In this document: in pieces, positions 1 through 64,000 of the stretch
How the letters are laid out: the number at the start of each line of letters is the position of its first letter
Numbering within the stretch: position 1 is the stretch's first letter
Assembly: GCA_964016885.1 (NCBI GenBank)
Contig: OZ024741.1
Location: 92,504,001-92,568,000, forward strand
Length of the DNA: 64,000 nt
DNA from: Eledone cirrhosa
Taxonomy: Eukaryota
Direction of reading: 5' to 3'
The notes under the pieces: generated by a model
Databases searched by the model: none
Seen by the model: only the letters and a program-made list of their open reading frames with translations
Told to the model about the DNA's origin: nothing
Program-made: the position numbers and the translations under genes

Positions 1-182
1 TATAAATATAATATATATATATATATATAAAAATATATATATATATATATAAAAATATATATATATATATATAAAATATATATATATATATATATAAAAA
101 TATATATATATATATAAAAAATATATATATATATATATATATAAATATATATATATATAAAAAATATATATATATATATATA

Positions 183-248
<66 letters not shown>

Positions 249-326
249 TATATATATAAATATATAGAAAGTGAGGTTTTTTTTACAAAATCGAAAATCA
301 ACCGAGGTGTCCTACACGAGTGGAAG

Positions 327-626
327 TATAAAGAAAAAGGGATGAAATCGAAAATGCAACTGAAGTCTTATTTTTTTTTAAATATATATATTTATTTGGT
401 TCCTTTACCGGTTTCGCAGTTCTTCTGCTTTTCAAAAGGTGAGTTGAGATGGAGGGTCTGTGTTTTTCTCACATCTGATGTGAGAAAAACCACAGACCCT
501 CCATCTCAACTCACCTTTTGAAACGCAGAAGAACTGCGAAACCGGTAAAGGAACCAAATAAATATATATATTTTTAAAAAAATAAGACTTCAGTTGCATT
601 TTCGATTTCATCCCTTTTTCTTTATA
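327..626. repeat. Near-perfect fold-back palindrome (~150 bp arms, centre ~476) flanked by (TA)n
   Basis: TATAAAGAAAAAGGGATGAAATCG...TTTTCTCACATC-T-GATGTGAGAAAAA...CGATTTCATCCCTTTTTCTTTATA. The arms are reverse complements with a few substitutions. Confidence 0.95.
402..439 (-). ncRNA. Minimal type I hammerhead ribozyme motif, U3:A8 core variant
   Basis: Minus strand reads CCUU-UUGAAAA-GCAG(AAGAA)CUGC-GAA-ACCGGU-A-AAGG: 4-bp stem I, 4-bp stem II, palindromic stem III, GUA cleavage triplet. The mirror copy at 514-551 (+) has A9C. Confidence 0.65.
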
Positions 627-702
627 TAAATATATATATATATATATAAAATAATATATATATATATATATAAAAATATATATATATATATATATATAAA
701 AA

Positions 703-737
<35 letters not shown>

Positions 738-740
738 AAT

Positions 741-777
<37 letters not shown>

Positions 778-830
778 AATATATATATGTATATATATAT
801 ATATATAAATATATATATATAAATATATAT

Positions 831-1758
831 ATTCACATATATATCGCTATTTCAGAGCATTTATTCCAATTTCTAATTTCTGCCGGACCGGCAACCGCTC
901 TTTCAAACCAGTTCCTGTACACAGCTAAGTATTCTATAAGTCTCTAGCTGTGTCATTCTCGATAAAAGCACTGGATATGTAGTCCTGAAGATTTCTAACA
1001 AGAATGAAACGCGTAGATTACTTCCCTTGCTTTTATCGAGAATCTAATTGTAATACGTGACGTATTCTATTCTATAGCGATTAGGTCTTCAAAATGTTTA
1101 TTATAAACATACAGAATATTTTCGAATATTCTATGTCTATATTCACATATATATCGCTATTTCAGAGCATTTATTCCAATTTCTAATTTCTGCCGGACCG
1201 GCAACCGCTCTTTCAAACCAGTTCCTGTACACAGCTAAGTATTCTATAAGTCTCTAGCTGTGTCATTCTCGATAAAAGCACTGGATATGTAGTCCTGAAG
1301 ATTTCTAACAAGAATGAAACGCGTAGATTACTTCCCTTGCTTTTATCGAGAATCTAATTGTAATACGTGACGTATTCTATTCTATAGCGATTAGGTCTTC
1401 AAAATGTTTATTATAAACATACAGAATATTTTCGAATATTCTATGTCTATATTCACATATATATCGCTATTTCAGAGCATTTATTCCAATTTCTAATTTC
1501 TGCGGACCGGCAACCGCTCTTTCAAACCAGTTCCTGTACACAGCTAAGTATTCTATAAGTCTCTAGCTGTGTCATTCTCGATAAAGTACTGGATATGTAG
1601 TCCTGAAGATTTCTAACAAGAATGAAACGCGTAGATTACTTCCCTTGCTTTTATCGAGAATCTAATTGTAATACGTGACGTATTCTATTCTATAGTGATT
1701 AGGTCTTCAAAATGTTTATTATAAACATACAGAATATTTCGAATATTCTATGTCTATA
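831..1758 (+). mobile_element. Three tandem ~310-bp non-coding units, each with a hammerhead (non-LTR retrozyme-like)
   Basis: Units start at 831, 1141 and 1451 (ATTCACATATATATCGCTATTTCAGAGC) and are nearly identical. The array is embedded in (TA)n and has no ORF. Confidence 0.9.
979..1021 (+). ncRNA. Type I hammerhead ribozyme (further copies at 1289-1331 and 1597-1639)
   Basis: GUAGUC-CUGAAGA-U-UUCU(AACA)AGAA-U-GAA-ACGCGU-A-GAUUAC. Stem I is extended by a 16-bp distal helix, 955-970 pairing with 1028-1043. Confidence 0.9.
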
Positions 1759-1761
1759 TTC

Positions 1762-6397
<4,636 letters not shown>

Positions 6398-6451
6398 TGT
6401 AAGTATGTATGTATACGTACATACATATATGTATACAGACGTACAGTAGCA

Positions 6452-6509
<58 letters not shown>

Positions 6510-6947
6510 CACACATATATACATACAGGTACACATACATATATGCACGCATCAGTTTATCGGACGCTTATTATAACGCCGCTTTGTTCGTTTGTCAACA
6601 AACTGAACAGCCTGAATTTATGCCACCACTCACCTTTTTGTTCAACACTGACACAGGAACGATGTACTAGTTACAAGCTTGTTAGCTATCATCAGCACCG
6701 TTTACCCATCTGCCAGATAGTTGAACGTTCGAAAGTATATACTTTCCTTATGAAAATTAACGGCTGAGCAGCCTAATTTGTATATTGAGTGAGTTAAATC
6801 GGTCAGGCATACCGAAAACGATAAGTTGAAAAAAATGAAAACGAAATTTCATTTCTCACTCTTAGTATGGCACTTACTTAAATGTATGTATGTATGTATA
6901 CGTACATACATATATGTATACAGACGTACAGTAGCATGCATATATAT
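6398..6947 (-). mobile_element. ~490-bp hammerhead-bearing tandem unit (left part of an array split by a PLE insertion)
   Basis: Same sequence as 12996-13829 and the reverse complement of 14632-15412. The HHR at 6659-6701 has GAAA changed to GUAA. Confidence 0.85.
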
Positions 6948-7650
6948 ATATACGGATTAACAAATAATAGTTAAATGCAGTCCACTTAGGTGAAGTCCAG
7001 TTATGGTATTCCAGGTAGTGGATGATATTAACGCTTGGCTTGGTTTGACTCAACAAGGCGTTTTCATAGTGATGCTGCGGGTATGCTGTAATTCCTATGG
7101 TGTAAACACTTGGAGTAATAATAAATCAGGAAAGAAGGTTTACATGGTTTGCTATACAAAAAATTTTTAATCACATAGCTTACATTTGTTTCACTGAGCT
7201 GGTATGTCTAGAGATCGCTATCCGCCTAATTTTGCGTCACTCGATCGCCAATACAGAATTATAACCAGTCAGATCTTCGGAGATGCGAGAATGAAGAAAA
7301 TACACAGGCAAGAAAATAAAAGTAAATATGGAGTAGTTATGGCATTCAATTAGAACAATAACAACAACAATTATTACAACAATGCTATCAATAAACTATT
7401 TAAGGAGACCCTGACATTACTTAGGTGGGGGGTATATAATGTATCTAATGTTACGGCGTGAAAACCAGCTGTCATAAGGCAAAAAGTATCGTAGTGTGTA
7501 TCAATTTTAAATTATAAAGATAAGCTAGTTTTTACAGTCTTTCTCTTCATCTTCAACAGTATACATGAGTGGGACCACTGTCAAAGCTCAATAGTTGTAG
7601 AGTTAATACAGAGGTTAACGAATTAATATACGCATATATCTACACGCGCG

Positions 7651-7778
<128 letters not shown>

Positions 7779-8057
7779 AATATATATACACATATATGTG
7801 TACATAGACACATACATACACATTAATATACACTCGTACAAAAATATACATACATGCAAAGAGAAAAGCGTGCTAATTGTAATATGGCAAAAAGAAGGTA
7901 AAGTAACATTGTAGTAGTGAAATGAGAAAAACTAGGATCTAGGATCAAATGATTGCAGCAGCTGAGAAGGAGTAAGATTGTTGGTAGATGAGGTATTTAC
8001 AGACTATTGTGTGGTATCGACTTGTGAAGGAAATAGTATACTTAATGAATATATATA

Positions 8058-8426
8058 CTGGTGTACATGTGCACTGTCATCTCGGGTAACTCCACTTGGA
8101 ATTACATAGGATCCACAGCGGGTTCTTTTAAGAAAAGATGGTATGTGCACAGGCACTCGATGAAAAACCGAGCTCTTATGGGTTCCACCACCCTCGCCAG
8201 AAAAATATGGGAATTGAAGGACAGCAACGCTAGCTACACTATCAACTGGTCGAAGTTGTCGGCTGCTAAAACCTATAGTACAGGTATGTCCTATTGCGGG
8301 CTGTGTGATCTTGAGCTATTGTATATCCTTAGAAATGTTAAAAGGCTACTTAATAATAAGTTAGAAAGATCTATCTTCTGCAGACATAGAATAGCCACTA
8401 AATTCATAAGATTCAAACCTCCGTGA
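8058..8426 (+). pseudogene. 5'-truncated duplicate of the PLE GIY-YIG endonuclease region
   Basis: Near-identical to 11617-11985 (KDSN versus KNSN). Confidence 0.92.
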
Positions 8427-8479
8427 ATCGAACCAACATAACATAGCTTTAAATTAGGATACCTACTACCCACAAAAAC

Positions 8480-8512
<33 letters not shown>

Positions 8513-8806
8513 TATATTCATTAAGTATACTATTTCCTTCACAAGTCGATACCACACAATAGTCTGTAAATACCTCATCTACCAACAATCTTACTCCTTC
8601 TCAGCTGCTGCAATCATTTGATCCTAGATCCTAGTTTTTCTCATTTCACTACTACAATGTTACTTTACCTTCTTTTTGCCATATTACAATTAGCACGCTT
8701 TTCTCTTTGCATGTATGTATATTTTTGTACGAGTGTATATTAATGTGTATGTATGTGTCTATGTACACATATATGTGTATATATATTTATATTTATATGT
8801 GTGTGT

Positions 8807-8866
<60 letters not shown>

Positions 8867-9599
8867 GCGTATATTAATTCGTTAACCTCTGTATTAACTC
8901 TACAACTATTGAGCTTTGACAGTGGTCCCACTCATGTATACTGTTGAAGATGAAGAGAAAGACTGTAAAAACTAGCTTATCTTTATAATTTAAAATTGAT
9001 ACACACTACGATACTTTTTGCCTTATGACAGCTGGTTTTCACGCCGTAACATTAGATACATTATATACCCCCCACCTAAGTAATGTCAGGGTCTCCTTAA
9101 ATAGTTTATTGATAGCATTGTTGTAATAATTGTTGTTGTTATTGTTCTAATTGAATGCCATAACTACTCCATATTTTCTTTTATTTTCTTGCCTGTGTAT
9201 TTTCTTCATTCTCGCATGCTCCTAAGATCTGACTGGTTATAATTCTGTATTGGCGATCGAGTGACGCAAAATTAGGCGGATAGCGATCTCTAGACATACC
9301 AGCTCAGTGAAACAAATGTAAGCTATGTGATTAAAAATTTTTTGTATAGCAAACCATGTAAACCTTCTTTCCTGATTTATTATTACTCCAAGTGTTTACA
9401 ACATAGGAATTACAGCATACCCGCAGCATCACTATGAAAACGCCTTGTTGAGTCAAACCAAGCCAAGCGTTAATATCATCCACTACCTGGAATACCATAA
9501 CTGGACTTCACCTAAGTGGACTGCATTTAACTATTATTTGTTAATCCGTATATTTAGCTCCCACCTGGTCGAGCAACACCATTAACGCACGACAACAAC

Positions 9600-11985
9600 A
9601 TGGAGAAGCACTGTATAGGTATGTCACTAAAAAACATACCTGTACCTACAAAAAAGGACTATACACTGGGCATGATACGACGGACTAATGATTTCATCCG
9701 CAGGGTCCGATGGAAAGCTTACCATTTCGATAAGGGACCGAATACCAACAGAAGGGAATTTTCCCAGGAGAATTACGGGTTTAAATCCTGCAAAAACCCG
9801 CCAAACAACCCCGCACTCGATGCCTTCGAGCTGGACCTTATGAACATGATAAGTGAAACTAAATTTAAAAAAAGAACAAATCACAACAAATTGCAAAATG
9901 ACTTAAATACATTACTTAAAAAACTAAAAGACAATAACGGTATCATAGTAAAAGCAGACAAAACATCAAACGTATACTCTATGGACATTAACACATACAA
10001 TAACTTTATTCAGCGTGAACTACATAAAAAATACAAAAAAAACAAATGAATCTACACTCACCAGCATAAACATGGAGGGCCTCAAGATAGTTAATAAACT
10101 CGGAATTTCAGATAGGACCGAACCGCTTACCCCGTGCAACCCTACATTTAACCTGAAAGATCACAAAAATAACTTTGAAACTAACCCTACCATTAGATTA
10201 ATATGCCCATCCAAGTCAGACATAGGTAAAATTAGCAAAAACATTCTAGATAGGGTAATCGCACAAATAAAGGGTAAACTAGAAATCAATCTATGGGGCA
10301 ACACTAACGAGGCAATTAAATGGTTCAATAAAATACAAAATAGGGAGACGTGTAACTTCATACAATTTGATATAGACGACTATTATGCATCCATATCCCC
10401 AGCTACCCTAGATAAGGCGCTTATATTTGCCCAAAATAACTCTGATCTTACCCATGATGAAATTGAAATAATAATAGCGGCTAAAAGGACTATCGTAAAA
10501 TTTGAAAATAACTACTGGGTAAGAAAGGATAGAATAAATAGCTTCGATATTACAATGGGTTCAAATGATTCTGCGCAAATTACAGATATCGTGGGGCTAT
10601 TCATAGCACACAACCTACATAAGGAATTCAGTAACCTCCAAGGAGGAATTTATAGGGACGACACGTTACTTATAGCTAGGAACCTAAACAACCAGAGCAT
10701 GGAAAGACTAAGGAAAAATATTAGAATATTCTTCAAAAAACTAGGCCTAAGTATTACCTACGAACTAAACCATAAGAAGGTAAATTTTCTAGATGTAACT
10801 CTAAATCTAAATACTGGATTAATAGAACCTTTCCACAAAAATAATGAAAATCTTGCCTACATTAGTTACAACTCAAATCACCCCAAATCCATAATTAAAT
10901 CCATAGCACGTAGTATATCCCTCCGAATATCCCGCCTATCCTCAAACCTAGAAATCTTTAACGAGCATGCTGACTATTATAATGCAGCATTAAGTAGGGC
11001 CGGTCATAAAGATAAACTACAGTATATAGTGAATAAGGACAACATAAACAATCCTAGTAATTTCTACTCCAACCGCTCACATAATAATAGGAATAGCTTG
11101 ACTAGACATAGGGTTAGACATGTAACACCTAGAGTAAACGGCCAAAACACTAATAACGTAAACCCTAGAAACAATAGAAGAAACAGACAAAGAAAATACC
11201 TATGGTTCAACCCAATATTCAACTCCTCTATAAAAACTAGAATGCCCTCTATATTCTTTAAACTAATAGATAAACACTTCCCTATCTCGCATAGATATCA
11301 CAAAATACTCAATAGATCTACTATAAAACTCTCTTTCTCAACAGCAGCTAACATAGAATCACACATACGCAAGATCAACCGCAGAAATATCTCAAGTAAA
11401 TCAATTGCACCTATACATAAGCACAAACTCATCACAACATCACAACCACAAGCGCATACAAACGCGCAGCAGCAAAACCCCATTGGGCATATATCACAAC
11501 CCACTTATAACAGGGTACTAAATAGGAATGTAAAAGCTGCACATAATAGCGCCTCAAACTGCAACTGTCACCTCCCAGATAGGTGCCCATTGGCGAACAG
11601 ATGTCTCGATTCGAGCCTGGTGTACATGTGCACTGTCATCTCGGGTAACTCCACTTGGAATTACATAGGATCCACCGCGGGTTCTTTTAAGAAAAGATGG
11701 TATGTACACAGGCACTCGATGAAAAACCGAGCTCTTATGGGTTCCACTACCCTCGCCAGAAAAATATGGGAATTGAAGAACAGCAACGCTAGCTACACTA
11801 TCAACTGGTCGAAGTTGTCGGCTGCTAAAACCTATAGTACAGGTATGTCCTATTGCGGGCTGTGTGATCTTGAGCTATTGTATATCCTTAGAAATGTTAA
11901 AAGGCTACTTAATAATAAGTTAGAAAGATCTATCTTCTGCAGACATAGAATAGCCACTAAATTCATAAGATTCAAACCTCCGTGA
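9600..11985 (+). CDS. PLE reverse transcriptase plus C-terminal GIY-YIG endonuclease (~794 aa if one A is removed from the run at 10035-10042)
   Basis: RT motifs FDIDDYYASI, FDITMGSNDSA, GIYRDD and VNFLDVTL; linker CNC-x5-C; VY...YIG; CGLC; terminal CRH. The CxCx5C linker and TA target resemble the Hydra PLE clade (from recollection, needs phylogeny). Confidence 0.9.
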
Positions 11986-12038
11986 ATCGAACCAACATAA
12001 CATAGCTTTAAATTAGGATACCTACTACCCACAAAAAC

Positions 12039-12071
<33 letters not shown>

Positions 12072-12346
12072 TATATTCATTAAGTATACTATTTCCTTCA
12101 CAAGTCGATACCACACAATAGTCTGTAAATACCTCATCTACCAACAATCTTACTCCTTCTCACCTGCTGCAATCATTTGATCCTAGATCCCAGTTTTTCT
12201 CATTTCACTACTACAATGTTACTTTACCTTCTTTTTGCCATATTACAATTAGCACGCTTTTCTCTTTGCATGTATGTATATTTTTGTACGAGTGTATATT
12301 AATGTGTATGTATGTGTCTATGTACACATATATGTGTATTTATATT

Positions 12347-12429
<83 letters not shown>

Positions 12430-12765
12430 GCGTATATTAATTCGTTAACCTCTGTATTAACTCTACAACTATTGAGCTTTGACAGTGGTCCCACTCGTGT
12501 ATACTGTTGAAGATGAAGAGAAAGACTGTAAAAACTAGCTTATCTTTATAATTTAAAATTGATACACACTACGATACTTTTTGCCTTATGACAGCTGGTT
12601 TTCACGCCGTAACATTAGATACATTATATACCCCCCACCTAAGTAATGTCAGGGTCTCCTTAAATAGTTTATTGATAGCATTGTTGTAATAATTGTTGTT
12701 GTTATTGTTCTAATTGAATGCCATAACTACTCCATATTTTCTTGCCTGTGTATTTTCCTCATTCT

Positions 12766-12882
12766 CGCATGCTCCGAAGATCTGACTGGTTATAATTCTG
12801 TATTGGCGATCGAGTGACGCAAAATTAGGCGGATAGCGATCTCTAGACATACCAGCTCAGTGAAACAAATGTAAGCTATGTG
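12766..12882 (+). ncRNA. pLTR hammerhead motif with CCGAAGA core and ~60-nt structured insert in stem II (copies at 9213-9329 + and 7172-7287 -)
   Basis: CAUGCU-CCGAAGA-U-CUGA-CUGGU...ACCAG-C-UCAG-U-GAA-ACAAAUGU-A-AGCUAUG. It lies ~50 nt before the element 3' end. The copy at 9221 has CCUAAGA. Confidence 0.7.
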
Positions 12883-12924
12883 ATTAAAAATTTTTTGTAT
12901 AGCAAACCATGTAAACCTTCTTTC

Positions 12925-12995
<71 letters not shown>

Positions 12996-13002
<7 letters not shown>

Positions 13003-13446
13003 CACACATATATACATACAGGTAGACATACATATATGCACGCATCAGTTTAGCGGACGCTTATTATAACGCCGCTTTGTTCGTTTGTCAACAAACTGAA
13101 CAGCCTGAATTTATGCCATACGGTGTTAAGGCAACCACGTCACCTTTTTGTTCAACACTGACACAGGAACGATGTACTAGTTTCAAGCTTGTTAGCTATC
13201 ATCAGCACCGTTTACCCATCTGCCAGATAGTTGAACGTTCGAAAGTATATACTTTCCTTATGAAAATTAACGGCTGAGCAGCCTAATTTGCATATTGAGT
13301 GAGTTAAATCGGTCAGGCATACCGAAAACGATAAGTTGAAAAAAATGAAAACGAAATTTCATTTCTCACTCTTAGTATGGCACTTACTTAAATGTAAGTA
13401 TGTATGTATACGTACATACATATATGTATACAGACGTATAGTAGCA

Positions 13447-13506
<60 letters not shown>

Positions 13507-13829
13507 TACATACAGGTACACATACATATATGCACGCATCAGTTTAGCGGACGCTTATTATAACGCCGCTTTGTTCGTTTGTCAACAGACTGAACAGCCT
13601 GAATTTATGCCATACGGTGTCAAGGCAACCACGTCACCTTTTTGTTCAACACTGACACAGGAACGATGTACTAGTTTCAAGCTTGTTAGCTATCATCAGC
13701 ACCGTTTACCCATCTGCCAGATAGTTGAACGTTCGAAAGTATATACTTTCCTTATGAAAATTAACGGCTAAGCAGCCTAATTTGCATATTGAGTGAGTTA
13801 AATCGGTCAGGCATACCGAAAACGATAAA
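12996..13829 (-). mobile_element. Tandem ~494-bp hammerhead units (HHRs at 13169-13211 and 13663-13705)
   Basis: Direct repeats with period 494, separated by short (TA)n. Minus strand reads ACGGUG-CUGAUGA-U-AGCU(AACA)AGCU-U-GAA-ACUAGU-A-CAUCGU. Confidence 0.88.
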
Positions 13830-13976
13830 TATATATAAATATATATAAATATATAAATATATAAATATATATAAATATATAAATATATAAATATATATAA
13901 ATATATAAATATATAAATATATATAAATATATAAATATATATAAATATATATATATATAAATATATATATAAATAT

Positions 13977-14045
<69 letters not shown>

Positions 14046-14050
14046 AAATT

Positions 14051-14094
<44 letters not shown>

Positions 14095-14099
14095 AAATT

Positions 14100-14161
<62 letters not shown>

Positions 14162-14183
14162 AAATTTATATATATAAGAAATT

Positions 14184-14255
<72 letters not shown>

Positions 14256-14260
14256 AAATT

Positions 14261-14346
<86 letters not shown>

Positions 14347-14554
14347 AAATTTATATCTAGTAACATTTATATACACAGATGCATATCAATGCTAGCAAAT
14401 ATATAGGTTTTGTCTTATTAACAATGTGGTTCAATGCATGGGGTTGCAGAATATGAGAGACATAAAATAAGAAAATTATAAAATTAACTTACTTACTAAA
14501 AAATCACTTCCAACTAATTAGTTTCTGGAATTGAGTAAATATATTTTCCGAAGA

Positions 14555-14617
<63 letters not shown>

Positions 14618-14619
<2 letters not shown>

Positions 14620-14765
14620 CTTGTTAGCTACCAGTGTTGAACAAAAAGGTGACGTGGTTGCCTTAACACCGTACGGCATAAAAATTCAGGCTGTTCAGTT
14701 TGTTTACAAACGAACAAAGCGGCGTTATAATAAGCGTCCGCTAAACTGATACATGCATATATGTA

Positions 14766-14837
<72 letters not shown>

Positions 14838-15280
14838 TGCTACTGTACGTCTGTATACATATATGTATGTACGTATACACACATACTTACATTTAAGTAA
14901 GTGCCGTACTAAGAGTGAGAAATGAAATTTCGTTTTCATTTTATTTCAACTTATCGTTTTCGGTATGCCTGACCGACTTAGCTCACTCGATATGCAAATT
15001 AGGCTGCTCAGCCGTTAATTTTCATAAGGAAAGTATATACTTTCGAACGTTCAACTATCTGGCAGATGGGTATACGGTGCTGATGATAGCTAACAAGCTT
15101 GAAACTAGTACATCGTTCCTGTGTCAGTGTTGAACAAAAGGTGACGTGGTTGCCTTAACACCGTACGGCATAAAAATTCAGGGTGTTCAGTTTGTTTACA
15201 AACGAACAAAGCGGCGTTATAATAAGCGTCCGCTAAACTGATACAGGTACACATACATATATGCACGTATGTATATATGG

Positions 15281-15357
<77 letters not shown>

Positions 15358-15407
15358 TGCTACTGTACGTCTGTATACATATATGTATGTACGTATACAC
15401 ACATACT

Positions 15408-15412
<5 letters not shown>
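14618..15412 (+). mobile_element. Opposite-orientation 1.6-mer of the ~494-bp hammerhead unit
   Basis: CAGTGTTGAAC occurs at 14632 and 15125 (period 493). It is preceded by a 13-nt inverted fragment of its own stem II (AGCTTGTTAGCTA). Confidence 0.85.
15074..15116 (+). ncRNA. Type I hammerhead ribozyme with canonical CUGAUGA/GAAA core
   Basis: ACGGUG/CAUCGU stem I, AGCU/AGCU stem II, palindromic ACUAGU stem III, GUA triplet. Distal pairings CUGGCA/UGUCAG and UCAAC/GUUGA. Confidence 0.9.
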
Positions 15413-15451
<39 letters not shown>

Positions 15452-15459
<8 letters not shown>

Positions 15460-18007
15460 TAACAGATTAAAGTTTAAGCAAAGTATCGCTGCTTTCACCC
15501 TTAACGGGATCTTCTGAAACTAACAAAGTCAATCTGTAAACGCAGAACTGGATATTTCAAAAAACGTTGCAACCGGAGGAAGACAGGAAGACGATACTTT
15601 GTTTCGTGGTAACGTTCGCTGGCAAAGAACAGGAAAAAACGAATAATACGTCATTAATAGGAGCGGTGAAAAACAATTACTCGCAAAGACAGAACCACGT
15701 TTATGGTATAAAAGAGGTCGTAGACTAATGTTCTCTTAGGTGGTGCATAGAGACGTTCTCTGGCAATGAACGAAAAAACGAAGATAATAAGTCATATGTG
15801 GAGCGTGGAGAACAATAGCACGCAAAGACAAAACCACGTAAATGGTATAGCAGAAGTCGTAGACTAAAATTAATCTCCGCTACAGAGTTAAGAACAAAGT
15901 AAATAAATGCAATACAGAAGTAATAGAAATAAATACATACATGCAAACAAATACGTACATACACAAGCATACGCAAAACCTTACCATAGGTATACAAAAC
16001 CACGCACATATAAATATGGGTGTGTGTGTGTATGCTTGTGTACAAATAAATAAATAATTATATCAATGTATATAAGTAAATAAATACGTATATAACAAGC
16101 GCACACGTATACCTACATATAAATACACGAATGATCGGAGACGTAAGTCAACTAAAACAAGAAGTACACATATACACACACCCACCATACGTACGAACCT
16201 GCATACTCACGCAGACGCAAAACTCCCGTATACACATAGCCAAACCCTAAATACCAGACTATGTAAAAATTATACGCCATAACAGTCAAATATACGTACG
16301 AGAAAGTATACATACCTTCACAAAACATACGGGTAATATATACTTACCTATGCAAATAAGTAAAGGAATAAACAAAACATATACTTAGCTCATTAAAATG
16401 TCTTACTCTACGACTCCTAACCTTGCACATAACATCACAGCTTCAAATTTAGCTAAACTACCTAGCCGTAGGAACACGTGCAACCCTGTAGTTAGTACTA
16501 ACTGTAATTGTAGGAATCGGGCTGATTGCCCCCTATCCGGGAAATGCCTCTCTAGTAACATTGTCTACAAATGTAAGGTTGTAACACCCACGTCCCATAG
16601 GGCCTACGTAGGGTTAACCGCCAATAGTTTCAAGCAGCGTCTTTACATGCATACCCATTCTTTTCGCTACCCTCTAAGAAGGAATATGACGTCACTTTCA
16701 GCTTATATCTGGAGTCTAAAAGATAACCACACCCAATATAAGTTACACTGGGAGATCCTAGCTAGGGCTAGATCGTATAACGGAAATAAAAGACCATGTG
16801 ACCTCTGCGCCGCTGAGGCCCTGGAAATACTCTACGCCACAGACCGCATCTTAAACAAAAAATCTGAGGCAATTTCGGCTTGTAAACATAAATTGCACCA
16901 AACTTTCCTGTATTACAGCCCCACGTTATACCCTAACGGATAGCACGACCTATACGTGGATATTTTACGTCTTGATGTGGGAGCTAAGTATATGTTTTGT
17001 TTATTCCTTTACTTATTTGCATAGGTAAGTATATATTACCCGTATGTTTTGTGAAGGTATGTATACTTTCTCGTACGTATATTTGACTGTTATGGCGTAT
17101 AATTTTTACATAGTCTGGTATTTAGGGTTTGGCTATGTGTATACGGGAGTTTCGCGTCTGCGTGAGTATGCAGGTTCGTACGTATGGTGGGTGTGTGTAT
17201 ATGTGTACTTCTTGTTTTAGTTGACTTACGTCTCCGATCATTCGTGTATTTATATGTAAGTATGCGTGTGCGCTTGTTATATACGTATTTATTTACTTAT
17301 ATACATTGATATAATTATTTATTTATTTGTACACAAGCATACACACACACACACATATTTATATGTGCGTGGTTTTGTATACCTATGGTAAGGTTTTGCG
17401 TATGCTTGTGTATGTACGTATCTGTTTGCATGTATGTATTTATTTGTTTCTATTACTTCTGTATTGTATTTATTTACTTTGTTCTTAACTCTGTAGCGGA
17501 GATTAATTTTAGTCTACGACTTCTGCTATACCATTTACGTGGTTTTGTATTTGCGTGCTATTGTTCTCCACGCTCCACATATGACTTATTATCTTCGTTT
17601 TTTCGTTCATTGCCAGAGAACGTCTCTATGCACCACCTAAGAGAACATTAGTCTACGACCTCTTTTATACCATAAACGTGGTTCTGTCTTTGCGCGTAAT
17701 TGTTTTTCACCGCTCCTATTAATGACGTATTATTCGTTTTTTCCCGTTCTTTGCCAGCGAACGTTACCACGAACCAAAGTATCGTCTTCCTGTCTTCCTC
17801 CGGTTGCAACGTTTTTTGAAATATCCAGTTCTGCGTTTACAGATTGACTTTGTTAGTTTCAGAAGATCCCGTTAAGGGTGAAAGCAGCGATTATTTGCTT
17901 TAACTTTAATCTGTTATTTTAATAAATATTTGCTCTACGGTTCTTATATATTTGATATATATTTTCCTTATCGAGCCCTCTTTGGATTTTAGTCTTCAAT
18001 TTTATTA

Positions 18008-18014
<7 letters not shown>
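15452..18014 (+). mobile_element. Second PLE family, 5'-truncated, with ~940-bp inverted pLTR
   Basis: 15452-16391 is the reverse complement of 16981-17923. These arms enclose an endonuclease fragment, and the element has (TA)n flanks. Confidence 0.9.
16392..16943 (+). pseudogene. PLE linker plus GIY-YIG endonuclease fragment
   Basis: KMSYSTTPN, CNCRNRADCPL, IVY...YVG, CDLC, LNKKSE and CKH; homologous to the C-termini of the ORFs ending at 11985 and 25205. Confidence 0.9.
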
Positions 18015-18097
<83 letters not shown>

Positions 18098-18404
18098 TTC
18101 AGTCCTGGGTGTCCTTTTACATATTGGATCACAGGCCTCGCCCACCAGGACTGAACAAAGTCTGATTCCCCGCCTTGGGTCCTATTCCCCACTTAGACTC
18201 AACTCACCTTCCCAATGTCTCTCATACCCCGTCCATTATCACACCCCTAGATTCCTATCACTTTCTCTTTATCATTAGCAGCTTCTCTTACAACTAATGC
18301 ATGCCGACTATATATGCTCACTCCCCTTTTCCCTTCACTGCTCTGTATACACACATACACACCCTTATATTAACATACTTTTGCTCATAGCTTCGTACTT
18401 ACAT

Positions 18405-18471
<67 letters not shown>

Positions 18472-18770
18472 AAATCATACACAAAACGGCAGCACCAACA
18501 GTTTTGCAAGAGATGTAAACATGAATGGACCTGTTATTTTTATCTGAAACGTTAAGACCCTCTTCCTGCTATATCAAGCGTTAACCTATTATATACCTTC
18601 CATATACTGTACCGATTGTGTTGTTATTTCTGTTTACCTTTTACATACATATATATATATATATAGTGAGAGAGAGAGAGTGCACTGGAAGGTAATATCC
18701 GAAATGGTAGAACACTCAGTCCATGGGACGAGTTTGGTATAAGTAGTAACACAACAGTTAGTTCACCATA

Positions 18771-18811
18771 CCGAGAACAATTGTTTCACCTTATGCGGAT
18801 CTTCAGCTCGG
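18771..18811 (-). ncRNA. Type I hammerhead in the 3' region of a decayed PLE
   Basis: CCGAG-CUGAAGA-U-CC(GCAUAA)GG-U-GAA-ACAAUUGU-U-CUCGG with distal ACCA/UGGU pairing. It is sense to, and ~100 nt downstream of, an endonuclease remnant. Confidence 0.8.
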
Positions 18812-18869
18812 ACTGGTCGTGGTTATACGGAACAGGAAGAACAACCGTATGAACGCGCGTGCACAACGA

Positions 18870-19050
18870 TTGGATGAAGGACGTGAGAAGATTTCGTTTC
18901 TTGAATTTAGGCAATCGCTAATCTCCTTAGGTTATTTATCCTTTCTTCAATGCACAGTCCACAAGACGGATTGCGTCTTGCGTATGGCTTAGACTCAGTG
19001 ATGGCTTTCCATTGAATGGAGTAGTCTCTACAGGAGTCCTTGAGGGACAG
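18870..19050 (-). pseudogene. Decayed PLE endonuclease C-terminus
   Basis: LKD...DYSIQWK...KPY...CGLCIEE aligns with LKN...YTINWS...KTY...CGLCDLE of the full ORF. Confidence 0.7.
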
Positions 19051-19316
19051 TGAAAATGAATCGAATGAGCTGATCAGTGGTGAAACGCGCGTCACCAACC
19101 AATAAAGCGGTTTTTGACTCAAGAAATAAATCGCTTATCATTGTATATCCTTGGTGATCAACAGTAGGTACAATGAAAGTAATTCCTGGAGTATATATAG
19201 ATTGTTAAATCACATGAATGCCCCAGTTCATAATTGAAGGATTGACATTTATCACGTACCACCTGTTGATCCTTCAATTGCGAAAGTGATGTATTCGTGT
19301 GATTTATTAATTTATA

Positions 19317-19414
<98 letters not shown>

Positions 19415-19514
19415 CCCCGGGTTCAATCAGAGGTAACCACAGTAAGTAAGGTACATGATGATTTCCTTCGAATGAAACAGTTCTAGCCCTGTAGAAGTCA
19501 TTTCTATATTAAAT

Positions 19515-19552
<38 letters not shown>

Positions 19553-19562
19553 GAGAGAGAGA

Positions 19563-20129
19563 GAGAGAAGTACACATAGAGATATGTGTTCAATCTCCGT
19601 TTTTTAATTTGATTTATTGGCTCCTAATTCACTTCTATATGTAAGTAGAGCTTCTTAAGTTAAATAGTTTTGAGCTGCTGTTTTTAGCGGTATTTTGGTC
19701 TATTCACACCACCATGGGCTATAAAATGCACATGTTTTTCTCTATGCCATGTGTGCTTCTCTTCTTAGTTCTCTGATATATTTTTAGAAGTGTTGATCGT
19801 ATTGATAGGCACCCGCTGATGAGTCACATCTACAATATGTATTCTTCACTTTTTATAGCGAAACATACTCTAATTTGAGCATGTCCGGGTGTTATTGTTA
19901 TAATTGGATGGTTAGTATACTTTAATTTATTCTTTTAATTGATTTGTATTCACCATTCCCTCCGTAGATAATATGTTCGTCACTCTGGTGGTTTTTTATC
20001 TCCTATGATTGAACACATATCTCTGTGTACTTCTCTCTATATGTTGATTTATAAAGAGCCCGGAATCTATACCTTGAACTCATTAAATTATAGGGGATTA
20101 ATGTGAGTCTTTAACTCCGTTTTTTAATT
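19563..20129 (+). mobile_element. ~520-bp non-coding HHR unit with terminal redundancy and short 5' inversion
   Basis: CTCCGTTTTTTAATT occurs at ~19595 and ~20115. 19563-19595 is the reverse complement of ~20008-20038. Microsatellites flank both sides. Confidence 0.7.
19810..19891 (+). ncRNA. Type I hammerhead with a full stem III
   Basis: CACCCG-CUGAUGA-G...C-GAA-ACAUACUC(UAAUUU)GAGCAUGU-C-CGGGUG with a GUC triplet. Stem II is weak with a long loop. Confidence 0.8.
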
Positions 20130-20148
20130 GTGTGCGTGTGTGTGTGTG

Positions 20149-20231
<83 letters not shown>

Positions 20232-20524
20232 ATAAATAAAATAAATAAAAATAGAGATAGAAATAGAAGAGGAGTGAATACATTTTTCGTTAAAGACGTT
20301 GTTTTCGAATTCTCCCTCTTTTTTTATTGCATGTGAAAGAGTTGGTCGTATCTACGGTCGCGGAACTTTTTGCTAATACGGTCCCACGTTGTCACATATA
20401 TTTGCCATCATGATTTTCCAGTGAATTACGTATATGGTATATGTATTTGGAACATTCAGCTGATGGAACGACTAAGTGCGAATCATCAGAACTGACGGGG
20501 AACCTATCATTATTAACCAGCTTA

Positions 20525-20900
20525 CGATCTGAGGCCCTTTACTATCTGAGTTCAAATCCCGCCGAGGTTCACTTTGCCTTTCATCCTTACAGGGTCGATA
20601 AAATAAAGTACCAGTAATGCACTGGGTAATTGCTGGCCTTGTGCCTAAAGTAGAAACAATTATTAACCAGCTTAACTAGAGCGGTGAATTGTCAGAATCG
20701 GTAGAGCGTCGGACACCATGCTTTTCAGCATAGTTATACCCCTTTACGTTCTGAGTTCAAATCCCACCGGGGTTAGCTTTGCGTTTCATCCTTACGGGGT
20801 CGATAAATTAAAGCACCAGTAATGCACTGAGGTCGATGTAATCGACTTTCCTCTCCCCCAAAAATTGCTGGCCTTGTGCCTAAAGTAGAAATCATTATTA
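20525..20900 (+). mobile_element. Two tandem tRNA-derived SINEs (Meta-core-like)
   Basis: B-box GAGTTCAAATCCC followed by CTTTGCCTTTCATCC...GGGTCGATAAA..AAGTACCAG and TTGCTGGCCTTGTGCCTAAA...ATTATT. The same family recurs many times in the window. Confidence 0.8.
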
Positions 20901-21306
20901 ACCAACTTAACTATGGAACGAAATCGAAGATATATCTACTTGAGGAAGGAGCCCCGTGCGGTGGAGTAACTGTAACAGTAGGGTATATCTGGTCATCCTC
21001 TGCTGCAATGGCTTTGCCATTTTATCCGTGCAGCTGAAACTCAGCTCAGACTAGGGTGTAGAGCCTGTCACCCCACTAACCCTCTTCCTCTCTTTTGTTG
21101 CTTTTTTCTTACTCTTTTCTTCTCTTTTTTTGTTTCTTTATTGCTATGTATATTGTACAGTTTGTTTACTACTAGATATTTTATATTGAAATAAATGTTG
21201 AGGTAACGTTGTCAAAGAAAAGAAGTTAGATAAAACTAACAGAGCCACAGCTATTACTAACCAATAAGCTGGGCATTAAAATGAATTTTAATTTGTTATG
21301 TTTCAG

Positions 21307-21446
21307 TTTCCGGAATTTGAATTGGTTTTGGGTGCCCATTGTCGGACCCTTGTTAGGAAGTTTCCTGGGTTGGTTATTTTACCATGCTTTTGTTGCTCAC
21401 CACTGGCCTGAATCGGATAATTTGTCAGATTTCCTCTCTTCCACAG
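21307..21446 (+). CDS. Aquaglyceroporin (AQP3/7/9/10-type MIP) exon encoding TM6 and the C-tail
   Basis: Acceptor TTTCAG; FRNLNWFWVPIVGPLLGSFLGWLFYHAFVAHHWP matches the WxWVPxVxPxxG...Y...HWP signature of aquaglyceroporins. Donor CAG/GTAAAT, or read-through to the stop at 21469. No upstream NPA exons were found in the window. Confidence 0.88.
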
Positions 21447-22834
21447 GTAAATATGAAGGTCAAAAGTAATATGTATGTGATTATTTTGCAATGTCCCATA
21501 CCTGGGTTATATACATTCTACGTGAGTACGTTATTTTACCAAATCATGTATGTACCATAACTCCTGGTAGTCATAGTGACGCTGTAGTGACATACGGCGT
21601 TTTTAGGGGGGGGGGGGGCATTTTTTATACCTGGTGGAGCCCATCTCCTCTTCAGGTCTAAACACGGCAGATTTCTTTCGGGGAAAGAGGAGTGATAAAA
21701 AAGAAGTGTGAAAGAGATATCGAAGAAGAATCGACCCCAGTACTGAATTGGAACTTTCTTTTATTAACCTCGAAAATATTAAAAGTAAGTTGGCCTCAGG
21801 GGAATTTGAACACAGAGCTCCGAGTCGGAACAAATACCGCAAAATATTCTATCCGACGTTATAACGACTCTGCCAATTCGCTGCCATACGATACGCTGTA
21901 CCTGTGTTATACACACGTGCGCGCATATATATCTATACATATATATAAAACTGAAGTTGTGTGTGTGTGTCCTAATTTTGCAGTATTAATGTTACAAGCA
22001 GTATTAATGTTTCATTTCTTCGAATAATAGGGTGGTTGTCTTCTGTGCCTACTATAACTCTTTCCACCTCTGCAATTACGTTTATCTCTGTTTGAAGCAT
22101 TCCGTTACCCGGCAAGCTGAAGATCGTAAGCTCCCCGATAGGTTTAACAATTTTTTTTTTTTTTTTGTAGTTATTGAAGTTGATGTTGTTTTTGCTGATG
22201 TTTACACCCAGGTCAGCTTTCATAAAATAGACGTATTATCAGAAGCGTTCCGTCGGTGATCATCCTGTCTTTTTTAATACAATCTAGTTACTAGAATATA
22301 TTAAAAAGACAGATTGTACTAGAGTTTAGTACAATCTTTGTGGAACCCAGGATTATCTTTTCGGAACCCCAGTACTACCTTTGCGGACAATCACACTATC
22401 GTTGCAGAATCCCAGTACTACCTTTGCCGACTCCCAGCAATCCCTTGGCCCCAGACTGGGAACCACTGACACAGAAGTGTCACCGTTAGCTCGTAATGTC
22501 TTGTTATACTTGTAGGTCCCAACATTGTAACTAACCATATCACAAACTACCCAACTTCTATGGAAAGTATATGGACCCTTGGTACCACAGAGAATAACAT
22601 CAACAAATTTGAGATCGGAGATTAAGAAAGATTTACAACACAGCCGAGGTATTCAAATTTAGATAATTCTTTATTCTTTTCTTTATTTATATATTTTCTA
22701 CGTCTGGGTTTCCTACATCTTATAAATTTATTTCTTCGCCGCTTAGTAAGTTCGAAATGTCGAGGTTCATACTCTGTTTGCTTATATTTTCAAAAGCTGT
22801 TTGATTCAGCGACTCATTCTCCAGCGGAATCCTG

Positions 22835-23110
22835 GTGCTGTCTACGACAAACCCAGGCTCTTCTGCACTTCGGGCTGAAGATGGTAAACTCTCCGAGTAT
22901 TGGTCGCTTTCCGACAGGTTTGCAGTCGAGACTCTGACAGTGGAGACTTCTGGTGTCTTTGGCCCTAGGGCTACCTCCCTATTCACCATCATAGGCGCTG
23001 AGCTGACTAGTCGCAGATGTGAGCCTCGGAAGATGGAATGGTTCTTCCAGCACATCTCCCTCACAATCCTCCGGAGAAACGCCTTCTCCATTCTGTCCGC
23101 CGGGGCCGTG
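22835..23110 (+). mobile_element. 3' fragment of a CRE-clade (restriction-like endonuclease) non-LTR retrotransposon
   Basis: PGSSALRAEDGKLSEY...VETSGVFGPRA...IG...QHISLTILRRNAFSIL resembles the K..KY...ET.G..G...QR.S.A..RGNA pattern of RLE C-termini. Confidence 0.7.
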
Positions 23111-23747
23111 GGGCGGCCAGCGCGTGGGACCCCATTTGCTCATAATAGTGAAAGATAGGTGAGCGAGAGAGATGGGGTCGATGACAATGGGGGTTCGGCT
23201 CCTTTATATTCAGACCTGGTGTACGTGTGTGGGTATGCTCTTCCTGTTGTTGTTGTTGTTACTGTGTATATTATAACCGATATTAACAACAAACTCTGAT
23301 CTCTTATTATAAGGGAAATAATCCTTTGCCAGAATAACATATTGGTAAATAAGGCTATTTTCTTCCTATTTACATATTTTAATAAACTCCGAAACAAGAA
23401 AGAACTGAAGTCATGGTCAACCTCATTTGTTAGAAGATATTTTGCCCTACATTTAATCATTAGTAAATATTTGTTGTTATTCACCATTACTTACAAATAT
23501 GAAAGCCCACATCCTATCATTCAGCTCCTTATTTAGACGGTAAGATGTTGTCAGCGATCCATTAGCTCAGTGGTTAGAACACCTATTCGGTATCTGTGTG
23601 TGTGTGTGTGTGTGTGTGTGTAACAATAAAAATAAAAGGTGACGTATAGAAATCAAAATAATATCTATACATAGAAATTACTCAACAGGTAGGCAAATCA
23701 GATCAGCAACTAAGATAGAGCTAAGAAGGCCAAAGTTAAACAGAAAA

Positions 23748-25205
23748 ATGAATGGAAAAACAACAACCATACCCAAACAAACAATACTGACTTATATAAA
23801 TGGCGGTACAAATGATGCACTTCTACTTATAGAATATAAAAAATTTAATATAGAAAGAACTAGAAAACAATTGCATAAGACATTCAAAAACTTTAACCTT
23901 AGTATCACCATGGACAAAAACACTAAAAATGTTAACTTCCTAGACGCCACACTATACCTAGACTCAAAAATATATACACCTTTCCATAAGCCTAACGAGA
24001 AACTTATTTATGTAGATACCAAGTCTAATCACCCTAGATCAATATTAAACTCTATCTCTAAGGGGGTGTCCAATAGAATCTCTAGTCTGTCCTATGACGC
24101 AAACATATTTAGCAAAAACTCACAATATTACAATCAAGCATTAGCTAGCTCCGGCCATAATATAGAAATTGAGTTCCTACCTAAGAAAACACATAGCTAC
24201 AACATCATCTCGCACAACATGTCCATGAGGAAACCTAATAATAGGAATAGCAACCACAAGTACACCAAAGCGGAGGGTGCCACCGGAAGTAACCATTACC
24301 ATGGAAACTACTGTGGTGCCTTAGGAAGAAGCAACACACCAAACACTAAAAGCAAAAATAGAAGAAGAAATAATACATTTTTCAACCCTCCTTTCAACCT
24401 AAATGTCTCCACCAACATACCTAGGGCTTTCTTCTCACTACTAGATAAAAACTTCCCTCTAGGACACAAGTACCACAACCTCTTAAACAAAAACACCATT
24501 AAAATCTCATACTCTACGACGCCTAACTTAGCATACCACATAGCTAGCAGCAATAATAGTAAAATTAATTCTTACTTCCAACAAACAAAATCACAACAGG
24601 ATGCAAACCCTCTAAATACCTCTGTAGCAAGCAACCATAGCAACGGCAGTAACAATAGAAATAACACTAGTATAAGTAATAACACCAGGGTTGACAACCC
24701 GAACGCCAAAAATCCTATAGCTACCACACAGACTTCCGCACTGCATTATAACCAGCAGACTAATGCACAGGATAATTGTAACTGTAGAGCTAATAGAACC
24801 TGCCCTTTAGATAAAAAATGCCTAACCAAGGATATCATATACTCATGCACCGTCACGACTAGCAACTCTTCAGAAACCTATGTAGGCTCCACTTCTAACT
24901 GCTTCAAAATCAGATATAATTCGCACATCCACTCGTTCAAAAAGCACAGCCTAGCCAACTCCACCTCACTTTCTAGCTACATACACTATCTAAAAACTAA
25001 AAATAAACCATACACACTCAAATGGGAAGTGATAGGCAGCGCAACCTCGTACAAACCACCTAATAAATTTTGTAACCTCTGTATACTAGAGACACACAAT
25101 ATTATCTTCTCCAACCGTAACCTACTTAACAAAAAATCTGAGGTGTTTGCAACTTGCCAGCACCGCTTCAGACATTCCTTCCAAAACTTTAAGCCCAATA
25201 TATAG
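23748..25205 (+). pseudogene. PLE RT thumb, linker and GIY-YIG endonuclease; RT active site degenerate
   Basis: VNFLDATL, FHKPNE, SNHP, FFNPPF, CNCRANRTC, IIY...YVG, CNLC and CQH. GGTNDALL stands where GGIYRDDTLL is expected. Confidence 0.88.
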
Positions 25206-26900
25206 CAATGTCGGACTGGAACCAAACACCACATCTAGCATCAAACACCAGAGGCACACCTTATACTACATACCCAACACTAACTGATCTAATATAACAC
25301 AAACAACGACATCCCTCTGGAACCCTTCGCAGGGAGAATACCCATTTATACCTCTACGTCAGGTGTGACAACATCCACCCACTTGAACTGCACTACACCG
25401 CTCTATAGGTAATTTAAGCATGAATTGATCGGTTTGATAGTGTTGTGCCGAGGAAGCACCTTCCTTAGACAGATGAAAAACGATTTAATCTAGTAACGCT
25501 GTTGAGCAGTAGGACCAGGATGCTGAACGCAGTGAGTGAATGCATTGCAACTGGCGTGCGGGTTGTACATATATGGATGATCTGGCTGTCAGAGAGGGGT
25601 CGTGAGGACTGCGGATTGACCTCTGGCCAGCCTGGAGATGATTATCTTTCGACATCCAATGTAGCAAGCGATGACCCAGAACTTACCAGAGATCATTGGG
25701 TCCTGAAGCAATCCTGCAATCACCGTGCCTGGTCCTATGAGTAGACTACAACCACAGAGATCATTAATTTAGAATCCTCGCTCATCATCTATAATATCCA
25801 TTTGTGGCACCTTACGATGGGGGTTAATCCACCATAATAATATGAACACCTTCAGCATAACTTAATTAAACTACTCTATAGTTAATACACTTTATGCTTT
25901 AAAAATGTTTTGGAGGATGCGCATCACCATAGAAATTAGGGTCTATATTGTGACACATTTTAATAGCTAGGTATAGAAACCCCGGAGTTACCTCCCCGCA
26001 TGCATTAACTCCCCTTAGCCACACACACACTTCCGGGTGGTATTCAATGTCGTTTCTCGAAACGTAACAGCCTCCTGTATTGAACTAAAGAACATCAGAC
26101 TACGATTCTCTAACTGGATTGTCAAACGCTCAATATCGAATTGTCGTGGATTATGTGAGGGGCATATAATCGAAAAATACACTCCCCTGACCATGAAAAT
26201 GTCGAAGTACATGAAATACTTGACATCCCTTCGCTGTGCATCTCCAATACTTTTAACACTTTTAATGCTTGCACTATTTTTAATATTTTTAATGCTTATA
26301 ACATTTCTCCACACACAGACTATATCAATCATATAAAGAATTTACCACCAGATCTACCAACCTAACACTCTTGTTTACCTACCTAAGTGCCTCTACCACA
26401 CATATCTCTCTGCCACACTATATAAACAAGACGCACATGCTTGCCACACATATAACATTTGCACTATATAACCGCTTATCTTCATGTTGTATTTTAACCT
26501 GTATTTTTTATTTTTGATTGTACCTCTTAATATGAATGTAATCTCGAAGTGTGTACTGCCACTCTAAATTCTGTAATGAATGTTGACCCACAATATTTGC
26601 ATATGTATCGGTATGTCTCTTGGCTGAAAAGGAGGTCATATAACTGTCCATGCATTAATAAATTGCTCCGAAGAATCCAAACCTCGGTTTGGAGGAAACA
26701 GCTGTAAGCACAATAATGTTTTGAACAGTTCTTTGATTCTTATATTTCATATAACTGCTCTGTAAATCATCTGATGTTTTTACATTGAGCTACTTAACTT
26801 ACTGGTAATAAGGTAGTAATACATTACTGCCTACCACTATTTAGGGTGTGTATATGAAAAATACTTATAACTGCATAAGGTTTTGTATTTACATAACCAT
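23790..26900 (+). mobile_element. Third PLE family, 5'-truncated, with long 3' region and HHR
   Basis: The ORF ending at 25205 is homologous to the full PLE ORF. The HHR is at 26664-26710. Element ends are approximate. Confidence 0.82.
26664..26710 (+). ncRNA. pLTR hammerhead motif with CCGAAGA core
   Basis: UGCU-CCGAAGA-A-UCCAAACC(UC)GGUUUGGA-G-GAA-ACAGCUGU-A-AGCA. Confidence 0.75.
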
Positions 26901-26919
26901 AAATAGTATAACTAATACT

Positions 26920-27590
26920 ATATATATATATATATATAAATTTTTTTTAAACACACAAACAGCGGACAACAGAAGCCACGTACCGTTGCTCTCCGACAGA
27001 TAACTTCCCCCCCCCCCCCAGTTGATGGATGCGAATCCAAAATATAGGGACAATTAAATCTCTCCCAAGGTAACTCTATCTTGTGTTATTAGTTTTATTT
27101 TTTACGCTCTTTCCTACGTTCCTCTACACACTATACATCTCATTCTACATTCCCTTACATCTCTCTTTTCACCACCGGATTCTGTTACCCGGAGATTTAC
27201 CCATCTGCATTGTTGAGGCTTCCAAAACGGACCCCAAAAATTTTATTATTCCACAATGCTTCAAGCAAACTTCAATACTCTCATATATATTGGAAGCCTC
27301 AACAATGCAGATGGGTAAATCTCCGGGTAACAGAATCCGGTGGTGAAAAGAGAGATGTAAGGGAATGTAGAATGAGATGTATAGTGTGTAGAGGAACGTA
27401 GGAAAGAGCGTAAAAAATAAAACTAATAACACAAGATAGAGTTACCTTGGGAGAGATTTAATTGTCCCTATATTTTGGATTCGCATCCATCAACTGGGGG
27501 GGGGGGGAGTTATCTGTCGGAGAGCAACGGTACGTGGCTTCTGTTGTCCGCTGTTTGTGTGTTTAAAAAAATTTATATATATATATATAT
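26920..27590. repeat. Long inverted repeat (~300-bp arms, ~65-bp spacer)
   Basis: The arm ending at 27225 (GAGGCTTCCAA) mirrors the arm starting at 27290 (TTGGAAGCCTC). Mirror-image ORFs appear on both strands. Confidence 0.93.
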
Positions 27591-27599
27591 TATATAGTT

Positions 27600-29087
27600 A
27601 TACTTTGGGAGGGTCATGTTGCCAATAAGAAACACACGTAGCAGTTGCTTTCACTTCAATTTATTATAATAAATTTATAAATTTAGGAATTTATAAATTT
27701 CCGGTTGGTTGGTTGGTTCCACAACCAGATGGTTGTTTATATATTGTCAAAGTTCTTTCGTCACACATTCTGTGACCTCTTCAGTGACTGTGGGATCTTT
27801 TCTTTGTTTTTTGTGCCTCTCCTTTGTTCTGTCCTACGCCATCTTGTTTTTGTGTGCGTGTTGTGTGCTTGGTTTGCGCATGTGTTACATCCGGGTGTCT
27901 GTGTGTTTATATTCGTTTATTTATTTGTTTATTTACATGTTACTGGTTGGTTGTTTGTTCTATGTACGTGTGTGTTTTCATTTTTTTTGTCCTTAATTGT
28001 AAGTTGTGATGTTGCTGTTCCACTCATGTTTTCTATTTAATTTTGGTTGTAATTCATTTATGTTTATTGCCTCTGTGATTTGTCTAAACATTGCGTCTTT
28101 TCTGTGTGTAGATTCTATTTTTATTTCTATGTTCTCTAATTTACCCTTATGTTCTATTTTAGCATAGTACAGATGTTAAAGATGTAGAGTACAGATGATT
28201 CTTTACTATCTTGAAGGTCTCGCCAGTGTATACTACGAGCTGTCTCGCCTATGTACACTATATTTTTATCTCTACATTGTCCTTCAGTACATCTTATGCT
28301 ATATACTACATTTCTAGTTTTACAGTTAATATGGGGGCTTAATTTACAGATTATACATTTCTTATCTATACAGGGAGGTCTTTGAAAAGGGTATGTATTG
28401 CTAATAAGTGTTTTTATGGAGGTACCTGGTCTTCCTACTATCTTAATATTGAGTTTATTTTTATCTAGGGCCCTTCTAAATTTGTAAGCTAATTCACCTC
28501 TAGGGGTTGTATCGATGAACATTACATTCTGGTATGTATTGCTATCATACCATGAGTTTATTCTATTAGCCTTATTCCTAGTTCTATTCTATTGCAAAAG
28601 TTGCTCCTATACAAGGTGTAGGTCCCATTTGTGTCATTATTTACCATTTTTTCCCATTTGGTTCTGGCTCCTCTATACACTCTGATTTTATCTCTCTGAT
28701 TGTAACCAGAGAACTGCATACGGTGGATGAAGTGTTGTATGTGTCTCTCTAGTTCTTCGGGGTTGCACATGCGGGACACGTTTCTCATCACCCGTACCAA
28801 ATCCGCAATCAGTATGTTGATTTTGGTATGGTCCGAAACAGCTGAGTTTCGGTGGATCAGATGTTTGGAAGTCATGGGTTTGGCATAATGGGAATGGAGG
28901 ATTTGTTTTTTGTTATTAATGGTATCTAACCATAGCTCTGTGTCTAGTACGGGTAATCGATGGTTGGGGTGTTTGCTTGGGTAGTCTATAGTAACTCTAA
29001 TACTCTGGTGGATGGAGTTAGCTATTTGCTGGATGCTTTCCATTGTGTTTTTCTCTAATTCCTGACTGTTCTCTAGTGGGAGAAATT
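27600..29087 (-). mobile_element. Fourth PLE family (Neptune/Nematis-like), 5'-truncated and frameshifted
   Basis: LPVLDTELW, YAKPM, MQFSGY, MFIDTTPRGELA, linker C-x4-CxxC-x7-C and VVY...YIGETARS. The 3' region carries an HHR. Clade assignment is tentative. Confidence 0.85.
27746..27788 (-). ncRNA. Type I hammerhead (second copy at 46192-46234 -)
   Basis: GUCA-CUGAAGA-G-GUCACA(GAAUG)UGUGAC-GAA-AGAACU-U-UGAC. The second copy differs only at variable N7 (CUGAUGA) and by a C-G to U-G wobble in stem I. Confidence 0.85.
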
Positions 29088-29190
29088 GTAGATAGGTAGA
29101 TTGGAAAGAATGAAGGTAGATGGGTAGGTAGGTAGTAAGGTAGGTGGGTAGCTAAGTAGATTGGTAGGTAAATAGGTAGGTAGATAGATA

Positions 29191-32100
29191 TGTTTCTTTT
29201 ATTTGCCACCAGGGCATCAAAAGTGGGACAAGTACAATGGGGGGAGTTTACAAAACAAGGCGTCCTCAATAAGGAGGAGGCAATAACAAAATATAAAAAT
29301 AAAATAAAATATAACAGAATAAAATATATAACAAAATCCTCAATAGAGAGGAGGCGCCTTGGGGAGTCGCACACACCCCCGAAAAAAGTGTGCAACCCTT
29401 TTCCTCAGGAGCACAGAGAAGGGGTGCTCCCTTGGTCTTTCATCTTCCTCACCTATAGTCTGATGTAGAGTGAAGGCCCATTCACATGGGCCATTCTCGC
29501 CACTTTCACCCATCTTTCATAAAAACGACTGGGGTGCAGCACCTCTCTCTCCATCCTGGTCCTTCTTTCGAAATGATATCGGAAGAAAGGGACCAGTTGT
29601 TGACCAGAGAGAAAGGTGTCTGACCTCAGTCCTTTCAGACGCGTCCACCATACAACCTCTTTCGCCATGGCTATTACGCACAGAAACACCGCCTCTTCTT
29701 CGTTTTTGAAGAGGGGAGGTGGCTTGATCGTTACAATAGACTCGGTGGACAACCGGATCGGTCCCACCCTTGACAGCAGTTGTTCGACATAGCCCCACAG
29801 ATCGGCAATGCCCGAGCAGTGTACCAATGCGTGTGCAACGGTTTCCTCGTCGCACACGCATCTGCGACAGATCTTTTTCGAGGGGTCCCTACCCGGGCGC
29901 CCGTGTCTGTAGAGCCTTTCTCGAACGGGCAGAGCCCTTCTGTAGTATTACAAGGCCAGGGACCTCTGGAAGTTATCCATGGGTCCCGGGCTGAATGTCC
30001 TACCGAACAGGTTGGCCAGTTCGTCTTCCTCCATGCCTAGGGCTTCTCCGAGGGCGTCGTCGCACCTGCTAACCACCAGCCCTCTATAGAGTGACGAGGT
30101 GGATTCTCCACTGACAGCTGGGTCCGCCTGCCAGAGAGCCGTGAGCGCCTGGGCACACTCGGTGTGCCAGGCGCCCAGTTTTCTCGGTCTTTGCTTGACC
30201 CAGGATTGCAGCTCGTTGAGTGAGACGAGTCTGGGAAAGGCTTCCTCACAAACGGGGCCCACACCGGTTGACCGGAGAGGAATACCTGAAGGTGCCGTAG
30301 CCTTAATGCGTGTTTACGTATCATTAGCCACGGCATCCCCAGCCCTCCTTTCGAAGGGTGTTGACAGCAGATGGATCTCCTCACCATAGGAGCCCGCTTC
30401 TTCCAAAGGAATTGGAAGAGTGCGCGCTCCATTTTGGCGAGCGTTTCCCTTGGGCAAGGCACAACGGTCAGGCGGTAGTAGATGACGGAGCTATATAAGT
30501 GTTCGCCACCTCCGCCCGACCTTTCAGGGACAGTTTGCACTCGGCCCACTTCTGGGTCAGTGCAAACACCCTGTTCGTTACCTCACCCCAGTTCTTCTCC
30601 ACCTGGAGGTCTGGTCCGAACCAGACCCCGAGCAACTTCACCGGGCCCTCCGTCCAGCGCCCGACGACGCCATCGGAGGGCATCGATCTGCCCCTCCACG
30701 TGCCGAGTTGCAGACCGATCGACTTGTCCCGGTTCAGCTTAGCCCCTGTAAACCTTTCGTACTCCTCCAGTAAGGTGCCGATCGCCCCGATTTCCGAGGC
30801 CGTCGACACCATTACTGTTACGTCATCGGCGTAGGCTGACACCGCTTTCCGCAATCCCGGTTCCAACGGGATGCCCTGCAACAACTCCAACTTCCGCAGC
30901 AGTGGCTCTAGAGTCATTACATACAGAAGGGAGGAGAGAGGGCACCCCTGTCGGATGGACCGCGCGATTTCGAACGACTCCGAGAGGAAGCCGTTCACCT
31001 TAACCCTAGAGCAGATGCGGCTGCTGTGCATGGCATTGATCCAGCCCCTGAAAACGGGTCCGAAGCCTGCCGCCGCTAGCACGACATCCAGGTAACCATG
31101 GTCGACCCTATCGAATGCCTTAGATTGATCCAAGTTGATCAGGGCCCCACCAAAGCCGGGTTCGTTCCCAACCCTCTCTATGATGTATCGCATGAGGTGG
31201 AGGTTGTCGTGGATGAACCTGGACGGGATAGCACATGTCTGCGCATCTCCTACCAGGTTGCCCACGACAAGCGCCAACCTCTTTGCTAGCACCTTGGCCA
31301 AAATCTGTAACTCTGTATTTAGCAGAGTTATGGGCCTGAAATTATTTATATCGTCCCCCTTGTCCTCGTCCTTCCTCACTAGCATGACTACGCCCTTGGT
31401 CACAGCACAGGGAATTCTCCCGTTCTGTTGCCAGTTGCAGTAGACCGCCTCGAGGAGATCGGGGAACAAGTCCGGCATAGCTAGATATAGTTCGTATGGA
31501 AGACCATCGAGACCCGGGGATTTGCGTTTGCCGCATTGGCTCAGCACGTCCTCTATCGGGACAGGCCCCTACGTAGTCCCAGCGTGCATCTTGGATACCA
31601 TTCCAGTCCCCCACTAATAGCAAGGAGCGGGACGTCCCTAGAAAAGTCTCCAGACGATGGAAGAATTCCGGCCGCATTGACCCGAAAGGTGAAGAGAAAA
31701 GGCACTTACCTCTCTGCGTCCCGGGTATCGGGCTGCACAATTTCCATTAGGGTGGGTGATGGGTTGTTGGGTGGGGTGGTGGTTTGTGGAGGTGTAGGGG
31801 CATCAGTGTGTTGTGTGGTTGGGGAGTTTGGAGTTGTGTGGGTGTTTCGGGAGGAGGTGGGGTAGTTTTTAGGAGGACGCGGTTTATGGGCCCGACGCAG
31901 GGGGGACCCACGTCCTCTTTAAAATTGTTTTTTAAAGTTTTATAGGTGTCCTGTGGGGCCTTAATCATTTTGAGGTGGGGGAAATCCCCTGCCTGGGTGA
32001 AGTTAGGCCCTTGGGTTTTTATTAGATTGTTGTTGTACACAATGTTTAACAGTTTTTTGTTTCTTGTGTTTATGTATGTGTATGCATGTTTTTGTTTTTG

Positions 32101-33237
32101 TGTGGCTTTTTTTGTTTGCTGTTGTTGTGAGCTCTTTTGTGTTGGTGTCAGTGTTATGTTTTGGGGAGGGGTTGTTTTCATTTTTGTGTCTGAGGTGTGT
32201 TTTCTTTTTTTTCTTTTGATTGTGTGGAAGTGTTCCTCCTCGTCTGACGACGAACTAGGGTCATCTTCCGCGTTGGAGGGGAGGGGTATATTTTCGGGTT
32301 GTGTTTGCGGTGCGGGTGTTTTGGAAATTGTTTTTGTTTTTTGAGTGGGGGGGTGGGGGGGGGGGGGGGGTTGGACATTGTTTTGTTTTTGTTTGTGCTG
32401 TGGTGGTTGTTTTTGTAGTGGTGGTTGTGGTGATTGTGTTGGTTGTGCAGTTGTTGGTTGTGTAGGCAGGATTGGGGTTTTCTTATTAAGTTGGGGACAG
32501 ACAACCCTCAGGTGACCTCTGGTTCCGCAGAGGTAACACGAGGGCCGCCTACCCTCAACGGTAATGGATCGTGAATGAACCATTTTCCCCGTACACTATA
32601 TATTTTTTGGCATCTGCCAGTAGATCCTTCGCTTTGGTTATATCTACTGGCAGATAGTCGAGGGTTTTCCTTGCCGTCTCGGCGAAGGAGAAATTATATT
32701 GTTTGTGTTGCTGTTGTAGTTGGTGGTGTTGTTGTTATCATTGTTGTTGTTATCACAGTTATTGGTCTTGTTGTTGTTATTGTTATTTGTGTTGTTTTCG
32801 TCCGTCGCATTGTTGTTGTTGTTGTTGCTGTTGCTGGTGCCGCTGGTTCTTTGGGTTGTTGCCATGGCAACGTCAAGTTGTCGGTCAACAGGTGGAGGAA
32901 ATCCTTCCTCTGGCTGACCTTTCTTTTTGACCTCTGCTACTGTGACAGTGGCAGGGGGGAAGCTGTAAGCTTATCTTCCCCTTTCCTCCTTCGAATTTTG
33001 GTGAAGATGCTTCAGCCATTTTTATCAAAATAGGATTTTTCGAAATTTTTCGAAAGATTAAATTTTTACAAAATTATTTCGCCTAAAGGCGTAGAATATT
33101 TTGAGAGACTGACCAGATCAAAGTTTGACCTGGCAGTCTCTCTACAAAGTGGTACAAAAATGAAAGTTTACAGTTCACAATTTCCAGATAAATTTAAACG
33201 AAACTTACCGAGCGAGCTCAGCACGTGTCTATCCCAG
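29191..33237 (-). mobile_element. Tx1/L1-clade LINE, apparently retaining both ends but internally deleted and frameshifted
   Basis: ORF1 remnants from ATG 33019 with knuckle CYLCGTRGHLRVVC. RT at 30468-31547 (SPGLDG, FRPITLLN, DQSKAFD, QGCPLS, YADD). 3' AATAAA followed by (TATC)n. Confidence 0.92.
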
Positions 33238-33503
33238 AGATAGATAGATAGATAGATAGATAGATTTCTTTATTAGCCACAGGGGCACAAAAGAAGGGGA
33301 CAAATACAAAGGGGGAAGTTTACATACAATAAAAACGTGTAAAATGTTATCACAAATGGAATTTAAAAAGTTAGTCGATTTTCCCCAATAGAGGGAGACA
33401 GTTTATATGGGTAACACATACCCCCGAAAAAAAATGTGCAACCCTCATCTCCAGGAGTACGAAGAGTTTGTACTCCCTTCCTCTCCTCCTCCTTTTCCTC
33501 AAC

Positions 33504-36500
33504 ATACAGGCTGATATAGAGAGAAGGCCCATTCACTCGGGCCATTCTCGCCACTTTCACCCACCTTTCATAAAACTTGCTGGGGTACAGCACCTCTCTC
33601 TCCATCCTGATTCTTCTTCCAAAGTGGTATTTGAAAAAAAGAATCAGTTGTTGGCCGGAGAGAAAGGTGTCTGACCTCAGCCCTTTCAACCTTGTCCACC
33701 ATACAATCTCTTTCGCCATAGCTATCACACAAAGGAAAACCGCCTCTCCTTCGTTTTTGAAGGAGGGTGGCGGTTTGATCATGACAATGGACTCGGTGGT
33801 CAACTGGATTGGTCCCACCCGCGACAATAGTCGTTCTACATAGCCCCACAGGTCAGTGACGCTCGGGCAGTGTATGAATGCGTGCGCGACGGTTTCTTCG
33901 TCTCGCACGCACCTCGGACAGATCTTTTTTGCAGGGTCCCTGCCCGGGCGCCCATGTCTGTAGAGCTTGTCTCGAACTGGTAGAGCTCCTCGGTAGCACT
34001 GCCAGGCCAGGGGCTTTTGGAAGTTGTCCATCGGTCCCGGGCGGAAGGTCCTACCGAACAGACTGGCCAGTTCATATTCCTCTACGCCTAGAGTTTCACC
34101 GAGCGCGTCGTCGCACTTGCTGCGGACCAACCCTCTATAGAATGATGAAGTGGAGTCTCCACTGATCGCCGGGTCCGCCTGCCAGAGGGCTGTGAACGCC
34201 TGAGCACATTCGATGTGCCAGTCGCCCATTTTCCTCGGTCTTTGCTTGACCCAGGACTGCAGCTCGGTCAGCGAGACGAGTCGTGGGAAGGCTCGCCTCA
34301 CGAACGGGGCCCACATCGGTTATCCGGTGAGGAATACGTAGAGATGCCGCAGCCTGAGCGCGTGTTTGCGCATCGTCAACCACGGCATCCCCAGCCCGCC
34401 GTTAGAAGGGTGTTGGCAGCAGATGGATCTTCTCACCAAAGGAGCCCGCCTCTTCCAAAGGAATCGGAAGAGCGCGCGCTCCATTTTGGCGAGCGTTTTG
34501 GCTGGACAAGGCACGACGGTCAAGTGGTAGTAGATGGCGGACGCTATAAAAGTGTTCGCCACCTCCGCTCGACCTTTCAAGGATAGTTTGCACTCGGCCC
34601 ACTTCTGGGTGAGTGCAAACACCTTGGCCGTCACTTCGTTCCAGTTCTTCTCCACCTGGAGGTCCGGACCAAACCAGACCCCGAGCATCTTTACCGGTCC
34701 TTCCGTCCAGCGTCCGACGACGCCATCGGAAGGCATCGGTCTGCCTCTCCACGATCCGAGTTGCAAACCGATGGACTTGTCCCGGTTCAGCTTCGCTCCT
34801 GTGAGACTTTCGTATTCCTTCAGTAAGGTGCCGACTTCCTCGATTTGCGAGGCGCTCGACACCATTACTGTCACGTCGTCGGCGTAGGCCGACGCCGCTT
34901 TCCGCAATCCCGGTTCCAGAGGGATGCCCTGCAATAGCTCCAGCTTCCGCAGTAGTGGCTCGAGAGTCAGTACGTACAGAAGGGAAGAGAGAGGGCATCC
35001 CTTTCGAATGGATCGCGTAATATGGAACGGCTCCGAGAGGTAGCCGTTCACCTTAACCCTTGAGCAGATGTTGCTGTTGTGCATTGCAGCAATCCCGCCC
35101 CTGAACACGGGTCCGAAGCATGCCGCCTCGAGCACCGCATCCAGGTAACGATGGTCAACCCTATCGAAAGCCTTAGACTGATCCAAGTTGATCAGGGCCC
35201 CACCGAAGCCGGGTTTACACCCTACCCTCTCTATGATGTATCGCATGAGGTGGAGGTTGTCGTGTATGGACCTGGTCGGGATTGCGCATGTCTGCGCTTC
35301 TCCCACCAGGTTCTCGACGACAAGCGCCAGCCTCTTTGCCAACACCTTGGCCAAAATCTGTAACTCTGTGTTTAGCAGAGTTATGGGCCGGAAGTTGCCT
35401 ATGTCATCCCCCTTATTCTCGTCCTTCCTGATTAGTGTGACCACGCCCCCGGTTACAGAACTGGGAATTCTCCCGTTCTGTTGCCAGTTGCAGTAGACCG
35501 CTTCCAGGAGACCGGAGAATAAGTCCGGCATTGCTACGTAAAATTCGTAGGGTAGACCGTCGAGACCTGAAGATTTGCGTTTGCCGCATTGGCTCAGCGC
35601 GTCCCCTATCTCAGTGGCTGAAATCGGCTTTTCGCAGAACTTCGCCTCGCTGTCCGAGAGTCGCGGTAGGCCGTCGAGGTATGGACCGAAATCCATAGCC
35701 TCTCCCGGCGCGCCGCTCCCCCCGAACAGCCGAGCAAAGTGCCGCTGAAAAGCCGCACACATCTGCTTCGGCTCACGTATCACGCGTCCGTTTTGGTCCT
35801 TCAAAGACCGAATCGTGGACTTGTTGCCACTTTTTGCCTCCGTCACTCGGGCCCAGCTAACAGCTTTGGCTCCCTCGTTTCCCAGAGCACGTATTTTGCT
35901 TCTGACAACGCAGCCCTCGTGCTTTGCGTCGAAGAACTGGTCCAATGCCGTTCTCGTTGCTAGCACGCTGGCTACGTTGCCACTTCTAATTGCCTCTTCT
36001 ACTTTATCTACCAGTTCCTTCTCGGTTCTATTTCTATCTAACGCTAATTCTTTACTAAAAACTATCGAGTCTAATCTAACTGCCCTCTTGAGAGAGTACC
36101 ACCATCTGTTGTTGACAATGGCCCCTGTCAAGTGCTGTTTAACTAAAGTGCTAATCCGTCTACTGTAGGCTTTGCTTGTCGGTAACGACAAGTTCAGCTT
36201 CCAGTAGCCGGGTCCTTGTCTATGGGTTCTATAAAGGTTGGCCATGCAGGTCACTAGTTTGTGATCTGAATAGGCAACCATGAACATTTGTGGACAGCTT
36301 AACATGTCCCTATCCTTATTTCTAACTAGAACCCTATCTAGGTACGATCTAGATGTTCCGCTACAATTACTCCACGTCCACAGTGGCGCAGTCGGAAAAT
36401 CTAGTCGATATCTATCGGCCAGGTCAAATCGGTCGATTAACTGTTTGAGGCTGTTACGCCCCCCTTTATCGGGACATGCTCCCACATAGTCCCAACGTGC

Positions 36501-36941
36501 ATCTAGGATTCCATTCCAGTCCCCCACTAAAAGCAAGGAGCGGGACGTTCCCAGAAAATTCTCTAGACGATTGAAGAAGTTTGGCCGTGGTGTCCCGGAT
36601 GGGGCATATGCGGCCACCAGCCTGAAGGCTCCACCTTCACTACCGTCAACGTCTAGGACCACCAGTCGACCCTCCGGGTCCAGATGTACTGTCTGTGTTA
36701 CGAGGCCCAGGTGTTTCCGCAGCAAAACGGCAACTCCGCCCCCACCCCCCGGTTGACAGAGAGATGCGTAGATCTCAAAGTCATCGAAGATGGGGGCCAG
36801 CTGTCGCTCGCCGTGGATCCTGGACTCGCAAATGGCTACCACATCCATACTGTGCGACCTGAGGTCGTTTAAGAGTTTGCCCTGTTTCCAGGGCATCCCC
36901 AGGCCGCGTACGTTCACACATCCAACTCTTATATTGGCCAT
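33504..36941 (-). pseudogene. ORF2 (APE endonuclease, RT, CCHC) with one in-frame nonsense codon
   Basis: NVRGL, GDWN, SYLD, SDH, YADD and CPRC...ETVAH...C. TAA at 34320-34322 replaces Gln (LSGQPVW in the sister copies). The normal stop is mutated to TAT at 33504. Confidence 0.93.
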
Positions 36942-36974
36942 GTTGGTGCTGAAAAGTTAAAAGAGGAAATGAGA

Positions 36975-38212
36975 TCACTCACCCTTCGCCTCCTGGGGAC
37001 CAGGCCGCACGATTTCCATGGGGGTGTTGGAGGGGTTGTCTGGATGGGTGGTGGTTTCCGGCGGGGTGGGGATGCAGATGTTTGGTGGGGTGGGGTCTGG
37101 TGGGATGGGGGTGTCTGGGGTGGGGAGGCATTTGAGAAGGACGCGGTTGAGTGGTTTCACGCAGGAATTCCCCACATCCTTCTCAAATGTTTCTTTTAGG
37201 GACCTATAAGTTTGTATAGGGACCCTAATCAGTTTTAGGTTCAGTTTTTTGCTATTTTTAATAGAGTGGGCGAAAGTTTTCCCTTCGGTGAAAACCGAAG
37301 GGTCGTTCGTGATGGTCTCCATTAGTGTTTTGTTTTCAGTGTTTATGTAAGTGTAAGTGTAATTTTCTTGTGTTGTGTTTGTTTTTGTCTGTAGTTCTTG
37401 TGTGTGCTTTCGTTTTGTTGTAGGTATTTTGTTTTCAGGAGGTGGGGGTTTTGTTTGTGATATTTTTGTTGTTTGTGTTGGTGGTTGTATGTTTGTGGTA
37501 GTGTTTGCTGGTTTTTTGCTTTTGTGATGTCTTTTCTTTCTTTTCGAGCGATGGGGTTCTCCCTCGTCTTCACTGGGTGATGGCGAGATAGCCTCATCTG
37601 TTGTATCGTCTGTGTGATTGGGGAGGGGTATGTCTTGGGGAGCTGTTGTGTCTGTATGTGATTTTGCAGTGGTTTTAGGTGGAGTGGGGTTGGGTGGGAC
37701 TGTGTTTGTTGTGGTTATTTTTGTGTGTTGGTGTTGTTGTTGTGGTGGTGGTGTTGGTGGTTGTGTTGTTTTGATGGGTGTCGGCAGAAGAGCCTTTTTT
37801 TGGTTCATTAGTTTAGGACAGGAAGCCCTCAGGTGACCCCTGCTAAAGCAATGGTAACATGAAGGCCGCCTACCCTCAACCGAAAGATTTATGTAGGTGA
37901 GTCCGTCCAGGAGTACACGCTGTGGGATCATAGCTATTCGCTCTGGGCTGATTTGCACCAGAACTTCAATGCTAGTCCCATTGAATACATCTCTGGGGGA
38001 CTTTCCTACTGACAGTATTCTGTCTCCATCAAAATTGATGAAGCCGCACAGTATCCACCATATGTTCACCTTTGGTGTGACACTTGTGATTCTGATCTTT
38101 TGTGTCCTTTTTCCCATGTATGTAGGGAAAAAGGTGTACAGGTTGGATACAATTGGCGACACAGAGTAATTTTGGGCCGTCAATTGATCCTTCATGAGTA
38201 CCGAAATACTCC
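36975..38212 (-). pseudogene. ORF1 (gag-like, zinc knuckle), 5'-truncated
   Basis: VEGRRPSCYHCFSRGHLRASCP and a Pro/Thr/Lys-rich tail. The stop lies 33 nt before the ORF2 ATG. Confidence 0.85.
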
Positions 38213-38246
<34 letters not shown>

Positions 38247-38254
38247 GATAGATA

Positions 38255-39989
38255 TGTTTCTTTTATTTGCCACCAGGGCATCAAAAGTGGGACAAGTACA
38301 ATGGGGGGAGTTTACAAAACAAGGCGTCCTCAATAAGGAGGAAGCAATAACAAGATATAAAAATAAAATAAAATATAACAAAAAATAAAATTTATAACAA
38401 AGTCCTCAATACACACACCCCCGAAAAAAAGTGTGCAACCCTTTTCCTCGGGAGCACAGAGAAGGGGTGCTCCCTTGGTCTTTCATCTTCCTCACCTATA
38501 GTCTGATGTAGAGTGAAGGCCCATTCACACGGGCCATTCTCGCCACTTTCACCCATCTTTCATAAAAACGACTGGGGTGGAGCACCTCTCTCTCCATCCT
38601 GATCCTTCTTCTGAAATGATATCGGAAGAAACGGACCAGTTGTTGGCCAGAGAGAAGGGTGTCTGACCTCAGTCCTTTCAGACGCGTCCACCATACAACC
38701 TCTTTCGCCATAGCTATTACGCACAGAAACACTGCCTCTTCTTCGTTTTTGAAGAGGGGAGGCGGCTTGATCGTTGGTGGTCAACCGGATCGGTCCCACC
38801 CTTGACAGCAGTTGTTCGACATAGCCCCACAGATCGGCAATGCCCGAGCAGTGTACCAATGCGTGTGCAACGGTTTCCTCGTCGCACACGCATCTGGGAC
38901 AGATCTTTTTCAAGGGGTCCCTACCCGGGCACCCGTGTCTGTAGAGCCTTTCTCGAACGGGCAGAGCCCTTCTGTAGCATTGCCAGGCCAGGGACCTCTG
39001 GAAGTTATCCATGGGTCCCGGGCTGAATGTCCTACCGAACAGGTTGGCCAGTTCGTCTTCCTCCATGCCTAGGGCTTCTCCGAGGGCGTCGTCGCACCTG
39101 CTAACCACCAGCCCTCTATAGAATGACGAGGTGGATTCTCCACTGACAGCCGGGTCCGCCTGCCAGAGAGCCGTGAGCGCCTGGGCACACTCGGTGTGCC
39201 AGGCGCCCAGTTTTCTCGGTCTTTGCTTGACCCAGGATTGCAGCTCGGTGAGTGAGACGAGTCTGGGAAAGGTTCGCCTCACAAACGGGGCCCACACCGG
39301 TTGACCGGAGAGGAATACCTGAAGGTGCCGTAGCCTTAATGCGTGTTTACGTATCATTAGCCACGGCATCCCCAGCCCTCCTTTCGAAGGGTGTTGACAG
39401 CAGATGGATCTCCTCACCATAGGAGCCCGCTTCTTCCAAAGGAATTGGAAGAGTGCGCACTCCATTTTGGCGAGCGTTTCCCTTGGGCAAGGCACAACGG
39501 TCAGGCGGTAGTAGATGACGGACGCTATATAAGTGTTCGCCACCTCCGCCCGACCTTTCAGGGACAGTTTGCACTCGGCCCACTTCTGGGTCAGTGCAAA
39601 CACCCTGTTCGTTACCTCACCCCAGTTCTTCTCCAACTGGAGGTCTGGTCCGAACCAGACCCCGAGCAACTTCACCGGGCCCTCCGTCCAGCGCCCGACG
39701 ACGCCATCGGAGGGCATCGATCTGCCCCTCCACGTGCCGAGTTGCAGACCGATCGACTTGTCCCGGTTCAGCTTAGCCCCTGTAAACCTTTCGTACTCCT
39801 CCAGTAAGGTGCCGATCGCCCCGATTTCCGAGGCCGTCGACACCATTATTGTTACGTCATCGGCGTAGGCTGACACCGCTTTCCGCAATCCCGGTTCCAA
39901 CGGGATGCCCTGCAACAACTCCAACTTCCGCAGCAGTGGCTCTAGAGTCATTACATACAGAAGGGAGGAGAGAGGGCACTCCTGTCGGA
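38255..39989 (-). mobile_element. 5'-truncated Tx1/L1-clade LINE, same subfamily as 29191-33237
   Basis: Near-identical to 29191-30955 and starts within the RT QGCPLS region. Confidence 0.93.
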
Positions 39990-40345
39990 ATAGATAGGTA
40001 GGTAGGTAGGTGGGTGGGTGGGTGGGTGGGTAGGGGGGTAGAGAGGTAGGTAGGTAGTTAAGTCGGTGGGGAGGTAGGTGGGTGGGTAGGTAGGTAGGTA
40101 GGTAGGTAGTTAAGTAGGTGGGTAGGTAGTTAAGTAGGATGGTAGGTGGGTAGGTAAGTAGGTAGTTAAGTAGGTGGGTAGGTAGGTAGGTAGGTAGGTA
40201 GTTAAGTAGAGAGGGAGGTGGGTAGGTAGGTAGGTAGTTAAGTAGGCGGGTAGGTGGGTAGGTAGGTAGGTAGGTAGGTAGTTAAGTAGAGAGGGAGGTG
40301 GGTAGGTAGGTAGGTAGTTAAGTAGGTGCGTAGGTAGGTAGGTAG
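39990..40345. repeat. Compound (GGTA/GGTG/GATA)n microsatellite; continuation of the tract at 29088-29190
   Basis: Direct reading. Confidence 0.9.
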
Positions 40346-40433
40346 GGAAGGAGAAAGAAATCTAGAAAGGTGATGTCGTTGTGGAAAGGAAGATGGAAAT
40401 GGTCAAGTGGAATACTTATTATTATGAAAAGTA

Positions 40434-43125
40434 TGGCGGTGGATAGAGGGTTTGACGCCATGCTTTGCAGCATAGAGTTACGGCCCTTTATGATCTGAGT
40501 TCAATTTCCGCCAAGGTTAACTTTGCCTTTCATCATTACGGGGGTTTATAAAATAAAGTACCAGTGATACACTGGGATAATTGCTGGCCTTGTGCCTATA
40601 GTATAAATCATTATTATGAAAAGTATCCATCGGTGGTGATAAGTCCTATTACAGACGAGTTTAGGTGGATCCAACACCTTTTCTGGTCAGGTCCATGAGA
40701 AGTGATTCAAAACGAAGCTAGACAGAAATTGAGAGTCGTTCGAGTAGTTTATTAGAATGCTTCGCATTATTTGTTCTGGTTCTCTGTGTTCTGAGTTCAA
40801 ATCACGCCAAGGGCAACTTTTCCTTTTCTACTTTCAGAGGTCGATAAATAAAGTACCACTCGACTAAAGTACTGGGTTCCATTTTATCGTCTATACCATT
40901 CTCTAAAATGTGTGACTTGTACGCAAAACTCTGAGTAATAACGACAGAAATCCTCCACTTAGAATTAAAAATCATAATGTATGGAAGAAAGGGTCTGTGT
41001 GTTTGAGAGAGATGAAGAGAAAGAAAGAGAGAGAGAAAGATATAGATGACTGCTATAGGAATCACGTTTTCTATGATTATGTATTTGACAAATATTAAAC
41101 ATTTCTTTCTAGATTCAACCACCATGACCAAACTGTGAAACAACAGAAGGAGCCGACCTAGCTTGTGGTTATTTAGTGTTTAATAATGACACTTTACAAT
41201 TCTTGAATGACAATCAATATGTCAGATTAATAATTGTGTAGAAAATTCAGTGTGTGCATTTAGTTATTGGTTTTCCATTATTTTTCACGTACCACAAGAA
41301 ATGTAGACCCGGTCCGATTTAAATGGTTACAATAATAAAACGGCATATGTTCTTAAAAAGATTGCAATGATGCAAATTTAAAAAAAGGAACAATAACTGG
41401 CGCATAGAAGCATAGAAAATTAACAGGTGTCAAATTACAACGTTAATAAAAGCAAGGTTTACATAAATTTATTTGGAATTAATTTAGGTTGTTGTTGTTT
41501 TGTTGTTTTTTTTTTTTTGTTCTTTTACAGAGTCAACAGCAAGTAAATTTGGTTTTAAATGTATTGAGGAGGATGCTCACAATATTTCACATTTCTTTTG
41601 GCAATTTTAAAGTGGGTTGACAAAATCAATATAAAGCGTCGAATAAAATACCATACCGTATTTGTTCTGGCTATTTATATTCTGGGTTAAAATCCCGCAC
41701 AGGATAAATTTGCCTTTCGTCATTCCAGAGTCGATAAAATAAAATACCTGTCAAGTACTGGGACTGATTTATCAACTTTGCCTTTCCCCCACATTTGCTG
41801 GCCTTGTGCCTAAATTAGAAATCAATATGGTAAAAGAGCTTTTGGCTTCTGATTTGGAATAAATCGTTCATTTTTTTTCTTTCTAATGGCTAGAATACAT
41901 GCAGCTCACCATGCAGCACACCACACCTGCATACTTTATCAGCTACTGGAGCAGTTGTGCCAGCCCATTGTCGAATTAATAGTCGATCATCTGCAAAGCC
42001 ATTGGTGTTCACGATGCTGAGGCCGTCTAATTATACTGATCACCGCATGAGCTACTGCTTACGATGAGACAAGCACGATATTTTCTAGGGGTTTACTCCT
42101 TTGGATCCGACTTGTTCTGATAGAATATCCTGTGATAGCCATATCAGAGGTAGCTCATTTAGGATGTGGCTTTTAACCACGCAGGTCAGTCTTCGAACTC
42201 AGAGAGGCTAGGTGCTGAGCTTAAATGAGCATATATTGCGCATAATCGATTTGCTGAGTGGAATGTTGAACAGACACTGGGACACACGGGAACGCTACAA
42301 AAGGTCATCCAGTGCCAACCAGTGAAATCTACTCCAGCCCTGCACACTGTTAAATTAACATATACATTCATCTTCAATCATTATTGCAGGAAATTATGGG
42401 AGTATTTGTAATATTTGGTGCTAGGTTTTGCAAGATACTCCATACACATAGAAGTAATTATCACTCTCTTCTTTGTTTTATTGAGTAGATCTACTGCGCT
42501 TCCCCTCACACAATAATCTTTGTCTTTATGGAAATACATTTTAAATGGAACTGATCTTTGTATATTTTCGAGGATTGCTATGTCTTTTTTTTTTTTTTTT
42601 TTTTCTTACATAGTTTATTTCCAGATGGAATAGAATCATACTATGGTACCAATAGAAATTGTGTTTCTATTGGTCTGATCTGACGATGGGTTGCTTTCCC
42701 TTTTTATGTTAGATAGGAATTGTGCTTTTTTTTTCGCTAAATTATGATTTATGGTCAATTGAATCGACTTTGTTGTATTACTGGTATTTATTTTTCTCAA
42801 ACTAGAGAGAAAAATAGTAAACTTCCATGTTAACCATGTTGTCATTCAGACTGCTTCAAATGTTAGCTAAATGTCGCTCAAATTATGCCTACCATCTTGA
42901 AAATAAAGATTGGTGTTCTATGGTGGGTGGGTGGCGGTTAGGTAATATAATTGTTTCTACTTTTGGCACAAGGCCAGCAATTACCCAGTGCATTATTGGT
43001 ACTTTATTGTATCGACCCCGTAAGGATGAAAGGCAAAGTTAACCTCGACGGGATTTGAACTCAGACCGTAAAGGGACGTAACTATGCTGGAAAGCATGGC
43101 GTCCGTCCCTCTACCGATACTACCA
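40434..43125. mobile_element. Cluster of four tRNA-derived SINE copies (~40434-40617 +, ~40715-40945 +, ~41665-41827 +, ~42948-43125 -)
   Basis: Same B-box, core and tail motifs as 20525-20900. Further copies lie at ~50440-50640 (+), ~51455-51518 (-) and ~60385-60640 (-). Boundaries are approximate. Confidence 0.75.
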
Positions 43126-43810
43126 TGACACCTGTTTGTAGGGATACTTCTTTAAAACTGAATACGAAAGTATTTGATTAATTACATAGCGCTCACACTA
43201 TTTAATCATTTCTAAGCTAATAATTCATTTAGATAAAAACCTTGTGTCAAAATCTTATATAAGAACCCTTTGTTAAGTTTTTATTGAAACGTGAATAAGC
43301 ACAGTTAATTATGTAGTCCTAGAAACAGTGAATAAAAAAACGAGGTTGTCACAGCTGGGAAACTTTTGACCATATATCTGCTGGATTAGAATTAAGGACT
43401 TAGTACAATTACATTTTAATATCCAGAATATAATGTATACTTTAAAGTGACATCTGTGAAGAATATCTGCAACACACACACATATGTGTATATAAATATT
43501 ATATATATATATATATATATAACCAAATATTAAACAAGGTTCTATATTGAATAATCAATGACTATAGTTTTACAATAGATTAAAAGCACTCAACTGTGAA
43601 GTTTTCTGGAGTTATTAATATTATTCAAAATATTAATAAATGGATACATTCACATAATCAAAATATATGTTTTATTATATATATTTCGGAGGTATTGTGC
43701 TGTTTATTTAGTACGTCTTCATCAGATAAAATACATAAATTGATGTCTAACATACCTCAACTGTGCTGATGGTTCAATTCCAGTCTTGACTGCCATTTAT
43801 TAATATTTTG

Positions 43811-43893
<83 letters not shown>

Positions 43894-44077
43894 CTGCGAG
43901 GTTTTTAACATGAAATCGTGTGTCGAAACAAATATTGTTATACTTGTGGAGGGTCATATTGTTGTAATAATATTGCCAGAAATAATAACACACGCAAACG
44001 CATGCGCAGAGAAGACGACAAAAATAAATAGATAAAATAAAAATGGCGTAGACATACAATACAACAGGAGGAACATA

Positions 44078-44131
44078 ATAGTACCACTGATGATGTTGCA
44101 GATGTGCAACGAAAGAATTTTGTTAGACTAT
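44078..44131 (+). ncRNA. Hammerhead motif with imperfect stem I (relative of the 27746 family)
   Basis: CUGAUGA-U-GUUGCA(GAUG)UGCAAC-GAAAGAAUUUU. It has the same extra nucleotide after the core. Nearby 43890-43970 resembles 46010-46075. Confidence 0.55.
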
Positions 44132-44256
44132 ATATATGTGTTTTATATCTATATTATATCTGTCAGTCAATGATAAACATTGAGGACCAAATGAATTAAA
44201 TGTGGAGATATAAAAGATTCAGAAGCGAAAACCAATAGTACAAATATATATATTTA

Positions 44257-44314
<58 letters not shown>

Positions 44315-44849
44315 CATGTATATGTATATATATATACATACATGTATATGTATATATGCATGTGTGTCTATACATATATATATGAATATATATATGTGTG
44401 TGTGTGTGAGTGTGTGTGTAAAAAAAGGAAGAAAGAGAAAGATATGGAGAAGAGGGACAGAGAGAAAAGAGGATAGAAAGAGAAGAGAAAAGGATAAATA
44501 AGAAATAAATGTATCTTTATTATTAATATTATTAATGATGCTGTAATTTGAATTCGTAAAAATACTGAACATTTAACGGTTATCTCCGATGATCTGGTTA
44601 AGCTAACAACGTATTTAAAATTGAGTGGCACTGCTTCAAGTGTTCAGCAATTTTTAGACAACTGTTATTCTTTACTCTTTCAATATTATTACTCCAAGAT
44701 AAACTTACATAGGAATACTAGAGAACTCATAAACTCGCCACCTACGTTAACCTCTTGTTGAGTCAAACAACGCCGTACGATAAAACTATCCATAATACAA
44801 AGTATTCACAACCTCTAACCGGATTACCTATAACGATATTTTGTTATCT

Positions 44850-44911
<62 letters not shown>

Positions 44912-44924
<13 letters not shown>

Positions 44925-45551
44925 ATATTAGTATTGGTGCTCTGAAATAGCGATGTATACATGAATGTATGTATAGTATATTTGGCAATATACCGTATGT
45001 TTAATTAAAAACATTTAGAAGACCATTCACTATCAGTTTTAAAATAGTGACTATGTCACTTACTTATATTTTCGCCAATGGCTGGGGGAGTGGCTGGCAG
45101 CTGTTTCTCGCTGCTTGGCGTTTATCAAAGCCATGCACTCACCTGCCTTTGCCGAAAATTATAGAAGCTGGATTCTTATAGAATTCCAGTACTAATCAGG
45201 AGCTGATTACACAGAGCAATTGCCGGTCCAACAAAAATTAAGTATTAGTATTGGTATCGCTCTGTGTAATCAGCTCCTGATTAGTACTGGAATTCTATAA
45301 GAATCCAGCTTCTATAATTTTCGGCAAAGGCAGGTAAGTGCGTGGCTTTGATAAACGCCAAGCAGCGAGAAACAGCTGCCAGCCACTCTCCCAGCCCTTG
45401 CCGAAAATATAAGTAAGTGACATAGTCACTATTTTAAAACTGATAGTGAATGGTCTTCTAAATGTTTTTAATTAAACATACGGTATATTGCCAAATATAC
45501 TATACATACATTTATGTACACATCGCTATTTCAGAGCACCAATACTAATAT

Positions 45552-45564
<13 letters not shown>
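44912..45564. mobile_element. Fold-back insertion of a 317-bp HHR unit homologous to the 310-bp tandem unit
   Basis: Arms at 44912-45217 and 45259-45564. TATTAGTATTGGT occurs at 44926 and 45243 (period 317). Shares ATCGCTATTTCAGAGCA, GGACCGGCAA, ATTCTATAAG and GGTCTTC.AAATGTTT with the 831-1758 units. HHR-like motifs at 45090-45134 (-) and 45342-45386 (+). Confidence 0.85.
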
Positions 45565-45596
<32 letters not shown>

Positions 45597-45936
45597 GGAG
45601 GTGAGTTTTATTGTAGTACAATAAAGCAATGCAGATATCGGATAAGAAGCACTCTACAGTTTGTAGGACTGGAGTATACATAATATATAAGAACAAAAGA
45701 TGGTTAAAAGAGTTCCATGTATTTTATTATGCGCATTTCATGTTGATTTAAAACTGCACTATCCACAAGTGTTTTTTTAACCTTCATATCTTCCTGTTTT
45801 ATCTGATAAAAACACAAATATTATTGCATGATGATATTTGTTTTTGAAATGCGCATAATAAAATACATGGAACTCTTTTAACCATCTTTTGTTCTTATAT
45901 ATATATATATATATATATATATACCCCCACATACAC

Positions 45937-45984
<48 letters not shown>

Positions 45985-45986
<2 letters not shown>

Positions 45987-46548
45987 TTCGTTTCCGAATT
46001 TGTTTAGCAAGATTCTTTATCTGAAAACGTGTGTTGAAACCGATATTGTTATGCTTTAGGAGGGTCATGTTGCCAATAAGAAACACACGCACCAGTTGCT
46101 TTCACTCCAATTTATTATAAATTAAAAATAATTTTTTTATAAATTTCCGGTTGGTTGGTTGGTTCCACAACCGGACGGTTGTTCATATATTGTCAAAGTT
46201 CTTTCGTCACACATTCTGTGACCTCATCAGTAACCGGGGATTCTTTTCTTTGTTTTGTGCCTCTCCTTTGTTCTGTCCTACGCCATCTTGTTTTTGTGTG
46301 TGTTGTGTGCTTAGTTTGCGCATGTGTTACATCCGGGTGTCCGTGTGTGTTTTTTGTTTATTTATTTATTTACATGTTACTAGAATGTGTGACGAAAGAA
46401 CTTTGACAATATATGAACAACCGTCCGGTTGTAGAACCAACCAACCGGAAATTTATTAAAAAAAAATTTTTATTTATAATAAATTGGAGTGAAAGCAACT
46501 AATGCGTGTGTTTCTTATTGGCAACATGACCTTCGCAAAGTATAACAA
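45985..46548 (-). mobile_element. Solo pLTR of the fourth PLE family with 5' inversion
   Basis: 46045-46381 matches 27597-27943. 46382-46548 is the reverse complement of ~46045-46218, with the breakpoint inside HHR stem II. Confidence 0.85.
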
Positions 46549-46550
46549 TT

Positions 46551-46585
<35 letters not shown>

Positions 46586-46610
46586 ATATATGGAGGTATA
46601 TATGTGTATA

Positions 46611-46681
<71 letters not shown>

Positions 46682-48029
46682 GGAGTGTAATGTGAAGTTT
46701 AGGTTCACGTCAGTAGCGAGGTGTACAACAGCAGAGGTTCGACAGTCTTTTGATTCCAGAGTCAAGCCAGATCGCGTTGCACGGACTTAACACAGCAACA
46801 AGGGTGCGACAAAAGGGGTCACCGCGGAATTAGCACAACAGCTGTTCGGCGTACTTGCGCAGGGCGTTCATACTGCGGTGTAGGTGCAACAAAAGGGGTT
46901 TTAGTAGAAGTAGCACAGACGTGAGTTTTACGGTGTCAATAACACGGCAAAGTACACAGGGCCCAGATTTGTGCGTGATGAAAGCACGAATCGTCACCAG
47001 GGCGCCGACAAAAAATTTAAGGTCCTTCTCATTTCCTCAATCCCCCGAAAATGGTCCTGCTTAAAAGTAAGTAAGTGTTGTGTCCTCTGTTAAATAAACC
47101 AAATTCTTAACGAAATATTATACGCTACTTATGATGATTAAGTAGCGTTTATATTGAAAATGAAAATGGCATGTAATGCCCAATGCTAACTCGTAAATTT
47201 CCTAGAAACCATTAATGGAATCTGAAATATTTTTTTGTCCACAGCAATGCGAGGTGTCTAACTAATGTGTGCTGCAAATTTCGAGGAAATCGGCTGGATT
47301 ATCTTTAAGTTACGCATCAAAAAACGCATAAAAATTCCTTTTAAATGCGGTTTTTCGCCAAATGCGGGCTCTAGGGCAGAAAAAAAAATCGAATTTTTTT
47401 TAATTACACTTCAAGTGTAAGTAACGCATGTGTAAAGTTTGAAAAAATTCGGTCGGGTACTTCTCGAGTTTTAGGGATTTACACAGACAGACATCCTCTT
47501 TTTTATATATATATATATTATTATTATTATTATTATATATATGTATATAAATCTGAGCTCTTCGAATATTAAGATTCGGTTGCAATTATGCAAACAGCCT
47601 CTTTAAGCCATGTCAGTAGAATGATCCGTCATTTTTGCTCTTGTGTTGGCATATAAACAGAACGGCAGACACTAATGTTTCTGGGTGATTACTCTTCACC
47701 AATACCGTATACTGCCTCCCTGCCAACTGTCAGAGCTAGTGAAAATATATGGGTTTTTTTCTGGAATATACAATGATTGATCGGCCTGGTTTACATATTA
47801 GCGGACTGGCTGATCAGCTAGATCTGCATATTAGCAGACCCACTGATCAGCCATATTTGCATATCAGCAGATAGGTTAGTTTCATGTATACGAGCGATTA
47901 ATGGCCGATTTTGCCATAGTTAAATAACTAGCAAATAGTTTTATCGCGCGCGCGCTCTCTCTCTCTCTCTCTACACACACACACTCTCACACACACACAC
48001 ACACAAATATATATATATAAATAAATTAG

Positions 48030-48260
48030 ACAATTATCAAAGTTGTGTTCAAATCATTTAATAGATGACAATCGTTTCTTCCAAACTCTCATTTGGAATC
48101 ATCGGAGCATTATCAATGTTTGTACATGTAATTAACCTCCTATTCAACTGAACAATAATATAGATACATATATATTGATGTTGTGAGCAACAGTTTCGTA
48201 TTTACAGGGTGGAATGGATGTGACATATATTTTACGAGAATTGTACACAAATTCAAATTC
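48030..48260 (-). mobile_element. Diverged pLTR remnant homologous to 26530-26740, with CCGAUGA hammerhead motif (48063-48109)
   Basis: UGCU-CCGAUGA-UUCCAAA(UGAGAG)UUUGGAA-GAA-ACGAUUGU-C. Flanks align (AGGAGGT...CATT.ATAA and AATG.TTTGAACA...CTTTGAT). The 3' strand of stem I is decayed. Confidence 0.65.
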
Positions 48261-48407
48261 AAATTAAAAGCACAGAGTGGAATACATGCACCAGATAATA
48301 CAAGATAATAGTCTAATTGAGGTAGTAGGAAATTACTGACCTTCCTGTTTATAGTTGTTTATACTATATGCATAACTATAAATAGTATTATTATATATAT
48401 ATATATA

Positions 48408-48960
48408 TATTATAATTGAATATAAAAGAAAGACGAACACAGATATATACATATATGTGTTCAAATGGTAAGGGACCAGATTCGCTAAGGTGAAAAGAAT
48501 ACTAACTATAGACTATAGGGTTTGTCTGACTCAATTTAAGAATAAATCAAGAAAATAAATACATGTGCGTTGTTATATATACGCACACTATTCAGTTTCT
48601 TAATATACTTAGAAGTGTCTAGGATACTAATTCTTCACCCACTGATGAGCAAGAATGGGCATTCCTATTCACAATTAATTTTGCGAAACAGCAGTACCAA
48701 AAGCTGTCCGGGTGATCGGTAGTTACCACAATTCTGGTTTGTATTTATTTTCTTGATTTATTCTTAAATTGAGTCAGGCAAGCCCTATAGTCTATAGTTA
48801 GTATTCTTTTCACCTTAGCGAATCTGGTCCCTTACGATTTGAACACATATATGTATATATCTGTTCGTCTTTCTTTTATATTCAATTATAATATACGGCT
48901 CGGAAAAATCTCTTTTCTAGAGCTATTTTATTGTAAGAGACTATTTTGAGATTCTAACTC
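48408..48960 (+). mobile_element. HHR unit with ~155-bp 5' inversion; HHR at 48635-48715
   Basis: 48408-48563 mirrors 48740-48893. UCACCC-A-CUGAUGA-GCAA...UUGC-GAA-ACAGC(loop)GCUGU-C-C-GGGUGA is related to the 19810 motif. Confidence 0.8.
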
Positions 48961-48974
48961 AATACATACGTTTG

Positions 48975-49005
<31 letters not shown>

Positions 49006-49290
49006 TTTTTGGATAAATGAAGCTTTAGAAATTATAGTTTTCACTCTATATAATATTTGAGCTATTTAAGGTGTAATATGACTGAAATAGTTTTATATTA
49101 ATCTATTCTTATATTACTGCTACTCCCTTTAATTAATTAAATTAATCTTGGTAGAGTTGTTTGTTTATAAATTGGGGGGGGGGGTCTATTTCTAGCTTCC
49201 CCTTTAACCACTAGCTTTTGACGTCAGACCTAATATTTTAAAGCTGGAATTTTATTTATCATACTAGCGCGTCCTTTTGCTTAAAATATA

Positions 49291-49459
49291 TCTTAAAATA
49301 TATCGAACGGCTTTTACAAAAAAAATCAAGTGAAATACTTTGTGTTGTTAAATGTCTAGACAGCAAAACCACCCCACGGTGGTTTTGCTGTCTAGACATT
49401 TAACAACACAAAGTATTTCACTTGAATTTTTTGTAAAAGCTGTTCGATATATTTTAAGA
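49291..49459. repeat. Fold-back palindrome (~83-bp arms, 4-nt loop)
   Basis: TCTTAAAATATATCGAAC...AAAACCACC-CCAC-GGTGGTTTT...GTTCGATATATTTTAAGA. Confidence 0.93.
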
Positions 49460-51519
49460 CAATTGCTTGCTAATGAGTTTTGACATCTTCATTCATTAAT
49501 TAATTATCTTAATTAATAACTATTTCTTTGCCAAAACGAAACCACGAGTTTATAGGTGAAATTGTATTTTTATTTTAAATTGTATTTTTGCTTGCAATGC
49601 TCACTTCTAATATATTCTAAATTTTTACATATTTTAAAAGGTGCGGGGTCGGAAAATCGTTTTGTATATAGAGCTGTACGTGAGTATGCATTTATTATTC
49701 CTCCGTACGAAGCTGCGAGCATATGTGTATGTATATAGGTGTGTGTGTGTGTGTGTATTAGGTGTGGATCCATACAGAGCTGTGAAGGTAAGTGTAGAGG
49801 TGTGTGTGTGTGTTTTGTTGGTCTGTATAACCTGTAAAAGTGTGCGACAGCGGACGAGGTAGGAAAAATTTATTAGAGTAGTTGTTAAGGAGGCCAGCTC
49901 CCTAGACGGTGTTTCGTAGCGTGGGGGCATCCTGAAAAGAACTCCAGGCGTGTATTCAACGAATTATATACATTGCCTTGGTGTCCTGCTTTGAGAAAAG
50001 AAAGATAGACCTGTCCTCCAGCTACAAAAGAAATCTGAAAATTACGACATTTTAGTTTATCTTGTGTGATTCTTAGGCGTTCTAAATATATATTTTTATT
50101 TAATCTCCAATTTTGAAGAAATTTCAGGTAAGATTGAAAGCCAAAGATCTCATTGAATAAGAAAAAAAAGCTATATTTGTTTATAATAAATATATGTGGC
50201 TCCGATAGTTTCAATTAGATTTTAAAGCTAAAAATGGCTCTTCCGATTGAAAAAGTTCCCCATCCATGATTTTGAGGATGCTTTTACTTCCTACAATTAA
50301 GTTGACCCCACTGTTTACAGCTGTAAGCTATACAATAATATGACCACTGAGTGCTTATATGTGGCCATTGCAAATCCAGTGTGGAGTGTTCTGTAGATGC
50401 CAGAGTACAAAGGAGTGGTATTATTAACTGGTCGTCTCAGGCGGTGGGTTGGCAGTATCGATGGAGCGTCAGACATGCTCTGTGACATATAGTTACATTC
50501 CTTTGCCTTCTAAATTCAATTCCCTCCGAGGTTAGCTTTGCCTTTCTTCCTTACTGGGTCCATAAAATAAAGTGCCAGTAATCGACTTTCCCCTACCTAC
50601 AAAATTGCTGGCCTTTTACCTAAATCAGAAACCATTATTGATGGTCGTTTGTTAGTCTATCGATTCAACAAGCTGCGACCGTTTAACATCATAAAAACAT
50701 AATAAACTTCTCATTGGTGTTATAGCAATAACACCTTACACCATAAAGCATGTAAATTCAGCAAGTCTAAGCAATCAAATTTAATTTTACACTGAAGAAA
50801 TATTCAGAGATCGATTGCTGACTGTTTACTTGTTCTCTTTTCAGCTTATTTGGATTTTAAGCCGTGAGTTTCTGATGAACGTTAACTCTTAACACCTTAT
50901 AATGATTTAGAAGAAAATATCTAAAAACAAGTTTCTTAATTCAACTGTCTATTTACCATGGAACAGATCTTTTCTTAAAATGTGCAGTATTAGACTTAAA
51001 GACTTTAATGTTTAATGTGATACCTTAGTGGTAGTTTTTTGTTGTTGTTTTTTTTACAATAATGTCTTGCTAATGCGGTTTCATGTAGTACAGGACATTA
51101 AGATTTAAATATATTATTTGTAGTCAAGTAATCGTACCAGAAACATTGTCAGGTTGTTAAGTTAAAATCTGTTTCAAGCCTAGAGACTTATTTCATTGGT
51201 GTTAAGAGTCATAGTATAAAACTACCCCTGCCTGTCTGTTGCAAGGTTAACTCCCAACTGCCATTACTCATTTTTTCCAGCTGAATGAACTAGAGCAACG
51301 TGAAATAAAGTTTCTTTTTCGGGGATACAACGCAACGCTCAGCCCCGTAACCCAGTTCACGTCTCATTTTGGTATGATATTTTTGTTACAGCTGGATGCC
51401 TTTCTTAACGTCATCCTCTTCACAGAATGTACCGAATGTATGCTATCTAACAACTGTTTCTACTTTAGGCACAAGGCCAGCAATTATCCAGTACATTACT
51501 GGTACTTTATTTTATCGAA

Positions 51520-51732
51520 CGTTAGTTCAAAGACTCTTCGCGGAAACCCCATTTCGGCCGGAGATCAAGGGGTAAACCTCGAGCATGATGGTTGGACATC
51601 ATCTATGAGCTCGGTTGGTCTCGCCCGGGGATCCAGCCGGATCAATTGGTGACAATTGCTTCTGACAGGACCCGCCGGAATGTGTGCTTGAGGACCCACG
51701 ACTCTCCCAGGAATAAGTAGGCGAAAGAAGAA
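51520..51732 (+). mobile_element. RTE-clade LINE 3' end fragment
   Basis: GRRSRGKPRA*WLDIIYELGWS...ASDR; homologous to 63170-63260; short GAA tail. Confidence 0.65.
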
Positions 51733-52969
51733 CTTTCATCGTAAATTATTTCTAGCAAATTGACGCCTGACGTTGAAACAAGTAGATTGTCGACGTAGAC
51801 GTAACCAATCCGACAATCTACCACTGGACTTGGAGCATACTGTTCAAGATGAAACTGAACAACGCCATTGAGATTAGATGAAATGCAGTTCAGTTCAAAG
51901 ATAATCGCGTGGTACCTGTGGACAAATCCAGCATCATTTTGGCAAAATAAACAAAATGTGTTATTTTGCTCTTCTCTCTTAGTAAATATTTTCAAGAAAT
52001 GCTTTCTTGAGATCGGCTAGAGCAACTCTAAATAACTTAAATTTCTTTGAATGTCCGCAGATTTTGCTGATAGTGAAGACTACTCTCTATATATATTGTG
52101 ATGGCCGAAAGAATTACTATGGTTTTACCTCTTAAATACCACTAAAACACCATATTTGCTTTTGGTGAAGAGCAAACTCACACGAGAGTCAAAAACTATA
52201 CATACCTCAAGTAGAGTAATTGAGAATATATCTATCGTACAATGAATTCTCGTAGGAACAAGAACAAAATTTACTTGCATTACAAGTAAATTTGTTCTGT
52301 CAACTTCTAAAAACCCAAACGAAAAAAAGTGCCCCAAAACGAGGAGTAATTAGGCAAAATGGGGAGATTTTACATAATGAAAGCTATACCCATTTTCACA
52401 AGAGAAGACATTCCCCACCAACCCCGACGAGGAGAATTGACAGGTCTGTTGTAATCATATTCACGACAATCAGTATGAACAAATCTATTCACGCTGAGTA
52501 CCTCATTTACATTTAATACAAGAGATAACGTTTCAGACATGTTCATACAAGTGGATAAACGAATTTATGAAATTTATTGATTATTTTGCACCGTAAGTTA
52601 TGACTGGAATAAAAATGTGATTTGAAGTTTCGAGGTTTTCCATCACCTTTTGACCCGCTAAATGTAGAGAGACGTATTTCTTGAAACCTGACAAAACTGG
52701 CGATGATTCAGCCTAACTTAAGTTAAATTGATACTCGTTTAAATTTATTTATATTTCAAGTTGATAATCTGAGTGTCAATTTCAGTTTAGTAAGCTTCGT
52801 CAAAAACTTCGCTGCTTTCATAAATAGATACAATTATTTTATCAATAGTATTTATACATGCTATTCGTTTTTAAATAGCAGAAATCTGTCGAGTTATAAG
52901 AATGTTTACATACGTTATTTCACTTAGCATATTGAGGTAATTAGTAAAGAACCGCTTACAAGTAACGCG

Positions 52970-53450
52970 TGTAGCGACGTGGTTAGTCAGTCTGGTCACT
53001 ACTTCTGATCAGATCCGAGAATAGCCCTTAGAAGGACTGTTATCGCATACGGTCTGATCAGATCTGAAGATAGTCCTTAAAAGGACTGTTGTCGCATATA
53101 GCCCTTAAAAGAATTGTTGAGGATGGACAGACGAAAGCACAAGTTGAAAGGACGAAGCAAGGCGAGATGTAAATTCGATCAGCTATTTATGTTCACATGA
53201 AGCGACGATACGAGGTACAAAGCGTGGCAGAGGCAAGGAACAACGATACGCGAGTTGAGCCTGCCAAATGTCGATTGGCGAAGTGTTTGGAACCACTCTA
53301 TTTATACAGAAATAATCGTTTGATGTTTAGCCGCTGTGTAGGCGTTTATTCTGGTAGGTTTTAAGGGTTCTTTTGTTTCACGTTGAGGTAGCTAGCTAAC
53401 AGGTAGATGGCGCTGTATATTTCACAGATGTTATTTCCGGTGGCTGTACA
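52970..53450 (-). mobile_element. Probable solo LTR (Gypsy-like)
   Basis: TGTA...TACA termini with 4-bp target duplication CGCG (52966-52969 and 53451-53454). TATAAATAG occurs on the minus strand near 53300. Confidence 0.6.
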
Positions 53451-54512
53451 CGCGCCTATTCACTAACCCTTTTAGTTTGGTTTGTTTTTTAGCTTGACGT
53501 TGTATTTATTTGTATGATTTGAGTTGTGTGTATGAAGAACACCAACAGCACGTATTTTCACAAAGAATTTTTGCCAAACATTTCATAAAGGATTTGTGTC
53601 AGAACTATAAATAAAAAGAAATTGAAATTATAAAAATGTGAAAAAGTCTTTGAGAATTTTAAGGTGTATTGAAATGTTCTAGACACAATTTTGAGGCTTT
53701 ACCTCCTTGATGTAAGGTTGTCGATAGATTGAAGGGTGCTGATAATGATTTGTGAAACGTTGCTTTCAGATGGCGAACTGGCAGAATCTCTGCAGTTTTC
53801 CGGATAGTAATATAGTTAAATAATTGATTTGAAGCGAGTTTGAAAAAAATCCAATTAAAGAAATAAGAGGATGGAATGGGCTGATAAGAACGCAGTTCAT
53901 AAAACGAACAAAGGATAATAGTCCTCTTTTTGCACATTTTAAAAAATATATATATATAATTTTATGAGTACAAAACTGAAATTTGTATGTTGAGATTTCG
54001 ATTCTCGCCAAAAGTTTCATCTGTTAGACACGCAGTGACTAACAACAGAATGTTTTAAGTCTGGGTGTATGACATGATATGTTGTGACATGTGACATACA
54101 TGCGTAGCTTGTGAATAAAAAAAATTCAAGACTATTACTGGCCGTGGTGATGACTCCCAAAGATCTTTTGTAATGTATCGTCTTATTGGCTAATCAACCA
54201 ACGAGAGTAATTGTTGCTCAAAAGTATCCGCCACTTTGTTTCCACGTTTATTTATCGTTTCGCTTTCGAATCTTCCTCCAGTATTTCGTTGTTTATCATC
54301 AAAATATTTTTCTCGTTTTGGTTAATTTATATATGATTTTTTAAGTTTATATTAACTATTAAAAGTCTGAAAATATTTTTAGACATCTTACAATAAGATC
54401 ATTTATAAAATAATTATATAATCTAATTACATTACAACGATAATTTATTATTAATATATATCATGTTTAACTAGAGTTATTACAAGCGTTGCCTTAAAAA
54501 ATATTAAACTAG

Positions 54513-54931
54513 ACCTAAAAAATACGCAAGCTCAAAAGAGCCATAGAATGTTATAATAAACCTTCAAAAGTGTGGGACTAGAGTTGTTGCTTAAAAATAT
54601 TGTAATCATTATCTATCGTACACTCTGTGGCATCCTTTTATAAAAAAGCGACTCATAACGAACTCAAGACGACACGATAATTATTTAAGTGAATTTATAA
54701 TATAGAATTCGGTTTAAGTGCATTTCGTATCTAATATAAGATATTGAACATTAGCTTAAATAATTATCGTGTCGTCTTGAGTTCGTTATGAGTCTCTTTT
54801 TTATAAAAGGATGCCACAGAGTGTACGATAGATAATGATTACAATATTTTTTAGTAACAACTCTAGTCCCACACTTTTGAAGGTTTATTATAACATTCTG
54901 TGGCTCTTTTGAGCTTGCGCATTTTTCAGGT
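54513..54931. repeat. Inverted repeat (~177-bp arms, 65-bp spacer)
   Basis: 54513-54689 mirrors 54755-54931 with scattered substitutions. Confidence 0.92.
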
Positions 54932-57900
54932 TAATATATTGTGTAACATTCCTGTGCCACCTCTCATTTTTATACACCTTTGTTAATCATTCCCCCATTC
55001 CATCCATAACCATTTCTAACAAGTCTATTTACTTATGATTGTTAGTTAGTGGCAAAATAAAATAAAAACATATTACTGCTTTAAGTATTTTGATACCAAA
55101 CCGACCTAGTTCTCTGATACAAGGTTAAGATATTTATATTTACCCAAAAACCTCCCGTCATAGTTTTTGCTATAATTTTCGTTAAGTTTTGTTTTGAAGC
55201 CCAACTGAGAAAATATTACTAAACCCCTTCAAAGTCTTGATAATTTTCTAAATTATTTGAAAATCACTTCATTATAAATATGGTAACGAAAGTGTTACTG
55301 CTTTAACAAAGATATGCCTTACAGTACTTTGTCACATATCTCTATATACTTAATTCAAATCCTCTCAAGATACAAAAAAAATAACATTCTTATCATCAGC
55401 TTTACATGATTTTTTCATGCTGGTATGAGCCGGACGACAGTTTTAAGGTTAAAAGCTCTCCCTAATGCTAAACCTCATTTGTTTTTCTAGTTAGACTACT
55501 GTCTGCATAGAACATGAACAAATATCATTGCCTGCATTAGTGATATCACAAATACGAAACAAAGAGAAGAAAGTTCAAATCCTGCCAGAGTAAAAGATAT
55601 CATCGTCATCTTCATCTATATTATTATCAGTTTTACCTGTATTTTTCCATGCTGGTATGGTTTGGACGAGGCATTTTAAGACAGAATTCTAGGACTGAAT
55701 GTCTTTCCTGATGCCAACCCACACTTATTTTGTTTTGTTTGTTTGACTTTTTTTTTAAGGTTGGGTACGGATTTTCAAGCAGAGTGACGATATGCCATAA
55801 TACAGCACATCTGTCCACCATTACAAATGCAGCAACACTAAATGTATATGTGGTGACAGACAGGAAACTATATTTGGTGAAAGAACAGACAAATGGGGCT
55901 TAAGTTTGGTAAATCATGTGACCTCTCCAGTATTGGTGACACGATAAAATGCGTCAACTCCACCCTATAAAGTGGAAGTGATGGTACCACGAAAAAAGAA
56001 AACGTAGCCACTACACCTTGTAATGTGCTGGTGCGACAAGGAGCACCCAGTTCACTCTGTAATGTAGTTGTGCTGGTGCCACGAAAGAAAAGCATACAGT
56101 ATATCCTGTAAGCTAGTAGGTGTTAGGAAGGGTATCCAGCCGTAGAAACTGCATCAAACATGGACGTAGTCGCCAGATCGGTCTCACCTCAAAATGTGAC
56201 AACCTATCCAAAACATGGCAGCGTGGAAAGCGAATGTAAAAAAAGATGATGATAACCACTGAACCACAAGATAACTTTACATGGAAAGTAAACAAATATC
56301 ACAGCCTGCATCAGCGATATCACAGGTATGAAGGGTAAAAATTAACATTAAAAGAGATGGGATATACAAGAGTAGATCTTATTTGTCAACTCTCTAGGTT
56401 GGGGTCAATGAAACAACTTTATAATTTCCATTGCAATAAAGTTTTTTCATGCCTTCTTGTTAATCGTTGTTTCCTCGCACATCAAACTATGAAACGTCAC
56501 GAACATACTTCGTTCGTTTATTCCTACTCATTATCATTGCATTGACTTCTGGCTATAATTGACGTTGAGACCACTTTAGGATCATGTCTCTTCATCTACG
56601 ATTAGGGCTTTCTTTTTCCTGATATCATACCCCTTCAAAAGATTTTATAGCGACTACAAGTTGGGTGTCAAACAGTTTAAGAAATAGAAGTGTCTTGTTC
56701 TTACGAGCTATTCTTTCATGTGACTGGTCGTTGGTGGAAAGGTGACATGTGCAAACCGGTCGCAATAGGCAGTCAGCTCCATGTAGTTCAAATTTGCTGT
56801 TATTACTAGGTTTATATTTCTTAATTCTTTGATTCACAATTTCCAATTAAATTCCTCTCACTGGCTTTTACTTCTGGTGACTGCAATACCGCAGGTGTGA
56901 CATTTTTGAAATAGGGAGCACTCATGTTCATATGTTCCTTGATCTGTATGTTTAACTTCTAGACAGCGCTTCCAATGTGTGAGCCACTACATTTTCTGGA
57001 AAATATTTCTTCATTCATTTGATAAAGATTCTAACCTTGAAATATGATATATAGGGTAAAAACTATTATTTTGTTTTGTCTTTCTTACTTTACTCAAGTT
57101 CTACCATTATATTTCCTATTCACATTGTACTGGCTTTCTCAATACAGGCTTCATATAAATTATACCACAGCATTTAAACATTTCCCCTTTGTTGGCTGCT
57201 GTATTAGGGTAGAGCTGTAAATTTGAACAAGGTGGCAGCAAATTTGATTTTGAAAATTGTCACAGGATAAAATTTCAAAAGATTCTATATCAGATGGTAC
57301 CAAACACCAAGTAGATTTTAAATAAAACAAGTGTTTATTAATTAATTTAGCCACATATGACAGTAGTAGTAACCAAAAGACGTGTGTAGAGAATGTGAAA
57401 CCCATGTGATACCTCTTTCAATATCAACAGATTCCATATCACGTGGTACAAGAGACCCAGTAATATTTTAAATGAAAACAAAAGTTTATAAATTAACATA
57501 GCTACATATGACAGTAACCAAAAGATAAGGGTGTAGAGAATGTTAAGAATCAAGTCTTTCATTCTTTCAGTAAAATTTGAAATAAATGAGTTTATTAGTT
57601 GACATAGCTATATGTCAAAAGACAAATATGTAGAGAATGTCAAATGTTTTGTCATAACCCTCAGATGGTACCAGAATGCCAAGTCTGACTAACTCATTAA
57701 AACTTCAAATAATACGACAGTTTATTTGTTAACAGTCACATATAGCAGTAATAACCTACAAACATGAATGTAGAACATGTCAAGAATCAGATCTTTGACC
57801 ATCTCAGTAAAACTGGAAATAAAAGGAGAGGGTTTATTACTGATTATAGCCACACATGGCAGTAGTAACCAAAAAACAAATATGTAGAGAGTGTCAAGTA

Positions 57901-60900
57901 TTGATTCTTTGACTATCTCAAGAGTGTCAATATTTACAGAAGTTTTTATATTAAACTCAGAAAGCAAAAATGTAAATTTAGAAGAAAAAATAAATAAAAA
58001 AATAAATAAAAATTGTAAAGTTCAAAGTAAGTTAAGTATCTAAATGTGTGGATATTTCCATAAAAATGTTGTTGTTGCTTTTCTTTTTCCATTTTTTTTT
58101 TTTTTGTTCTTCATAAAATTGGAGGATGAGATCAATAGAAAAATAACATGTTTACTCTCACAAAGTTTGGATTTAAAATCATCATCTATCATATCTATCT
58201 ATCTATCTCTCTCTCTCTCTTATCTATAGTTGGTAATAACAGCAGCTGCTGTTACAGATAGAAGTATAAATCAACACAGAAAACAATGTTATTTGAGTTG
58301 TAACATCTACTGGTTATAACAATCATTCCTGATATATTAGAAAGAAAAATGAACAAAAAACTGTCCATTATAAAAAAAAATTGATAGGTATTAAAGTGTG
58401 AAAGTAGGATATTATTTTGTACAATTATGGTTAGCTTCTTCTGTCAGGGATAACCAACACTATATTATTATTATGATGATCATCATCATAAGTCTTATTT
58501 TCATTGCATGCTGTCACTGTATTACCGAGCACAGTTGTGTGTGCCTTGGGTATGTGCAGTGCTATGTTTTTGGTGTTGCTGTTTTTGTCATATTGAAAGA
58601 ACTCATTGTAATATGTGTGCAGTGCTTGGAAGTACTATTTTCTGTCATGTATATTATTGTAAGTTCTGTGAGTTTGGTTATGTATCTATGTGTGCAATTG
58701 TTCATCATTCCTAGAGCACCTATTATTATATGGACTGGTTCACATTATTATTATACTGCACTGTATCGGTCCAGTCATTTCTTATGAGGTTTAACTTGCT
58801 GTTTCTGGTGTTGTTTTAGTGTGTGTTCTGTTGTGTATGGTATGTTTAATATGAATTATGTTATTTTATTGGATATTAAATCTTGTAGAATATATGTCTT
58901 GTGAGTTGTGTTATTTTATTAGGTACTTATAGTATGTAGGCTGTTCTTAGTAGAGCTATATTTAGGTACTGTGTAGTGTTGTAAGCCATAGCATGGCGTC
59001 TGTCTTTGTTTTCTTCTTTTTTATCATACCTAGTGTTCAAATTATTATTGGCACTGTATTTATTATCATCATCAATATCATCATCAGGTTCAGAAAACAC
59101 AGCCAACTTTGAAAGAATGGACATTTTATTGTATTTTTAATGCATTATTTTGCAGTAACTGAGCTGACTGTTGAAGTGAAGTACAATTAATTGTGTAACT
59201 GCACATGACAATTGCAGTCAGGCACAGTCAAATGGTTAAGGTGAACAATATTGCACTTGGTTTGGAAACTGAATCAGACAAAACAACATTTAAATGCTAT
59301 ATAGAATTGTTGAATTCATCTACATGTCATCTTCAAAGAATCTTAGTAATTGTAAAACTTTCTACCTGACTTGCAGATATAATGTGTGTGTGTGTACACA
59401 TATAGATATACACACACACACACATGCATACACCCACATACATATGTATACACACATACACACACATATATATACATGCATTAGATGTATTTCTTCTACA
59501 TCATGCTTTTTCGTTTATCCATTCTGTCTCTTTGAAGAGCAAAACCTCAGGTGAATGTTGCCTCATGGTGTCAGTTGATAAAATTGAGTTATCCCAGAGG
59601 ATAACAAGGAAGATTCAATGAAAGAGCCAGTCAAACCTTAGTAATTATGAGACAAACTTCAAAACAAATGAGGAGATCAACAGAAAAAGTCACAGTGAAA
59701 GTATGTACAATGTGAAACATGCTAAGAACTATTTGAGGTACTATAGAGGTGTTTTGTATGGGGTTAGTGTAAGGGCATAGAATAGCATGTTCTGTGTGAT
59801 TTTAAATATATGTGGGATTTTTTTATTTTTAGGAAAGTTGAATATTCTAAAGACTCAACTACAAAATTACAATGAAGAGAGAGATCAGTTTAGAGTTTTA
59901 AAAATTTGTCAACCTTGTTTTCAAAATATTTTTTTTCATTATTATCAAGTGCCAATTTGGCAGAAAATTCAATACAAAACAAGAAATATTTTAAATAAAA
60001 TTTTGTCATTTCATTTCAGTTTACTTTTTTCTTCTTCATATATTCATTCCCATCAATCAATCTTTTTCTCTCCACATTAATCTTTCTTTTCTTTTTTTTA
60101 TTTTGCCGTATTTTTAATACACATTCAGGCTTACATCTCTTTTTGGAAAAACAAATCAAAATAATTTCTATTATTGTTTTGTTTTGTTTAAAATGAACTG
60201 ACACATTACTGAATAGATGTTATCAGACATCAAACATTGTTTCCCAATAAGAATTGTTATCAACAGAAAAACAATACCACAAACACTGTTGATATTTCAA
60301 AGATCAGAAAAAAGGAAAGGAGCCAATCATTAGATCAAACCAAGGAAACAATGTTTCCAATGGTCATTCCATTGCTGATACTATCTGCCAGATATAACTC
60401 CAGGCAGAAAGAGGTGAGATTTGAACTCAGAATGTGCAGAGCCAGATCAAATACCCTAAAGCATCCTGTTCAATTCTGCCAATCCACTACTCCTGGAGTG
60501 TTATTTTATTTATCAACTCGAAAAAGATGAAAGGCAAAATTAACTTCAACAGGATTTGAACTCAGAGTACAGAGAGTCAGACCAAATACTGAGGTGTTTA
60601 ATCTGTCACTCTAAAAACTCTGCCAATTTGCTGCAGATCAGAAAAGACCAATTAAGAAACAAAAAAAAAAAAAAAAAAAAAAAAAAAGACAAGTGTATTG
60701 TTCAAAAAGCACAGCAGACAAAAAAATGTTTATTTCTTTCTTTTTCATGCTCAGAAATTCTTGTATTGTGTTGGTTTGAGTGTGAGGTATTTTTTACCTA
60801 TTGCTTTAAGAAATGTTTGTATCAAACTTATTTTATTCATTTAACAAATTTTGTTTGGTTTAGTTTAATTTAAATTTTTGCAAAGAATTTTAAATATATA

Positions 60901-61640
60901 AATAAGTTGCAGAATAAATATCTCAGGGAAAATGAACAATAAATAGATGATTGGATGATGAAAAATATTAGAGTTTGGTGATTGGGGACTGAAGGTTTAT
61001 TTATTTGGTGTAATAGGGTCAATAAGGATATTTCTTGAAACAGAAATATGTGAATATATTTTATGAGTGAAATACAAAGTTGATAATAGCAAAAATATGG
61101 TTAACAGTGAGGGCAGAGAGGAACTTCAGATCGGTGACGGGAGATAAAAACTTTTTGGATAAAAATTGAAAGAGTCGTGTGAAAAACGGGTGGAAAATGT
61201 GAGAACATTAGAGAAAGTCTTAAGGGTTATTTAAAAAGAAAGCGGAGTCACAAAAGTAAATTTACGAAAAATGTTCTCAATGAAGAAAGTTCGGAGGATA
61301 TGTGTGTTTCAAATGAATGAAAAATTGAATGAATTGAGGGAGGGAGTGATCATCTGCACATTAATCAATCCTATGCTGTTATGGATAATCTCAAACAGCG
61401 CAGTGAAAGAAAGCAGTCACATAAGGCATCTCTCCACACATACACACACACAAACAAACACAGAGAGTGAAAGAGATAAAGCTCCTTAGAAGAAGCCATC
61501 TCAGGCAGGTTTCATGAATGTTTTAATCAGGCAGGTTTACCAATTTGTTTGTTAACCAAAAAAATGGCAGTATTGGTGGCAGCAGTAATTGAAGAGGAGA
61601 TGGTTAAAAGGTAGAAAGAGATGTTCATTACATCAACATC

Positions 61641-61835
61641 TTAACGGTGATCACTGGTATCGCAATCCAATAACAGTCTGAGCTCTTCCACGGATTTACG
61701 TTCATGCTCCTCCAAATGAGCACCATCTTGAAGTTCATGTCTATTCAAAAGCAGCGTCCTGACACCATATATACTTAAACCAAGATCCCGAAAGAGAAGG
61801 TCACCCCAATCACAGTCAAATTTGTTGATTTTTTC
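61641..61835 (-). CDS. KIAA0825: Terminal coding exon of a KIAA0825-like protein
   Basis: Acceptor TTATTACAG, phase 0, encoding EKINKFDCDWGDLLFRDLGLSIYGVRTLLLNRHELQDGAHLEEHERKSVEELR...TAA. The W..LL...L.L...LL.NR.E...LEE.E pattern recalls the KIAA0825 C-terminus (from memory; BLAST needed). Not in the ORF track. Confidence 0.72.
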   Translation of the reverse strand, partial: EKINKFDCDWGDLLFRDLGLSIYGVRTLLLNRHELQDGAHLEEHERKSVEELRLLLDCDTSDHR

Positions 61836-62044
61836 CTGTAATAAATGAGTAAAACATTAAAATAAATAACTTTTAAATAAAATGAAATGTTGTTTTGAAT
61901 GGTAAAAAAAAAAAGATTTATACTGAACTACAGCAGAAGGATTTGAACAGATAAAGAAAGACTTAATTTCTTAACACCCATAATCTAATAAATGAAGATG
62001 TTTTTTAAAAACATTTAAGTAAAACAAGATAAATTGTGACTTAC

Positions 62045-62247
62045 TTGATCTAGTTTGCTGTTGCCAATCTCATCAAAAGAATTAAGTGGGTTGAAGGAAG
62101 GCGGCGCTACTGGTGAGAAATCAATTTTAAAATTTGTAGATAAACTAATATTCCTACGAGGTAAACTTGTCTGAATGTTCAGCTGATTCTCAAGCCAGTC
62201 AGCATTGTGTACAATCAACCAATAGACATCTGACAGACAATCTATAC
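62045..62247 (-). CDS. KIAA0825: Penultimate coding exon of the KIAA0825-like gene
   Basis: Acceptor TTTTTCTCTTTCCAG and donor CAA/GTAAGT. The open frame IDCLSDVYWLIVHNADWL...FNPLNSFDEIGNSKLDQ splices in frame to 61835. Confidence 0.75.
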
Positions 62248-62534
62248 CTGGAAAGAGAAAAAACATGGATTCAGAAGGAATTTATAGATTATATTAGCCC
62301 TTTTGAAACAAAACTACCTGAAACTGCCCCTGGTTCTAAGATACTGTTTATTTTGAAGTGTTTATAGTTTTCTAAATACCTATCATCATAATTTTATGTA
62401 AGAACTTTTGTTGAGTTAAGCTCCAAACACTATCTTGACCCTTTTGTTACCATATTTCTAATGAAAGATACTTCCTATTTTTTAGAATTTGGAGAAATTT
62501 AGTAGCTTTGCTCCCTTCCAAGCAAACCTACAGA

Positions 62535-63260
62535 ATTTCTTTAAATCTAAACCATTCAATGTGGGAGTCGGACTCCACCAAGGGTACATACGGTCACCTC
62601 TCCTATTCATCATTTTCATGAACATGATTGACATGCACAGCTGGGTTAGAAGTGGTGTCACGACTGGCAAGTGTAAAATTGATCGGCTGGAATTTGCAGA
62701 CATGATATTACTTAACTCGACAGTATCAAGAACTTGCATTTGATACAGTTTGATGCTGAGTGCGGCATGGCTGAAATGAAAATCAGTGCTGCCAAAACTG
62801 AAACACTCATCCTCTCAGGGAAGCCTGTGCAGTGCACACTTTATATTTGAATGGAGTTCCACTGAATCAGGTGGAACAGTTCAAGAATCTTGGGGCCATG
62901 TCCACAAGTGATGGAAGGCAGGAGCTGGTGCATTACTGCACCAGCTTTGGCAATCGGTAACCAGAAGAAGGGAGGTAGGTGTAAAAGCCAAACTCACTAT
63001 CTTTAATATAATATTCATACCAACTCTTACCTATGGTCATGAATCTTGGGTAATGACTGAAAGAATACAATCGAGAATACAAGCAGTGCGAAATGGGGTT
63101 CCTCCGAAGGGTCTTTGTTGTAACATTACTCAATAGAGTGCGTAGCTTGGAGATTAGATTTTACGGGCAAAACAAACCGGCAGGAGACCCAAGGATAGAC
63201 CCCGAGCAAGCTGGCTGGACAACATCCATAAGCTTGGCTGGTCTCATTTGGGGATCCAGT
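62535..63260 (+). mobile_element. Decayed RTE-clade LINE RT/3' region in an intron, antisense to the host gene
   Basis: GVGLHQGYIRSPLLF, LEFADM, MKISAAKTE, PTLTYGHESWVMTER and EMGFLRRV across frameshifts. Confidence 0.85.
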
Positions 63261-64000
63261 TAAATCAGTTGGAAAAGTATAAACACTTTAAAATAAACAG
63301 TTTTGTAACATAGAACCAGAAGCAGTTTTAGGCAGTTTGGTTCAAAAGAGTTAATAATTAGAAAGTTAGTCATATTACTAAATCCCTCCAATTTATTGAT
63401 TATTTTCAAAAATATTCTATTTCAATGAAACCGGGACCAACTCTGGCTTATTAACATCTGGGCTTGAGACAGACTTTAAATTATCAATTAATTAATGATG
63501 AATGTAGAAATATATAGTTAGTTTGTAGATATTTTCTACTTTGTATAATAAGCAGAAAGAAAAAAATAATGAAAATATAGGGAAGGGGAAAGACTCTACA
63601 TCTGTCTAAGTGATATATTGAATCTGTGACCTGTAGACAAGAGTGTGAAAGCATTGCCACAGTAAACAGCCAGCGTTTCTCAATACATCGGCCACTCTAA
63701 CTCACTGGGTTCCTTTTTCAAGTGGTGGGCACTCCTCCTAATTTTGCAGAGGAAAATGGCAAACAAGTTTTAATGGTGAAAGTATTGTTGCAAACAAAAA
63801 TATCTATTCCAGTAACCCATGCTAGCATGGAAGATAGACGTTAAACGATGATGATGATGATGATTAATAAATATTAGTTATGGGTCAGGCAAGCAATGTA
63901 ATATGAAAGCAATTCAATGTCTTTGAAGAATACATAGTATATGTTCTATTCCAAGTGTCATAACAAAATGTTCAGCTAGCACAAGTATAATAAAGAATTT

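Follow-up and report, generated by a model that had tools for sequence, protein, structure and literature searches.

The window analyzed here is a 64,000-nt stretch of Eledone cirrhosa contig OZ024741.1 (positions 92,504,001–92,568,000), rich in TA and other microsatellites and in retroelement ORFs. At 44926–45550 it holds a head-to-head pair of a 317-bp unit, whose arms are 97% complementary and stop at the identical unit position, each followed by (TA)n (Table 1). No ORF of at least 150 aa was found at this locus. An initial annotation had claimed that the 317-bp unit is homologous along its length to a 310-bp unit repeated elsewhere in the window, and global alignment bears this out: the left arm scored 208.5 and the right arm 162, whereas 200 shuffles of each reached at most 58.5 and 67, respectively. 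The two units differ in the hammerhead core in the way that had been described (UUGAUAA versus CUGAAGA): the 310-bp repeat has CTGAAGA (C3:G8) at 985, 1295, and 1603, whereas the inverted pair has TTGATAA at 45348 on the plus strand and at 45128 on the minus strand. The locus at 44926–45550 and the 310-bp repeat belong to one family of hammerhead-bearing, TA-targeting repeats, in which the unit is 310–317 bp long, non-coding, and about 38% GC and is found dispersed, in tandem arrays, and in partial tandems. Every unit carries a single canonical type I hammerhead, and its circular form is predicted to pair with itself.

Table 1. Coordinates, within the window, of the inverted pair, its hammerhead elements, its flanks, and the comparison repeat.
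Feature	Coordinates	Strand	Comment
310-bp tandem repeat	828..1771	+	3.1 copies; young subfamily (A); comparison unit
(TA)n microsatellite flank	44852..44925		Inferred insertion target
Left arm	44926..45255	-	Full 317-bp unit plus 13 nt of next unit; hammerhead-sense on minus strand
Left-arm hammerhead motif	45090..45134	-	U3:A8 core; U16.1C; private stem I mismatch at 45134
Right arm	45256..45550	+	317-bp unit 5'-truncated by 35 nt
Distal helix enclosing right-arm hammerhead	45318..45407	+	45318-45330 with 45395-45407
Right-arm type I hammerhead motif	45342..45386	+	
Right-arm stem I	45342-45347/45381-45386	+	
Right-arm core U3-A9	45348-45354	+	
Right-arm stem II	45355-45368	+	A.A at 10.1/11.1
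Right-arm GAAA	45369-45372	+	
Right-arm stem III	45372-45379	+	Private U16.1C at 45379
Right-arm C17	45380	+	
(TA)n microsatellite flank	45551..45593		Inferred insertion target

The subfamily of the window copy has a type I core with a Watson–Crick 3:8 pair in the form of U3:A8, with A15.1:U16.1, and with H17. The window copy itself does not have an intact core: U16.1 is changed to C in each arm, as had been annotated, at a position where 65 of 73 relatives have U and one copy besides the two arms has C. This change disrupts the 8-nt stem III palindrome of the subfamily, ACAGCUGU. The contrast drawn earlier between the stem III palindromes CAGCUG and ACGCGU was located as claimed, but the true palindrome of the subfamily is this 8-nt one. 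The stem I pairing GUGGCU/AGCCAC is right for the right arm and not for the left, which reads AUGGCU through its private mismatch. The distal helix is indeed still paired; the right arm has a single private mismatch there, and the left arm has two. A read-through transcript of the window copy is predicted to form one long hairpin, with 592 of 626 nt paired. Because U16.1C is private, because the arms would pair with each other, and because there is no tandem partner, the earlier suspicion that this copy may be dead has gained ground, and the copy is probably a dead, ordinary insertion.

The two window arms have four rare changes in common, U16.1C among them. Across loci, the arms of inverted pairs share rare changes at 50 in 5,536 columns versus 307 in 138,170 for random pairs of copies, or about four times more often, and this excess suggests either arm-to-arm conversion or copy-specific templates. 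In the window copy, the sharing of U16.1C and three other rare changes means that a core-damaged RNA may have served as the template, unless the arms converted each other; either event would account for the pattern. The shared U16.1C would weigh mildly against a strict requirement for cutting in every round. An Rfam scan gave no hammerhead model match at E values up to 1 and missed the canonical-core 310-bp copies as well; its hairpin-type miRNA matches were attributed to the palindrome and the TA repeats.

Core states and subfamilies

The genome searched comprises 3.0 Gb in 1,796 contigs. A first DNA search returned 3,068 first-look candidates, 40 of which were scored. A pattern with fixed flanks and free positions 3 and 8 matched 407 times in the genome (control, 0), which by hand count are 305 C3G8, 60 U3A8, 12 U3G8, 14 C3A8, and 16 other; two complementary patterns collected all non-C3 matches (81) and all C3 non-G8 matches (21). 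The half-changed copies in this fixed context number 26 (U3G8 plus C3A8), and independent decay would yield about 0.5 doubles versus the 60 U3A8 copies counted. Among 153 aligned copies, a sample deliberately enriched for rare states from which 11 of 164 had been dropped beforehand as short, 22 of 318 columns distinguish two groups. One background is common to all 73 U3A8 copies in this alignment, and the C3G8 background carries 14 of 14 C3A8 and 9 of 10 U3G8 copies. Because the half-changed copies lie nearly all on the C3:G8 background, half-changes represent post-insertion damage, and U3:A8 marks a subfamily (C). Copy-specific decay, which the initial annotation had named as the outcome that would undo its reading, does not explain the window core: U3:A8 is the fixed state of subfamily C, present in 63 of 69 copies, with C3:G8 in none (two C3/U8 rows also fall in this subfamily). 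Independent variation of positions 3 and 8 was looked for and not seen. The nearest abundant sister of subfamily C is B1, which is C3:G8, agrees with it in the 5' strand of stem I and the beginning of stem II, and is five times commoner in the fixed context (305 versus 60). The comparison of the 317-bp with the 310-bp unit is therefore too simple, as the sister is C3:G8 and several switches lie on the subfamily tree. A generic U3:A8 pattern was discarded, its 105 matches (76 in the control) being mostly chance; of 14 such matches examined, 8 came from the 310/317 family.

The lead to the D subfamilies came from contigs assembled from four sequencing runs of unrecorded kind, and D1 proved to be a second U3:A8 subfamily (30 of 32 copies U3A8, zero C3G8). 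Wrap-around contigs of 340 nt of the 310-bp unit were rejected as a sign of a circle, since tandem DNA explains them equally well. Among the sequencing runs listed as containing the sequence there was no RNA run, which speaks neither for nor against expression. A core-blind pattern gave 801 genome matches (control, 0), and the first 100 matches listed were retrieved. By nearest marker copy, 266 hammerhead-bearing copies were placed in 14 subfamilies, 2 of 268 having been removed as antisense false matches. Subfamilies A and B1–B5 are C3:G8, and subfamilies C, early C, D1–D4, E, and E2 are U3:A8. U3A8 occurs in 0 of 140 B copies and C3G8 in 0 of 124 C, D, and E copies. A half-change is fixed in none of the 14 subfamilies among these 266 copies, several of the subfamilies holding just 2–6 copies. 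The E group has 928 matches, and the first 100 listed are 98 U3A8 and 2 U3G8.

Trees were built from 124, 61, 44, and 50 rows selected by length (12 of 29 new E copies were excluded as short from the 50-row tree). When columns 3 and 8 are left out, the ladder runs from A (C:G) through D and C (U:A) and B (C:G) to E (U:A). The best trees require three paired changes (bootstrap 5–95% range 3–3), and starred branches force every one of them. The tests reject a single U3:A8 group, with p-AU 0.011 (44 rows) and 0.0013 (50 rows); a first tree with the 310 unit as sole outgroup had given such a single U3:A8 origin, nested in C3:G8, and was overturned by wider sampling. Because a two-switch tree is rejected in no test (p-AU 0.051–0.25), the sequences are taken to indicate at least two paired switches, which are well supported, and probably three. 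The three switch steps carry substitutions at 20/302, 65/306, and 74/323, and the chance of column 8 changing on the steps of column 3 is 0.003 if three steps are counted and 0.015 if there are two.

Position 11.1 is U if and only if the core is C3:G8, in 14 of 14 subfamilies. This apparent coupling is a lead only, because 5 columns change on all three steps (about 1 expected by chance) and because other families with ACAGCUGU as stem III combine C3:G8 with A11.1. An ADAR-like A-to-G excess was not seen in the subfamily steps (T>C 50, C>T 44, A>G 37, G>A 34). Mean pairwise difference, from 2–5 copies each, is 0.10 in D1, 0.07 in C and B1, 0.03–0.05 in E1 and E2, 0.09 in E3, and 0.003 in A. These values suggest that D1 is the oldest, followed by C and B1 and then by E1 and E2, with A the youngest, an order that in this small sample would fit the direction U:A to C:G to U:A. 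A more ambitious version, in which the core pair moved from U:A to C:G and back to U:A along a datable ladder, faster than neutral and each time with a change at 11.1, is tentative and on balance doubtful. If it were true, the 3:8 switches would tune the cleavage rate epistatically, the genome would hold a natural ordered series for an active site crossing between two compensated states, and these copies would be among the clearest sequence evidence for Penelope-type mobilization of animal retrozymes. At two loci, young 310-bp arrays directly adjoin old D1 copies, which suggests repeated insertion into the same TA tracts.

RNA structure of the unit

The structure set consists of 28 natural representatives, the least decayed of each subfamily, with 67% mean column identity. 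In these representatives, 90.8% of cells pair, compared with 40–56% in slid controls, and two-sided change is found in 23 of 30 pairs, judged against shuffles that ignore relatedness. Two-sided changes are present in all six helices, and stem I is open; covariation extends over stem I, stem II, the distal helix, and stem III, which is self-complementary. The core bases U4, G5, A6, and A9 do not vary in any of the 28 representatives, while G12–A15.1 and U16.1 are kept in 27 of 28. Stem III is 6 to 13 nt long and largely self-complementary (perfectly so in A, B5, C, and E2), as expected for cleavage as dimers in the account given in PMC6765202. The 10.1:11.1 pair is standard in 8 of the 28 and is A.A in subfamily C; a non-standard pair may weaken cutting. 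The circular monomer folds have z scores of -4.2 and -5.4 versus 40 two-letter-block shuffles each. With stems that covary and subfamilies fixed only for paired 3:8 states, the earlier proposal that selection acted on RNA structure across subfamilies is upheld. From the invariant core we infer that selection may have acted on catalysis specifically, and the always-paired switching of the core likely reflects selection on self-cleavage. Repeated, strictly paired switching, with no half-changed subfamily among 14, is comparative evidence for selection of the active conformation during replication.

Mode of spread and competing readings

Copies of subfamily A are mostly 100% identical and occur in arrays of up to about 19 units; an inverted piece is present in 11 of 12 distinct loci, and the 3' ends, which fall on a small number of AT-like positions of the unit, adjoin (TA)n. 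For the older subfamilies, 114 loci (four locus sets with slight overlap) were surveyed, of which 53 have an inverted 5' piece and 77 have (TA)3+ past the 3' end. No LTR layout was seen at the loci, and target-site duplications are unreadable inside (TA)n. Inverted 5'-truncated copies and a microsatellite bias are described as Penelope-type traits (10.1101/2021.04.23.441226), and Penelope elements have been proposed as partners of animal retrozymes (PMC7229834; PMC7761336), a proposal on which the TA targeting and 5' inversions seen here bear. Reviews call the role of the hammerhead in animal retroelements unclear (PMC7761336). The family is most likely a metazoan non-LTR retrozyme that would be moved by Penelope-type enzymes.

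Under the proposed mechanism, multimeric transcripts would cut themselves 3' of the GUH triplet, probably in dimers formed via the self-complementary stem III, and the cleaved monomers would circularize. At nicked (TA)n, a Penelope-type RT/GIY-YIG enzyme would then reverse-transcribe the circles. If each strand of the self-complementary (TA)n target served as primer, two arms would be generated, which may be why the arms end at one unit position. Replication would continue solely for source copies with a Watson–Crick 3:8 pair, with inserted copies decaying at random; it is proposed that the pair switches as a unit because only such sources replicate. As a whole, the locus is quite likely an inactive, 5'-inverted, retrozyme-like insertion from a U3:A8-fixed subfamily that spread by predicted self-cleavage and Penelope RT.

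The window contains ORFs at 6945–12060, 15272–18096, and 23643–25205 that we take to encode Penelope-like RT/endonuclease, a label based on sequence motifs and repeat layout. These ORFs gave no Pfam or PDB match, so the mobilizing partner is a putative one, and they share no sequence with the unit. The element at 6945–12060 has a 444-nt terminal repeat that is 99% identical, an inverted 5' copy, and TA at its end. No hammerhead was found in the ends of the Penelope-like elements of the window.

Whether the U3:A8 hammerheads cut at all has to be weighed. They could be crippled or non-cutting, with the overall fold selected for RT recognition or stability and with read-through transcripts or trans cutting by other subfamilies supplying the substrate. 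Such a reading would suit the A.A or C.A at 10.1:11.1 in C and D, the U16.1C common to both window arms, the successful amplification of hammerhead-free Penelope clades (10.1101/2021.04.23.441226), and the poor in vitro cutting reported for metazoan minimal hammerheads (PMC4209133). It is nevertheless rather improbable, given that the unpaired core bases are invariant despite turnover of the neighboring stems, that the 3:8 pair is part of the active conformation (PMC3884650), and that the E group, with 98 U3A8 among its first 100 of 928 matches, has a canonical G10.1:C11.1. The number of switches can also be challenged, as there might have been one old C3:G8/U3:A8 switch whose apparent repeats arose when co-existing subfamilies exchanged the short core through recombination or template switching. 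When the whole hammerhead cassette is removed, the backbone-only trees allow a single U3:A8 group (p-AU 0.116 and 0.076), and the units are short enough that co-expressed elements could exchange templates. Swapping of cores is still unlikely: the core-flanking cassettes of D/C are unlike those of E, and those of A unlike those of B, the B cassette is closest to early C, and the cassette-free best trees require three changes anyway.

The remaining alternatives concern what kind of element the unit is. Instead of a free retrozyme, it could be a pseudo-LTR belonging to an autonomous Penelope element, since the insertion signature is identical and U3-A8 is known from Penelope pseudo-LTRs (PMC4209133). 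Three observations make this very unlikely: units join unit to unit; the full stems I–III and loop 1/loop 2 layout are unlike the minimal form; and Penelope-like ORF matches occur in 19 of 342 loci, in flanks of 0.2–1.5 kb, at varying distance and orientation and with no fixed unit-to-ORF junction apparent. The 97% inverted arms and TA flanks of the 625-bp palindrome might also recall a TA-targeting MITE or a foldback DNA element with long terminal inverted repeats, but constant terminal inverted repeats are not present in every copy. An inverted piece is present at no more than about half of the loci, the junctions vary, the arms are unequal, and units also occur in direct tandems of up to about 19, so that this reading is largely refuted and has a negligible probability.

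Known hammerheads and other elements in the window

U3-A8 hammerheads occur naturally, and Perreault et al. (2011, PMC3088659) state, with reference to Przybilski and Hammann (2007), that they have in vitro activity; the variant is also described in about 1,300 motifs of Schistosoma mansoni Penelope elements (2014, PMC4209133). The 3:8 pair forms in the tertiary-stabilized hammerhead fold (PMC3884650). The closest match to the family described here is the metazoan non-LTR retrozymes (Cervera and de la Pena, 2020, PMC7229834), which are likewise 150–450-bp low-GC repeats with a canonical type I hammerhead, tandems, a weak stem III that favors dimers, and a circular form that pairs with itself. 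Expression and cleavage are shown for those retrozymes and are predicted for the unit here; the available text of that paper describes no U3:A8 subfamily or core-switch series, no (TA)n targeting, and no 5' inversions. The hammerheads of the S. mansoni Cercyon Penelope elements (PMC4209133) have the same core covariation and a retroelement context, and some of these motifs, too, lie on opposite strands, at distances of 100–700 bp. Unlike the unit here, they are minimal motifs in the pseudo-LTRs of an autonomous element, and no switch phylogeny is reported in the available part of the source. The U3-A8 hammerheads of Perreault et al. (2011, PMC3088659) have the same compensated pair but are described as scattered examples and not as a switching lineage. 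EN+ Penelope-like elements resemble the family in their 5' truncation, partial tandems, adjacent inverted 5'-truncated copy, and microsatellite bias, but they encode RT and endonuclease, whereas the unit here encodes nothing (Craig et al., 2021, 10.1101/2021.04.23.441226). The literature covered, main texts with few from subscription journals, contained no description of a single retroelement lineage in which the 3:8 pair switches repeatedly. The U3:A8 variant is already known, and its repeated switching inside one lineage appears to be new.

An unrelated second hammerhead repeat lies at 262–626 of the window, with a core at 441 on the minus strand and a second arm near 515 on the plus strand. 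It is a head-to-head pair in TA with a U3:A8 core, a canonical G10.1:C11.1, and ACCGGU as stem III; its family has 6,907 genome matches (control, 0), of which the first 100 listed are all U3/A8. This repeat showed no similarity to the 310/317 family, and a Penelope-like ORF was present in none of 12 loci. Since U3:A8 is not rare in this genome (928 E-group and 6,907 second-family matches), many animal hammerheads escape a search that requires C3/G8. The stem III ACAGCUGU recurs in at least four other hammerhead families with C3:G8, and in these the 10.1:11.1 pair is often non-standard (G.U, C.A, U.U, A.G). With a pattern for such families (99 matches; control, 0), 0 of 30 retrieved loci matched the 310/317 unit at the motif.

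Minimal-type hammerhead motifs occur on the minus strand at 45985–46550 (core 46236) and 27592–27944 (core 27790). The two are 88% alike; in both, one additional base follows A9 and stem II is long, which are features described for Penelope pseudo-LTRs. The interval 29453–40281 holds, on the minus strand, a non-LTR retrotransposon encoding endonuclease and RT domains in several tandem copies, some of them broken. Further long inverted repeats are found in the window at 26905–27604, 45675–45911, 48406–48895, 49291–49459, and 54513–54931 and are possibly more 5'-inverted insertions.
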